A DNA stretch of 64,000 nt from positions 288,001 to 352,000 of the forward strand of contig CAVOXA010000014.1 in the NCBI GenBank assembly GCA_963700285.1, given 5' to 3'. Positions within the stretch are counted from its first letter, which is position 1. Every line of letters starts with the position of its first letter. The notes beneath the pieces are model-generated. The model ran no database searches. It was given only the letters and a program-made list of their open reading frames with translations, and was not told where the DNA came from. The position numbers were made by a program, and so were the translations under genes. Positions 1-64,000 of this stretch are shown here, piece by piece. The stretch comes from an uncultured Chloroflexia bacterium (GTDB lineage: Bacteria; Chloroflexota; Anaerolineae; JAAYZQ01).

Positions 1-2794
1 TAAGCAGCCCGACCAGCGAGCCGAGGGAGAGAACGCCGGTGGTGAGATACGCCGCCAGCAGGCCGCCCACCAGCGCCCAGGGCAGGGTGAAGAAGGTGAG
101 CGTCGCCAGGCGCCAGTTCTCAAAGGAGGTAAGCAGCAGGAAGAAGATGGCGATCACCGCCACGGCCCCGGCGATGAGCAGATTGCGCTGGGCAGCCTGC
201 CGCTCGGCGAACTCGCCAATCACTTCGGCGTGGTACTCCAGGGGGAAGGCAACTCCTTCCAGGGCAGCTTCGACGTCCCTGGCTACGGAGCCCAGATCAC
301 GACCACGCACGTTGGCAGAGACGTCGATTTTTCGTGACTGGCCTTCACGCTCGATGACGTTCGGAACCGGCGCGATGCGGATGTCAGCCACCTCTGCCAG
401 GCGCACGCGGCCACGGGCAGGTGTGTCGATCAGCAGCTCGCGAATATCGGTCAGGCTGTTTCGCGTGTCCGGCTTGCTCCACACATTCACGTCGTAGGTC
501 TTGCCGCCGACGAAAATGTCGCCAACCTCCTCGCCCTGTACCAGGAAGGCGGCTGCCCGGCGGATGTCGCCTGGTTTGAGCCCATAACGCTGGGCTGCCA
601 CCAGGTCGACCTCGACCTCCACCTGGGGAGTGTCCATGTGCAGTTCCTTTTTCAGATCCACGATGCCCTCGATCCCGTCCAGGGCATCCCGTACCTCATC
701 CGCTTTGTCCGTCAGCGCATCCAGATCGGGACCATAGATACGGACGACGACGGTGTCGCTCGATCCCGTCAGCACCTCGCGGATCCTCTCTTTCAGATAG
801 GTCTGCACATCGCGGATCAGGCCGGGGTAACCGTCCACCGTCTCCTGGATCTTGGCCAGCGTCTCGTCATAGTCGACCGCGGGATCCACGCTGACCCAGT
901 TCTCGGTAAAGTAGACCCCGTAGGGTTCATCGGCCATCAGGGCCTGCCCGATGTGGGAGCCGCAGTTGCGCACGCCGTCGATGGTCAGCAGTTCGCGGCA
1001 GGCCTGAGCCGTGATCCGCCACATCTCGGGGTGAGAGGTACCGGGCTTGGTGATCCAGTGCATGAGGAAGTCCCGCTCCTTGAACGACGGAAGCAGCTCC
1101 TGGCCGAGAGCCGGCCACACCAGGGCGCCAGCCAGCATGATGGCGCCGACCAATCCGTAGGCCACGCCCGGCCTCGGCAGAATCCATCCCAGAACCCGGT
1201 CGTAGACACGGTGCAGCCAGGGGATGATCGGCGACTGGCGGTGCTCGATCGACGCATTGGACAGCAGGATCAGGACCATCGCCGGCGTCACCGTCAGCGC
1301 GACCAGCGGGGATACCAGTCCCGCTACCACATAGGCGGTGGCCAGCGGCTGGAAGAACGCGCCGGAAAGCCCCTGCAGGAAAAAGACCGGCAGCAGGGCC
1401 GAGATCTCGATCAGGGAGGCGTAGACGATGGCACCGCGCACTTCTAGGGAGGCATCGAGGACGATCTTTGCTGTCGACTGGGTACTGCCCTCCTGGCGCA
1501 GCCGGCGCAGGCGCCGCACGATGTTCTCTACGTCGACGATGGCGTCGTCGACGACGGCGCCAATGGCGATCGCCAGCCCCGCCAGAGTCATCACATTGAT
1601 GGTCACGCCACGCAGGTTGAGCACCAGCAGGGAGACCATCATCGACACGGGGATGATGGTGGCGCTGATCAAGGCCACACGCCACTCGAAAAGGAACAAA
1701 AAGAGCACGATCACCACCAGGATGCCACCGATGAGCAGGGACTGGGTGAGGTTGTCGATGGACAGTTGGATGAAGGTCGCGGGCCGGAAGATGGTGGTAT
1801 CGATATCGATACCAGTCAGGCCAGGCCGCATCTCCTCGATCGCCTCTTCCACCCCTCGCGTCACATCCAGGGTGTTGGCCCAAGGCAGCTTTTCGACTAT
1901 CAGCATCAGACCAGGACCTTCGTTGATGACGGCGTCGCCGAAGAGTGGCCAGGTACCCCATACCACGTCGCCCATATCGCCGAGGAGCAGCGGTGTGCCA
2001 TCAGATTTAACCCGATCGTAGATGGGCACCTCGGCCAGCTTCTCCGGGGTGATGATCGGCAGGACAGAGCGGATCCCCAGGCGCTGGTCAGGGGTATCGA
2101 TAAAGCCGCCGGTGCCGATGACCGAGCCTTCCGAATAGGTCAACAACCCGACATCCAGGGCATCGGCGGTGACATCCATCACCTCCTTGAGCGTCACGTC
2201 GTAGGCGCGCATCCGTTCCGGATCGACCTGTACCTGTGGCATTTTTATGCGCTCGCCCCAGATGGGCACATTGGCCACCCCAGGCACGTCCAGCAGGCGG
2301 GCCCGGATCTTCCAGTAGGCGATCATCGACAGGTCCATGAGGTCCATCTCGTCCGAAGAGAGCCCGATCTTTAGCACCCGGCTGGTCGACGACAGGGGCT
2401 GGATCAGGACCGGTGGGGCGGCCCACGTGGGCAGAGTGGGGTAGATGGCTGCAATGCGCTCCTGCACCAACTGCCGGGCAAAGATGAGATCCGTACCGGG
2501 CTTGAAGATGAGGACAATGTCCGACAGATCAGGAACGGACCTGGAGCGCATCACGTCCAACCCAGGCACGCCATTGAGCGCATTCTCCAGGGGGACGGTG
2601 ACCAGTTCTTCCACGTCGGTCGCCGAGAGCCCCAGGGATATGGTCTGGATCTCTACCTTGGGCGGCGCGAACTCGGGAAAGACGTCCACCGACGAGCCGC
2701 TCAGGCGGACGAATCCATAGACCATCAGCGCAGCGGCCATAAAAACAACCAGGTATCGGTAACGCAAGCTTGTGGCTACAATCCATCGCAGCAT
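1..2794 (-). CDS. RND efflux permease, CusA/CzcA (HME)-like; 3' end runs off the window
   Basis: Not in the ORF track because there is no stop in the window. Hand translation from the ATG at 2794 (GGAGG RBS upstream): MLRWIVATSLRYRYLVV...VDVFPEFAPPKVEIQT...VEELVTVPLENALNGVPGL...RSRS, and TM4 AIGAVVDDAIVDVENI. Paralogue of 3677..6823. Confidence 0.9.
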   Translation of the reverse strand, partial: MLRWIVATSLRYRYLVVFMAAALMVYGFVRLSGSSVDVFPEFAPPKVEIQTISLGLSATDVEELVTVPLENALNGVPGLDVMRSRSVPDLSDIVLIFKPGTDLIFARQLVQERIAAIYPTLPTWAAPPVLIQPLSSTSRVLKIGLSSDEMDLMDLSMIAYWKIRARLLDVPGVANVPIWGERIKMPQVQVDPERMRAYDVTLKEVMDVTADALDVGLLTYSEGSVIGTGGFIDTPDQRLGIRSVLPIITPEKLAEVPIYDRVKSDGTPLLLGDMGDVVWGTWPLFGDAVINEGPGLMLIVEKLPWANTLDVTRGVEEAIEEMRPGLTGIDIDTTIFRPATFIQLSIDNLTQSLLIGGILVVIVLFLFLFEWRVALISATIIPVSMMVSLLVLNLRGVTINVMTLAGLAIAIGAVVDDAIVDVENIVRRLRRLRQEGSTQSTAKIVLDASLEVRGAIVYASLIEISALLPVFFLQGLSGAFFQPLATAYVVAGLVSPLVALTVTPAMVLILLSNASIEHRQSPIIPWLHRVYDRVLGWILPRPGVAYGLVGAIMLAGALVWPALGQELLPSFKERDFLMHWITKPGTSHPEMWRITAQACRELLTIDGVRNCGSHIGQALMADEPYGVYFTENWVSVDPAVDYDETLAKIQETVDGYPGLIRDVQTYLKERIREVLTGSSDTVVVRIYGPDLDALTDKADEVRDALDGIEGIVDLKKELHMDTPQVEVEVDLVAAQRYGLKPGDIRRAAAFLVQGEEVGDIFVGGKTYDVNVWSKPDTRNSLTDIRELLIDTPARGRVRLAEVADIRIAPVPNVIEREGQSRKIDVSANVRGRDLGSVARDVEAALEGVAFPLEYHAEVIGEFAERQAAQRNLLIAGAVAVIAIFFLLLTSFENWRLATLTFFTLPWALVGGLLAAYLTTGVLSLGSLVGLL

Positions 2795-2815
2795 GATGTG
2801 TACCTCCCGGTGCGG

Positions 2816-3588
2816 CTACTTGGAAACGCCGGTCTCGGTGCCGAACAATTCGGCACCTCCGACCGTCACGACAGCGGTGCCGGCCTGCGGTCCCTCCGAT
2901 AGAAACGCCTGATCCCCCTCGATGTAGTCGATAGCGATGGCCTCCCGGACAAAGACCAGCGGTTCGGGGTTGGTGTAAACCCACGTTTCGCCGTTCACAC
3001 CGTACAGCACAGCCGCGTAGGGCACGACCTTGTACTGCGGCTGCCGGCCCGTCAAGCTAAGCTCGACGAGCACAGCTTGGCCCGCGGTCAGGCCCTGCTC
3101 TGGGCGGGCGATCAGGTAATACAGCTCCTCGACCAGGTCCTCACCCGGCAAGTCCACATCTTCGTCGTCATCGAGCCCCGGACCCTCGTCCGGTTCGGCG
3201 ATCCAGCCCTCGTCACCCTCGTCGTCCCCGTCCAGCGCCCGCACTAGGATGGGTTGGCCCAGATCGACCTGGCTCCAGTCGTTGTGAGCAATGGACACAC
3301 GCGCCCACACTGGGCCCGCTCCGGTAGCCCCGGCTTCCGGCAGGCCCACGACCTCCCCCCCACCGTGCGTGTTCGCACCACTGGCTCTTCGAGAACAGGG
3401 GCTGTCTGGATGTCGAGTCGCTTGGCTGCCTTTTCGGTGATGATCACCCGTTTGAACTCAGATCCCGGGATATCCTCAAGGTAGGCGGGTTCCACTTTGG
3501 ACGGCAAGTCGGCGCCGCCGCATCCGGCCAGCAGTGGAGCAGCACTCAGGATCAGCGCCACAACCACGAACCTGCAAATTCGTTTCAT
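2816..3588 (-). CDS. Lipoprotein, RND membrane-fusion/adaptor-like protein; one frameshift at a G7 run (3355-3361)
   Basis: N-terminus MKRICRFVVVALILSAAPLLAGC carries a lipobox. The other frame gives an MFP-like tail VVPYAAVLYGVNGETWVY...LSEGPQAGTAVVTVGGAEL. One added G joins the frames as VGGEVV. Lies between two RND permeases. Confidence 0.8.
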
Positions 3589-3676
3589 CTGCTTCCTCCC
3601 CTCAGTCCGGGCCCTCACGGGAGTTCATGCTCCTCGTCTTTGGTGAGGGATTGGAGCTACAGCCCAACTGCTGGTC

Positions 3677-6600
3677 CTATGCCTGTGTCTCGCTGGCTGC
3701 TGGGACTTGGACCAGTCCGAGGTCAGGCTCACGGCTGGCCCCGAAGCGCAGGTACAAGGCCGGCACGATGACCAAATTGAACAGGGTGGAGGTGACCAGG
3801 CCGCCCAGAACGACGATGGCCACCGGGCGCACGATCTCGTGGCCCGGGATGGCGCCAAAGAGCACAAAGGGTAGGAGCGCCAGCCCGGTGGCCAGTGCGG
3901 TCATCAAGATCGGCGCCAGCCGTTCCTGTGCTCCACCCAGGACCAGATCCAGGCCAAAGGCCTCCCCCTCCTCTTCCTCAAGGTGCTGGTACCTCCTGAT
4001 CTGCAGGGAGGCATTGCGCACGGTTATGCTCAACACCGTGAGCAGGCCGGCCAGCAGGCCAATGGCCAGCGAGTTGCTGCCTCCCAGGAGGGCGGCCAAT
4101 ACGCCGCCGGCCAGCGCTGCGGGCAGAGCCAGGAGCATGGCCAGGGCCAGGCCCCAGCTCCGGAAAGACGCCTGCAGGAGCAGGAAAATCCCGAGCAGAG
4201 CAATGATCGCCGAAAAAAGGACACGCTGCCGGGTTGCCTGCTGTGCCGCAGCCTCCCCCACCACCACGGCATGGTACTCCCGCGGGAATGAAAAACTCTT
4301 GATGGCCGCTTTGACATCGCCCACCACGGCCTGGGTATCGCGTCCCTGGACGGCAAAGTCAACGTCAAGGTAGGGCGAGACGCCTTCCCGCTCGATGACG
4401 GTTGGCGAGGACGCCATGCGCACGTCGGCCACTTCCTTCAGGCGCACATGACCGCCGCCTGGCGTGTCGAGCAGCAGCTCACCCACATCGGCCTGGCTAT
4501 CGCGTATCTCGGGCACGCCCCAGACGACGACGTCAAAGACCTTCTGTTCTTCGAAAAGACTGCCGACCTGAATGCCGGAGAGCAGAATGGCCGCCGACCG
4601 GCGAACATCGCCCGGTTTGACGCCATAGCGTTGGGCCGAGGCGAGATCCACCTCGATCTCCAGCGTGGCCTCTTCAGGGGCAAACGCTATGCGTGGGTCG
4701 ACGACGCCCTCGATACCGGCCAGGGCCTGCTGCAGCTTTTGGGCCTGGTCGCGAAGGACATCATGGTCCTCGCCAAAGACGCGCACGGTGAAGGCGTCAC
4801 TGGAGCTCTCCTGCGGCTGGCCCTGGATCTGTTCTGAATAGGTTTGCACCTCGCGATCAAGCCCGGTGTAGCTGTCCACCGTCCGCTGGACGGAGGCAAC
4901 TGTCGCATCATAGTCGGCCCTGGGATCGATGCTGACCCACAGCTCGGCGGAATTGATGCCGACGACCTTGTCTCCAAAGACAGCCCGGCCGATGTGCCCG
5001 GCGACATTGTTCACCCCGGGCAGGGCTCGCAGCTCGCCGGAGGCCCGGCTCACGACCTCTTGCATTGCCGGCAGGGACGTACCTGGCTCAGCCTCCAGTT
5101 GGACGGTAAGGTATGGCTCCCGGAACGAGGGCAGCAGTTGATCGCGCCCCAAGAAGGGCAGAGGTATGAGGCAGAGCACTATCAGGACGGCGATGGTCGC
5201 GTATACCAGCCAGGATCGCGGGGCGATCAGCGCCAGGACCTTCTCGTAGCCGCGCCGCAACCAGGGGGCGAGGGGTGATCCGCGGCCCTTGAGCGGCGCC
5301 ATGGACAGGAGGATCAGGCTCAGCGCCGGCGTGACAGTCAGGGCGACCAGCATGGACACCAGTACCGCCAGCGCGTAGGAGACAGCGAGCGGCCCGAGCA
5401 GCGCGCCGGACACGCCCTCCAGGAAAAAGACAGGCGCCACCGTCAGGAGGGTAATCAGTGTGGCAAAAAAGACGGCCCCACGCGTCTCAGAGGCAGCCTC
5501 CAAAATCACAGCCTGGACCGACTGGGGAGTGCCTTCCTGGCGATCCCGGCGCAGCCGCTGCAGGTAGCGATCGACGTCGATGATGGCGTCATCGATGACG
5601 GCGCCGAGGGCAATGGCTAGCCCTACCAGAACCATGGCGTTGAGTGTCGCCCCGCGCAGGTTGAGCACAAACAGGGCGGCCACCAGCGACAGCAGGATGG
5701 CAAAAAAGCTGACAAGGACCGCGCGCCACCCCCAGAAGAAGGCAAAGAATACCACCACCACGAGAAAAGCGCTGATCAGCAGGGTCCGGGTCAGGTTGGA
5801 CATGGCCGTCTCGATGAAGGACGCCGGGCGGAAAAACGTGGCATCGAAATTAATGCCCTCGAAACCGGGGCGCAGCGCATCCAGCGCGGCTTCCAGTCCC
5901 TGGGTCACCTCCAGGGTGTTGGTCCCTGGCAGCTTTTCGATGACCAACAGGAGATTGGAATCGTCGTTTACGATGGCGTCCCCGATCAGCGGCTGGTGAT
6001 CTTCCACGACACTGGCCACATCACCCAGTTGCCAGGCCGTGCCCTGGACAGGTACCTGGGCCAGCTCCTCCGGCGACGAGATGGGCAGGACATGCCAGAC
6101 GCCCAATCTTTGTTGGGGGGTATCGATGAACCCGCCGGTACCCGGCGTCGATGCCTCCAAAAAACTCAGGGATGACACCCACAGGGCATTCCCGGTGGTT
6201 TCCACCACTCGCTGGAGCGTGACCCCCGCTTCCTGCAACTTTTCCGGATCGACCTGTACCTGCAGTTGCCGATCCCGGTTGCCCCAAATGGCCACGTGGG
6301 CCACGCCGGGGACGCCCATGAGGCGGGGCGCGATGGTCCAGCGGGCGAGCACCGACATCTCGATCAGAGATAACTCCTCCGAGGAAAGCCCGACGATCAA
6401 GAACCGGCTGGCCGACGAGAGGGGCTGGATCATCGTCGGTGGTTTTGACACGTGCGGCAACCCGACCGCCGCCTGGGCCAGGCGCTCTGACACCATCTGC
6501 CTTGCTTCAAAGAGGTCGGTGCCAGGCTCAAAGTGGACGAGGACCGAGGACAACCCAGGCACCGACTGGGAGCGGATGACGTCCAGAAACGCCACGCCGG

Positions 6601-6823
6601 CCAGCAGATCCTGCTCCATCGGAACCGTGATCATCTGTTCCACTTCCTCTGCGGAAAGGCCGAGCGCCTCGGTCTGGATCTCCACAAAGGGCGGAGCGAA
6701 CTCGGGCAGAACGTCCACCGGCATGTCGCCCAGCCGCACCAGGCCAAAGACCATGATCACCACGGCAAGGATAACCACCAGATACCGAAACTGCATGCTC
6801 TGTGCGACGATCCCACGTACCAT
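3677..6823 (-). CDS. RND efflux permease, CusA/CzcA-like (~1048 aa)
   Basis: Start placed at MVRGIVAQS with an AGGAGG RBS. Motifs VDVLPEFAPPFVEIQTEALG, GAVIDDAIID, ERLAPILMTALAT and RPVAIVVLGGLVTST; two hydrophobic blocks. Confidence 0.92.
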   Translation of the reverse strand: MVRGIVAQSMQFRYLVVILAVVIMVFGLVRLGDMPVDVLPEFAPPFVEIQTEALGLSAEEVEQMITVPMEQDLLAGVAFLDVIRSQSVPGLSSVLVHFEPGTDLFEARQMVSERLAQAAVGLPHVSKPPTMIQPLSSASRFLIVGLSSEELSLIEMSVLARWTIAPRLMGVPGVAHVAIWGNRDRQLQVQVDPEKLQEAGVTLQRVVETTGNALWVSSLSFLEASTPGTGGFIDTPQQRLGVWHVLPISSPEELAQVPVQGTAWQLGDVASVVEDHQPLIGDAIVNDDSNLLLVIEKLPGTNTLEVTQGLEAALDALRPGFEGINFDATFFRPASFIETAMSNLTRTLLISAFLVVVVFFAFFWGWRAVLVSFFAILLSLVAALFVLNLRGATLNAMVLVGLAIALGAVIDDAIIDVDRYLQRLRRDRQEGTPQSVQAVILEAASETRGAVFFATLITLLTVAPVFFLEGVSGALLGPLAVSYALAVLVSMLVALTVTPALSLILLSMAPLKGRGSPLAPWLRRGYEKVLALIAPRSWLVYATIAVLIVLCLIPLPFLGRDQLLPSFREPYLTVQLEAEPGTSLPAMQEVVSRASGELRALPGVNNVAGHIGRAVFGDKVVGINSAELWVSIDPRADYDATVASVQRTVDSYTGLDREVQTYSEQIQGQPQESSSDAFTVRVFGEDHDVLRDQAQKLQQALAGIEGVVDPRIAFAPEEATLEIEVDLASAQRYGVKPGDVRRSAAILLSGIQVGSLFEEQKVFDVVVWGVPEIRDSQADVGELLLDTPGGGHVRLKEVADVRMASSPTVIEREGVSPYLDVDFAVQGRDTQAVVGDVKAAIKSFSFPREYHAVVVGEAAAQQATRQRVLFSAIIALLGIFLLLQASFRSWGLALAMLLALPAALAGGVLAALLGGSNSLAIGLLAGLLTVLSITVRNASLQIRRYQHLEEEEGEAFGLDLVLGGAQERLAPILMTALATGLALLPFVLFGAIPGHEIVRPVAIVVLGGLVTSTLFNLVIVPALYLRFGASREPDLGLVQVPAASETQA

Positions 6824-7468
6824 AACTGGAAACCTCCTCCTTCGGTCCTGTTCCACCAGCAAAGCTAGTGAGGGGTACCGCCAATCGGTCCCGGGACACG
6901 CTGCCTGCAAAATACAGCGGACGGACCCACCTTGTGTCGCGCCAGCGAATGGGCGATGCGGCTTGCGGGTCGCGTAGAGGCGGAGCCCAGCTGGCGCGAG
7001 CACCGGTGAAAAGACCCATGTCCCAGCAGTTGCTGGCTCAAGCCGCACCTCTGATGTGTGGATACAACCCATCGACAAACCATCCGGCGATTCCGCCACC
7101 GGGGCCTTGGCTTGCCAGCAGATCTGTACTCGGTACTGGGAGGAGCTGCTTTATTGACGATTGCTCCTCATTTGGCTGATTGCAGAATGGCTTTCGATGG
7201 ATGCCAATTCTTCTTTGACAGGAGCCAACGATGACAGTGCTCCATGGACTTTGACGGTAGACATGGCATTTCAACAAACCGTGGATCGCCGGTCAGGGGT
7301 ACCTGATCATCCACAGTCTACTGCTGTGAATCGAGGCTGGCAAAGATTGGGCACACCGTGTCGCCGGCCTTTCCTTCCGGGAACAGACATCAAGTGGGGG
7401 GTTCGTCGCCGAGCCCCTGCAAAGTAGGTAGTCTTGTGTAGCGAAGACTGCTTTCCACGACTGAGATG

Positions 7469-7497
7469 ATTATAACACAGGAAAGACGAAATGTCAA
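7469..7497 (-). promoter_or_regulatory. Consensus sigma70 promoter facing the RND locus
   Basis: Minus strand reads TTGACA-N17-TATAAT with an extended -10 TG. Confidence 0.8.
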
Positions 7498-7930
7498 GTT
7501 GGGCTGAGCGACGCTCAGCAATTCTAAATATGGAAAACGTCAAGTTGGTACTTCAGCCCTTGGGTGCGTCAGGGCCAGCCTTATCGTCAAGTTGATGGCT
7601 CTGAGATGCCACGGCGTCGGGCAGACCTGCTGTCGGAGCAGTCGCCACGGCCATGTTTGGCAGCGAAAGCAGGGTGAATCGCGCACAGTAGCACCCGAAT
7701 GCCCGTCCAGAAGCTGCCGGCTAGCCCCGGATTTGACGATAACTTGAAGCTGAAGCCGGGATCGATAACCAACGCTGGAGCGGCAAAGTCATATTTAGAA
7801 TTGCTGGAGCGACGCTCCCAGCTCTGGACTGATTGCCGCCACAGTTGGGCGGTTGAGTGGTGCAGACTGCGGCCCGTTGCCGCAATCTGGACCACAATCT
7901 GGTTAAAGTACAGGGTAGGATCTACCGGGG

Positions 7931-9838
7931 CTAGGGTGACTCTGGCGCTGCCTCTAGCTGCTGCGGTACGGTGCCTGTCGGCACAGCCAGTTCGGTACCG
8001 AGCCTATCCGTCCAGTTCATCCCCTGCTCCGGATACAGGTTCGGGTCGTTGTCGGCCCACGGGGCGCGATCCAGGCGCAGGTCCTCAAAGCCTGACCGCT
8101 TGGCCACCAGCCGGTAGGAGAACTCGACATTGGCGTCGCCATCTCGCAACCGTACCTCGAACTGCTCCGGCGTCCGCCCGCTGACATAGACCTCTGCATC
8201 GCCATAGACCTGGACAAAGACGTGGTACGGTTGCTCCAGGTTCACCGTCTGGGCAAAGATAGGTTCGATGGTGATCACTGCGGCGCCATCCTGCAGCTGG
8301 CCGAAACCATAGTCGGCGAACCAGACCTCGGCTGACTCCTCGGCATACAGTTCCCGGCTGCCGTCATCGGTGCGCACGACAGCCGGCTTGGGAGCTCCCA
8401 CAATTGTGAGACCCGCTTTGCCAGCAGGGACCGAGATGTAGACGCCGTTGCCAGTACTGGTAACAAACTTGCCCGCCCAACCGCCCGTGGAATCGGTCTG
8501 GCCATAGACGCCGGCGTTGTCGCCGGTGGGGTGATTGGCATAGCCGAACAGGCCCCGGCCCGTTCCCGAGCCGCTGGCGCCCCAAACGCCAATGGTCGTC
8601 TTGGTGGGATGGCTGTTGTCCGCCAGGCCGATGAGGCCCCGGCCGTCTTCCGACGCGGCGTGGCCAAAGAGACCGGTCGTGAAGCCGGTTGGGTTCCCGG
8701 CATAACCATAGATGCCGATGCCAACGTTGGAGTCTGTCTGGCCATAGACGCCTCTGGGGACTGGACCACCAGCAGTACCGCCAGTGTTGCTGGCCCAGCC
8801 AAAGACACCTTGACCTTCGACGGAGCTTGTGACGCCCCAAACGCCGATACCCGGGCCGGTGGCAGCGTCGGCGACGCCGACGACGCCACGGCCATCAGGC
8901 GACTTGACGTGGCCGTAGAGGGCGTTGGTAAAGCCCGTGGAGGAGCTAGCATAGCCATACACGCCGGTACCACTGCTGCCGCTCGTCTCTCCCCGGAGGC
9001 CTGTGCCATCAGAGGACGTGGCGGTCAAGCCTGTCCCCGTCCCGGTCCAGGTCTCGCCCCAGTGGTCGTGGCCGACGATGGGCGAGCCGTTCAGCGTACC
9101 GCTCAACGTTGCATCCACAAACTGGGCATCGTATGTTATGGGTACGGTCTCAATCCGTTCCGTGCCATCCTCCCCCTCGACGCCCTGGATGGCTCCCTGG
9201 CTTACGAGGCGCAGATTGTCGCCTCCGTCGGAGAAGCCAAAGTAGGCGCTGCCGTCAGCCCGGCGCACGTTGTTCAGGTCGTAGGCCCACACCCCACTCC
9301 CATCGGTCTCGGTTGTCACCCACTGCGAGGTGCCAGCGTCACCGCTGGCATCGTTGTCCTGCAATTGCAGGTAGACCAGGGCACCGGCCACCGGCGTGGT
9401 TCCGTCCGACTGCTTCACATAGCCCCACACGATCTTGCCCGGCAAGGGTGGACTCAAACTGGCACCCGTGGTGATCTGGTAATAGTCGCCGCCATTGTTG
9501 TCCGTCGTCGCCCCAGAACGCACCTGGAAGTAGTAATTGGTAGTGGCCGACAATCCGCTGACCACCACCCGGTGCATGGTGGTACTGGTGTCCGGATCCG
9601 ACGCGGTGTTGCCCAGGGCTGTGCTCGTGCCCCAATCCACGTGGCCGTCCGTGGCTGTGTCGGTAACCCACGTCACCGTGAACTGAGCGGCCCCCACATC
9701 CGTGACGTAGACCTGGTACATGGTTGATTGGGCATAGATGGCAACAGGTAGAATGGCCACCAGGAGCAAGGATACCAAGAGTGCCGTAGCAGGCAGACGT
9801 AGGCCACGCTGCCCAACAGGGTTCAACATACGTTTCAT
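7931..9838 (-). CDS. Secreted protein: FN3-like and beta-sandwich N-module, Gly-rich G-V-(Y/W/F)-G repeats, phage-tail-fibre-like C-terminal domain
   Basis: Signal peptide ending VAIYA/Q; a dozen or so GV(Y/W/F)Gx(A/T/S)-type repeats; tail ESAEVWFADYG...FAQTV...YHVF...F.YRLVAKRSGFEDLRL; GGAGG RBS. Confidence 0.75.
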   Translation of the reverse strand: MKRMLNPVGQRGLRLPATALLVSLLLVAILPVAIYAQSTMYQVYVTDVGAAQFTVTWVTDTATDGHVDWGTSTALGNTASDPDTSTTMHRVVVSGLSATTNYYFQVRSGATTDNNGGDYYQITTGASLSPPLPGKIVWGYVKQSDGTTPVAGALVYLQLQDNDASGDAGTSQWVTTETDGSGVWAYDLNNVRRADGSAYFGFSDGGDNLRLVSQGAIQGVEGEDGTERIETVPITYDAQFVDATLSGTLNGSPIVGHDHWGETWTGTGTGLTATSSDGTGLRGETSGSSGTGVYGYASSSTGFTNALYGHVKSPDGRGVVGVADAATGPGIGVWGVTSSVEGQGVFGWASNTGGTAGGPVPRGVYGQTDSNVGIGIYGYAGNPTGFTTGLFGHAASEDGRGLIGLADNSHPTKTTIGVWGASGSGTGRGLFGYANHPTGDNAGVYGQTDSTGGWAGKFVTSTGNGVYISVPAGKAGLTIVGAPKPAVVRTDDGSRELYAEESAEVWFADYGFGQLQDGAAVITIEPIFAQTVNLEQPYHVFVQVYGDAEVYVSGRTPEQFEVRLRDGDANVEFSYRLVAKRSGFEDLRLDRAPWADNDPNLYPEQGMNWTDRLGTELAVPTGTVPQQLEAAPESP

Positions 9839-9937
9839 CGTTCACCTCCGTCAGTACATGATATGTAAGCGATTGTACCAAAAGTGCCGGCACTGTCGTG
9901 TTCGATCCCTCACCTCCTCCCACACAAAACTGGGTAA

Positions 9938-10007
9938 CAGACCTGACAGGGTGGATGCTACGCATCGACCGGGTGCTGCGTATCCACTGGAAAACCCGTC
10001 AGGTCTG
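9938..10007. repeat. REP-like palindromic element / hairpin between co-oriented genes
   Basis: Arms CAGACCTGACAGG (9938-9950) and CCCGTCAGGTCTG (9995-10007), with an inner stem GTGGAT/ATCCAC. Confidence 0.7.
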
Positions 10008-10014
10008 CAATAGA

Positions 10015-13000
10015 TCACGGTAGCTTTACGGTCTGTGCCGGCCTGACCTCGCAGGCAGGCATGGACAGCTCGACCTGGCCGCCGGCCGGACCGATGACTT
10101 CTAGCTTGAGCTGCAGGTCGCTACAGTCGGCCAACGGCAGGTTTGTGGACCAGTAACCCAGGTCATCGACAGTAGCCGACAGGGGTTCAGACAGGCTGCC
10201 GTCGGTACTGGCGAGCCAGAGGCGTGCTAGGGCGCCAACCGCTGGTTGACCGCTGGTTGTCTGTACCTGACCGTAGGCCACGAAAGGCAGGGCCGGGATC
10301 TGCGAAGTCTTGGTGGTGACACTGTAGAGCGCACTACCCATGTCATCGACGATCTTGCCAGCGTGGACGTGGAAGAAGTAGGTCGTGTTGGGCTTGAGTT
10401 GGGTGAGGGTCACGTGATGCACCATGGAAGCTGCTGCATCCTGCTGAGCCAATGTGCCGAGTTGTTCTGTCTCGCCATACTCGAGCCAGCCGGAGCTGGG
10501 GCTGTCGGTGCGCCAGGAGACGGAAAAAGTCACGTCCCGGTGGTTGGAGACCAAGATATCGGAGACAGTAGGTATGGTCGCAGCGTAACTGGCCAGAAGC
10601 TGGTCGGGTGCAGAGTCCAGGGTCGTGGCCTTGGACAGGTGTGGAGCAGCTACCCGCGCGGGCTCGTGGTTGGGGAGTCCGGTGACACGGGCGGAGCGGC
10701 CGAAGGTGTTGTTATCATCTGAGGCCAACTCGGGATCGTGGGTAAGGAGTCCGGTGACACCGCCGGGTGTGTAGGTAGTAGCGTTGGCGCACTTGACAAA
10801 ATAGCCCACGTCGTTGCCGAGGTTAAAATTGTTGAAGGGCAGATCCCGGACGTGGCCTTCCCAGCGGCCATCCTGCCACTGGTAGAGCTCAGTGCAGTCT
10901 CCGCCCTGGGCAGAGGCCTCGTCGAGCAGCGTCTCAGCGGTCATGGGCGCGGGCAGCTTGGGCAGGCCGATGAGTGTCCAAGTCGGATTGAGTTGCACGG
11001 GTACAGGGCTGGCGGGCGCCTCGCCTGTACGCTGCCAGGTACTGGCCTGGTCGACCTGGACAAAATAGCCCTGGCCGAGCTGTAGTGTAAAGTTGTTGCC
11101 AGGAGGTCCGCCATCATAGCACTGCCAGTCGTCGACGTCGGAGAGCCAGGCACAGAGTTGGAGAGCGTTGCCACCCTGGTTCAGGATCTCGGTGCGTGCC
11201 GCCTCAGCATCGGTCGGTGGATCGGTCTGTACGGTGGGCGCTATCAGGGTCCAATCCCCGGTCAGGTCGTGGCTTGACGGAACAGAATGCTCGCCGTAGG
11301 TGATGTGGAGTTCTGGGGCCATGCCTGGGTCGCCGTCGAAGGATTCAGCGTCGCGCTTGCCGGTGCCGGAGATGAGGAGGGCCAGGCCGTTGCCAGAGGT
11401 CCAGCCGCCGCGGTCCACGATCTCCTGGATGATGGGCGCCAGGTTGGGTGAATCGTAGGGGTCACCGAGGGTCGTCCAGGGAGGGACGTTGTCCCACGGG
11501 ATCGAGGCCGAGGTTATGGTCCGGCCCGAGATGTCGCCGCTGGCCGCGGAGAAGGTGGGGGCATCGTCGGTGTCGTGGCCTTGGAAGAGGAGGTTGGTGT
11601 CCCCAGTCTGGACCCCCGCGGCGTAAAAGGTTACGTGGGCCTCCTGGATATTCGCGCCCTGAGGGATCGTGACGTTTTGGAAGCGGATGCCAACGGTCTG
11701 CACGTTACCGTTGTCGTCCGTGAGGTCCAAGTCCCAACTGCCGAGGTTGACTGCACCGCTACTGAGTCTCTCCTCGGCATCGTCGCTGTCCTGGCTGACC
11801 TGGAGGTCCAGCGTGGCGCCAGTGAACTCGCCAAAGAGGGCGGTGACCGATTTGTTGGCGTTCATGGTGAGCGAATCCGGGTTGGTGGAGCTAGAGAGAT
11901 GGCCGGTCCAGTTGACAAAGGTGTAGCCGGTGTTGGCGTTGGCCGTGAGCTGGACAACAGTACCCTCGCTGTAGGTGCCGCCAGCGCAGTCCGGTGGGGG
12001 GGCGACGTCGATGGTGCCGGCGCCGACAGGGAAGACAGCGGTGGTCAACGAGTAACAGGGTGGCCCGTCAAAGTGTGCGGTGACGTCCCTGTTGCCGTTC
12101 ATGGTGACGCTGTCGGGGTTGGTAGAACCGGTGAGGGCGCCGGACCAGTTGGCAAAGGTGTAGCCGCTGTTAGCGTTGGCTGTGAGTTCGACGACGGTAC
12201 CTTCGTGATATTTCGTCCCCTGGCAGTTTGGTGCTGGGTTGGCGACGACGGTGCCCCCGGAAGCAGGGTCGACGGACGTGGTCAGGGTATAGCAGGGCGG
12301 CGGCGTGCCAAAGGTCGTAAAGTTCCAGATGGGCCCCTCTGTGGTCGAGGAGCCATCGGAAACCTCCACGTACCACTCGTAGGGCGTTCCCGCAAACAGT
12401 CCCGGCCAGGCGATGGACGCATTCCCACCACTGGCCACGCCGCTCACGGTCCCCAGATTAGAGAAGGGGCCCGCGCCATCCATGTCATAGCTCAGGTCAA
12501 ACTGGCTGTTGGCGTCGGTCTCGAATTGATTGAGCGTCGGCGAATAGGTCTTGACGTGGATCGTGTCGTCCGTCGGCGAGAACTCGAGGGTGCGCAGCCA
12601 GCCATCCCCTCCGTTCGAGCGGCCTTGGTAGTCGGCAAGCAGCGTATGCACGGTGCTGCCGTTGTAGACATCGGTCCTCCGCGCCTCGGTCGTAACGTGC
12701 CCGCAGAGCATGAGGAACAAGTTAGGATTGTCCTTCAGCGCATCGTAGGTGGCCTGCCCCTGGGAAGACCAGGCGCCACTGCTGCCGATCAACCGGTGGG
12801 CCACGACGATCGCCCTGCGATCACTGTGGGTCTTCAGGAGGCCATCTGCCCAATCCAGCAGCGACTGGGGAGGGCTGTCATAGTAGCCAAAGTGGATGGC
12901 GATGAAGCCCATGCCGCCCCCGTCAAAGAGCTGATAGCTGTCCTCATTGTCTCCGTCGTAGGAGCCACCGTAATAACCTCTGCCCGCGAATCGGGACACA

Positions 13001-16000
13001 GGAAAGTAGGTGTTATAGTTGTCAGTGGGCATATCGTGATTGCCGTAGACAAGGCCATAGGGGATGCCATCAGGCAACCCAGTAGTGGCTGGATCCTCCA
13101 ACAGGCTCATAGCCGCATCGGCGTTATCCCACTGGTAGGTCTCGGTCGCGACTTCGACGATGTCCCCTTCGTGGGTGACAAAGGCGATGTTCATGGTGTC
13201 CTTATTCTGGACGATCCACTGCGTCTGGGCCGAAAAGGTCTGGGGATAGCTCTCAGAGTAGTACTGGGTGTCGGGCAGGACAATGATGCTAAAGGCCTCT
13301 CCGGTGCCCGCGCCGGCTTCGCGGCCGTAGAAGTTGACGTCCATCGTTTCCAGCTCTGGATCAGAGACGGTGACCTCCAGGGTTGGCGGGGTGACGACAC
13401 CCACGGCCCCATTCGCCGGTTGCACCAGCGTGGGCTCGTAGGGCGGATCGTTAAAGATCAAGTTAAAGGGTGCCCCACCCACCCAGCTATAGCCGCTCCC
13501 CATCACGGTTCCAGTAACCGAGGAGCCGGCAGTATCACCGACGGTGGTACCCGTGCCCTCATCCACGCCCCAGCGGGCCACCAGCCCTGTCTGCGGGCCC
13601 GCAAGCTCGTCATTGATGGTAGCACGGATCTCGGTCTGAGTGCGTGCTGAATCCCAGACACGGGCTTCGTCGATGACGCCATCAAAGCGGCCCTCCGGCG
13701 TGCCATCGGACTCCATGGCCGTGGCCAGGCCGGCGTGTTGGATACTATCAGAGCGGGGCGGTTCTCCCACAACCAGTTCTGCCTCGAGGCGCCCATTCAG
13801 GAAGAGCTGCCACTTGTTGCCGTCATAGGTCGCGGCGGCGTGGTACCAGATGTCATTGCTGATAGTCGTTGTGCCAATGATCGGGTGGTTCAGGCTAGGA
13901 CTAGAGCCGCCTGCCCCCTCCTCAAAGTCGGCCATCAGGACGCTGTCCGAGGCGCGAATGCCCAGGAAGTAGTTCATGTCCTTGTTGTCCGCGTCATCGA
14001 CCTCGCTCGTGCCGTTTGTCAGCAAAGGTATGGCATCGTCCACGCCACCGGTGCCCGTTGTGGTCGTTTGTCCCGCACCCTGCCGCTTGAACCAGGTCTC
14101 GATGGTGAACTCGGGCAGGCCGAGGGTGGGAGCGGGGCCAAAGGTGACATAGGCGTTGGAGCTGCCAAAGTCCAGGGCGTGGTTGGTCGCCACCGGCGTG
14201 GTGGCGCAGTCCATGTTGGTATAGGCGGACGGACCGGCGGCATTCCTGGCCCGGACGCGGTAGCAGTATTCCTGCTCTGGAACCACGCTCAGGTCCGAGT
14301 AGGTCGTGACATTGGCCGGGCCTGTGCCCAGGGGGCTGTAGGTTCCGCCAATACCGGTCGTTGAGCGCTCGACATCAAAGATGGCTTCATTGTCCGCGTT
14401 GTCGGTCCAGGCCAAGTGGACCTCGGCGTGCGAGTAGGCCGTGGCGGTCAGGGCGGTGGGTGCATCGGGCGGATCGTTAAAGTTCAGGTTAAAGGGCGCG
14501 CCCCCCACCCAGCTATAGCCGCTGCCCATCACAGTGCCGTTGACCGTGGTACCGGCTGAGCCGTTGACTGCAGTCCCGGAGCCTTCGTCCAGGCCCCAAC
14601 GGGCCACGAGCCCGGCCCGCGGGGTCGTGATCTCTGAGTTGGCATCGAGCTGGATCTCGAGTACGCTGCGCGCGTGGTCCCAGATACGGACCTCGTCGAG
14701 CACGCCGTCAAAGTAGCCCTCCGGTGCCCCGGTAGAGGTCATGGCCGTGGCCAGGCCCGCGTGCTGGATGCTGTCGGACCGGACCGGCTCTCCTACCACC
14801 AGTTCCGCCTCGAGATTGCCATTGAGGAAGAGCTGCCACTTGTTGCCGTCATAGGTGACCGCAGCGTGGTACCAGGTGTTGTTGCTGATGGAAGTGGTGC
14901 CAATGACCGGGTGGTTCTGGCTGGGGCTTGATCCAGCCGCACCCTCCTCAAAGTCGGCGATCAAGACACCGTCCGAGGCGCGGATACCCAGGAAGTAGTT
15001 CATGTCCCTGTTATCAGGTACGTCAACCTCTCCTACACCCTTTGTCACCAGGGGGATGGCGTCGGTTACGCCACCGGAGCCCGTCGAGGTCGTCACCCCG
15101 GTACCCTCTCGCTTGAACCAGGTCTCGACGGTGAACTCGGGCAAACCGAGGCTGAGTGTCGGGCCAAAGGTGACGTAGGCGTTGTTCGTGCCAAAGTCCA
15201 AGGCGGTGTGGACCTCGGTTGTAGTCGTCGCGCAGTCGGCGTTGCTGTAGGCCGAGGGTCCGCTGGCATTGGTGGCCCGAACACGATAGCAGTATTCGGT
15301 TTCCGGAGCCAGGCCGCTGTCCGAGTAGGCGGTGGTGTTGGCCCCGATGGTGTCCAGGGGGCTGTAAGTGCCGCCAATGCCGGTGGTCGAGCGCTCGATC
15401 TCAAAGTTGGTTTCGTCGCTGGCATTGTCGGTCCAGGACAGGCCGATGGAATTCGCCGAGCTCGCGCTTGCTGCCAGGCCTGTGGGTGCGGCGGGCACCG
15501 AAAAGGCAATGTCAAAGGGGGCGCCAGGGGTCACCCAGCTATAGCCGGTGCCCAGGATCGTGCCATTGACGGCGGATCCCGTGGAATCATGGACATCGGT
15601 TCCACTGCCTTCGTCCAGGCCCCAGCGGGCCACGAGCCCTGCCTGGGGAATCTTGATCTCAGAGTTGACGTCGCCCTGGATCTGGGCATGGGTGCGGGCG
15701 TGATCCCAGATGCGGGCCTCGTCGAGCACGCCATCAAAGAAGCCGGCCGGCGTGCCATCGGATAGCATTGCCGTGCCCAGGCCGGCGTGCTGGATGCTGT
15801 CGGAGCGGACCGGTTGGCCCACGACCAGTTCCGCCTCAAGGTTGCCATTGAGGAAGAGCTGCCACTTGTTGCCGTCGTAAGTGGCGGCGGCGTGGTACCA
15901 GGTGTCATTGCTGATAGCCGTGGTACCGATGATCGGGTGGTTCTGGCTGGGGCTTGAGCCACCCCCGCCCTCCTCAAAGTCGGCGATCAGGACGCTGTCC

Positions 16001-19000
16001 GAGGCGCGGATTCCGAGAAAGTAGTTCATGTCCTTATTGTCAGCGTCGTCGACCTCTCCCGTGCCCTTTGTCACCAGGGGGATGGCATCGCCTACACCAC
16101 CGCTGCCCGTATTGGTCGTGACCCCAGCGCCCTCCCGCTTGAACCAGGTCTCGAGGGTGAACTGAGCCAGGCCCAGGGTAGAGGTCGGGCCAAAGGTGAC
16201 GTAGGCGTTGTTCGTGCCAAAGTCCAAGGCGTTGTGGACCTCGGCCGGGGTGGTCGCGCAGTCGGGGCCAGCGTAGGCCGACTCACCGGCGGCATTGGTC
16301 GCCCGGGCACGGTAGCAGTACTCAGTCTCAGGATCAAGGCCGCTGTCAGAGTATGCGGTGGCATTGGCCGAGGTGGTGTGCAGGGGGCCATAAGTGCCGC
16401 CGATGCCGGTGGTAGAGCGCTCGATCTCAAAACCGGTTTCGTTGTCCGAGTTGTCCGTCCAGGCCAGGTCGATCTGGATCGCCGAGGCTGCCGTTGCCGC
16501 CAGGGCTGTGGGTACAGCAGGGGGCGATACAGCGATGTTGAAGGGGGCGCCAGGGGTCACCCAGGTATAGCCGGTACCCATGACCGTGCCGTTGACGGTG
16601 GTGCCCGCCGAGCCATTCACTGCCGTTCCAGTCGCCTCGTCCAAGCTCCAGCGGCCCACGAGCCCGGCCTGCGGCGTCGTGATCTCAGAGTTGACGTCGC
16701 CCTGGATCTCGAGGTGGGTGCGGGCGTGATCCCAGATGCGGACTTCGTCGATGACGCCATCGAAAAAGCCCTCCGGTGTGCCATCAGAGATCATGGCGGA
16801 GCCCAGCCCGGCGTGCTGGATGCTGTCGGAACGGACCGGCTCTCCTACGACTAGTTCTGCCTCGAGGTTGCCATTGAGGAAGAGCTGCCACTTGTTGCCG
16901 TCATAGGTAGCGGCGGCGTGGTACCAGGTGTCATTGCTGAGGGTCGTTGTGCCGATGATCGGGTGGTTCAGGCTGGGACTGGAGCCGCCTGCCCCCTCCT
17001 CAAAGTCCGCCATCAGGACGCTATCCGAGGCGCGGATGCCCAGGAAGTAGTTCATATCCTTGTTGTCAGCGTCGTCGGCCTCGCTCGTGCCCTTTGTCAC
17101 CAGGGGGATGGCATCGTCCACGCCACCCGTACCTGTCGTGGTCGTAACCCCAGGTCCCTCTCGCTTGAACCAGGTCTCGACGGTGAACTGGGCCAGGCCC
17201 AAGCTGGGAGCGGGGCCAAAGGTGACATAGGCATCGGTCCCGACAAAGTCCAGGGCGCTGTTGGGCAGCGCGGTCGTGGTGGCGCAGTCGGGGTCACTGA
17301 AGGCGGATTCACCGCCGACGTTGGTGGCCCGGACACGGTAGCAGTACTCCTCCTCAGCGGTCAGGCCCAGGTCTGAGAAGCTGATGATATTGGCCGCCAC
17401 TGTGTCCAGAGGGCTGTAGGTCCCAGCGATACCGGTGGTGGAGCGCTGGATCTCAAAACTGGTCTCATTGTCAGCGTTATCGGTCCAGGCCAGGTTGATC
17501 TGCTCGGCCGAGACAGCGGTAGCCGCCAGGTCTGTGGGCGCGGCAGGTGGCGATATGACAATGTCAAAGGGAGCGCCCGGCGCCCAGCTATAGCCAGTGC
17601 CCATGACGGTGCCGTTGACGGTGGTGCCGGCCGAGCCGTTGACCGCCGTTCCGGAGCCCTCGTTGAGGCCCCAGCAAGCGACAAGCCCAGCCTGGGGAGT
17701 CGTGATTTCCGAATTGATGTCGGTCTGGATCTCAAGCTGGCTACGGGCGTGGTCCCAGATACGAACCTCGTCCAGCACGCCATCAAAGTAACCGGCCGCT
17801 GTGCCAGCGGAGGTCATAGCCGAGGCCAGGCCAGCGTGTTGGATGCTGTCCGAACGGGGCGGCTGTCCCACGACCAGTTCCGCCTCGAGATTGCCGTTGA
17901 GGAAGAGCTGCCACTTGTTGCCGTCATAGGTGGCCGCGACGTGGTACCAGGTGTCGTTGTTGATAGGCGTGGTGCCGATCACCGGATGGTTTTGGCCCGG
18001 ACTCGAGCCGGTCGCACCTTCCTCAAAGTCGGCAAAGAGCACGTTGTCCGAGGCGCGGATACCGAGGAAGTAGTTCGTGTCCACGTTGCTGCCCTCGGCT
18101 TCGCCCCTGCCCTTCGTCACCAGCGGGATGGCGTTGGTCACGCCCCCGGTGCCTGTCGTCGTGGTTTCACCAGCCCCTTCCCTCTTGAACCAGGTCTCGA
18201 CGGTGAACTGGGCCAGATCCAGGGCGGCGGGATCGCCAAAGGTCACATAATCATCGGTCCCGCCAAAGTCCAGCGCGGGATTGGCCAGCACATCGGTGGT
18301 GTCGCATTGAACGCTGGTATAGTCGGACTCACCGGCGGCATTGGTCGCCCGAACCTGGTAACAGTACTCTTGCCCGGGGGTCAGGCCCAGGTCTGAATGG
18401 CTCTCGGCGTTGGCCGGTAGGGTGATCAGCGGGCTGAAGGGCCCGCCGCTCCCGGTGGTGGAGCGCTCGACCTCAAAGTTGGTCTCGTTGTCGGCATTGT
18501 CCGTCCAGGCCAGGTCGATCTGGGCGTGGGAAGCCGTGGTGGCCGATAGGCCGGTGGGAGCAGCCGGTGCGACGGTGAAGGAGATGTTAAAGGGCGCGCC
18601 GGGCGTTACCCAGGCAGCCCCGCCGACGGTCCCATGGACGGCAGATCCAGCGGAGTCGAAGGCCATGGTCCCGGAGCCTTCGTTCAGGCCCCAGCGGGCC
18701 ACGAGCCCGGCCTGGGGGCTGGAGAGTTCGTCGTTGATGGTCGCCCGGATCTCGGCCTCGGAGCGCGCCGAATTCCAGATGCGGGCCTCGTCGAGGACCC
18801 CGTCAAAGTAGCCCTGTCGCGTGCCAATGGAGGTGATGGCGGTAGCCAGACCGGCGTGTTGGATGCTATCGGAGCGCGGCGTGGCCGTTTCGGCCAGCGT
18901 CTGGTCCAGAACACCGTTAAGGTATAGCTTCCAGTTGGCGCCATCATAGGTGACGGCGGCATGGTACCAGACGTCGTTGGCAATAGCCGTGGTGCCAACA

Positions 19001-22000
19001 ACCGGGTGGTTTCCGCCGCTGTCCATGTCCTCAAAGTCAGCCACGAGCACGCCGGCGCTGGCATCAATGCCCAGGAAGTAGTTCATGTCCCTGTTGTTGC
19101 CGTCGGCTTCGCCCCTGCCCTTTGTCACCAGAGGGATGGCAGCGTCGATGCCTCCCGTGCCCGTCGAGGCACTTTGGCCGGGGCCTTCTCGCTTGAACCA
19201 GGTCTCGAGGGTGAACTGGGCCAGGCCCAGGGCGGGTGCCTGTCCAAAGGTGACATAGTCACTGGACCCGTTAAAGTCCAGGGCGTTGCTCGCCTCGGCC
19301 GGGGTGGTCGCGCAGTCGGGGTCAGCGTAGGTCGAGGGACCGGTAGCATTCGTGGCCCGGACGCGATAGCAGTACTCCTGCTCGGGAGTCAGGCCCAGAT
19401 CGGAGTAAGCCGTGACGTTGGCCCCGGCCGTGTCCAGAGGGGTGTAGGCGCCGCCAATGCCGGTTGTGGAACGCTCGATCTCGAAGCCGGTCTCGTTGCC
19501 GGCGTTGTCGGTCCAGGCCAGGTCGATCTGGTACGCCGAGCTTTCAGTTGCCGCCAGGGCCGTGGGGGCGGCGGGTGCCGGTATGACGATGTCAAAGGGG
19601 GCGCCAGGGGTCACCCAGGCATAGCCAGTGCCCATGACGGTACCGTTGACACTAGTACCAGCTGAGGCATTGACCGCCGTTCCGGTGCCTTCGTCCAGGC
19701 TCCAGCGGCCCACGAGCCCGGCCTGCGGGGTCTCGATCTCAGCGTTGATGTCAGTCTGGATTTCGAGCTGGGTTCGGGCGTGGTCCCAGATACGAACCTC
19801 ATCCAGCACACCATCAAAGTAGCCTTCCGGTGCACCACTGGATCTCATGGCCGTGGCCAGGCCGGCGTGTTGGATGCTGTCGGAACGGACCGGTTCTCCT
19901 ACGACTAGTTCTGCCTCGAGGTTGCCATTGAGGAAGAGCTGCCACTTGTTCCCGTCATAGGTGGCCGCTACGTGGTACCAAGAGTCGTTGCTGATGGGCG
20001 TGGTGCCGATCACCGGATGGTTGAGACCCGGGCTTGCAGCGCTCGCGCCTTCCTCAAAGTCGGCAAAGAGCACGTTGTCCGAGGCGCGGATGCCGAGAAA
20101 GTAGTTGGTATCGACGTTGCTGCTTTCGGCTTCGCCCCGACCCTTGGTCACCAAGGGTATGGCGTTGGTCACGCCACCGATGCCTGTTGTGGTAGTTTGA
20201 CCAGTCCCTTCCCTCTTGAACCAGGTCTCGACGGTGAACTGGGCCAGCCCCAGACCAGGAGCAACGCCAAAGGTGACATAGCCATCGGTCCCGGCAAAGT
20301 CCAAGGCGCTATTGGGCAGCGCGGTCGTGGTGGCGCAGTCGGGGTCACTGAAGGCGGATTCACCGCCGACGTTGGTGGCCCGGACACGGTAGCAGTACTC
20401 CTGCCCGGCAGTCAGGCCCAGGTCCGAGTAGTCCGTGGCGCTAGCTCCGACAGTGTCCAGGGGGCTGTACGTCCCACCAATGCCGTCGGTGGAACGCTGG
20501 ATCTCAAAACTGGTCTCATTGTCAGCGTTATCGGTCCAGGCCAGGTTGATCTGCTCGGCCGAGACAGCGGTAGCCGCCAGGTCTGTGGGCGCGGCAGGTG
20601 GCGATATGACAATGTCAAAGGGAGCGCCCGGCGCCCAGCTATAGCCAGTGCCCATGACGGTGCCGTTGACGGTGGTGCCGGCCGAGCCGTTGACCGCCGT
20701 TCCGGAGCCCTCGTTGAGGCCCCAGCAAGCGACAAGCCCAGCCTGGGGAGTCGTGATTTCCGAATTGATGTCGGTCTGGATCTCAAGCTGGCTACGGGCG
20801 TGGTCCCAGATACGAACCTCGTCCAGCACGCCATCAAAGTAACCGGCCGCTGTGCCAGCGGAGGTCATAGCCGAGGCCAGGCCAGCGTGTTGGATGCTGT
20901 CCGAACGGGGCGGCTGTCCCACGACCAGTTCCGCCTCGAGATTGCCGTTGAGGAAGAGCTGCCACTTGTTGCCGTCATAGGTGGCCGCGACGTGGTACCA
21001 GGTGTCGTTGTTGATAGGCGTGGTGCCGATCACCGGATGGTTTTGGCCCGGACTCGAGCCGGTCGCACCTTCCTCAAAGTCGGCAAAGAGCACGTTGTCC
21101 GAGGCGCGGATACCGAGGAAGTAGTTCGTGTCCACGTTGCTGCCCTCGGCTTCGCCCCTGCCCTTCGTCACCAGCGGGATGGCGTTGGTCACGCCCCCGG
21201 TGCCTGTCGTCGTGGTTTCACCAGCCCCTTCCCTCTTGAACCAGGTCTCGACGGTGAACTGGGCCAGATCCAGGGCGGCGGGATCGCCAAAGGTCACATA
21301 ATCATCGGTCCCGCCAAAGTCCAGCGCGGGATTGGCCAGCACATCGGTGGTGTCGCATTGAACGCTGGTATAGTCGGACTCACCGGCGGCATTGGTCGCC
21401 CGAACCTGGTAACAGTACTCTTGCCCGGGGGTCAGGCCCAGGTCTGAATGGCTCTCGGCGTTGGCCGGTAGGGTGATCAGCGGGCTGAAGGGCCCGCCGC
21501 TCCCGGTGGTGGAGCGCTCGACCTCAAAGTTGGTCTCGTTGTCGGCGTTGTCCGTCCAGGCCAGGTCGATCTGGGCGTGGGAAGCCGTGGTGGCCGACAG
21601 CCCGGTGGGAGCAGCCGGTGCGACAATGAAGGAGATGTTAAAGGGCGCGCCAGGCGTCACCCAGGCCGCCCCGCTGACGGTCCCATCGGCGGAAGAGCCA
21701 GCGGCATTGTAGGCCATGGTCCCGCTGCCTTCGTTCAGGCCCCAGCGGGCCACGAGCCCGGCCTGGGGGCTGGAGAGTTCGTCGTTGATGGTCGCCCGGA
21801 TCTCGGCCTCGGAGCGCGCCGAATTCCAGATGCGGGCCTCGTCGAGGACCCCGTCAAAGTAGCCGGACCGCGAGCCGATGGAAGTCATGGCCGTGGCCAG
21901 ACCGGCGTGCTGGATGCTGTCGGAGCGCGGGGTGGCGCCTTCATTTTCAGTCCCGTCCAGCACGCCATTCAGATATAGCACCCAATCAGAACCATCATAG

Positions 22001-23475
22001 GTGGCGGCGGCATGGTACCAGACGTCGTTGGCAATGGGCGTGGTACCGGCGACTGGGTGGTTTCCGCCGCTGTCCATGTCCTCAAAGTCGGCAACGAGCA
22101 CACCGGTGCTAGCGTCGATACCGAAAAAGTAGTTCATATCCACGTTGCTGCCATCGCCCTCGCCCCGGCCCTTTGTCACCAGGGGGATGGCGCTGGCGAT
22201 CCCACCGCTGCCCGTCGAGGCGCCCTGCCCGTTTCCCTCGCGCTTGAACCAGGTCTCAAGGGTGAACTGGGCCAGGCCCAGGGCGGGATCCGGGCCAAAG
22301 GTGACGTAATCAGTCGACCCATTGAAATCCAGGGCGTTGCTGGCCGCGGCCGGGGTGGTGGCGCAGTCGGCATCGGAAAAGGCCGAGTCGCCGCCAGCGT
22401 TGGTGGCCCGGACACGGTAGCAGTACTCCTGTCCGGAAGTCAGACCCAGGTCCGAATAGGCAGTGACATTAGCCGCCACGGTGTCCAGGGGGCTGTAGGT
22501 GCCGCCAATGCCGGTGGTGGAGCGTTCGATCTCAAAGCTGGTTTCGTTGCTGGCGTTATCGGTCCAGGCGAGGTCGATCCGGCTTGACAATCTGGCGGTA
22601 GCCGCCAGGCCTGTGGGTGCGGAGGGGGCCGCAATGACGATGTCCAGGGGGGCGCCAGGCGTTACCCAACTATGGCCACTCGGCTGAATCGTGCCGTTGA
22701 CACTGGTACCGGCCGAACCACTGACCGTCGTTCCAGACGTTTCGTCCAGGCCCCAGCGGGCCACGAGCCCGGTCTGGGCGGTGGTGATCTCTGAATTGAC
22801 GTCGGTCTGAATCTCGAGGTGGGTGCGGGCGTGATCCCAGATGCGGACCTCGTCCAGGACGCCGTCAAAGTGCCCAGCCGCAGTGCTTGTACCACCAGAC
22901 CGCATGGCACTGCCCAAGCCGGCATGCTGGATGCTATCGGAGCGGGGCGGTTGCCCCACGACGACCTCGGTCTCGAGTTCTCCATTCAGGTAGAGCCGCC
23001 ACGTGTTGCCATCGTAGGTGGCGGCAGCGTGGTACCAGGTATCGAGGCTGATGGACGTGGTACCGATTACCGGATGGTTGAGGCCAGGGCTCGCACCACC
23101 TGCTCCTTCCTCAAAGTCGGCAAAAAGCACACTGTCCGAGGCGCGAATCCCCAGGAACCAGTTCGTGTCCAGGTTGCTGTTCTCGGCTTCGCCCCGGCCC
23201 TTTGTGACTAGCGGGATGGCGTCGGACACGCCACCGCCGCCGGTTGATGTCGTGACGCCAGTTCCCTCTCGCTTGAACCAAGTCTCGATGGTGAACTGGG
23301 CCAGGTCCAGGGCGGCGGGATCGCCAAAAGCCACAAAGGCGGTGCCGCTGCCAAGATCAAGCGCACCCGTGCTCTGGGCCTGAACGACCGGGGGGGCAGG
23401 CATCAGAGGGTTGAACATGGACAGCAGCAGCCCAAAGACGGTGAGTAGACTCAGTAGAGATCGCTTCCAAAGCAT
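10015..23475 (-). CDS. Giant secreted protein (~4486 aa): (LamG-FN3)x9 + LamG, calcineurin-like metallophosphoesterase, 2 InlB-B-like repeats, a beta-sandwich domain and a C-terminal FN3-like module
   Basis: ATG at 23475 with an AAGGAGG RBS and signal peptide (VVQA/Q). Ten ALD(F/L)..(Y/F)V.FG...WYHAAATYDG...FDGVLDE.RIW units alternate with nine PT.L.A...WTDN..NE..F..ERS...YCY..RA.N units. Phosphoesterase motifs DTQYY, HEGD, GNHD, AH and CGH. Confidence 0.93.
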   Translation of the reverse strand: MLWKRSLLSLLTVFGLLLSMFNPLMPAPPVVQAQSTGALDLGSGTAFVAFGDPAALDLAQFTIETWFKREGTGVTTSTGGGGVSDAIPLVTKGRGEAENSNLDTNWFLGIRASDSVLFADFEEGAGGASPGLNHPVIGTTSISLDTWYHAAATYDGNTWRLYLNGELETEVVVGQPPRSDSIQHAGLGSAMRSGGTSTAAGHFDGVLDEVRIWDHARTHLEIQTDVNSEITTAQTGLVARWGLDETSGTTVSGSAGTSVNGTIQPSGHSWVTPGAPLDIVIAAPSAPTGLAATARLSSRIDLAWTDNASNETSFEIERSTTGIGGTYSPLDTVAANVTAYSDLGLTSGQEYCYRVRATNAGGDSAFSDADCATTPAAASNALDFNGSTDYVTFGPDPALGLAQFTLETWFKREGNGQGASTGSGGIASAIPLVTKGRGEGDGSNVDMNYFFGIDASTGVLVADFEDMDSGGNHPVAGTTPIANDVWYHAAATYDGSDWVLYLNGVLDGTENEGATPRSDSIQHAGLATAMTSIGSRSGYFDGVLDEARIWNSARSEAEIRATINDELSSPQAGLVARWGLNEGSGTMAYNAAGSSADGTVSGAAWVTPGAPFNISFIVAPAAPTGLSATTASHAQIDLAWTDNADNETNFEVERSTTGSGGPFSPLITLPANAESHSDLGLTPGQEYCYQVRATNAAGESDYTSVQCDTTDVLANPALDFGGTDDYVTFGDPAALDLAQFTVETWFKREGAGETTTTGTGGVTNAIPLVTKGRGEAEGSNVDTNYFLGIRASDNVLFADFEEGATGSSPGQNHPVIGTTPINNDTWYHVAATYDGNKWQLFLNGNLEAELVVGQPPRSDSIQHAGLASAMTSAGTAAGYFDGVLDEVRIWDHARSQLEIQTDINSEITTPQAGLVACWGLNEGSGTAVNGSAGTTVNGTVMGTGYSWAPGAPFDIVISPPAAPTDLAATAVSAEQINLAWTDNADNETSFEIQRSTDGIGGTYSPLDTVGASATDYSDLGLTAGQEYCYRVRATNVGGESAFSDPDCATTTALPNSALDFAGTDGYVTFGVAPGLGLAQFTVETWFKREGTGQTTTTGIGGVTNAIPLVTKGRGEAESSNVDTNYFLGIRASDNVLFADFEEGASAASPGLNHPVIGTTPISNDSWYHVAATYDGNKWQLFLNGNLEAELVVGEPVRSDSIQHAGLATAMRSSGAPEGYFDGVLDEVRIWDHARTQLEIQTDINAEIETPQAGLVGRWSLDEGTGTAVNASAGTSVNGTVMGTGYAWVTPGAPFDIVIPAPAAPTALAATESSAYQIDLAWTDNAGNETGFEIERSTTGIGGAYTPLDTAGANVTAYSDLGLTPEQEYCYRVRATNATGPSTYADPDCATTPAEASNALDFNGSSDYVTFGQAPALGLAQFTLETWFKREGPGQSASTGTGGIDAAIPLVTKGRGEADGNNRDMNYFLGIDASAGVLVADFEDMDSGGNHPVVGTTAIANDVWYHAAVTYDGANWKLYLNGVLDQTLAETATPRSDSIQHAGLATAITSIGTRQGYFDGVLDEARIWNSARSEAEIRATINDELSSPQAGLVARWGLNEGSGTMAFDSAGSAVHGTVGGAAWVTPGAPFNISFTVAPAAPTGLSATTASHAQIDLAWTDNADNETNFEVERSTTGSGGPFSPLITLPANAESHSDLGLTPGQEYCYQVRATNAAGESDYTSVQCDTTDVLANPALDFGGTDDYVTFGDPAALDLAQFTVETWFKREGAGETTTTGTGGVTNAIPLVTKGRGEAEGSNVDTNYFLGIRASDNVLFADFEEGATGSSPGQNHPVIGTTPINNDTWYHVAATYDGNKWQLFLNGNLEAELVVGQPPRSDSIQHAGLASAMTSAGTAAGYFDGVLDEVRIWDHARSQLEIQTDINSEITTPQAGLVACWGLNEGSGTAVNGSAGTTVNGTVMGTGYSWAPGAPFDIVISPPAAPTDLAATAVSAEQINLAWTDNADNETSFEIQRSTTGIAGTYSPLDTVAANIISFSDLGLTAEEEYCYRVRATNVGGESAFSDPDCATTTALPNSALDFVGTDAYVTFGPAPSLGLAQFTVETWFKREGPGVTTTTGTGGVDDAIPLVTKGTSEADDADNKDMNYFLGIRASDSVLMADFEEGAGGSSPSLNHPIIGTTTLSNDTWYHAAATYDGNKWQLFLNGNLEAELVVGEPVRSDSIQHAGLGSAMISDGTPEGFFDGVIDEVRIWDHARTHLEIQGDVNSEITTPQAGLVGRWSLDEATGTAVNGSAGTTVNGTVMGTGYTWVTPGAPFNIAVSPPAVPTALAATAASAIQIDLAWTDNSDNETGFEIERSTTGIGGTYGPLHTTSANATAYSDSGLDPETEYCYRARATNAAGESAYAGPDCATTPAEVHNALDFGTNNAYVTFGPTSTLGLAQFTLETWFKREGAGVTTNTGSGGVGDAIPLVTKGTGEVDDADNKDMNYFLGIRASDSVLIADFEEGGGGSSPSQNHPIIGTTAISNDTWYHAAATYDGNKWQLFLNGNLEAELVVGQPVRSDSIQHAGLGTAMLSDGTPAGFFDGVLDEARIWDHARTHAQIQGDVNSEIKIPQAGLVARWGLDEGSGTDVHDSTGSAVNGTILGTGYSWVTPGAPFDIAFSVPAAPTGLAASASSANSIGLSWTDNASDETNFEIERSTTGIGGTYSPLDTIGANTTAYSDSGLAPETEYCYRVRATNASGPSAYSNADCATTTTEVHTALDFGTNNAYVTFGPTLSLGLPEFTVETWFKREGTGVTTSTGSGGVTDAIPLVTKGVGEVDVPDNRDMNYFLGIRASDGVLIADFEEGAAGSSPSQNHPVIGTTSISNNTWYHAAVTYDGNKWQLFLNGNLEAELVVGEPVRSDSIQHAGLATAMTSTGAPEGYFDGVLDEVRIWDHARSVLEIQLDANSEITTPRAGLVARWGLDEGSGTAVNGSAGTTVNGTVMGSGYSWVGGAPFNLNFNDPPDAPTALTATAYSHAEVHLAWTDNADNEAIFDVERSTTGIGGTYSPLGTGPANVTTYSDLSVVPEQEYCYRVRARNAAGPSAYTNMDCATTPVATNHALDFGSSNAYVTFGPAPTLGLPEFTIETWFKRQGAGQTTTTGTGGVDDAIPLLTNGTSEVDDADNKDMNYFLGIRASDSVLMADFEEGAGGSSPSLNHPIIGTTTISNDIWYHAAATYDGNKWQLFLNGRLEAELVVGEPPRSDSIQHAGLATAMESDGTPEGRFDGVIDEARVWDSARTQTEIRATINDELAGPQTGLVARWGVDEGTGTTVGDTAGSSVTGTVMGSGYSWVGGAPFNLIFNDPPYEPTLVQPANGAVGVVTPPTLEVTVSDPELETMDVNFYGREAGAGTGEAFSIIVLPDTQYYSESYPQTFSAQTQWIVQNKDTMNIAFVTHEGDIVEVATETYQWDNADAAMSLLEDPATTGLPDGIPYGLVYGNHDMPTDNYNTYFPVSRFAGRGYYGGSYDGDNEDSYQLFDGGGMGFIAIHFGYYDSPPQSLLDWADGLLKTHSDRRAIVVAHRLIGSSGAWSSQGQATYDALKDNPNLFLMLCGHVTTEARRTDVYNGSTVHTLLADYQGRSNGGDGWLRTLEFSPTDDTIHVKTYSPTLNQFETDANSQFDLSYDMDGAGPFSNLGTVSGVASGGNASIAWPGLFAGTPYEWYVEVSDGSSTTEGPIWNFTTFGTPPPCYTLTTSVDPASGGTVVANPAPNCQGTKYHEGTVVELTANANSGYTFANWSGALTGSTNPDSVTMNGNRDVTAHFDGPPCYSLTTAVFPVGAGTIDVAPPPDCAGGTYSEGTVVQLTANANTGYTFVNWTGHLSSSTNPDSLTMNANKSVTALFGEFTGATLDLQVSQDSDDAEERLSSGAVNLGSWDLDLTDDNGNVQTVGIRFQNVTIPQGANIQEAHVTFYAAGVQTGDTNLLFQGHDTDDAPTFSAASGDISGRTITSASIPWDNVPPWTTLGDPYDSPNLAPIIQEIVDRGGWTSGNGLALLISGTGKRDAESFDGDPGMAPELHITYGEHSVPSSHDLTGDWTLIAPTVQTDPPTDAEAARTEILNQGGNALQLCAWLSDVDDWQCYDGGPPGNNFTLQLGQGYFVQVDQASTWQRTGEAPASPVPVQLNPTWTLIGLPKLPAPMTAETLLDEASAQGGDCTELYQWQDGRWEGHVRDLPFNNFNLGNDVGYFVKCANATTYTPGGVTGLLTHDPELASDDNNTFGRSARVTGLPNHEPARVAAPHLSKATTLDSAPDQLLASYAATIPTVSDILVSNHRDVTFSVSWRTDSPSSGWLEYGETEQLGTLAQQDAAASMVHHVTLTQLKPNTTYFFHVHAGKIVDDMGSALYSVTTKTSQIPALPFVAYGQVQTTSGQPAVGALARLWLASTDGSLSEPLSATVDDLGYWSTNLPLADCSDLQLKLEVIGPAGGQVELSMPACEVRPAQTVKLP
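17444..21546. repeat. Intragenic near-identical direct repeat pair, 17444-18495 and 20495-21546 (offset 3051 bp)
   Basis: The DNA matches by eye over about 1.05 kb. Identical shadow ORFs appear at 17597/20648 and near-identical ones at 18410/21461, both offset by 3051. Confidence 0.88.
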
Positions 23476-23775
23476 CTTTGCCTCCTTGTGCTGGGGGGGT
23501 TCCCACCCAGGCTCCATCGACACTACTGATCGAGTTGCAGAAAGTGACTTCCAGGGTATGCCGACCGCCCGCATTTCGCTTCGGGGTTGGTGCGATGCGG
23601 CTGTGGTGCTAGCTTCTCATTTCCCCTCGCGGAATACGCCTACCAACTGCACCTATCGAGGGTTCCTTCAGCTTGGGGTATCCGATACCGATCTAGGAGA
23701 CCGGCAGGGAACTCGACCGGTGAACCAGTCAGTGTCCGAGCTGAGGATGCGGCTGGACAGAGCGTCTACCCGTCC

Positions 23776-23830
23776 ATTATACCACATAAACGCGAACGAA
23801 ACGTAACAATCAGGTTACAAATAGATTAAA
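23776..23830 (-). promoter_or_regulatory. Extended -10 promoter of the giant gene, with upstream 11-bp-spaced direct repeats
   Basis: TGGTATAAT at 23784-23776 with no good -35; upstream TTTAAT-N5-TGTAAC-N5-TGTTAC. Confidence 0.55.
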
Positions 23831-23855
23831 ACTTTGGGTCCAAGGGGGTGACGCA

Positions 23856-23878
23856 GGGCTGGCGCCTCGCGCCAGCCC
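23856..23878 (-). terminator. GC-rich hairpin after the metallophosphoesterase gene
   Basis: GGGCTGGCGC-N3-GCGCCAGCCC, about 20 nt after the stop; no U tract. Confidence 0.5.
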
Positions 23879-23897
23879 CTAAATAGAAACTCCAGGC

Positions 23898-25463
23898 CTA
23901 GGGTGTGTTGCGGGAAATCAGGGGCAGATACACCGCATGGATCGCCTCGACGGGGACAAAGTGGGCCAGCACGGACTTGTGGCTATCCATAACGATGGTG
24001 GCCGGGTTGGCGTCGCTGGATAGGTCACCGCTCCAAGACAAGAAGGTGTGGCCCTCTGCGGGCTGGGCTATCAGTTGGACCACGTCGCCATGGCGATAGG
24101 CCCACTGGTGGGGGTCCCAGGTCACACTGCCGCTGCCAACGGCGGCTGTAGTCAGTTTGTATAGTCCTGCGCCCTCCGTCGCAAAGGCCCAGGCGGGACC
24201 GGTGGTGGTATCCGTGCCATCGGAGACCCGAACGTACCACTCGTACGCTGTGCCGGGCGCCCGGCCGGGCCAGTGCAGGGACACCTCACTGCCGCTTGCC
24301 ACACCGCTCACCGTGCCCAATTGCTGGTACGGCTCGCCGCCGGTCATGTCATAGTCCAGCACGAATTGGCTGTCGGCATCGGTCTCGTACTGGTCCAGCC
24401 AGGGGGAGTAGGTTGAGACACGGATTTGGCTGTTCTCCGGCGAGAACTCGAGCCTGCGCAGGAAAGCCTGGCCGCCCTTGGGATAGCTCTGGTAGTCGGC
24501 CATCAAGGCATAGACGGTTTGACCCTCATAAACCTCGGTCCTGCTCGCTTCCGCGTGCCTGTGTCCCGCAAGCATCAGGAACAGGTTCGGATTGTCTTTC
24601 AGGGCATCATAGACCCGCTGGCCCCAGTTTCCGAACGAGCCGTCCTCCTCGAGAATGTGGTGGCTCACGACGATCGCGCGGCGGTCGCTGTGGGCTTTCA
24701 ACAGGCCATCAGCCCAGTCCAGGGCACCGGGGTCCACCCCCTCATAGTCGATGCCGATGGCAATGAAATCCATGCCGCCGCCAGAAAAGAGGGTATAGTT
24801 GTTCTTGTTGCTGCCGTCGGGGTAGCCCTCGCCGTAGTAGCTCCTGCCCTGGAATCGCTTGACGCCAAAGTACTTTTCATAGAATCTGCCCGGTACGTCG
24901 TGATTGCCCGGAACCACGCTGTAGGGAATGCCATCTGGATGCCCGGTGGTAGCGGGATCCTCCAACAAGCTGAGCGCCGCATCGGCATTCCGCCACTGCT
25001 GCTCCACCTTGGCGTCGTTGACAATGTCCCCTACGTGGGCAACGTAGACGATGTTCAAGGCAGCCCTGCTGTCGACAATCCACTGCGTCTGGACAGCAAA
25101 GAGGGCCGGATTGGCGTCAGAGTACCTCTGGGTGTCGGGTAGCACGATGATGGCAAAGTCGCTGGCGGGCCCCAGACGGACCTCGCGGCCAAAGTAGGTG
25201 ACGTTCAGGCTATCCAGATCGGGGTCCGTGACGCGCACTTGAAGTAGCGGGTCTGTGGCCACGTTCAAGGCACCGTCGGGTGGCGAGACAACAGATGGCT
25301 GATCGGGAATGCCGTTGATCTGCGCCTGGCTGCCCAGCAACTGCGTGCCTTCGACCACTGGCTGGGAGTTGCCTTGCGCAAACGCCGGGATGGCGGCGCC
25401 GGTGAGGCTGAGCACCAGAACGAAAAGGATCCAGAGATGCATGACCAACGGCTTGGTCGTCAT
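23898..25463 (-). CDS. Secreted calcineurin-like metallophosphoesterase with an InlB-B-like repeat and a C-terminal YLPLI motif
   Basis: Signal peptide ending PAFA/Q; motifs DTQRY, HVGD, GNHD, SHH and AGHRH; ends VYLPLISRNTP. Start is 25463 or 25442. Confidence 0.85.
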   Translation of the reverse strand: MTTKPLVMHLWILFVLVLSLTGAAIPAFAQGNSQPVVEGTQLLGSQAQINGIPDQPSVVSPPDGALNVATDPLLQVRVTDPDLDSLNVTYFGREVRLGPASDFAIIVLPDTQRYSDANPALFAVQTQWIVDSRAALNIVYVAHVGDIVNDAKVEQQWRNADAALSLLEDPATTGHPDGIPYSVVPGNHDVPGRFYEKYFGVKRFQGRSYYGEGYPDGSNKNNYTLFSGGGMDFIAIGIDYEGVDPGALDWADGLLKAHSDRRAIVVSHHILEEDGSFGNWGQRVYDALKDNPNLFLMLAGHRHAEASRTEVYEGQTVYALMADYQSYPKGGQAFLRRLEFSPENSQIRVSTYSPWLDQYETDADSQFVLDYDMTGGEPYQQLGTVSGVASGSEVSLHWPGRAPGTAYEWYVRVSDGTDTTTGPAWAFATEGAGLYKLTTAAVGSGSVTWDPHQWAYRHGDVVQLIAQPAEGHTFLSWSGDLSSDANPATIVMDSHKSVLAHFVPVEAIHAVYLPLISRNTP

Positions 25464-25679
25464 GCATGCCCGCTTGCCACGGGTGATCGGGTTGTACGTC
25501 AAGAAATGCGGGCCCACCATGCCTCCATGAAGGCAATGCCTTCTGCAAGCGCGATCCCAGCCCGCGACGCGAGTCTACCGCAGATGCCTCTGCAAAAACA
25601 GCAAGCTGCTCAAGGAAGGGGATCGTGCCTGTTCTTTGAGTTGGGAACTCGGCCACCGGTGCACGGGCTCTCCGCATAC

Positions 25680-25707
25680 ATTCTACCACAGATTGGGCCG
25701 GATGCAA
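25680..25707 (-). promoter_or_regulatory. sigma70-like promoter of the phosphoesterase gene
   Basis: TTGCAT-N16-TAGAAT with an extended -10 TG. Confidence 0.5.
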
Positions 25708-25864
25708 AAAGCCCCCCGGAGGTTCGGTCAGAAGTATAGCACCGTGGATTCGCTGCAAATCCAACTGGCCTGGTGTAAAGCTCGAGCCCGGGCGGTTCGC
25801 ACCAGGCCCGGGCTCTGCGCAATCCGGTCAGTTGCGCCTGATCAAGGGCAACAGGATGGAATGC

Positions 25865-26098
25865 CTGAATGTACCGAACAGCACAGGTTATCTGGTAACT
25901 GTCTGGACAGTCCCGATGTTGGGCCTGGCTTCGGTGAAGACGATTGGAGTCACGGTGAACCTGGCAACTGTGCACAAGGCGCTGCATCAAGTCGGTCTGC
26001 GTTAGGGCCGCCCCAGGTTGGCAATGCCGAACAGGGTAGATCCAGAAAAAGCACAGAAGCAGTGGGCTATCGTCATGGCAGTGACTGGTGGCACCTGA
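25865..26098 (+). pseudogene. IS630-family transposase relic (winged HTH region)
   Basis: Hand translation: PNSTGYLVTVWTVPML...IGVTVNLATVHKALHQVGLR*GRPRLAMPNRVDPEKAQKQWAI. This fits the IS630 pattern GY...WT...G....TV...L...G..W.RPR...DPE...K. TAG at 26003 replaces the expected TGG; no DDE domain remains. Confidence 0.7.
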
Positions 26099-26127
26099 TT
26101 GACACCCGAGGCCAATGATGGTAGAAT
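26099..26127 (+). promoter_or_regulatory. sigma70 promoter of the beta-propeller gene
   Basis: TTGACA-N17-TAGAAT with an extended -10 TG. Confidence 0.72.
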
Positions 26128-26323
26128 GAAGCCGCCACCATCCAAGTCAACTCCGTAGATCACGTGGCCAATGGCTTCCGGCATTGTGGAGCCATCTGTG
26201 GTTCCCGGTATCTGGTAACAGATGGCCACCAACCCACTCGCGCGTTCGTGGCATGGACGCAGGGCTCGCCACTGTAGCTAGCCTTGACAAGCAGGTTACG
26301 AGGAGCATGGAGGAAGGTGTACA

Positions 26324-28240
26324 TTGAAATCACTTGAGCGCTTGGCAGTGGTCATTGTGGTCGTCTTTTGGGTGCTGTTCGGGGCCTTCCCGACGGCGAC
26401 GCGGGCAGAGGACGAGACACAGATGCAGCTCGTCGGGGTGGAACAGGGTGAGATGTGGCATTCCATCCGCCATCCCGACGGTTGGGATACGTTTGGTGAC
26501 GTCGAGAGGGTAACGGGGGAGACGAGCAGGTTCTCGGCCGTAGCAGTTGCGTCGGTAGGGAACGAGCTGCACCTTGTGGGGGGCACGAGTGACGGCCGGC
26601 TATGGCACACGATTCGCCATGCCAACGGCAAGTGGGACCCACTCAGAGATATAGAGAGTCAGACTGGCGCGGTTCCCACCCTTACGGCACTGGCTGCTGC
26701 TGAAGTGGATGGCAAGCTGCACGTTGTCGGAGTTGGTGCTGGGGGCATGTGGCATACCATTCGGGGATCCACTAGCTGGCAACCGTTCAGCAATGTAGAG
26801 AGTGGCGCCGGGGAACGCGGCGACTTTGATACGGTGGCCGTCGCAGCGGTAGGCAACAAGCTGCATGTTGCGGGTGGGACGATGGATGGCCGGCTGTACC
26901 ACACCATCGGTTCTGCGTCCAGTTGGCAGAGCTTCAAGGACGTTGAGGCCCAGGCGGGGGATCGGGGAAGTTACTCGAGCCTCTCAGCGGCGTCAGTAGC
27001 CAACGAACTGCACCTTGTCGGCGTGGCCGCCGACGGGCGTCTGTGGCACACAATCCGGCACGCCGCCAGTTGGCAGCTTTTCCTCGACGTTGAGGCCCAG
27101 GCGGGCGATCAGGGTACATTCCGGACGGTGGCCGCAGCCTCGGTGGCGGATGAGTTGCACCTGGTGGGTGGCACGAACGACGGGCGGGTGTGGCACACCA
27201 TCCGCCATCCAGCCAGTTGGGATGCCTTTGGCGATGTTGAGGCCAAAGCCGGAGATGTCGTGCACATACGTGCCTCGGCCGCGGCCTCTGTCTCCAATGA
27301 GCTGCAGTTCGTAGCTGTGGGGGAGGGAAGTCTCTGGCATACGATCCAGCACTCCACCAGTTGGGATCCTTTCCAGGACGTCGAGGGCCTGACGGAACAA
27401 GGTGGACATTTCGCGACAGTGGCACTGGCTACCGTGGCCAATGAGCTGCACCTGGTCGGGGGGACGAGTGGGGGGCGACTGTGGCACACGATCCGTCGCG
27501 AGAACGGTTCGTGGCACCGGCTGCAAGACGTCGAGGCCCAGACCGGGGCCGTTGCTACCCTGACCGACATTGCTGCCGCTGAGGTGGCAGGGGAGCTGCA
27601 CGTGGTCGGCGTCGGCTCTGGGGGCATGTGGCATACCATACGCCATGCGGCGAGTTGGCAGAGCTTTTTTGATGTCGAGGCCCAGGCGGGCGAGCGTGGT
27701 GATTTTGAGACGGTGGCTGTGGCTGCTGTCGCCGGCGAACTGCACGTGATCGGTGGGACCAGCGATGGCCGGCTGTATCACACCATACGCGGGGCCAGTA
27801 GTTGGCAGGAGTTCGGCGACGTCGAGGCCCAAGCGGGGGAGCGCGGGGTGTACCTGGACCTGGCGGCTGCCTCGGTGGCGGATGAACTGCACTTTGTCGG
27901 TGCCACAAAGGATGGCAGGCTGTGGCATACGATCCGTCGCGAAGGTGGTTGGGATACCCTCAAGGACGTCGAGGCTCAGGCGGGGGATAAGGGTAGCTTC
28001 TGGGCCGTGGCGGCCGCTTCTGTCGAGGGTGAACTTCAGGTCGTAGGTTCGACGGCGGCTGGCCGGCTGTGGCACACGATCCGCCATCCCACAAGCTGGC
28101 AGACCTTTCAGCACGTGGAAGTGCACGCCGGAGACCATTCTTTCCTGTCGGACATGGCTGCGGCTGCAACGACAGCCATGGGTTTCGACTACGGCGCATA
28201 TCTGCCGATTATGATCAGATCACCGGATCTGGCGCCATGA
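26324..28240 (+). CDS. Secreted 12-repeat Trp/His-rich beta-propeller protein (lectin-like), C-terminal YLPIMIR motif
   Basis: TTG start with a GGAGG RBS; signal peptide ending ATRA/E; 12 repeats of about 49 aa, LHLVG...GRLWHTIRH..SW..F.DVE.QAG. Confidence 0.85.
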   Translation: MKSLERLAVVIVVVFWVLFGAFPTATRAEDETQMQLVGVEQGEMWHSIRHPDGWDTFGDVERVTGETSRFSAVAVASVGNELHLVGGTSDGRLWHTIRHANGKWDPLRDIESQTGAVPTLTALAAAEVDGKLHVVGVGAGGMWHTIRGSTSWQPFSNVESGAGERGDFDTVAVAAVGNKLHVAGGTMDGRLYHTIGSASSWQSFKDVEAQAGDRGSYSSLSAASVANELHLVGVAADGRLWHTIRHAASWQLFLDVEAQAGDQGTFRTVAAASVADELHLVGGTNDGRVWHTIRHPASWDAFGDVEAKAGDVVHIRASAAASVSNELQFVAVGEGSLWHTIQHSTSWDPFQDVEGLTEQGGHFATVALATVANELHLVGGTSGGRLWHTIRRENGSWHRLQDVEAQTGAVATLTDIAAAEVAGELHVVGVGSGGMWHTIRHAASWQSFFDVEAQAGERGDFETVAVAAVAGELHVIGGTSDGRLYHTIRGASSWQEFGDVEAQAGERGVYLDLAAASVADELHFVGATKDGRLWHTIRREGGWDTLKDVEAQAGDKGSFWAVAAASVEGELQVVGSTAAGRLWHTIRHPTSWQTFQHVEVHAGDHSFLSDMAAAATTAMGFDYGAYLPIMIRSPDLAP

Positions 28241-28631
28241 CCTCGCCGGGCTGAACAAAGAACGGCACAGCCCCGCCGGTTCGGTGCTGGGAGATCCTAT
28301 CTCTTGGATCCAGGGGCTCAGGGTGACAGAACGAGAAGCGCAGTGAGCAACCTGACGCTGGCCCGTCCCGTGATCGGCCTGCTGCTGGTGGCGTGCGACA
28401 GGGGGGACGGCGGAGAGGCACCCATCTCGGTGGCGCCCACAGACCCGCCCGCACCGACGCAGGCGGAGGTAGCAGCGCCCACCCATGTTCCTGCGCAGCC
28501 AATGGCGAAGGCGCCGCCTCCGGCCGGGCCTGCCCATCCGACGCCTTCCCCGCCACTCGCACCCGTGGTTTCGCTGGGTGAGATACGCCTGCCCGCTGGT
28601 TCGATCCAGGGGTATTCATCAGGCACGACCC

Positions 28632-28683
28632 TTGACAGCGACGACAGTTCGTGGTATCATGCGCTTGTCTACACAAGTAGACA
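28632..28683 (+). promoter_or_regulatory. sigma70 promoter plus a HutC-type GntR operator for the RLP operon
   Basis: TTGACA(28632)-N17-TATCAT(28655) with TG. Overlapping inverted repeats CTTGT-CTAC-ACAAG and TGTCTAC-ACAA-GTAGACA cover the predicted +1. Confidence 0.75.
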
Positions 28684-28693
28684 GGTACCGCCT

Positions 28694-29434
28694 ATGAAAC
28701 CAATCGACAAGTCAAATCCCATACCCTATTACCTGCAGCTTGCAGAGATGCTGCGGGAGGAGATCGGCGCCGAGCAGTCTCCCGGCATGCCCTACCAGCT
28801 CCCCTCAGAGAACGAACTGGCCTCACTGCAGGGCATCACGCGGGCCACCGTCCGCCGCGCCCTGGACGTGCTGGAGCGGGACGGCTGGATCTACCGGGAG
28901 AAGGGCGTCGGTTCTTTTGCCGCGGTCCGCCGGGTTGAGCACGAGCTGACTCAGTTGGTGTCAACCACCCAGGATATGCGCGAGCGCGGCTGGTCGCTGA
29001 CCACCAGGCTGGTTTCCCTGAAACAGGTGCCGGCTTCGCCTCAAGTCGCCAACGCACTTGAGATTCCAGAGGGAGCCCCATGCCACAAGTTATGTCGCCT
29101 TCGTTTGGTCGACGGCGAGCCCATCAGCGTCCAGACGCCCTACCTGGCGGTGGCGCTGTGCCCGGACCTGGCGGATCATGACCTGACCAGCTCCCTGTAC
29201 CGGCTGCTGGAGACCCGCTACGGGCTGCGCCTGTGGACGGGTAGGGAGATCCTACGGGCGCGGTGCGCACTGTCCCACGAGGAGGAACTGCTGGGGCTGG
29301 AGACCTGCGCGGCCGTCATGTACATGGAGCGCGTGACCTACGCCGCCAGCGGTCAGGCGGTCGAATACCTGGAAGCTGTGTGGCGCGGGGACCGCTATGA
29401 TTTCACCGTATCCCTTTCGCGACCCCAGACATAA
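28694..29434 (+). CDS. GntR-family (HutC/UTRA) transcriptional regulator
   Basis: PYYLQL...LPSENELA...ITRATVRRAL...KGVGSF winged HTH plus a UTRA domain (VEYLEAVWRGDRY). Start moved to MKPIDK, downstream of the promoter. Confidence 0.92.
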   Translation: MKPIDKSNPIPYYLQLAEMLREEIGAEQSPGMPYQLPSENELASLQGITRATVRRALDVLERDGWIYREKGVGSFAAVRRVEHELTQLVSTTQDMRERGWSLTTRLVSLKQVPASPQVANALEIPEGAPCHKLCRLRLVDGEPISVQTPYLAVALCPDLADHDLTSSLYRLLETRYGLRLWTGREILRARCALSHEEELLGLETCAAVMYMERVTYAASGQAVEYLEAVWRGDRYDFTVSLSRPQT

Positions 29435-29446
29435 GGAGGAAGAAAG

Positions 29447-30434
29447 ATGGCAAGAGAACTACGCTTTTCGGCGAACATCAATACCTTCAACGCCTGCGCC
29501 GACCGCTACGTCCTTTCGGGCTATGGCGAGCGGCTGACCAGCGAGGAGCTGATCGAGGCCGCCACGCAGGTCGAGGGGCTCACGGGCGTCGAGGTGGTCG
29601 GCTTCTGGCACGTCAACGACGACAACGTCGACCAGGTCCACCGCCAGATCAAGGACGCCGGCCTGGAGGTGACCTGCGTCACGCCCGACATCTGGGCCTC
29701 GGGCAAGTGGGGCTGGGGCTCGTTCTCGGCCAACGACCCCCAGATCCGCCGCGACGCCATCCACGAGGTCAAAAAGTCGATGGAGTGGGCCAAGCAGATG
29801 GACTGCGAGGTCGTGGACCTGTGGTTCGGCCAGGATGGCTACGACTATCCGCTCCAGGCCGACTATCTGGCCGCCTGGGACCGCATCATCGAGGGCACCA
29901 TCGAGTGCGCCGAGCACCTGCCCGAGGTCAAGCTGGTCATCGAGTACAAACCCAAGGAGCCGCGCACCCACTGCTTTCATCGGCACCGTGGGCAAGACCC
30001 TGCTGCTGGTCGAAAAGGTGAACAAGCCCAACGTGGGGGCCATGATCGACGTCGGCCACGCGCTGATGGCCTACGAAACCGCCGCCGAATCGGCCGCGCA
30101 TGCTGCAGTACTTTGGACAACAAGCTCTTCTACATGCACTTTAACGACAACTGGCGGCATGTGGGACGACGACATGACCGTCGGCTCGGTCCACACCGTC
30201 GAGATGCTGGAGCTGCTCTACTGGCTGGACCGGATGGACTACGACGGCTGGTACGCGCTGGACATCTTTCCCTATCGCGAGAACGGCGTCCGGGCCGCCA
30301 CCGAGAGCATCCGCTGGATCCAGGGGCTGCACGGACTGCTGGACAAGATTGGGCGCGAGCGCATCGGCGAGGTCGTGGCCAGCGGCGACGCGATGGAGGC
30401 TTCGGCCATGGTGCGGGAGGCACTGTTGGGGTAG
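29447..30434 (+). CDS. Xylose-isomerase-like TIM-barrel sugar isomerase (frameshifted in this sequence)
   Basis: Motifs WFGQDGYDY, EYKPKEPR, DVGH, HFND, WDDD and LDIFP are split over two frames (indels near 29976, 30100-30115 and 30158). AAGGAGG RBS. Confidence 0.85.
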
Positions 30435-30439
30435 GGCCG

Positions 30440-30570
30440 TGGTACGTGGTACGTATTGTATGGTGCGTGTTGCGTGGTGCGTAGTGCGTACGGTTTTACA
30501 CCGGTCACGTAACACGCAGTACATTTCACCCATCACCTGTCACACAGCACGACTCACAATTCACGAATTA
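30440..30570. repeat. Degenerate heptamer tandem repeats in inverted arrangement (intergenic)
   Basis: Units CGTGGTA, CGTGTTG, CGTGGTG and CGTAGTG are followed by CACGTAA, CACGCAG and other TCAC-containing units. Confidence 0.6.
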
Positions 30571-30598
30571 CTTTGGACACCTGACACTGGAGGTCACA

Positions 30599-31946
30599 AT
30601 GGCAAAAGAACTGTACGATCCGCACATGTTCAACTATATGTGGGAGAGCCTGGACCAGGACCGCTTCGTCGTCGGCACCTACTATATCGAGGACAACAAG
30701 CCCGAGTGGGACTTCATCGACCACCTGGCCCAGGTCCAGAGGCTGGCCTTCGAAGGGTCCACAGCCAGCTGGATGGAGGTCAAGGAAGAGACACCCGAGG
30801 TGCGCGAGCGCTTGAGCAGCAAGGTGCTGGGCTACTATGAGATCCCGGCCCCCAAGGGCACAAAAAAGGCCATCGTCCAACTGGCCTTTCCCATCGCCGC
30901 CTGGGAAGCGAATGTCAACCTGCCCATGCTGCTCCTTTCCATCTCGGGCAACATCTTTGCCTTCTGCGACAAGGTGCGCCTGATGGACGTGTACATCCCC
31001 AAGTCGGTGGCAGCCAAGTTCAATGGACCCAAGTTCGGCATCGAGGGCATGCGCGACCTGTTGAATGTCCACGACCGTCCGCTGTGTTTGCAGATCATCA
31101 AGCCCAAGATGGGCATGACGCCCGAGGAGACGGCGGCCCAGGTCTACCAGAGCGCGCTGGGCGGCGCCGACCTGTGCAAGGACGACGAGATGTGCAGCGA
31201 GCTGGACAATTGCTCCTTCGATGACCGGCTCGAGGCGGTGCTGAAGGCGCTGGACAAGGCCGAACAGGAGACCGGGCGAAAAGACGATCTACCTGGTCAG
31301 CATCACCGACGAGTCCAACCGGGTGCACGCCAAGGCGCTGCGCGCCGTTCGGGCAGGGGCAACCGGGCTGCTGCTGGCCTATTCCGCCGGACTGTCGACC
31401 CTGAAGGAGCTGGCCGACGATCCCGAGATCAACGTGCCCATCATGCTGCACCCATCGCACATGCTGGGCATGATCGAGACCTTTAGCTGGGTGACGCTGT
31501 CCAAGCTGTGCCGTCTGAGCGGAGCCGATCTGATGCTGTCGCCCTCTCTGTGGTCCAGCCTTCAGACCTGTTCCATCGAGGAAGAACTGCGAACCTCGCA
31601 GACGCTGCGCGCGCCGTTCCACAACATCAAGCGCACCTGGCCCATGCCATCGGCGGGCATGTATCCCGGCCTGGCTGACGTGCTGATCCAGGAGCATGGC
31701 ATCGACTTTATCGTGCCGGCAGGCGGCGGCATGCTGGGTCATCCCATGGGCTACAAGGCCGGGGCCATGGCCTGGCGGCAGGCCTTCGACGCCGTGCTGT
31801 CGGGCATGACCCTGCAGGAGGCCGCGCAGCAGTACCCCGAGTTCCGCGCCGCGGCCGAAACGTGGGGCATCCGCGAGCGACCCAAGACGCCATGGTCCTA
31901 CCACAGCCCGGACTTCCACCCCAAGTTTGCGGCCAAAAATCTGTAA
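30599..31946 (+). CDS. RuBisCO-like protein (form IV RLP), ~448 aa; one extra A at 31279-31282
   Basis: Motifs EGSTASW, GN, GPKFG, IIKPKMG, GGADLCKDDE, HPS, RLSGAD, PSAG and AGGGMLGHP.G..AGA.AWRQA. Removing one A gives GRKTIYLVSITD and joins the two ORFs. Confidence 0.92.
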
Positions 31947-32067
31947 TTGGGCTTAGGTGGGCTGGGAACTCGGGCAACCCACGCCAGCAGGCGGGCCACA
32001 GCGGTACCAGCCTTGGCCTGGCGCCTGATTCCCAACCTGCCCGCAGCTGATAGGGGAGGACAGAGCC

Positions 32068-33064
32068 GTGCCTAGTTCCAAAAGACCGCTGCTGGACATG
32101 TACCGTACCATGCTCACCATCCGCCGCTTCGAGGAGCGGTGCAACTACCTCTACATGCAGGGGCGGATCCCTTCGACGCTGCACCTCTACATTGGCCAGG
32201 AGGCGGTGGCCACGGGGGTCTGCGCCAACCTGCGATGCGACGACTACCTGTTGAGCACGCACCGGCCCCACGGCCACGCCATCGCCAAGGGGGTAGCGCC
32301 GCGGGCCATCATGGCCGAGCTGTTGGCCAAGACCACGGGCTGCTGCCAGGCCAAGGGCGGCTCGATGCACGTCGGCGACGTCAATGTGGGCATGTTCCCG
32401 GCCATCGCCATCGTCGGCGGCAACGCACCCATCGCCGCCGGGACCGCCCTGGCCGCCAAGTGGCTCGACGCCGACCGGGTGACGGTCTGCTTCTTTGGCG
32501 ACGGCGCGGCCAACGAGGGCGCCGTACACGAGGCGATGAACATGGCCGCCATCTGGGACCTACCGGTGGTCTATGTCTGCGAGAACAACCTGTACGCTGC
32601 CTCGACGCCGGTTTCGACGACCTTCAAGATCGAGGACATCGCCGACCGGGCGGCTGCCTACGGCATGCCGGGAGTGATCGTCGATGGCAACGACGTGGAG
32701 GCGGTCTACGAGGTTGCCGGGGAAGCCATCGCCCGCGCCCGACGCCGCGAGGGGCCGACGCTGGTCGAAGCCAAGACCTACCGCCAGTGCGGGCACTCGC
32801 GCAGCGATCCACGCACCTATCGCTCCCAAGAGGAGGAGGCGCTGTGGGAGGCGCGGGACCCCATCCCCAGGCTGGCAGCGCGCCTCAAGGTGCTTGGAAC
32901 TGGCCAGCGACGAGTGGCTGGCGGCGGTCGAGCAAGAGGTGGAAACGGTGGTAGACGAGGCTGTAGCCTTTGCGGAGACCAGCCCGTCGCCGGAGCCGGA
33001 GGACGCGCTCAAGCACGTCTTCTGGTCCCAGGCGCCGGATCTGGCGGAGGTGTCCCATGGCTAG
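32068..33064 (+). CDS. TPP-dependent dehydrogenase E1 alpha subunit (acetoin/pyruvate dehydrogenase family); indel near 32895
   Basis: HLYIGQEA, THRPHGH, GKGGSMH-like, the TPP motif GDGAANEG...ENN, and TYR..GHS.SDP..YR. Confidence 0.9.
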
Positions 33065-34072
33065 AATGAGCATCGCCGAAGCCCTGCGCCAGGCCATCCG
33101 CGAGGAGATGCGCCGCGACCCCCGCGTATTCTGTATCGGCGAGGACATTGGCATCCAGGGTGGTTTCGGCGGCGCCTTCACGGTCACGCTGGGGCTGTCC
33201 GACGAGTTTGGCCACGAACGCATCCTGGACACGCCCATCTCCGAGGCCGGCCTCAGCGGGGTGGCCATCGGCGCGGCCATGGCCGGGCTGCGCCCTATCG
33301 CCGACGTGCAGTACGGCGATTTCCTGTTCTGCGCCATGGACCAGATCGCCAACCAGGCGGCCAAGATGACCTACATGTCGGGCGGCACGGTCAAGGTGCC
33401 CATGGTCATGCGCGTGCCGGTGGGCGCCACCCGCCGGGGCGCGCAGCACGCCCAGAGCCTGGAGGCTTTTTTCACCCACATTCCGGGGCTCAAGGTCGTG
33501 GCCCCGGCTACAGCCTACGACGCCAAGGGATTGCTCAAGAGCGCGGTACGCGACGACAACCCGGTGCTGGTCTTCGAGCACAAGCTGCTCTACGGCAGCA
33601 AGGGCCCCCGCTCCGAGCCGGGCGCCCTCAGCCCCATCGGCGAGGTGCCCGACGAGGAGTACCTGGTGCCCATCGGCCAGGGCATCGTGCGCCGCGAGGG
33701 GCAGAGATGTGACCATCGTCGGCAAGCTGCTGACCATGTACCGCGCCCTGGAGGCGGCCGAAACGCTGGCCCAGGAAGGGATCGAGGCCGAGGTCATCGA
33801 TCCCGCGCACCCTGGTACCGCTGGACAAGGAGCTGATCCTGGCCTCGGTGCGCAAGACCGGGCGGCTGGTCGTCGTCGAGGAGGACAACCTGACCGGCGG
33901 CTGGGCGGCCGATATCGCCGCCATCGTCGCCGACGAGGCCTTCTTCTGGCTCGACGCGCCCATCAAGCGCGTATCGGCGCCCGACACACCGGCGCCCTTT
34001 GCCCCGGTGATGGAACAATTCTACGTGCCCAGCACCCAGCGAGTCGTTGATGCCGTGCGTTCTCTCTTCTAG
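33057..34072 (+). CDS. TPP-dependent dehydrogenase E1 beta subunit; indels near 33700 and 33805
   Basis: [39 protein letters not shown] and [12 protein letters not shown]. Overlaps the end of the alpha gene. Confidence 0.9.
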
Positions 34073-34104
34073 GGGGCACCGCCGGCGCCAGTACGCATCC
34101 ACTC

Positions 34105-34161
34105 GGGAGTCCCGAGCTTGCTCGGGCCGAAGGTATCCCCCCCGGCAAGCTGGGGACTCCC
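34105..34161. terminator. Long inverted repeat between convergent genes
   Basis: GGGAGTCCCGAGCTTGC...GCAAGCTGGGGACTCCC. Confidence 0.65.
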
Positions 34162-34165
34162 AGAG

Positions 34166-35605
34166 CTACAACCCAAGCCGGGAAGCCACGTACGGATTCA
34201 GGAACAGGGGCTGGACCAGCTCTGAGAACTTGGTCAGCCCGTGATTTTCAGCCACAAACTGAGGATCCATGAAATTGATCTTGCCCCAGTGGGCCTTGAA
34301 GGGAATCCCCTCCCGGACAAAGTGATCCCACAGACCCTGAAGGTGGGTACCGATCAGCGCCTTTTCTTCCATCGTCTCGCAGATATCGGTCAGGTACATG
34401 AAGTTGAGCTTTACGATGTAATCGAGGCCTTCCCAATTCCAGGGGGACATGAGATAGTTGTCCGTCTTGGAAAGCTCAATCTCGGTAGGGATGTTGGGCC
34501 AGCCATGTCTTTGGAAATAGGCTTCGCACTGGGCCAGGATCGCGTCCAGGTCCTGGGGCCTGAAGGACCACTCAGCCATGGCCACATGCAGCGGCGCCCG
34601 TCTGTCTACCGGCAGCATGTTACGCAACGGACCGGTGACATTGACCTTGTTCAGGTTGTAGAAGGCTGTCAGCAACTGGTAGACGACCTGCATGGTGCCG
34701 TCCAGCAGCGGGCCGGCGGATCCCCGGCGGATCCTGTCCCAAAGCATAAAGAGAAAGCTGAGTACACTCTCGGCTTCGTCGGGATCATAGTCACCCTCGG
34801 GCTTCGCTTGGTTCTTGGGGATCTGCTTCGCTGCCCACAGCAGCGCCTTGTCAGAATCTGGCATCCAGTTGACTCGCCAGAAATCATACTTTTCGGAGGT
34901 GGCCTCCAGGTCGCCCAACGCCTCTTCCATGGAGATCATTTTCATCGTCACCGCGAAAAAGAGCTCGTCGACAACCCTAAATTGTATTCTGGTGATGATG
35001 CCGATGGCACCGAGAGAGCATACCACCGCCGCAAAGGCTGGATCGGACCTTGCGACGCGGTGCTCCACCACCGATCCGGATGCCGGATCGACAGTAATAT
35101 ACTCGACCCAGTTTACCAGGTCATAGATTCCCTGTTTTGGTGAGGCCGGTGCGGTACTGGTCGACATGATGCCGGCCAGCGTCTGTGCGTTGGTGCCTCC
35201 GAGAGCGCCCAGCGACTTGCCGCGTTTGCCCAACTCCCCAAAGAACTCGTGGAGCGTCCAGTTTGCAGTAGCCGTCACCACCGAGTCGTCGTCCAAGTAT
35301 TCGATGGTTTTGGGCAAGCCGCCGACGTCGATGACGGCATCCGATACACAGATCTCGGAGCAAGAGTGGAGACTCCCCAGAACTCGGATGGAATCCACCC
35401 CGACGGTGCCATGCGCAACACCGGCCAAGAACCCTTTGAGCTCCTCTGTGGTTCGCGGCTTGTAGTACAAGCGCGGGCTGAACGAAACGAAATCAGACCA
35501 GTCACGGATGATAGGACCCACTTCCTCCTCTTCCATCGGGCCCCGTGTAGCCAGGGCGCGAGGAGCTAGCAATTGACCGGACAACAATCGATAGCTCTCA
35601 CTCAT
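34166..35605 (-). CDS. FAD-linked oxidoreductase, aldonolactone oxidase (ALO/GulLO)-like family
   Basis: G.LHSCS FAD-binding His motif, QTLAG..ST, SLGAIGII and C-terminal HWGK. Start MSESY has a GGAGG RBS; TGTTATAAT lies at about 35682-35690. Confidence 0.8.
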   Translation of the reverse strand: MSESYRLLSGQLLAPRALATRGPMEEEEVGPIIRDWSDFVSFSPRLYYKPRTTEELKGFLAGVAHGTVGVDSIRVLGSLHSCSEICVSDAVIDVGGLPKTIEYLDDDSVVTATANWTLHEFFGELGKRGKSLGALGGTNAQTLAGIMSTSTAPASPKQGIYDLVNWVEYITVDPASGSVVEHRVARSDPAFAAVVCSLGAIGIITRIQFRVVDELFFAVTMKMISMEEALGDLEATSEKYDFWRVNWMPDSDKALLWAAKQIPKNQAKPEGDYDPDEAESVLSFLFMLWDRIRRGSAGPLLDGTMQVVYQLLTAFYNLNKVNVTGPLRNMLPVDRRAPLHVAMAEWSFRPQDLDAILAQCEAYFQRHGWPNIPTEIELSKTDNYLMSPWNWEGLDYIVKLNFMYLTDICETMEEKALIGTHLQGLWDHFVREGIPFKAHWGKINFMDPQFVAENHGLTKFSELVQPLFLNPYVASRLGL

Positions 35606-36154
35606 AGCATCTACCCTCCAGTCACAGATTGGTTGTTGGTCCTGTTCCACCTTGGAGTAGGGGCATCATTGCAGGGGCAGCATTATAACACAGTTTCCAA
35701 CTTTAGGCCAGTTGGGTACGATCTGCCAACAGGGTACCATAGGATCCGTCGTGGTTGGCCTGCGGATGAAGCTCTCAACGGCGCCCTCAAAGACCTCGCC
35801 TGGGTAAGGCGGGTTGACGCAGGCAATCTGGATGGCCAAGGGCCAGCATCAGGATCCAAGACCGGAGCGGAATCCGCAAGGCATCTTGTCGTTCAGGCGC
35901 GCCAGCGTCCATCTTTTCGATACACCTGGCATGGACCCCAATACGTGTCCAAGGCTGGCATCAGTGGGCGCTAGAATGCCAGCCTCCCAATAGAGAAATC
36001 GGTGAACATCAGTGTGGCCAAAATGGCGCGGGCCAGGATGATGACGGGCAAGCCTATGCCCAGCAGCCAACTGGGAAGTTGGCCGCTGCCGATCAGCTCC
36101 GAGACACGGAGCCGGGTACCATTAGGGATAGGGGTCTTTCTGCGTCGGAAACTG

Positions 36155-36206
36155 AAAAAGCCCCCTCGGCATCGTAGGTAGACACCGAGGAGGCTTCTGT
36201 ATCCTT
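36155..36206 (-). terminator. Intrinsic terminator
   Basis: Minus strand AAGCCTCCTCGG...CCGAGGGGGC followed by TTTTT, just after the stop at 36226. Confidence 0.75.
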
Positions 36207-36225
36207 GGACTGGTCGCTCGCCCCT

Positions 36226-36879
36226 TTACCCAGACGGTTCTATAGCGGTGCTATAGTTGTCCCACTCCTCGACCTCGTAGGCATTGCTGGCTTTGAACTG
36301 GACAAAGATACCGGCGCCGGCCACAACCAGGAAGAACACCAGCCACAGGAACGAATTCTCGATGGCCATTCGTACGGGGTTTTCCATCAGCGCCAACGGC
36401 GGCAGGTCGGCGAATGCCGCCAGCATGGTGTAGATGATCACGCTAGTGCCCGCGGCGGCGGTGATGATGATGACAGCCCATTTCTGGATGTTGAAGCGCA
36501 ACACGACGAGGGCCAGCGCCACACCGACGACGATGCCGATGAGCCAGACGAGAAAGCCCCCCTCCAGCCCAATCGCCCCCAAGATGCCGACCGCCAGCCC
36601 ATAGCCCGCGGCGCCGGCCAGCAGGGCCACGGCCAGAAAGTAGAACAGGTAGGACAGTACGGCAAAGATGGCCCCCACGATAAAGCCCACGATCCAACTG
36701 GTAATGGTGGCCAGGAAGCCGACGCCAAATAGCCACTGGAGCGTCTGCGCGCCCAGGGCAAAGCCAAAGAAGAAGCCAAAGATCGGGAGCACGATCCACA
36801 TCAACCTGTAGCCCATAAAGGCCATAACCAGGCCAAACAGGACCGCGATCAAGCCCATGCACATCAGTTGGAACGCCAT
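36226..36879 (-). CDS. Multi-pass membrane protein (DUF4203/TMEM198-like)
   Basis: About 7 hydrophobic segments, F.GYRL....LPIFGFFFG pattern; AAGGAGG RBS. Confidence 0.75.
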   Translation of the reverse strand: MAFQLMCMGLIAVLFGLVMAFMGYRLMWIVLPIFGFFFGFALGAQTLQWLFGVGFLATITSWIVGFIVGAIFAVLSYLFYFLAVALLAGAAGYGLAVGILGAIGLEGGFLVWLIGIVVGVALALVVLRFNIQKWAVIIITAAAGTSVIIYTMLAAFADLPPLALMENPVRMAIENSFLWLVFFLVVAGAGIFVQFKASNAYEVEEWDNYSTAIEPSG

Positions 36880-37181
36880 AATTCATCCTCCTTGTATTCA
36901 CTGATTCTATGATGGTTGCCCTTTGCTGCGATCGATCCTGACCTTAGAATGCGATTCGTCCCTCCTTTCTCGTGCTGCCGCCGAGGCCTCGTCTGGCATG
37001 AAATCGCCGGTCGGCAGACGGGGAAAGCCCGACCTCGAGCCGGCGGATGCCGCATCGCTGTCAGACCACAAAGACCGAAAAAACCAATTCCTGCTAAATG
37101 TAAAACCCCAAGCCAAGCCAAGGGTTACGCATCAGACTAGAGATCTATCTCAACAGGGATTCGTCGGGCATCCATAGAAAG

Positions 37182-37241
37182 CAACAGACCCCCGGAGTTC
37201 GTACGAGCCGACGGCTCGATCGAAACTCCGGGGGTCTGTTG
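37182..37241. repeat. REP-like palindrome / hairpin downstream of the GH63 gene
   Basis: Perfect 18-bp arms CAACAGACCCCCGGAGTT / AACTCCGGGGGTCTGTTG, with an inner CGAGCCG-A-CGGCTCG. Confidence 0.8.
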
Positions 37242-37265
37242 TGGGCATCGCGCCAAACGGCTGCG

Positions 37266-39974
37266 TCAGTCGTGGTAGGCGTAGACCGCCTGCTGGGCGC
37301 CCTCCAGGAATTGCTCGGCAGTGGTGGCCGCAAAGAGCTGGAGCAGTTTGGCAACAACCCCGGTCCAACCTGTCTGATGGCTGGCCCCAATGCCCGCGCC
37401 GTTGTCACCGTGAAAATACTCGTAGAACAGCAGATAGTCGCGCCAGTTGGGGTCGGTCTGGAACTTGGCCGCGCCGCCAAAGACCGGCCGCTGCCCCTCA
37501 TCGTCGCGCAGAAAGATGCGCGCCAACCGGTTGCCGATCTCTTCCGCTACCTGGTACAGGTTCATCTGCTGGCCTGAGCCGGTGGGACACTCTACGGTGA
37601 ACTCCGGGCCATAGTACAGATAGAAATTGAGCAGCGCACGGACGATCAGCACATTCATTGGCATCCAAACGGGGCCGCGCCAGTTGGAGTTGCCGCCAAA
37701 CATGCCGGTGTCCGACTCAGCGGGTAGGTACTCGACCCGATACTCCTCGCCGCCCCAGCGGAGGATAAAGGGATGCTCCAGGTGGTAGCGAGACAGGGAA
37801 CGGATGCCATGGGCGCTGAGGAACTCGTCCTCGTCCAGCATGCGCGCCAGCACCCTTCGCAGCTTGCGTTCGTCCAGGAGTGCTAGTAGATACCGGCCGC
37901 CATATCCAGGCTGGCTGGGCAGCACGATATTGGCCACAAGTTCCGGGCGCGCCTGAAGAAAGTGACTGGCCCGGTCCCTGAAGTGAGTGAGGGTTTCGAT
38001 GGATTCGGGTGCAAACACGGTCGCGGCGCACAGGGACAGGAGCCCTACCATCGAGCGGACCTTCAGCCGTCCGGCGCGGCCGTCGGGCAGACGCAGCAGG
38101 TCGTAGAAAAAGCCATCCTCCTCATCCCACATCTCGTCTTGGTTCTCGCCGACGCGGTCCATGGCCGCCGCGATCCACAAAAAGTGCTCGAAGAACTTGA
38201 CCGCCATCTGCTCATAGACCGGGTTGTGTTGGGCCAGCTCGATGGCCATCTCGAGCATATTCTGCGCAAAGAGCGCCATCCAGGCCGTGCCATCGGCCTG
38301 TTCGAGGTTGCCGCCGGTGGGCAATGGGGAGCTGCGGTCAAACACGCCGATGTTGTCCAGCCCCAGGAACCCGCCCTGAAACACATTGCGCCCGGTCAGA
38401 TCCTTCCGGTTCACCCACCAGGTGAAATTGAGCATCAGCTTGTGAAAGGCATTCTCCAGGAACTCGACGTCGGGCTGCCTGGCCAGCATCTGCTCGGTAT
38501 GGTAGTTAAAGAGCGTCGCCCAAGCATGCACCGGCGGGTTCACGTCGCCAAAGTTCCACTCGTAGGCCGGGATTTGACCGCTTGGGTGCAGGTAATGCTC
38601 GCGAAGCATCAGATCCAGTTGCTGCCGGCCAAAGGCTGGATCCACCATGTCGAGGGCCAGGGTATGGAAGGCCAGGTCCCAGGCAGCGTACCACGGATAC
38701 TCCCACTTGTCGGGCATGGAGATGACTTCTGCATTGAGCATGTGATACCAATCGTTGTTGCGCGCGGCCAGCTTCCTGGTTGGCGACAGCGGGTCGGCGC
38801 CGCGCTCCTCGAGCCAGCGGTCCACGTCGTAGTAGTAGTACTGCTTGGACCACAACATACCCGCCAACGCCTGCCGGATCACGCGAGCTGCATCGGGGTC
38901 CAGCGAATCAGGCGTGACGCCATCGTAGAACGCATCTGCCTCGCGCAGGCGCGCCTGCACGACCGACTCGAACTCCCGGCCGAAGGGCTTTGTCAGCGCG
39001 GCAGGCGCTATGCCGCTCAGGCGCAGGTGGAGGATGGTGCCCTGTCCCGGTTCGAGGGTCAGGTGGTAGTGGGCAGCAGCCTTGGTGCCTACCTGGCCGG
39101 GATTTACGGCGCCGGCCTGATCGTACACGATGTAGTTGTGGAACCCGTCCTTGACATAGGGGCTGGAGTTCGGCTGTCCCGAGATCCGCTCGGTGTTGGT
39201 CTCGTTTTCGGTGAAGAGCAGCGGAACCTGGCCCTCGCAGTACAAGTAGAGCTCACCCAACTCCTGGTGGCGGACGGCGACCGTGCTCACTCCCTTTGGG
39301 CCATCGACCCGTTGAAGGACCGGCTTGGGGGCAGCGTCGAACCACGACCACGTGTTTCGAAACCAGAGGGTGGGCAACACGTGCAGTTCGGCTGCCTCGG
39401 CGCCCCGGTTGACGACCTGGATGGCGATCAGCATGTCCTCTGGCGTGCTCTTGGCATACTCGACAAAGACATCAAAATAGCGATCGTCGTCGAACAGGCC
39501 GGTGTCGAGCAGCTCGTATTCTGGCTCATTGCGGCTGCGCGCGCGGTTGGTGCGCACCAGGTCTTCGTAGGGAAAGGCCATTTGCGGGTACTTGTAGAGA
39601 TACTTCATGTAGGAGTGAGTCGGCGTGCTATCGAGGTAAAAGTAGTACTCCTTTACGTCCTCGCCGTGGTTCCCCTCGCTGTTGGTCAGGCCAAACAACC
39701 GCTCCTTCAGGATCGGGTCCTGGCCATTCCACAGGCTGAGGGCAAAACAGAGAAGCTGCCGGTCGTCGCTGATGCCGCCGAGACCATCCTCGCCCCAGCG
39801 ATAGGCCCGGGAGCGGGCCTGGTCATGGCCAAAATCTGCCCAGGCGTTGCCATCAGCGCTATAGTCCTCGCGTACCGTACCCCACTGCCGCTCGCTCAGG
39901 TAGGGGCCCCACTTGCGCCAGGGTGCTCCTTGCTCATCTGCCTCCATGAGGCGGGTAACTTCTTGATTCTTCAT
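37266..39974 (-). CDS. GH63-like (MGH1-like) glucosidase
   Basis: WGPYLSERQWGTVREDYS, MPDKWEYPWYAAWDLAFH, GGNSNWRGPVW and EYFHGDNGAGIGASHQTGWTG. Start placed at MKNQE. Confidence 0.9.
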   Translation of the reverse strand: MKNQEVTRLMEADEQGAPWRKWGPYLSERQWGTVREDYSADGNAWADFGHDQARSRAYRWGEDGLGGISDDRQLLCFALSLWNGQDPILKERLFGLTNSEGNHGEDVKEYYFYLDSTPTHSYMKYLYKYPQMAFPYEDLVRTNRARSRNEPEYELLDTGLFDDDRYFDVFVEYAKSTPEDMLIAIQVVNRGAEAAELHVLPTLWFRNTWSWFDAAPKPVLQRVDGPKGVSTVAVRHQELGELYLYCEGQVPLLFTENETNTERISGQPNSSPYVKDGFHNYIVYDQAGAVNPGQVGTKAAAHYHLTLEPGQGTILHLRLSGIAPAALTKPFGREFESVVQARLREADAFYDGVTPDSLDPDAARVIRQALAGMLWSKQYYYYDVDRWLEERGADPLSPTRKLAARNNDWYHMLNAEVISMPDKWEYPWYAAWDLAFHTLALDMVDPAFGRQQLDLMLREHYLHPSGQIPAYEWNFGDVNPPVHAWATLFNYHTEQMLARQPDVEFLENAFHKLMLNFTWWVNRKDLTGRNVFQGGFLGLDNIGVFDRSSPLPTGGNLEQADGTAWMALFAQNMLEMAIELAQHNPVYEQMAVKFFEHFLWIAAAMDRVGENQDEMWDEEDGFFYDLLRLPDGRAGRLKVRSMVGLLSLCAATVFAPESIETLTHFRDRASHFLQARPELVANIVLPSQPGYGGRYLLALLDERKLRRVLARMLDEDEFLSAHGIRSLSRYHLEHPFILRWGGEEYRVEYLPAESDTGMFGGNSNWRGPVWMPMNVLIVRALLNFYLYYGPEFTVECPTGSGQQMNLYQVAEEIGNRLARIFLRDDEGQRPVFGGAAKFQTDPNWRDYLLFYEYFHGDNGAGIGASHQTGWTGVVAKLLQLFAATTAEQFLEGAQQAVYAYHD

Positions 39975-40169
39975 ATCGCCAACCCTTTCCATTTGTCTGC
40001 GTGATAGATTATCCACTTGGCCGCTTGTCATCCCGCCCGGCTGGGTCACAATCCGTCAGCCGCCCGGGCCCCGCCTGCCTTCCACCCGGAGACGCACCCG
40101 GAACCTCACCCGGCGACCACCCTGCCTGCCGCACCGATTGCAGACTGTGCCGGGCAGTTACCCAATACG

Positions 40170-40241
40170 AAAAACCCGGTTCCCGACCACCGGGAAGTGT
40201 CGCCACACAGGAGAACCCTCCTGAGCAGAAAGACACTTCCC
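40170..40241 (-). promoter_or_regulatory. Structured 5' leader (possible attenuator) of the GH63 gene
   Basis: A 10-bp stem GGGAAGTGTC/GACACTTCCC encloses CAGGAG-N4-CTCCTG and overlaps a CCCGGT/ACCGGG + T5 terminator-like hairpin. Confidence 0.45.
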
Positions 40242-40548
40242 TAGTGTGCTTCGGAAAGCGGGTTGCTCTTGTTTGAATCCCATATACCACCATTCCGTCC
40301 AAAATGCAAATTATCCTTGGGTCAATGCGGGATCCCTCTGCCCCACGTCGATGTACAGATCCCTCGTGTCGCAAGACTGATAGGTATGTAGTTGCCGCCC
40401 GTCTCTCCTTTGCGCTGCGGTTTCGCCCCCGGTTGGCGGCGGCAGCCACGCACGGGACTAGGTGGGGGTGGGCGCTAACTGCAGACGATCGCCCCCAGAA
40501 TTGGGATCCTCGTCGTGGCCTATTCGAACAAGGAAGGCCAAAGAGAAA

Positions 40549-40577
40549 TTGCCTTTTCGTAGCCCTGGTGGTATACT
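40549..40577 (+). promoter_or_regulatory. sigma70 promoter of the FGGY kinase gene
   Basis: TTGCCT-N17-TATACT with an extended -10 TG. Confidence 0.6.
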
Positions 40578-40684
40578 TCTGGGGCTAAGCAACCATTCCG
40601 CACCAGTTGGCAACGGCGCATGTCACCTTGGTGCCATGGTCCGCAGGACGCGTCCCGTGGACAGACACTTCAGGGGGAATAACC

Positions 40685-42169
40685 ATGGCTGATCTACAGT
40701 GCCTGGCTCTTGACCTCGGCGCGGAGAGTGGGCGGGCCATGCTGGGCCGGTTTGACGGGGAGAAGGTGCAGATCTCCGAGGTCCACCGTTTCCCCAACGT
40801 GCCGGTCTACGTACCGCACGGACTCCACTGGGACATCCTGCGCCTGTGGAGCGAAGTGAAGGTGGGCATCGCCCTGGCCGTCAGGGATCTGGGACCTGAC
40901 CTGGCCAGCGTGGGCATTGACACCTGGGGCGTAGACTTTGGCCTGCTGGGCCGTGACGGCGCCTTGATCGCCAACCCCTGCCACTATCGAGACAGCCGCA
41001 CCGACGGCATGCTGGACGAAGCTTTTCGCCGCGTGCCCCGCGCCGAGATATTCGAGCAGACGGGCATCCAGTTCCTACAGCTCAACAGCCTGTATCAACT
41101 CCTGTCCATGGCCACCAGCCACTCGCCACTGCTCGACATCGCCGCGACCTTTCTGACCATCCCCGACCTGCTCAACTACTGGCTGACCGGACAGGCAGTT
41201 TGCGAGTTCAGCAACGCGACGACGACCCAGTGCTCCAGCCCCCGTACCGGTGACTGGGCCAGGGGCATGCTGGAGCGCGTGGGCATTCCGTCTCACATTT
41301 TCCCCGAGATCGTGCCGCCGGGCACCGATCTGGGCCCGCTTCTGCCCCTTGCAGCGCAAGAAGTGGGGCTGTCGTCTGATACCGGACCCGCAGTCATCGC
41401 GCCCGCTTGCCACGACACAGGATCGGCCGTCGTAGCGGTGCCCGCCACAGAGCCCGGCTTTGCCTGGATCAGCTCCGGGACCTGGTCGGTGGTCGGCGCC
41501 GAGGTACGGGTGCCTGTCATCAACGCCCAGAGCCTGGCCCACAACTTTACCAACGAGGGCGGCGCCTGCGGTACCTACCGCTTCTCGCGCAACGTCATGG
41601 GCCTTTGGCTAGTACAGGAGTGCCGGCGCACGTGGGCCAGCCAGGGCGAGGAACACAGCTACAAAGACCTGGTCGGGATGGCGGAGAGGGCCGAGCCCTT
41701 CCAGGCCGTCATCGATCCGGATTATGTCGAATTCTTCAAGCCCGGCGACATGCCGGCCCGCATCCGCGACTACTGCCGGCTGACAGGCCAGCCAGCGCCT
41801 GGGAGCAAAGGTGCCGTCGTGCGCTGCGCGCTGGAGGGGATCGCCCTCAAATATCGCTGGGTGTTAGAGCGCCTGGAGGAGATGCTGGACCACCGCCTGG
41901 AGCCTCTATATATCGTCGGCGGCGGGACACAGAACCGGCTGCTATCGCAGTTCACGGCGGACGCAACAGGCAGGCAGGTAATCACGGGTCCCGTGGAAGC
42001 CACGGCTACCGGCAACATCCTGATGCAGATGCTGGCGCTGGGACGCATTGCCTCGCTGGCGGACGGTCGGGCTATCGTCCGCAGCTCTTTTGAGCTGTCG
42101 GTTTACGAACCGGACGCTGGCGACCGGTGGGACAACGCCTACGGACGCCTGCTGGCGCTACTGGAGTGA
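40685..42169 (+). CDS. Rhamnulokinase-family (FGGY) sugar kinase
   Basis: LALDLGAESGR, GIDTWGVDFGLL, HYRDSRT, HDTGSAV, ISSGTWS, FTNEGG, VGGG.QN and GPVEATA.GN. Orphan: no rhaA or rhaD next to it. Confidence 0.9.
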   Translation: MADLQCLALDLGAESGRAMLGRFDGEKVQISEVHRFPNVPVYVPHGLHWDILRLWSEVKVGIALAVRDLGPDLASVGIDTWGVDFGLLGRDGALIANPCHYRDSRTDGMLDEAFRRVPRAEIFEQTGIQFLQLNSLYQLLSMATSHSPLLDIAATFLTIPDLLNYWLTGQAVCEFSNATTTQCSSPRTGDWARGMLERVGIPSHIFPEIVPPGTDLGPLLPLAAQEVGLSSDTGPAVIAPACHDTGSAVVAVPATEPGFAWISSGTWSVVGAEVRVPVINAQSLAHNFTNEGGACGTYRFSRNVMGLWLVQECRRTWASQGEEHSYKDLVGMAERAEPFQAVIDPDYVEFFKPGDMPARIRDYCRLTGQPAPGSKGAVVRCALEGIALKYRWVLERLEEMLDHRLEPLYIVGGGTQNRLLSQFTADATGRQVITGPVEATATGNILMQMLALGRIASLADGRAIVRSSFELSVYEPDAGDRWDNAYGRLLALLE

Positions 42170-42347
42170 TAGGGGCAGGCCGACGACCCGACCCACGGCA
42201 GACTCTTGCAGCGCCAGAGCATCTCAAGGCAACCAAAGCTTCCATTGGTCACAACGGTGATGGCAACGTCCTGTTTGTACCCTCGTGCAGAAAGAAGCCT
42301 GCAAGCGGTAGCGTATCAATTTCGGTGGAAATGCTGCCAAGCTGACT

Positions 42348-42481
42348 TGTCGTTCCCGCACATGCTTGCCCCCGAGCAGCCGGGGGATCGGGAATCCATA
42401 CCACCGGCAACCGTCACCGCTGCAGAGTGGATGCTCGCTAGAACCCCTTCGATGCCTCAGGGCAGGCATGCGGGCATGACA
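42348..42481. repeat. Nested REP/REPIN-like palindromic element
   Basis: Outer arms TGTCGTTCCCGCA / TGCGGGCATGACA; internal GGGAATCCA...TGGAT and a CCCTTCGATGCCTCAGGGCAGG unit. Confidence 0.55.
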
Positions 42482-42614
42482 GGGTCGTTGGTGGATGCCA
42501 GCCAGAACCGTAGGAGAGAACCCTCGCCCTGGCTTACCTTCCTCTGCTACCGAATGGTAAAGCGCATCTATGAGCAGGGAAACGATACTGATACACTGCA
42601 ATACGATAGAAAAC

Positions 42615-42643
42615 TTGCCTTTTCTATAAATTCGCGGTATAAT
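42615..42643 (+). promoter_or_regulatory. sigma70 promoter
   Basis: TTGCCT-N17-TATAAT. Confidence 0.65.
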
Positions 42644-42724
42644 CTTGGGTGAAAGGGCAGTGACGGCAGGCATGATCCTGACGTGAGTTGAGCAGCCCGC
42701 GGTACCGCGGCGAGGAGGAGGAAA

Positions 42725-44338
42725 TTGGTGAGTTCTGCCAGCCAAAAGATCGGTATTGACGCCAACCGCCCCGTGGACCCCAAGACGGGGCGGCTCGCGC
42801 CGCAGGCCGCAGACCCCGACCTCATCGCCAGTACAGGCACCGGCTGGGTGCGCATCAACTTTGTCCTGAAGCCCTGGACCAGCCCCCACGACAAGACTCC
42901 CTGCGGGGGACGCACGTGGGCGCAGGCTTACCAGCAGATCGTCTCCGGCTACCGCGACAAGGGGCTCTCTGTCTACGGTCTCATCGGCGTTGAGTCAGCG
43001 CCCAGGGGGCCTGGCGACCAGTTCAGAGAGCCACCGCCCCAGGGCAACATTGAGGACGATTGGATCGACCAGTACGTCGAGAACTTTTGTGCCATCGTCG
43101 AGATCTTTTGCGGAGATGTCCAGGTCTTTGAATCCTTCAACGAGCCCGATGATTGGCACGGCCAGGACCACAACTGGGTGCACCCCGGCTGGTTTGCCAT
43201 CATCCTGCAGCGTATCTATGATGCCGTACGCAGCAAACCCGAGCTGGGACACGTCATATTGGTCTCCGGGCCCCTGCAGGGCCTCGAATCGAACCGCAAC
43301 GCTGCGGTCCACTATCTGCAGGAGACCTACCGCGCGGGAAAATCGCGCTTCGGCTGGACCCGGAATGGTGTCCCCGTTCCCTTTGATGGCGTCGGCTATC
43401 ACCTCTACGTAAGGGGCGCTTTCAACCCGGACGCAAAGCAGCAAAAGCGAGCCGTGCACAGCACCTGTCTCCGCTACCTGGAGGCGATGCACCAGGTCGT
43501 ACGCCAGGAAGAGGGCCAGGACCGTCCGCTCTACGTATCCGAAGTGGGCTGGAACAGCAGTATCGACAGGGGAATGATGCGGCGTCACGAGGAATTCCAG
43601 GCAAATTGTCTGCGGACTGGCCTGGAGACGGTGTGCAGCGATCCCCTGGTGGGACTCGGCGTCTGGTTCTGCACCCAGGATTTTGGAACGGGAAGCGGAG
43701 AGCATCACTTTGGCCTGTACCGTGCCGGACAATTGGGTCCAGACGGGCGAAAACCGGCCTTTGACGCCTTCAGGGCCGTGTGCCAGGCCGCTGCTGAAAA
43801 GGAGGCGGAGGAAAAAGGCCTGGTGTGCACGAACCAGCAGTTGATCTCCGCCTTCTACCGTGCGGGCCAGGACCTGGCCATGCCCAAGCCTTGGGATCTA
43901 TTTGCCCAGGCGGGGTTGTCCCTCCGCGCACTCGCAGCCAACCGCCACGCCTTTTACGAGGGCCCGCCCATCGACGGGCTGCCCGGCCTGACCCCTGTGG
44001 AGAAAGCGGCCATTCAGGCCAGCCTTGACGGACAACAAGGCATCTTACCGGCAGGCATCATCCCAGAGCCAGACGCCGCCGCCAAAACAGGCCTGGCCGA
44101 TATGGCGGCGCCCGCCGCAGACTTTTTCGGCGGCGCACTTGAGACCGAAATCGCCCTCGACCTGAGCATCGCGCTGCAGGACCAGGTCTTGCAAGAACTG
44201 GAGCGTAACAACCAGCTTCTCACCCGCCTGCTTGACAAGCTCCAGCGTCTCGATTATTGTGACAGGGTGAAAAGCACGGGCGACGCAGAGAGCAGGATGA
44301 ACGGCATCTTGCACCGAGTCCGCGGGTTGCTATCGTAG
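42725..44338 (+). CDS. Clan GH-A-like glycoside hydrolase (GH5/GH39-like) with a C-terminal extension
   Basis: GWVRINF, FNEP (acid/base), DGVGYHLY, YVSEVGW (nucleophile) and FGLY...KPAF..F. No signal peptide; helical tail. Confidence 0.75.
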   Translation: MVSSASQKIGIDANRPVDPKTGRLAPQAADPDLIASTGTGWVRINFVLKPWTSPHDKTPCGGRTWAQAYQQIVSGYRDKGLSVYGLIGVESAPRGPGDQFREPPPQGNIEDDWIDQYVENFCAIVEIFCGDVQVFESFNEPDDWHGQDHNWVHPGWFAIILQRIYDAVRSKPELGHVILVSGPLQGLESNRNAAVHYLQETYRAGKSRFGWTRNGVPVPFDGVGYHLYVRGAFNPDAKQQKRAVHSTCLRYLEAMHQVVRQEEGQDRPLYVSEVGWNSSIDRGMMRRHEEFQANCLRTGLETVCSDPLVGLGVWFCTQDFGTGSGEHHFGLYRAGQLGPDGRKPAFDAFRAVCQAAAEKEAEEKGLVCTNQQLISAFYRAGQDLAMPKPWDLFAQAGLSLRALAANRHAFYEGPPIDGLPGLTPVEKAAIQASLDGQQGILPAGIIPEPDAAAKTGLADMAAPAADFFGGALETEIALDLSIALQDQVLQELERNNQLLTRLLDKLQRLDYCDRVKSTGDAESRMNGILHRVRGLLS

Positions 44339-44353
44339 TCGTGGGAGGATGCG

Positions 44354-46069
44354 ATGGATCTCGATTGGACGCTCATCGAGTACCGGCCCGGCCGCTACGC
44401 CAAGGTATGCACGGATGGCACTTTCCTGGGTACGGCCACCGAGGCAGAGATCAGGGCCTGGTTCGCTGCGTCCACTCGACCCAAAGGCCAGGAGGCCGCC
44501 CCACTCGGGCTAGACAGCACCGCAGCCCGGCCCAGCTCTCTTAAACCCAGGGTACTCGCTCCCGAGCCCGGGAAAGTCGCCCCTGAACCCGACGAGGATT
44601 GGGAAAAGCCGCTCATCTGGGCGCCGCCGCGACCCGCCCGCGAGGGTCAAGCACCGCGTCCCTCTGCGAGGACCCTCGATCCGCTAGCGGCTGAGCCCGC
44701 CTCGGAACCGCCCGGCCGCGAGGTCAAAAGCAGCCAGCCCGAAGCAGAGGTAGCCTGGGCCAAACCCATGATCTGGGGGCGCCCGCCGGCCACTCCGCGG
44801 TGCTCTCCCGGCGCCGCGGAGCCGCCGTCTTTGACGGCTGAAGCGGAGGCCGCAACTCCAGGCGCAGAGCCCTCCAGGGCCAAAGAGCCAGCCCCTGGGC
44901 CCACCTCCCTCCAGGTAGATCAGGACAAGGCCGCGCCGGAGGGACCGGCCCCAGAGATCGCGGGTGGACCCAGAGTGGAGCCTGGTGCTGGAGAGAAGGC
45001 TGTTGCTGCAGACGCTGTCACCCTGGAGCCCGCCTTCGCCACCATGCCAGCAAGCGGCGCCGAAGAGGCGGGCGGCGCCGAACCAGAAGCTGTCCAGGTG
45101 CAGATGGGCTTCGCCCTCAGAGAACCGGCCAGACCCGCTGCCCGTGACCCGGCACCGGTCCAGGTGGCGATGGATCTGGCCATCCTGGAACCCATCGCCG
45201 CCGATTCCCCAGAGCCTGAGCCCGGACCTGATGAGGCAGAGCCCCAGGCCAGTGGTCCAAAACCGGCGGGACCTGACGCCGAGGAGACAGCGACAGAAGC
45301 CGAGGACCGCGACGAGGCGTCGGAGATGGTGACTGTCGAGCCAGACCTCCCCGAGCCCGAACCTGAGCTGGCCCAGGAGGCTCTGGCTGCACCCTTGCCT
45401 ATTCAAGGTGAAAATGACCTATCTGTCATTACCAGCGCAGCGAAGCACCGCCACGAGTCCTCGCGGTGGCAATCTCCACGCACTCGTGAGAAACTGACTG
45501 CTGAGCGCAAGGGGGGATTGCTTCGTCGCTCCGCTCCTCGCAATGACATCGGTCACAGTCTTGTTAAAGAGGGGCTACCGCCGGATCCGCTTGGCGCCGA
45601 GGAGGACTGGCTGGAAGAGGAAATCCCCGAGGATGAGGCCGGCGCCGCATCTCTTCGCGCGCAAGAGGACGAGTTCGAACTGGAGCGCGTCGTTCTTGGG
45701 CCACCGCCCACCCTCGCTCCCGGGTCTGTCTCCGCTGGCGCCGGTCTGGCCACGGACGAGCCTGGCCCCCAGGCCAAAGACCTCGATCTTGAAACCCCCG
45801 ACGCGGGCGACCTATGGCTGTGGGTCGATCCCCGCTATGAAGCTGGCTACAGCCCCGCGACCTTTGACTTGATGGCCTTCCTCCAGCGGGCGGCGGCCCT
45901 TTTCCAGAGCAAAGCGTGGACGCGAGGCAAGGTACCCGGTAAGATCGCGGTGCATTCCGACGACGCGGGCCAAGGGTTGGAAGTGGTTGCTGAGCGATTG
46001 GGACTCGTGGTCGTTGAGGATGCCCGGGTATCCAACGGCACCTACTGGCTTGGCCTGGGGGCCGACTGA
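44354..46069 (+). CDS. Hypothetical protein with a long Pro/Ala/Glu-rich linker between small terminal domains
   Basis: GGGAGG RBS, 15 nt after the upstream stop; acidic low-complexity core. Confidence 0.65.
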   Translation: MDLDWTLIEYRPGRYAKVCTDGTFLGTATEAEIRAWFAASTRPKGQEAAPLGLDSTAARPSSLKPRVLAPEPGKVAPEPDEDWEKPLIWAPPRPAREGQAPRPSARTLDPLAAEPASEPPGREVKSSQPEAEVAWAKPMIWGRPPATPRCSPGAAEPPSLTAEAEAATPGAEPSRAKEPAPGPTSLQVDQDKAAPEGPAPEIAGGPRVEPGAGEKAVAADAVTLEPAFATMPASGAEEAGGAEPEAVQVQMGFALREPARPAARDPAPVQVAMDLAILEPIAADSPEPEPGPDEAEPQASGPKPAGPDAEETATEAEDRDEASEMVTVEPDLPEPEPELAQEALAAPLPIQGENDLSVITSAAKHRHESSRWQSPRTREKLTAERKGGLLRRSAPRNDIGHSLVKEGLPPDPLGAEEDWLEEEIPEDEAGAASLRAQEDEFELERVVLGPPPTLAPGSVSAGAGLATDEPGPQAKDLDLETPDAGDLWLWVDPRYEAGYSPATFDLMAFLQRAAALFQSKAWTRGKVPGKIAVHSDDAGQGLEVVAERLGLVVVEDARVSNGTYWLGLGAD

Positions 46070-46459
46070 GAGCCGGCAGAAACGCCCAGCACCTAGTGCG
46101 GCTGTATGTTACTGGTCCGGCCCCCCATCTGCCCACGGACCTGCCTCGAGCATCCACGGCCAGCAAGGGGAACCGCGCCTCGGGTCAGCCCTCGGCTGGA
46201 TCCTCCAGTGGCACGAGCCGCCAACGCTTTACCGCCAGGCCATTGAGGGCCGGAATTCTGAATCTGCCACCCAACGGAAGCGATGCGGCCCATGTGCGTT
46301 GCCGCCTCCGCGCAAGAGCCTGGCCGTTCCAGGGCCAGGCTCGTCGCAATCCATGGCCGGTTTCTCTCCGTGCGCCTGCCCCGTTTCAGAGCAAGCTCCG
46401 TCCCCGCAGGAACTGGTCTGGCCCTGGAAGGAGAGCAAATAGTCCCTGGCAGGTAGGTC

Positions 46460-47188
46460 CTATCCGGCCCGGGAGACCTGCTTGCGCAGGCCGGCAATCT
46501 GCGCCTGGGCTTCGGCAATGGCCTCTTCGAGCCGGGCCACGGACGGCGTCCCCCCGCGCAGGGTTTCCAGGATCACCGCCTCGGCGGCGACATAGGCATC
46601 GGCGATATCCGCCATCTCTGCCGCGGTGTCCCTGGGGATGGTCGTCACGCCATTCAGATCCGCGTGCAGCAGGTCGTCAGGGTAGATGGCCAGGCCGCCG
46701 ACGTGGACCGGCACGTGGACGTGCAGAATGTGGCAGTATCCGTGGGCGCAGATGGTGCCATTGGTAAAGGCGGGGAAACCAATCGCCCGGACCTGGTCCA
46801 GATCCCGGCCGGCGCCGCTGGTGATCAGACCCCGCGCGCCAAAGGTCTGGTAGGTGGTACACATGACCTCGCCAAAGGTGGCAGCCACGGCGGGATCATC
46901 CAGATCCTGAAAGACGACGACCGGCGGGCCAGACAGCTCTCCAAAGCGCTCAACCTGGGCCGTCGTGCTGGAATAGGCGTCTCCCTCACGAGGAGGGCCC
47001 CCGGCCCGAAAGGTCGCCGTGGCCGCAAAGCCAACCATGGGCGCCATCTCTGGGAAACAGGCCCGGATGCGGCTGTCCATGTATCCAGCGTTCCGCGGAC
47101 GGACCTCAAAAAGCTCGACCAAGTTGCAGATGGTGGGTGTATCGAACTGTCGCAGTTTCTCCAGTACCTCTGTGCTGATTTCAGACAT
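46460..47188 (-). CDS. RraA-family / HMG aldolase-like protein
   Basis: DTPTICN, VGFAATAT, A.FGEVM, G..TSG..RD and I.P.DLLHAD.NGV..IP. Confidence 0.85.
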   Translation of the reverse strand: MSEISTEVLEKLRQFDTPTICNLVELFEVRPRNAGYMDSRIRACFPEMAPMVGFAATATFRAGGPPREGDAYSSTTAQVERFGELSGPPVVVFQDLDDPAVAATFGEVMCTTYQTFGARGLITSGAGRDLDQVRAIGFPAFTNGTICAHGYCHILHVHVPVHVGGLAIYPDDLLHADLNGVTTIPRDTAAEMADIADAYVAAEAVILETLRGGTPSVARLEEAIAEAQAQIAGLRKQVSRAG

Positions 47189-47361
47189 TTGACTCCCTCA
47201 GTATTTTATGATTTCCCGCTTTGGTCGCGGCCAACTCTTCCCGTAGAGTTGGAGCAGCCCTTGATGTAGAGCAGGGTCAACCTGCCTCGCCCCGACGTGA
47301 TCGCATGTGAGGATGCTTGCTCCGCGCAGTGGATGCCGACTCCACATGGCTCATGCCTGTC

Positions 47362-48388
47362 TCAAAACAGGCTCGGCTGTGCCGTCTCCTCGAAAGTCGA
47401 TGCCCAGGTGCTCGTAGGCCCGCCGGGTGGCCACGCGGCCACGCGGCGTCCGGTCCAGGAAGCCGAGCTGCAGCAGGTAGGGCTCCACCACGTCCATGAT
47501 GGTGTCCGGCTCCTCCGACAGCGCGGCGCCGATGGTCTCCAGGCCCACCGGCCCGCCGTCGAACTTTTCGATGATCGTGCGCGCAGCACCCGCCGGTCGA
47601 TGTCGTCCAGGCCCAGCGCATCCACCTCCAGCAGCGCCAGGGCATCCCGCGCCACGGCCTGGGTGATGACCCCATCGGCGCGGACCTGGGCATAGTCGCG
47701 CACGCGCTTGAGCAGGCGGTTGGCCACGCGGGGCGTGCCCCGCGCCCGGCGCGCGATCTCGACGACGCCGCTCCTCGTCGATGGCCACATCCAGGATGCC
47801 CGCCGAGCGCGCGGACGATGGTCCGCATCGCCGCCTCGTCGTAGAAGTCCAGGCGGTAGACCGCGCCAAAGCGCGCCCGCAGCGGGGCCGTCATCAGCGC
47901 CAGGCGGGTCGTGGCGCCGACGATGGTGAAGCGGGGCAGCTTGAGGCGGATGCTGCGCGCCCCCGGCCCCTTGCCGATGACAATGTCCAGGGCAAAGTCC
48001 TCCATGGCCGGGTAGAGTACCTCTTCCACGACCCGGCCCAGGCGGTGGACCTCGTCGATGAAGAGCACGTCGCCCTTGTCGCAGGTTGGTCAGGATGGCC
48101 GCCAGATCGCCGGCCCGCTCGATGGCCGGCCCGGCGGTGACCTTGATGCCGACGCCCATCTCGTTGGCCACGACGTGGGCCAGCGTCGTCTTGCCCAGGC
48201 CGGGCGGGCCGTAGATCAGCACGTGGTCCAGCGCCTCGCCCCGCGCCTGTGGCCGCCTCGATGAGGATGCGCAGATTCTCCTTGACCCGGTCCTGGCCGA
48301 TGTACTCGTCCAGGCTCTGGGGGCGCAGGCCGACGTCCAGGCCCACCTCCTCGGTTCGGTTCTTGGGCGACACGATCCGGTCTGCCAT
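47362..48388 (-). CDS. ruvB: Holliday junction branch migration helicase RuvB (several indels)
   Basis: [59 protein letters not shown] and EPYLLQ.GFL.RTPRGR, spread over three frames. Confidence 0.95.
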
Positions 48389-48554
48389 GCTGTCCCTCGC
48401 TGCTTTTGGCTGGCTGCATTATACCAGAGCCTGACCGTTTGGGGAAGTGAAGGGCAGCGTGAAATTGAGACCTGGGCCGGGCAGCCCTCGAGACGAGGGC
48501 CAGGGCCTTTGAACGCGCTCGCGGTCGCGCGACCGCAGCATACAACTCGCGAGT

Positions 48555-48583
48555 TTGACCTCCCCGGGATACTGTGGTATATT
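48555..48583 (+). promoter_or_regulatory. sigma70 promoter, divergent from the ruvB -10 (TGGTATAAT at 48426-48418 on the minus strand)
   Basis: TTGACC-N17-TATATT with an extended -10 TG. Confidence 0.6.
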
Positions 48584-48641
48584 CCTGCATCGGTTGGCGG
48601 CCCTGCCAAGCGCCAGCCCGATTGCAGGGGAGGAGGTTGTT

Positions 48642-49004
48642 ATGAACGTCGCGCCAATTCAAACCCGGCCCAATATCGAAAAGCTGGAAATGGAAAAACT
48701 GGCAATCGAAAACAAGCTGGAACGACTACATGTGGAATTGCGTAGCCTGGCCGAGCCCTCGGCCGACGAGGCCGACGTTGATGCCTACGAACGGGAGAAG
48801 ACATGGGCATTGATCCAGAGGATGCGGCAGAAGCTGCAATCCGTCGAGCGAGCGCTAGCATCGGCTCAAGATGGAACCTATGGCATCTGCGAGGGCTGTG
48901 GGTCGCGCATTGAGCCGGCGCGCCTTCAGATCCTGCCAGAGGCGACGCTCTGTCTCGAATGCCAGCGGGAATTCGAGCGAAAGAACAAAAAGTCATACCG
49001 CTAG
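48642..49004 (+). CDS. TraR/DksA C4-type zinc-finger protein
   Basis: Coiled coil with a DEAD tip, then GTYGICEGC...I..ARL.ILP.ATLCLECQ; GGAGG RBS. Confidence 0.9.
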   Translation: MNVAPIQTRPNIEKLEMEKLAIENKLERLHVELRSLAEPSADEADVDAYEREKTWALIQRMRQKLQSVERALASAQDGTYGICEGCGSRIEPARLQILPEATLCLECQREFERKNKKSYR

Positions 49005-49139
49005 ACCAAAACTGCCAGCCTGACCACAGGTTGCTCGCGGGATCAGTCATAGGCTCAAGCCCTTCGCACTTGCCCGCGCTTGCGCTACCCAGAGCCGGGG
49101 CTTCACCGGCAGCTGCCCTAGCCATAGGCTGATTACCCT

Positions 49140-49168
49140 TTGACAAACGCGATTCGCTGTGCTATAAT
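49140..49168 (+). promoter_or_regulatory. Consensus sigma70 promoter of the nifJ operon
   Basis: TTGACA-N17-TATAAT with an extended -10 TG. Confidence 0.85.
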
Positions 49169-49375
49169 TCCGCCGCTTTTGAGCTAGGCGTTTTTCGTGG
49201 ACGAAACCGCCCGGACGAAACAGCAATCAAGCCAAGAGCGGCTCAATCAACGCCAGGCTCATGAGTCTGGCGTTTTTCTCGGACGCCGGCAGGAAAAAAG
49301 CCGCACGAGCAGTGAGCCGGTTCCAGCCCGGACGCCAAACAAGAATCTGCAATCGCGAATTCCGAATCCGATTAG

Positions 49376-52939
<3,564 letters not shown>

Positions 52940-53033
52940 ACGCAGCGAGCGGACGGCGACGAAAGGCGTGCAGCGCTGGCCTCTATCCTTCGTCGCTCGT
53001 CCGCCGTCAAGAACAGAGAGAAAGGAACGATCC

Positions 53034-54029
53034 ATGGTCGATCTAACGACCAGTTACATGGGCTTGACGCTCAAGAATCCTGTCGTCCCTTCAGCTTCGC
53101 CGCTGTCGTCCAGCCTGGACACCATCAAGCGGATGGAAGATGCTGGCGCCGGCGCCGTGATCCTGCACTCGCTCTTTGAGGAACAGATCGAGTTTGAAGC
53201 AGAAGCACTGGACCACTATCCTGGAGCACGGCACCGACAGCTTTGCCGAGGCGCTCACCTACTTTCCCCAGGTCCACGAATACCGCCGCGAGCCCGACGA
53301 TTATGTCGAGCATATCCGCAAGGCCAAGGAAGCGGTGGACATCCCCATCATCGCCAGCCTGAACGGCGTCAGCCCCGGCGGCTGGACGAGCTATGCCAAG
53401 AAGTTCGAGGAGGCTGGCGCCGATGCGTGTGGAGCTGAACGTCTACTTTATCCCCACCAACTTTCACCTGATGAGCTACGACGTCGAGGATCTTTACGTC
53501 AAGCTGCTCAAGAAGTCAAAGAAGCACGTGAGCATCCCGGTGGCCATGAAGCTCAGCCCCTACTTTAGCGCCATGCCCCACATGGCCTCGATGCTGGATG
53601 CCGAGGGCGCCGACGCCCTGGTGCTGTTCAACCGCTTCTACCAGCCCGACATCGACATCGAAGAGCTGGAAGTGACGCCCAATCTGCATGCTGAGCACGC
53701 CCGTCGAGATGCGCCTGCCTCTGCGCTGGATCGCCATCCTCTACGGGCACTTGGACTGCTCCATGGCCCTCACCAGCGGCATCCACAGCTACCGAGGATG
53801 TCATCAAGGCCGTCATGGTTGGCGCCGACGTCGCCAATGTCTGCTCGGTGCTGCTCAAAGAGGGCGTGGGCAAGATCACCGAACTGGTGGACGGCATGGC
53901 GCGTGGATGGACGAGCACGAATACGAGTCGGTCGAGCAGATGAAGGGCAGCATGAGCCACAAGTCGGTGCCCGAGCCGGCGGCCTTTGAGCGGGCCAACT
54001 ATATGAAGGTGCTCAACAGCTACGAATAG
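53034..54029 (+). CDS. Dihydroorotate dehydrogenase-like protein of the type often found next to nifJ (several indels)
   Basis: [49 protein letters not shown] and FERANYMK.L. Confidence 0.88.
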
Positions 54030-54061
54030 AATAGCACTCCGGATTCCATTCCTTAACGACC

Positions 54062-54103
54062 GCATAGAGGGTAGCTCTGGTCGCCCGGAGCTGCCCTCTA
54101 TGC
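54062..54103 (+). terminator. Hairpin after the nifJ-DHOD genes
   Basis: GCATAGAGGGTAGCTC / GAGCTGCCCTCTATGC, a 16-bp stem with one G-U pair. Confidence 0.55.
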
Positions 54104-54110
54104 CGCCTGT

Positions 54111-54855
54111 GTGGCTGCCTTGAACAGAGATCCATCAAACCTGAAGGACCTGGAGGAAAAGCGCCGGGCCATCCGCCCGCTGCTTGTCGCCCACCGACCC
54201 GGCCGATGCGCTGGCCAGCTACTATGCCCTGTGGCACGATGCGCGGCGCACCCAGATCACACTGCACCGCGACGCCCAGCAGCGCGTCACCGGCTATGTC
54301 ACCGTAAGCCAGACCGGGGTGGACCTCTTTCGCCCTCTCGTCACGCTGCGCGCCCGGGACAAGAAAGCGGTGCCCGACCTGCTCCGCGCTGCGCTATCGC
54401 CCAACCGGCCCTACCAGGTCACCGTTCCTGTCGCACTGGCCCCCTCCCTGCGCGACCAGATGGACTTTTCTCGCTCGAGCCTGAACCGCATCTACATCCT
54501 CGCCCCTTCCCGCTTTCAGCCCATCATCAACGTGCTGGTCCAGCGCGTCGCTGGCGCTGATGGTACGCCCCGGTTCCAGATCGAGTCGCAGGGTCAGATT
54601 GTGGCCATGTCAGGCACCAATTGGCGCTCGCCGACCCATGCAGAGGTTTTCGTCTGGGTCGACGCCAAGGGTCGAGGGAGGGGCTGGGGCAAGTCCGTGG
54701 TCTCGGCCTGTACGGCCACCCTGCTGGAAGAGCGCCTGCGCCCGCTCTACCTGGTAGAGGAGGGCAACCAGGCCTCTATCCGTATTGCGGAAAGTGTGGG
54801 CTATGTGGACACGGATGCCCGCGAGCTGACCGGGGAAAGCCAGTTGAGGCTCTAG
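54111..54855 (+). CDS. GNAT-family N-acetyltransferase (start uncertain; indel near 54184)
   Basis: V...GRGRGWGKSVV acetyl-CoA motif and N.ASIR.AESVGY. Confidence 0.75.
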
Positions 54856-54924
54856 CTCCCGGGATACGCAGCCAGCCAGCTGGGTATCCCGACCTGGACC
54901 GGTTTCGACGCCAGAATCCGGTCC

Positions 54925-57900
54925 TTATGCATCTTTCAGCACATCCACTTCCGTTCCATCCGGCGTGGCGATCCGGTCGCCCTCCAATCGCAGGGACACC
55001 ACCTGTGACACGCTGTCGTCTCCCATCGAGACACCATAGATCGTGTCCGCGGCCTCGATGGTCCTCCGATTGTGGGTAATGATGACAAACTGGGTCTGCT
55101 CGGCCAACTTTTCCAGAGAGCTGCGAAAGCGCCTGACATTTGCTTCGTCGAGCATCGCGTCTACCTCGTCGAGAATGCAAAAGGGCGGAGCACTGACCTC
55201 CAAAAGTGCGAAAACGAGCGCCACAGCCGTGAGCGACCGCTCTCCGCCGGAGAGCAGGGCCAGCGTCTGCTGCCGCCGGCCAGGAGGTTGGGCAATGATC
55301 TCCACGCCGGCGAGGCTGATGTCCTCGGGCTCCGTGAGCACCAGGCGGGCCGAGCCTCCGCCAAAGAGTTGGGTAAAGTTCTCCCGAAAATGCGCGGCTA
55401 CCTGCTTGAAGGTCGCCTGAAACTCTCGGGACATCACCTCATCCAGCTCGACGATGATGTCGCGCAGTCCCTGGGCGGCCTCTTCCAGATCGGCCGTCTG
55501 GGTGGTCAGAAAGGTATGCCGGTCCAGCACCTCGCCATACTCGTCGGGCGCCTGGGGATTCACCGAGCCCATCCGGCGTAGTTGGGCTTTGAGCCCGTGC
55601 AGCTCCTTTTCCAAGCCCTCCGGCAGCGTCTGAACAGAGGGCAGCGCCGAGACCATTTCGCCCAGTGGCAGCGGAGGCTGCTCGGGAAAGCCATCGGTCA
55701 GCTCCATCTCTACCAGGCCAAAATCATCGGTGATCTGCTCTCGCAGCCGATGGAGACGATCCTCAACCCTGCTCAAACTGACCATCGCCTGAGCGTGGCG
55801 GCTCTCCGCATCCCTGAGCCGGGCGCGGTGGGTGGCTTCTTCCTCTTCCCAGCGCTCGCGCTCCGCGTCCAGGTGTCCCAGCTCGGCCTCGGCCGGATCG
55901 ATCCTTTCGGTCAAGGATGCCAGCCAGCCCTGAACTACCGCTTCACGAGATGCCTGGCCCGCGATCTGATCCGCCAGCGCCGCCCGCTCCGAAGCCAAAG
56001 AAGCGATCCGCTGCTGCTTTTCCTCGATCCCTGCCTGAAGCTCTGCCTGCCGCTCGCGCAGGTTGTGCACCGTCGAGCGTCGGTGATCCCTCGTACCGCG
56101 GGCCACCGCCACCGACGTGCGCAAATCCGACAGTCTTTCGTACAGCGCTTCTCCCTGGAGTTCTCCCAGTTCGGCCTCCAGGGACACCATCTGGTTTTCG
56201 GCCGTCCCTTGCTGGGCCTCCAACTGCGCTAACTCTGATCGGAGCGACGCCTCGCGGGCGTCCAGCTCTTTCGCTTCATCGCCAAGCTGTACCATCAGGC
56301 CCTGCCGCCACACCATCTGCTGATTGACGTGCTCGGCATCCCGCTCCAGTTCCCTGCGGTGTCCTTCAAGCCGGGCCGCGGATTGTTCCAGTTGCCGCTG
56401 CCGGTTCGCCACAGCCGCCAGTTGCTCTCGCAGCCGTACCTCATCTCGCTGCGCCTCGGCCAATGATGACGCGAACTCCTGGCGGGTTCCCTGCGCGGCT
56501 TCACACCGGGCAGGCAGCTCGCGCCACTCTCGCTCGCGGGCCAGAACCTGACCCCGCACCTGATTGTCTCCGTGTCCGCCCGTCACCGATCCGCTTGAGC
56601 GCAGGATGTCTCCACCCAGGGTGACGATCTGGAAGCCGCCTCGAAGCCGGTCAAAGATGCTGCGCGCAGCCTTCAGGTCCTCCGCGATGATAGTCCGGCC
56701 CAAAAGCATCTCGACCACCGGCGCCAGGCGCGGCTGGGACTCGATCAAATCGGCCGCCACCCCAACGGCCCCTGGCCCGCCTGGGAGTTTTCAGGCGGCC
56801 GCTGGATCGCACCGTATCCAGCGGCAGGAAGGTCACCCGCCCCCGCTTGTTCTCCTTCAGGTAGGCGATGGCCGTGCTCGCAGCGGACCACGATTCCACG
56901 ACTATGTCCTGCAGATGGCCGCCCAGGGCCACTTCGATGGCAACCTCGTATGCTGCCGGCACGTGGACAAGCTGGGCCACAGTCCCGATCACACCGGAGA
57001 GAGAAGGGTCTGCGGCGCTCTGCTTCTCAGAAGCGAAGCGGCTGCCCGCCCGCAGTACGGCTCGAACTCCCGCGTGAAGCCCCTCGCCTTCAGATCTAAG
57101 GCGGGTGAGCAGATCCAGGCGATCCTGCAAGCGCTCGGCTGTTGCCTGGGCCCCGGCCAGTGCGGTACGCAACTCCGCCTGGAGCCCCTGCAGGTCGGCC
57201 ATCTCGCCGACGAGACGCGTGTCCTCCGCCGCCAGGGTCTCAACCTCGGCCCGCAGCAGGATCTGCTCTTTCTCGACGGCTCTCACGTGCGCAACGAACT
57301 CGCTGGCCTTGACTTTGTGCGCCTCAATGGCTGCATTGTGGTCGCTGCGCTCTCTCCCCAGGACCTGCCGGCGCTCCGCGAGCTGCTCCAAGCGGTTGCG
57401 ACGATCGCTGGCCCGGGTCGCCCGCTCGATTGCCCGAGACTGGGCTTCGGCCACCTGCTGCAGAAGGTCAGCCCGCTGCTTCTCGTGAGCGTCCAGCTCG
57501 GCCTGGGCGCTGGACACCAGGGCTTGCTGCTCTGCAAGCTCTGCCTGCGCATCGGCCAGATCTTGCTCGGCAGTGCCGACGCGCTCGGCTGAGGCCAGCA
57601 ATTGGACCTCTTGCTCGACCTGCTCCAGGGAGAGCTCATCGTGGCGGCCCGAAAGCAGGCGATCGCGTTCCTGCCACACGGCCAGATCCCGCAGGACCTC
57701 TTCCATCTGGCCATGCAGCTCGCTGCTCTCCTTGTGCCAGGCGCCCAGTTGCTCGCGAAGCTGGGACTGCCGGAGGCGCAGGGCGGCCATGCCCTCCTCC
57801 AGCTCATCGAGCACGGAACGACGATGGTCCAGGACCACCTCGCGCCGATTCAGCGCATCGCGGGCGCGTTGCAGGTCCAACTGCCCCTGCCGCCAGCGGA

Positions 57901-58606
57901 AGCCGTACCAGATGCGCAACAGGCCCTCAAGCTCTCTGCTCAGCAGGGCATGGCGCTCGGCCTTCTCCGCTTCGCGCTCCAGCCGGCGGAGGCGCGGCGC
58001 GATCTCGTTGATGATGTCATTGACGCGCACCAGGTTGCCCCGCGTCTCTTCCAGGCGCCCCAGGGCGTCGGCCCGCTTGGATTGGTAGAGGGAGATGCCG
58101 GCCGCCTCTTCAAAGAGCGCGCGCCTGTCCTCCGGGCGCAGACTAAGGACGGCGTCAACCAGGCCCTGGCCGATCACCGTATAGCCGCGCTGGCCGAGGC
58201 CAGATGACGCCAGGAGCTCGTTGATATCCCGCAGCCGGACGCGGCTCCCGTTCAGCAGGTACTCGTTCTCACCGGAGCGGTAGGCACGCCGCGTGATCGT
58301 CACCTCCGCAAAGTCGATGGGCAACCAGCCATCGGTATTGTCCAGGGTGATGGAAGCATAGGCCATACCCAGGCGCGCGCGCTGGGCGCTGCCGGAAAAG
58401 ATCATGTCCTCCGTGCGCTTGCCCCGCAGCGAGCGATAGCTCTGCTCGCCCAGCACCCAGCGGATGGCATCGGCAATGTTGCTCTTGCCGCTGCCGTTGG
58501 GTCCGACGATGGCCGTGATCCCACCATCAAAGACAAACTCGGTACGGAGTGCAAAAGTCTTGTAGCCCTGCAGTTCCAGATGCTTGAGTCGCAAAACCCT
58601 ACCCAT
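54925..58606 (-). CDS. smc: Chromosome segregation protein SMC (frameshift near 56790)
   Basis: [15 protein letters not shown], hinge GRVTFLPL and LLGR...GSVTGG, LSGGE, and [10 protein letters not shown]...ITH. Confidence 0.95.
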
Positions 58607-58649
58607 GGAAGATCTTGGTTATCACCGATTCCTAGCAGCCTCACGGCAT

Positions 58650-58677
58650 ATTATACGGATTTTCCAGGTGATGTCAA
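58650..58677 (-). promoter_or_regulatory. sigma70 promoter of smc
   Basis: TTGACA-N16-TATAAT. Confidence 0.7.
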
Positions 58678-58759
58678 TCACAAGCTGGCCGCCGATTGGC
58701 AGTCAGAACGCCTGTCCGCAACTGTAGGACAAGATGGTATCTTGTGCAAAGTCGCAGAT

Positions 58760-59674
58760 CTACAGAATACCGCCCTCCACCAGAATGTCCCGCAGCAGGC
58801 CGCGTTCCTCATCCCCAAGCTCAAGCAGCGGCATGCGTACAGGCCCGCCATAATAGCCCAGCATCTCCAGCGCCGCCTTCAGGCCGGGGATGCCGAAACG
58901 GGCCGTGACCGAGGCGTTGACCGGCAGCATCTGCCGCTGGAGTTCCGCCGCTTCAGCCCATTGCCCCGCCTGGAAGAGGCGATAGATCTCGATGCTCTGA
59001 GCCGGGGCGATGTTGGCCAGGGCCAAAATGCCGCCCACCGCTCCCACGGCCAGTCCGGCAAAGAAAAATGCCGCCGAGCCGGCGATCATCTGAAACCCGG
59101 GTTCCGCCAGCCGCACGATATCGGCCATTTTGGCGATATTGCCCCCAGTTTCCTTCAGGCCAACGATGTTGGGATGCTGGCCGGCCCGGGCGATGGCTCC
59201 CGCCTCCATGTCAATGCCGGTGAACTTGGGCACGTTGTAGATCATTACCGGGATCGGTGAGGCGTGCGCCAGGACCTCATAGTGGCGCACCAGCGCCTCG
59301 GACGTCATCATGCCGCCAAAATAGTGGGGCGTCACGGCCAGCGCCACGTCTGCGCCGGCTTCCGCCGCCCGGCGGGTGAGGGTGATGGTCTCTGACGTCG
59401 ACTCGGCCCCGGTTCCGGCGATCAGCAGCTTGCCCGGCGAAATGACCTTCCGGGCTGTTTCCCAGACACTCGCCTTCTCTTCCTCGGTGCAGAGTACGGA
59501 CTCCCCGTTGGAGCCCATGACGACATAGCCGGCCAGATCGTACTCGTTCCAGCGCTCCAGGTTCCCGGTCAAGGCCCCGCAGTCGACCGTCCCTTTTTCG
59601 TCAAAGGGGGTGGGAATGGGTGGAAATACGCCCGCAAGTGAGACCGGCCCTTGGGGATTCATCGCTTCGTACAT
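58760..59674 (-). CDS. DapA/NAL-family aldolase, 4-hydroxy-2-oxoglutarate aldolase-like
   Basis: GVFPPIPTPF, GSNGE (rather than the GTTGE of DapA), IYNVP, Schiff-base Lys in HPNIVGLKET; AGGAGG RBS. Confidence 0.85.
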   Translation of the reverse strand: MYEAMNPQGPVSLAGVFPPIPTPFDEKGTVDCGALTGNLERWNEYDLAGYVVMGSNGESVLCTEEEKASVWETARKVISPGKLLIAGTGAESTSETITLTRRAAEAGADVALAVTPHYFGGMMTSEALVRHYEVLAHASPIPVMIYNVPKFTGIDMEAGAIARAGQHPNIVGLKETGGNIAKMADIVRLAEPGFQMIAGSAAFFFAGLAVGAVGGILALANIAPAQSIEIYRLFQAGQWAEAAELQRQMLPVNASVTARFGIPGLKAALEMLGYYGGPVRMPLLELGDEERGLLRDILVEGGIL

Positions 59675-59712
59675 TGGTATTCTTCCTCCTGTGAGATGTC
59701 CCTATTCTGCTC

Positions 59713-59821
59713 GCCTCCGGTCCGTGACCGGAGGCACAACCACTTGCTATACTCAAACAGGCCAGGTCACGGACCTGGCCCGAGCCCGGCTCCCCCTTGC
59801 TCGCTGCAGGTCCGTGACCGG
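59713..59821. repeat. Cluster of GGTCCGTGACC palindromic repeats
   Basis: Hairpin GCCTCCGGTC/GACCGGAGGC (59713-59735) plus the inverted pair GGTCACGGACCTG (59765) / CAGGTCCGTGACC (59807). Confidence 0.65.
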
Positions 59822-59861
59822 CAGCTTACTCATAGAGCGCTTTCCACCGCCTGCTCCACTG

Positions 59862-61346
59862 CTACGGCAGCCACTTGGGCAGCACCGCCTCATCGCTGAC
59901 TGCGCGGGCCTGGCCCAGGGCAAAGTCAAAGATCCAGACCGAGACCTCGGGCACGACCTGAGGGCCCTGTGATAGATCGGTCCGCGCGTAGGCCAGCGCC
60001 CCGCCATCCGGCCGCCAGGCAAAAGCATAGCGGTCGGCCATCGCCTCGGCTGGCAGGCCGTAGGCTTCGCTGGCGTCGGGCCGGGTCAGCCAGATCTGCC
60101 GGCCCGGCGTCCACCGCTCGTCATCCAGGAACTGGCGTCCCAGCGCGATCCAGCCGCCGCCAGGTGACCAGGCAGGCGTAGTGTCCTTGACAAAGTCATC
60201 GTCGCCGCTGATGTCCGATAGGTGTTCGTCAGCCAGGTCGATGCGCACCAGGCGTACAACCAGCTCCTCGCCGGCCAGCATCAGCTCCGGCAGCACCAGA
60301 CTGCCGCCATCAGGCGCCCACGCGGGCGATGCGCCCCACTCATTGGCGAACTGCTGCAATTCGCCCGTATCCAGGTCATAGACCTCCACGCCCGGTAAGG
60401 TCGGGCTCGTGTAGGCCAGGCGCCGGCCCGCGGGCGCCCACTGCGGCGAGTGGAGCGCGACCTCATAGTCAAACAGCGGCAGATCCTCCCCCTCCTCCAG
60501 GTCCAGGAGCCAGATGCGGCCTGCGTTGGGATCCAGGTTGGGCGCGCCGGCCCAGATGTCGCGCCGCTCGTAGGCCAGTGTCTCGCCGTCGGGTGCCCAG
60601 GCCGGGTCCAGGCAGGCCGCCTCGGGACAGGCCAGCAGGAGCCGCTGCTCGCTGCCGTCCCGGTCCATGCGCCACAGGTCGGCGCCGCCATCCTCGCGCA
60701 GCACGCTGTAGACGATGCCCACGCCCTGGGGATGCACCGCATAGTCCCACACCCCCTGCGGATGGTCCGTGAGCTGCCGGGGCGCATCCTCGAACGCGGC
60801 AACGAAGAGCTGGCGACCGTCTGCACCAGGCTCAGGCCAGCCTAGGTAGAGCAGTTGCGGCTCGCGGGTGCGAAACCGCCAGCCAAACTCCCTGGCCAAC
60901 TGGCGGTCACTCTGGCTGCGGATGCCCGCCTCCAGGGTGACCGTATAGCTGGCTCCGGGTTCTAGCGCCCTGTCTGCCACAAAAAGGGCCTCGTCGCCTT
61001 CGACCAGCCAGCTTCCGTCCACCTCGGGCTCGATGCGGGCACGCGCTTCGAGGCTGGCAGCGTCGGCCTCCCGGGAAAAGACCACGCGAATGGGTGCGGT
61101 GATGGCCGCCTGCTGCTCGTCTTCTGCCGGCCAAACCTGAACGACGCGCATATCGGCCGAAACGACGGCGATGGCCGCGGCCAGGAGACCGGCGCAAGCC
61201 AGCGCCAGCATAAGCCACACGGTCCAGGGTAATCTGAACCGACGCAGAGTCACTGTCTCAGGCGCGCTGCCACCCGGCGTGTGTCCAGCCTTTGCCGATA
61301 GGTTGTGCGCGTTGTGATTACGCACAGACTCCTGGTGGGTGCCCAT
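59862..61346 (-). CDS. Membrane-anchored Ig-like (SbsA/Big_5) plus TolB/PD40-like beta-propeller protein (start uncertain)
   Basis: N-terminal TM helix; P....I.V.FS...L.PG.SYTVTL.AGI...W.F.T; repeated P.W(A/S)PDG..LAY. Confidence 0.75.
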   Translation of the reverse strand: MGTHQESVRNHNAHNLSAKAGHTPGGSAPETVTLRRFRLPWTVWLMLALACAGLLAAAIAVVSADMRVVQVWPAEDEQQAAITAPIRVVFSREADAASLEARARIEPEVDGSWLVEGDEALFVADRALEPGASYTVTLEAGIRSQSDRQLAREFGWRFRTREPQLLYLGWPEPGADGRQLFVAAFEDAPRQLTDHPQGVWDYAVHPQGVGIVYSVLREDGGADLWRMDRDGSEQRLLLACPEAACLDPAWAPDGETLAYERRDIWAGAPNLDPNAGRIWLLDLEEGEDLPLFDYEVALHSPQWAPAGRRLAYTSPTLPGVEVYDLDTGELQQFANEWGASPAWAPDGGSLVLPELMLAGEELVVRLVRIDLADEHLSDISGDDDFVKDTTPAWSPGGGWIALGRQFLDDERWTPGRQIWLTRPDASEAYGLPAEAMADRYAFAWRPDGGALAYARTDLSQGPQVVPEVSVWIFDFALGQARAVSDEAVLPKWLP

Positions 61347-61561
61347 AGGCAGCCATTGTATCACGGCACCCGACCAGGCGTCAAAGCGCAGGGGGGTTCA
61401 AACGTTCTCAAACAAGTCGGTCGCGCAGTATAGAACCCGCGTGGTGCCAAGCCAGGTGACCGCGAACCCTCCACTGGGGCAGGGGCCTCGGAACTCCAAT
61501 AGCCGAGACTCTTTGTCGCTCGCTGCGATCTCTCCTCAGAATGACAACTGCGGCAACAGGA

Positions 61562-62200
61562 CTAAGCGATCGGGCCCACTCCTACGTTGAAGATGCCGAA
61601 CAGCAACAGAAGCACCGCCAATACCTGGAGCGCCAACCGCACCTTGGCTACCGAGAAATTGCGCGAAATCCCGACGAGAAACAGCGCCAGCGCCAGGAAG
61701 AGCGTGTTGCGCATATAGTACGCCGCATTGTCGGCTGCTTCGCGCACCTTCTGCTGCAGCTCGCCGGCCTCCTCCTGCAGATCGTTTGCGGCCTGCCTGC
61801 GGGCCGGGGCGTATTCAGCCATGGCAAAAGGCGAAGAGGGTGCTTCTGGATTTTTGAGAGGCTCAAGGCCAACCCAGGCTTCAAAGGCTGGCTTGAATTC
61901 CTCGCGAAACCGGCTGCGATAGAAATCGGCCAACGGCTGGTTCTCTGTACTGACGGCCTCCAGCCAACTGGTGAAGGTGATCACGTCAACCAGCGAATCC
62001 TGGCCACCCTGAGTCGACACGCGGGTGCTCTCCAACAGCTTGGCCACCACGGCGTTGCCGGTGATCGCCTGAATGCGGCTCCATTGGGCCGCCTCGTAAC
62101 TGCTCCAGGCAGTCAACACGCTGGCCAGCGAAAGGATGATGGCCGCGGCAACTTCCAGCCGTCTTGAGGACCTGTCGGAGGATTCGGCAGACATGCTCAT
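61562..62200 (-). CDS. Membrane protein (DUF4337-like: TM, helical segment, 2 TM)
   Basis: LSLASVLTAWSSYEA..W and two C-terminal TM helices; ATGA overlap with the corrected upstream stop. Confidence 0.7.
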   Translation of the reverse strand: MSMSAESSDRSSRRLEVAAAIILSLASVLTAWSSYEAAQWSRIQAITGNAVVAKLLESTRVSTQGGQDSLVDVITFTSWLEAVSTENQPLADFYRSRFREEFKPAFEAWVGLEPLKNPEAPSSPFAMAEYAPARRQAANDLQEEAGELQQKVREAADNAAYYMRNTLFLALALFLVGISRNFSVAKVRLALQVLAVLLLLFGIFNVGVGPIA

Positions 62201-63628
62201 TCACCCATGCGAGCTTCGATCCGGCTGGTACGTATCGCGGCCAAGAGAGCCGCATGATCGCGTTCGTTTTGATCGGCGTAGGCCAGGCCGAAAGTCGGAC
62301 AGGGCGTCCTCAAACGCCTCGCTCTTGCCCATATAGCCCGTCAACACCGCCGCGTCGCCGGAACGGGTATGGGCCCGCGCCAGAGTCTGCCCGCACAGGG
62401 TGGCATAGCCCTTCAGATTTGCAGGCGCCATGACCTCCACCACAGGCTTGATCTTGGCATCCCGCAATTGGCGGGCGTAATAATGATGTCCCTGGCGGGC
62501 AGCGGTATACCAGCCCAGGAATAGATCGCCGGCGGCCTGCATCAGCCGTTGGCCGACGACGACCCGCTGTCCGGCGTGCGCATAGGGGCTGGTGCCGGCA
62601 TAGGGTTCCAGCACCGATTGCCGCGCTTGTTTGAACTGCAGGAAGAGCGGATCGCCGTTGCCAGAGATAAACAGGGCGATTCCACAGAACGTGCCCACGC
62701 TGCCGACGCCGACAACCTTCATGGCCACATCGACAGGCTGGTAGCGGCTCAACAGTACGCGCCGATCTGCAGGGACCGAGGCGAGATAGCTGGCTATCGA
62801 TTGCTCTGAGTCGGCGCGAAACTTGTCCGAACGGATATCGTCGTAGTGGAAGATGAGCGGCGGCTGGTCGATGATGCGCGGCGGGTCGCCAGCGGCATAG
62901 GTCAGCCTGGCAAACTCCGTTTCATGGGCGGATTGGCCTTTGGCGGAATCCAGTTTCCTGGTGTAGAAGCGCTTCATCTGCTTGTCGGCCATATTGGCAA
63001 TGATCTCTTCCATATCCATCGCCTCGTACCAGGCATCCAGGACCGGCATGGACGCGTACCTAGTGATCGACTGCCGGTAGCTCTGCGCCGCCAGCCAGGC
63101 AGCTTCGCGGCAATCGGCCTTGTTAAAACCATTGGAGCGCCCCGCGATCACAAAGCTAGCGGCCAGGCGTTTCACGTCCCATTCCCAGGGAGCGATCGAT
63201 GTCTCGTCAAAGTCGTTGATGTCAAAGATATGCCTGCGTTCCGCGGTGGCAAAGCCGCCAAAGTTCAGCAAATGGCAGTCCCCGCAGATCTGCAGGTTCA
63301 GGCCGGTAGCCGGCGTATAGGACAGATCGTAGGCCATGATCGCCGCCGCACCGCGGTAGAAGGCGAAGGGACTGGCCGCCATACGCCCATAGCGAATGGG
63401 AACGAGATCCTCCATCCTTCCTTGACTGTTCTCGACCAACAGGTCGATGGGATCGGCGCGATCCGCGGGCGGGTGCCACGCAGCTTGCGACGCGCGGGAA
63501 CACTGCTGGCGCAGGGCCCGGCCGGCGTCGACGCGCTCCTCCGGCCGGAGGATATGTGTTTGGGGCAATTCGGCTGCGAAAGCTTGGGACTCTGTTTCCT
63601 GGTTAGTCGGTCTCTGTACTTGGGTCAT
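62197..63628 (-). CDS. DUF2252-family (kinase-like) protein; extra T near 62291-62293
   Basis: RYGRMAASPFAFYRG.A, CGDCHL.NFG, FDINDFDE, KVVGVGSVG and RQLRD.K. Removing one base restores F..AYADQNERDH and a stop at 62197. Confidence 0.9.
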
Positions 63629-63957
63629 TTCCCTCTCCTAATGCTAGTTCGTTCTGTTTGTTATGCTCACTTCTGGCCGCTGCACGCCGGGAAGGCCGCC
63701 AGATCCGGCCGGCAAGGCCGTGAGAGTGGTCCCCAATGGGTCTATACGGCGCGTGCGCTTTGATTGTCATGCTCGGCCAACGCCTGCCAGGCCCCTGGCA
63801 GGGCATACTCCACCAGCCTCTGGGCTGGCAAGGGGTTTTTGGCGGTGCGCAGCCGGCGCGGATGGAGCCGAAATTGGGGCAGCCGAAGTGGCTGCATGGC
63901 TGTGCAGATGAGAGTTGACACGGCCCTCTCGACCGTCACCGCCTATCTCAGATTAGA

Positions 63958-63986
63958 ATTATATCACAGGGCAAGCGAATGGTCAA
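63958..63986 (-). promoter_or_regulatory. sigma70 promoter upstream of the DUF2252 gene
   Basis: TTGACC-N17-TATAAT with an extended -10 TG. Confidence 0.7.
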
Positions 63987-64000
63987 TACTGGAAGACGAA

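Follow-up and report, generated by a model that had tools for sequence, protein, structure and literature searches.

The RuBisCO-like proteins (RLPs) that have been characterized amount to a handful, as stated in the available text of PMC10176493, and form IV proteins from Chloroflexota are reported with unknown function in that of PMC11650866. The RLP of Rhodospirillum rubrum, Rru_A1998, is described in the available part of PMC4958253 as converting MTRu-1P into MTXu-5P/MTRu-5P. In our literature search, with most subscription papers and supplements (e.g. EFI-type network lists) outside its range, we found no report linking an RLP to an isomerase, a RhaB-like kinase or an E1 enzyme. The present locus joins such genes in an operon that is conserved in uncultured Anaerolineae. 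It lies in the window, i.e. the whole 64,000-nucleotide stretch of contig CAVOXA010000014.1 that was analysed, and comprises the following features, together with a kinase gene further downstream.

28632..28660, + strand: sigma-70-type promoter; -35 TTGACA, 17-bp spacer, extended -10 TG-n-TATCAT, 11/12 consensus match
28664..28685, + strand: predicted GntR operator; CTTGT-N4-ACAAG plus one more half-site, just 3' of the -10
28694..29434, + strand: GntR/HutC-type regulator with UTRA domain, intact (PF00392, PF07702)
29447..30434, + strand: AP_endonuc_2 TIM-barrel isomerase, four single-base insertions (profile and sequence/structure comparison)
30599..31946, + strand: form IV RLP of a clade of approx. 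450 amino acids, one insertion near 31277 (PF00016+PF02788)
32068..33064, + strand: TPP-dependent E1 alpha, motif THRxHGH, one insertion near 32891
33057..34072, + strand: E1 beta, two insertions near 33698 and 33805
34102..34165, + strand: long, GC-rich hairpin that lacks a U-tract; lies between operon and convergent oxidase gene
40685..42169, + strand: rhamnulokinase-like FGGY kinase, intact (TIGR02627, 472 bits against a cut-off of 528)

A preliminary description had reported five co-oriented genes behind one promoter/operator and closed by a hairpin, and all of these are present at 28632-34165, with intergenic gaps of 12, 164 and 121 bp and overlapping E1a and E1b open reading frames. The promoter is the single sigma-70-like site in 28200-34400, a count that by itself is at chance level, as shuffled sequence gave a mean of 0.9 sites; the promoter and operator arrangement 5' of GntR recurs in most of 65 related loci, 37 of which carry a TTGT-N4-ACAA palindrome at this position. 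From these 65 upstream regions we collected 43 distinct operator sites, and the resulting PWM, scanned over the 7.05 Mb genome in search of other regulon genes as a clue to the sugar, returned the window's own site at 28664 as the sole strong one (35 bits; the next scored 17). The operator lies just downstream of the -10, and autorepression by GntR is likely. The closing hairpin (-45.1 kcal/mol, z -5.0, equalled in 0/200 shuffles) is single-copy in the genome and, as it has no U-tract, is not a classical intrinsic terminator. In an RNA run 5% of the words were present, the contigs were mostly less than 90% alike and no listed piece spanned a gene junction.

Four genes of this copy are frameshifted. 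For the repair that the preliminary description had called for, we located eight one-base insertions (near 29971, 30100, 30120, 30157, 31277, 32891, 33698 and 33805) against an intact, 92%-identical locus, L033. Contigs of relatives omit one base at or beside each of the eight places, and the absence of the insertions from both L033 and these contigs makes them look like assembly errors. A decaying pseudogene cluster might also be read from eight frameshifts across four genes, and no same-strain reads were found (the best share among read sets was 0.11, and small shares were not taken as evidence of habitat), but we regard this as extremely improbable: all eight are +1 insertions, the aligned frames contain no in-frame substitution stops, unrelated genes elsewhere in the assembly (RhaA, FucI and several E1/E2) are split likewise, and the promoter, operator, GntR and kinase are all intact.

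To see how far the gene set recurs, we examined the best 80 of 204 and the best 80 of 347 loci (genome and metagenome collections). Among these best 80 per collection, the isomerase, E1a and E1b stand beside the RLP in 29/38 species-level genome loci and 17/22 metagenome loci with enough flank, the two collections overlapping in part, so that the grouping singled out from the window does recur in other genomes. Of 53 genome loci within the best 80, 47 have E1a/E1b following the RLP, and E1a is absent within 8 kb in 6 of the 56 such loci with at least 2.5 kb downstream. Two usual members had been overlooked in the preliminary description. One is a lipoyl E2, encoded in 30 of 45 loci; the remaining 15 of these 45 long loci lack it, as does this operon. 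The second is a RhaB-like (rhamnulokinase-like) kinase, found near the RLP in 18/40 loci with long flanks (both among the best 80 per collection). The reported lack of methionine-salvage, DUF1537, transporter and E2/E3 genes holds for this copy, but is no typical trait of the family. In an even sample of the class (201 genomes) 17 encode the core RLP, the core isomerase occurs in 16 of these 17 versus 0/184 others, and the RhaB-like kinase in 17/17 versus 75/184. The RLP clade also appears in loci from Spirochaetota, Aerophobetes, Armatimonadota, Omnitrophota and Bathyarchaeia, and its sister clades show two-gene kinase+RLP units without E1 in 6/16 loci retrieved.

The protein itself has the RuBisCO fold (PF00016+PF02788), its predicted model matches RLPs with TM 0.77-0.80 and the carboxylation residues are lost, as in form IV. 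It is not a bona fide RuBisCO of forms I-III (TIGR03326, 228 versus 497; PRK04208, 221 versus 438; R295, H327 and K334 absent), nor a member of the MtnW family (279 versus 409 and 232 versus 514 bits), as which proteins of this clade are routinely mislabelled, nor an OiaX or DUF1537-linked acid-sugar RLP (R295/K334 missing; NF042437, 137 versus 700), and the DUF1537 (four-carbon acid sugar) kinase is absent among the annotated recurring neighbours of core RLP loci. In a FastTree tree of 143 sequences (representatives of 385-470 amino acids out of 150, with neither an R. rubrum RLP nor a form III reference), the phylogenetic placement proposed earlier, the RLPs form their own clade with support of 0.99; MtnW is the nearest characterized relative in this tree, joined in a broad clade with support of 0.975. 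As the score also lies below every curated RLP cut-off tested, the protein falls outside the characterized isofunctional clusters. In RuBisCO numbering, our residue table shows E60, N123, K175, K177, H294 and the G403/G404 phosphate loop as kept, together with the carbamate/Mg motif K201-D203-E204 (KDDE), which is invariant in the clade; R295, H327 and K334, for the second phosphate and the carboxylate, are lost. Retention of the Mg/enolizing and C1-phosphate residues with loss of these three fits a monophosphate substrate with a neutral tail. In addition, a loop-6 Trp is invariant in 30/30 aligned clade members, and position 123 is Asn in all core members shown and Lys in annotated MtnW, where this residue (K98) is the general base.

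The isomerase finds its closest structural and sequence match in 3KTC (TM 0.92, 35% identity), which we take to be ApsI. Its identity to apiose-isomerase-type proteins is 35-39% (29-31% for two distant members), whereas these share 57-61% with each other; the metal site reads H-F-N-D versus D-V-N-D and the β-2 loop W-H versus P-F. This low identity, a kinase with 24% identity to those of apiose clusters, and an E1/E2 context rather than a split transketolase with an AplK-type kinase set it apart from ApsI, and it also falls below the XylA and RhaI cut-offs (99 versus 447 and 82 versus 531 bits). By sequence it is a predicted aldose-ketose isomerase that forms a clade by itself, with the apiose-isomerase type as its nearest kin; it had been labelled 'xylose-isomerase-like' earlier, but the resemblance to xylose isomerase is the weaker one. 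W54-H55 is invariant; we considered whether it corresponds to the ring-opening His of xylose isomerase, which would point to a pyranose substrate, but the alignments stop short of that region.

The window kinase, 6.6 kb away from E1b, is the orthologue of the kinase that comes after E1b/E2 in related operons: it is 85% identical to the one 1.3 kb 3' of E1b in L033 and, in a quick tree, nests in a clade of operon kinases with support of 99, with the C5 paralogue outside. It scores closest to RhaB, as listed above, with 116 for FucK and 79 for XylB. We abandoned the idea of a dedicated operon-kinase clade because RhaA-linked kinases in RLP-free genomes are equally close (up to 71% identical). 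Distant members (L083/L084, L089, L090 and L092) and the sister RLP clades carry XylB-like kinases instead, and such kinases usually phosphorylate the distal carbon. Acetoin dehydrogenase cleaves a ketol to an aldehyde and an acyl-lipoamide, and E1a is 48% identical to an E1 alpha from an operon annotated for this enzyme (acoXABC-type); the two share the THRxHGH motif. This motif is also found in a PTS-linked E1 and is therefore not exclusive to acetoin dehydrogenase, and the similarity to AcoAB comes without the acoX/acoC/acoR context. An intact orthologue stays below the pyruvate dehydrogenase E1 cut-offs (TIGR03182, 372 versus 394; TIGR03181, 293 versus 411). Even the best E2 of this genome shares no more than 47% identity with an operon E2.

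Gene content, conservation, co-occurrence, the operator and the RLP residue pattern were directly observed; from them we infer all of the following reactions. We give about an even chance to a GntR-headed isomerase-RLP-E1 operon for deoxy-sugar catabolism through an RLP carbonyl shift and oxidative E1/E2 cleavage. The isomerase would turn a deoxy-aldose into a 2-ketose, which the rhamnulokinase-like kinase would convert into the ketose 1-phosphate. The RLP, in a step patterned on the R. rubrum MTRu-1P isomerase, would then shift the C2 carbonyl to C4 by two enediolate proton transfers. Since the kinase and lipoyl E2 belong to the pathway, the cleavage is probably oxidative and acyl-CoA forming, and E1 with E2 would yield glyceraldehyde 3-phosphate (G3P) and an acyl-CoA, the acyl group being acetyl from a 5-deoxypentose or lactoyl from a 6-deoxyhexose. 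In this genome E2/E3 would be supplied from other loci. The order of isomerase, ketose monophosphate, RLP carbonyl shift and E1 ketol cleavage had been proposed before and fits both residues and context, but it omitted the kinase and, in most loci, E2. The best-fitting substrate would be a 5-deoxypentose, or a 6-deoxyhexose that is neither L-rhamnose nor L-fucose, the sugars of RhaA/FucI; 6-deoxy-L-talose, as one example, would give L-fuculose 1-phosphate.

Recurring neighbours include RhaS, RhaM, FucI and rhamnose/fucose-type transport and catabolic genes, and in two genomes (G056 and G042) the operon is 3-35 kb from fuc/rha clusters. In the even sample, in which related genomes are not independent, RhaA occurs in 8/17 RLP genomes versus 27/184 others and FucI in 7/17 versus 23/184, the latter contrast having shrunk from 31/50 versus 3/30 in a hand-picked set. 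Both RhaA and FucI are missing from 6/17 RLP genomes, which makes plain rhamnose or fucose a doubtful substrate, and 23 of the 30 FucI genomes are without the operon; together these counts show that it is not a general fucose or rhamnose route. A plain replacement of RhaD in L-rhamnose use likewise found no support, as this genome has its own RhaA cluster, RhaA is found in the 8/17 just given, and a RhaD-like aldolase (approx. 120 bits, under cut-off) is kept in 11/50 RLP genomes. RhaEW was counted in 0/50 versus 3/30, scoring being limited to 12 candidates in each genome. RhaA clusters without RhaD in the same lineage encode a SorE-like reductase, a sorbitol-6-phosphate dehydrogenase over cut-off and their own E1/E2; by analogy, the reductase/dehydrogenase pair may relocate the carbonyl by redox steps ahead of E1. 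In 6/80 genome loci (best 80) the operon is joined by an SDR and an LsrF-type thiolase that scores over cut-off, a pair that could give the same split into C3 and acyl-CoA.

Other readings of the same genes have to be weighed against this deoxy-sugar pathway. The isomerase could act on a sugar with a branch at C3 (apiose-, streptose- or aceric-acid-like), with the RLP, after phosphorylation, removing or moving the branch (decarboxylation, retro-aldol or α-ketol shift) before E1/E2 cleavage. The match to 3KTC would suit this, as would the nearest plasmid homologues of the isomerase, which sit in clusters of the isomerase-transketolase-FGGY-tpiA type that also encode GH127 or pectin enzymes, the apiosidase-like (PF13204) neighbours in 5/80 genome loci (best 80), and the decarboxylation of branched acid sugars by known RLPs described in the available text of PMC6302742; yet the low isomerase identity with its differing metal-site and β-2 loop residues, the distant kinase and an RLP on a separate branch without R295/K334 render it unlikely. 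Scavenging of SAM by-products would keep the preferred chemistry and change its purpose: free 5-deoxyribose or 5-methylthioribose, excreted by neighbours, would be isomerized before it is phosphorylated, then converted by the RLP into DXP/MTXu-5P and cleaved to G3P and acetyl- or methylthioacetyl-CoA. According to the accessible part of PMC10986504, E. coli K-12 excretes both sugars. The substrate type would be exactly that of the R. rubrum RLP, a methyl-ketone C5 skeleton is suggested both by LsrF over cut-off and by the AcoA-like E1, and MtnA is present elsewhere in this genome. We nevertheless give this purpose only a small chance, as the recurring neighbours are of the rhamnose/fucose type, and MtnK, MtnA, MtnP, Pfs, cupin and mtnXBD were sought among the annotated recurring neighbour clusters of the 160 loci and none was found.

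A simpler version would have the RLP shift the carbonyl only from C2 to C3, and E1/E2 cleave the 3-ketose 1-phosphate to a 3-phosphoglyceroyl thioester and an aldehyde, either lactaldehyde or acetaldehyde. For one enediolate step the conserved K201/H294 machinery is enough, and RhaEW-like proteins beside some operons have kept the SDR domain and lost the aldolase domain in 5/7 genome loci listed, as if an aldehyde were still formed; but the SDR could equally feed the adjacent LsrF-type thiolase, we know of no precedent for 3-phosphoglyceroyl-CoA metabolism, and the scheme seems to us distinctly unlikely. Lastly, the RLP might be a ketose-phosphate epimerase/isomerase whose product enters the pentose phosphate pathway or goes to an aldolase (e.g. 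ribulose 1-phosphate to xylulose/ribulose 5-phosphate), with E1/E2 acting on a small acyloin or 2-oxoacid. The E1-free kinase+RLP units of sister clades, the core loci without E1a nearby and the class II aldolases adjoining some loci speak for this, whereas E1a/E1b regularly follow the RLP and aldolases do not recur in the same way, and we hold it to be highly improbable.

If the deoxy-sugar pathway is correct, it would add a reaction to the RuBisCO superfamily, bring sugar phosphates within the range of PDH-type E1 chemistry and account for deoxy-sugar use by abundant sediment/digester Anaerolineae without textbook aldolases. The RLP clade is common, occurring in 17/201 sampled genomes of the class, and because a whole pathway and a defined operator come with it, the scheme is testable in vitro. 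More tentatively, and at somewhat less than an even chance, a RuBisCO-fold enzyme may serve generally as ketose-1-phosphate 1,3-isomerase and so take the place of an aldolase in deoxy-sugar catabolism, with a dedicated PDH-like complex giving G3P, acyl-CoA and NADH, a design that Anaerolineae may have reached twice, via the RLP and via the SorE/SorD-like redox pair. Oxidative cleavage would then conserve thioester energy that is lost in aldolase routes.

Among known systems, Rru_A1998 of the MTA-isoprenoid shunt, whose sequence lay outside our tree and residue table, is the closest in proposed chemistry, a ketose 1-phosphate becoming a 5-phospho-2-ulose via enediolates (available part of PMC4958253). 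It follows MTA phosphorylase and MtnA, precedes a cupin and makes DXP for isoprenoids, whereas the operon RLP is accompanied by a free-sugar isomerase, an FGGY kinase and E1/E2, and the cupin methylsulfurylase and MtnP/MtnA of the R. rubrum-type (IV-DeepYkr) context are not among the annotated recurring neighbours. The best PDB match is MtnW (YkrW), the 2,3-diketo-5-methylthiopentyl-1-phosphate enolase (2oek; E 1e-63, TM 0.80, 32% identity), which has a similar loop 6 without K334; in contrast with MtnW, the operon RLP has Asn for the general-base Lys at 123, keeps E60 and K177 and has no mtn genes nearby. The D-apiose transketolase pathway (ApsI-AplK-AptAB) shows the same order of isomerase, FGGY kinase and two-subunit TPP enzyme, but from it and the apionate RLPs OiaX/OiaT the operon differs in kinase subfamily, in having E1/E2 and not a transketolase, and in an RLP of another clade. 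Acetoin dehydrogenase (AcoABC) resembles it in E1a, but AcoX kinase, an AcoR-type regulator and butanediol dehydrogenase are not among the recurring neighbours, and the proposed substrate is a sugar phosphate. Finally, the L-rhamnose/L-fucose pathway (RhaA/RhaI/FucI, RhaB/FucK, RhaD/FucA) and the 5-deoxyribose DHAP shunt, as described in the accessible parts of PMC6079011 and PMC10986504, likewise use an isomerase and a kinase to reach a (3R)-ketose 1-phosphate; the operon core differs in having no aldolase, and its predicted oxidative products are G3P and acyl-CoA, not DHAP and an aldehyde.

The operon is laid out in the window as follows.

28632 onwards: strong sigma-70-like promoter, predicted from the sequence
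Immediately 3' of this promoter: putative operator, a TTGT-N4-ACAA palindrome, from comparison of upstream regions
28694–29434, + strand: GntR/UTRA regulator
29447–30434, + strand: xylose-isomerase-like TIM barrel
30599–31946, + strand: RuBisCO-like protein (RLP)
32068–33064, + strand: TPP E1 alpha (E1a)
33057–34072, + strand: TPP E1 beta (E1b)
34102–34165: hairpin without a U-tract at the operon end (z −5.0)

The five co-oriented genes, single promoter and operator and terminal hairpin of the preliminary description are thus all present. Of 65 homologous upstream regions, 37 contain the palindrome, and a PWM built from 43 distinct sites has a single strong match, the window's own site, in the genome assembly holding the window (G000; 7.05 Mb in 22 contigs, with Anaerolineae as its named relatives). 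The lack of an E2 gene in the operon, also noted at the outset, was borne out, and several E2 and two E3-like genes were located elsewhere in G000. This genome also has six or more other E1 alpha/beta pairs, several of them within sugar clusters.

Compared with L033, an intact relative of 92% identity, the four enzyme genes contain eight extra single bases. Contigs of relatives from public runs, which represent other strains (best word share 0.11), have one base fewer at or beside each of these eight places, and the RhaA, FucI and further genes of G000 are broken up in the same manner. The eight insertions look like assembly errors, and all analyses were based on intact orthologues instead of the frameshifted genes of the window.

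The gene neighbourhood was described from the top 80 of 204 genome loci and the top 80 of 347 metagenome loci; the counts are limited to loci with enough flanking sequence, and some loci are common to both sets. The combination singled out in the preliminary description, namely isomerase and both E1 subunits together with the RLP, recurs in 29 of 38 genome loci and 17 of 22 metagenome loci. Taken separately, the isomerase accompanies the RLP in 48/59 and 28/41 loci respectively, the E1 pair in 47/53 and 32/35, E2 in 30/45 and 18/26, a RhaB-like kinase in 18/40 and 15/20, and GntR in 35/52 and 21/32. We also sampled the class evenly, taking 201 genomes of ≥88% completeness. The core RLP, i.e. 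that of the window operon's own clade, is present in 17 of these, of which 16 encode the core isomerase, compared with none of the 184 others (threshold >500 bits, counting the split copy of G000 and a contig-edge piece in genome G111; the best score in the 184 others was 426 bits). The RhaB-like kinase is found in all 17 RLP genomes and in 75 of the 184 others, and a window kinase at 40685–42169 has 85% identity with the kinase lying 1.3 kb past E1b in L033. The usual unit is therefore GntR–isomerase–RLP–E1a–E1b–(E2)–kinase. In one Spirochaetota genome (L060), two RLP–E1 modules lie adjacent in opposite orientation.

Further genes of the window are the following.

10018–23616, − strand: open frame of approximately 4500 aa that probably encodes a large secreted protein with repeats
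26324–28240, + strand: secreted 638-aa protein with repeats of approximately 50 residues, weakly matching CV39L lectin/Kelch (89 bits against a cut-off of 350)
34166–35650, − strand: gene resembling FAD-linked sugar 1,4-lactone oxidases (PF04030/PF01565), oriented convergently to the operon; missing at the corresponding place in L033
37266–40049, − strand: 927-aa MGH1-like/GH63 glycoside hydrolase, situated between operon and kinase
46463–47197, − strand: RraA-like/HMG-aldolase family protein

The N-terminal part of the RLP matched 336 proteins, the best 120 of which show 72–96% identity and are mostly approximately 450 aa long; many of the matched relatives carry an automatic MtnW label. Intact core RLPs score below every curated RLP/RuBisCO cut-off, and a structure model (pLDDT 80) has MtnW structures as its top match (TM 0.80, 32% identity). 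In a FastTree phylogeny of 143 sequences the core RLPs do not fall inside a characterised family represented there but form a clade of their own (support 0.989), which belongs to a larger group (0.975) with MtnW and other Anaerolineae RLPs and is separate from OiaX, the DUF1537-linked RLPs and IV-Photo. In RuBisCO numbering, E60, N123, K175, K177, K201/D203/E204, H294 and the first-phosphate glycines are retained, whereas R295, H327 and K334 are missing, a pattern which suggests that the core RLP enolises a monophosphate with an uncharged tail. It differs from MtnW in having an asparagine in place of the lysine that serves as the base in that enzyme. Sister RLPs (37–40% identity) in two-gene units with an XylB-like FGGY kinase in Anaerolineae (L236–L239, L245 and L247) are another uncharacterised RLP group, and a second RLP of G000 (contig C10:2003374–2004539) belongs to a cluster that recurs in other loci (compare L241–L244 and L246) and also contains URO-D-like and LsrF-like genes and others that are uncharacterised.

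The core isomerase scores far under the XylA and RhaI cut-offs, its best match being 3KTC, a putative sugar isomerase of Pectobacterium. Two of three plasmid homologues inspected lie within apiose-type isomerase–transketolase–FGGY clusters; the third does not. However, the core isomerase is only 35–39% identical with apiose-type isomerases and differs in key motifs, and the kinases of the operon and of the apiose clusters belong to unrelated subfamilies, so that membership of the apiose pathway was rejected. E1a is below the PDH cut-offs, and its THRxHGH motif is also present in an annotated acetoin dehydrogenase E1 and in a PTS-linked E1.

With regard to the substrate, RhaS (over cut-off), RhaM and FucI recur near the operon, which in genomes G056 and G042 is located amid fuc and rha clusters. 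In the 201-genome sample, in which kin are not independent, FucI is present in 7/17 RLP genomes compared with 23/184 others and RhaA in 8/17 compared with 27/184, and six of the 17 lack both; the link to rhamnose/fucose genes is loose. In G000, RhaA belongs to another cluster, which includes a kinase of its own. As the obligate partner is the core isomerase, the operon probably acts on a related sugar outside the range of RhaA and FucI. Rhamnose-type transport and the kinase point to a 6-deoxyhexose; six of the 80 genome loci have an SDR and an LsrF-type thiolase (over cut-off), a pairing that points to a methyl-terminated C5 skeleton. A RhaEW-like aldolase/SDR fusion adjoins LsrF in RLP operons (L029:3336–5303 and L073:5969–7945; also L039, L044, L047, L049 and L098), and in several loci it is reduced to the SDR part, the aldolase domain being gone.

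It is quite probable that the operon enzymes act in series in a sugar catabolic pathway. The R. rubrum RLP converts methylthioribulose 1-phosphate (MTRu-1P) into MTXu-5P/MTRu-5P (PMC4958253). In our proposed mechanism, the kinase would make a ketose 1-phosphate as the substrate of the RLP, which would shift the carbonyl from C2 to C4 as the R. rubrum enzyme does, giving the α-ketol R-CO-CHOH-CHOH-CH2OP; an AcoAB-like E1 would then split this into glyceraldehyde 3-phosphate and an acyl-lipoamide, from which E2 would form the acyl-CoA. We give this combination of carbonyl shift and E1/E2 cleavage roughly an even chance. Counting against it, some distant members and sister RLP clades are paired with XylB-like kinases, and E1 or E2 is missing in a minority of RLP loci. 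The papers searched yielded no description of the isomerase/RLP/RhaB-like kinase/E1 combination; within that literature, the component enzymes are of known kinds and their arrangement is undescribed.

A parallel design is seen in RhaA clusters from this lineage without a canonical RhaD (G000:C5:196400–227000, L187/L188, L190, L193, L194 and L206). Their products are a class II aldolase-like protein, one with a PHP domain, a SorE-like Zn dehydrogenase/reductase of 574 aa, a sorbitol-6-phosphate dehydrogenase (over cut-off), E1a/E1b and E2 of their own and, in some cases, a transaldolase-like protein. Clusters with SorE-like and E1/E2 genes occur in RLP-free genomes too (L193, L194 and L206). 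The RhaA clusters are candidates for a second undescribed rhamnose route, in which a redox carbonyl shift would precede E1/E2 cleavage. In L-sorbose catabolism, the SorE/sorbitol-6-phosphate dehydrogenase pair relocates the carbonyl by reduction and re-oxidation, and the presence of such a pair beside E1/E2 in the RhaA clusters provides an internal analogy supporting the mechanism proposed for the RLP.
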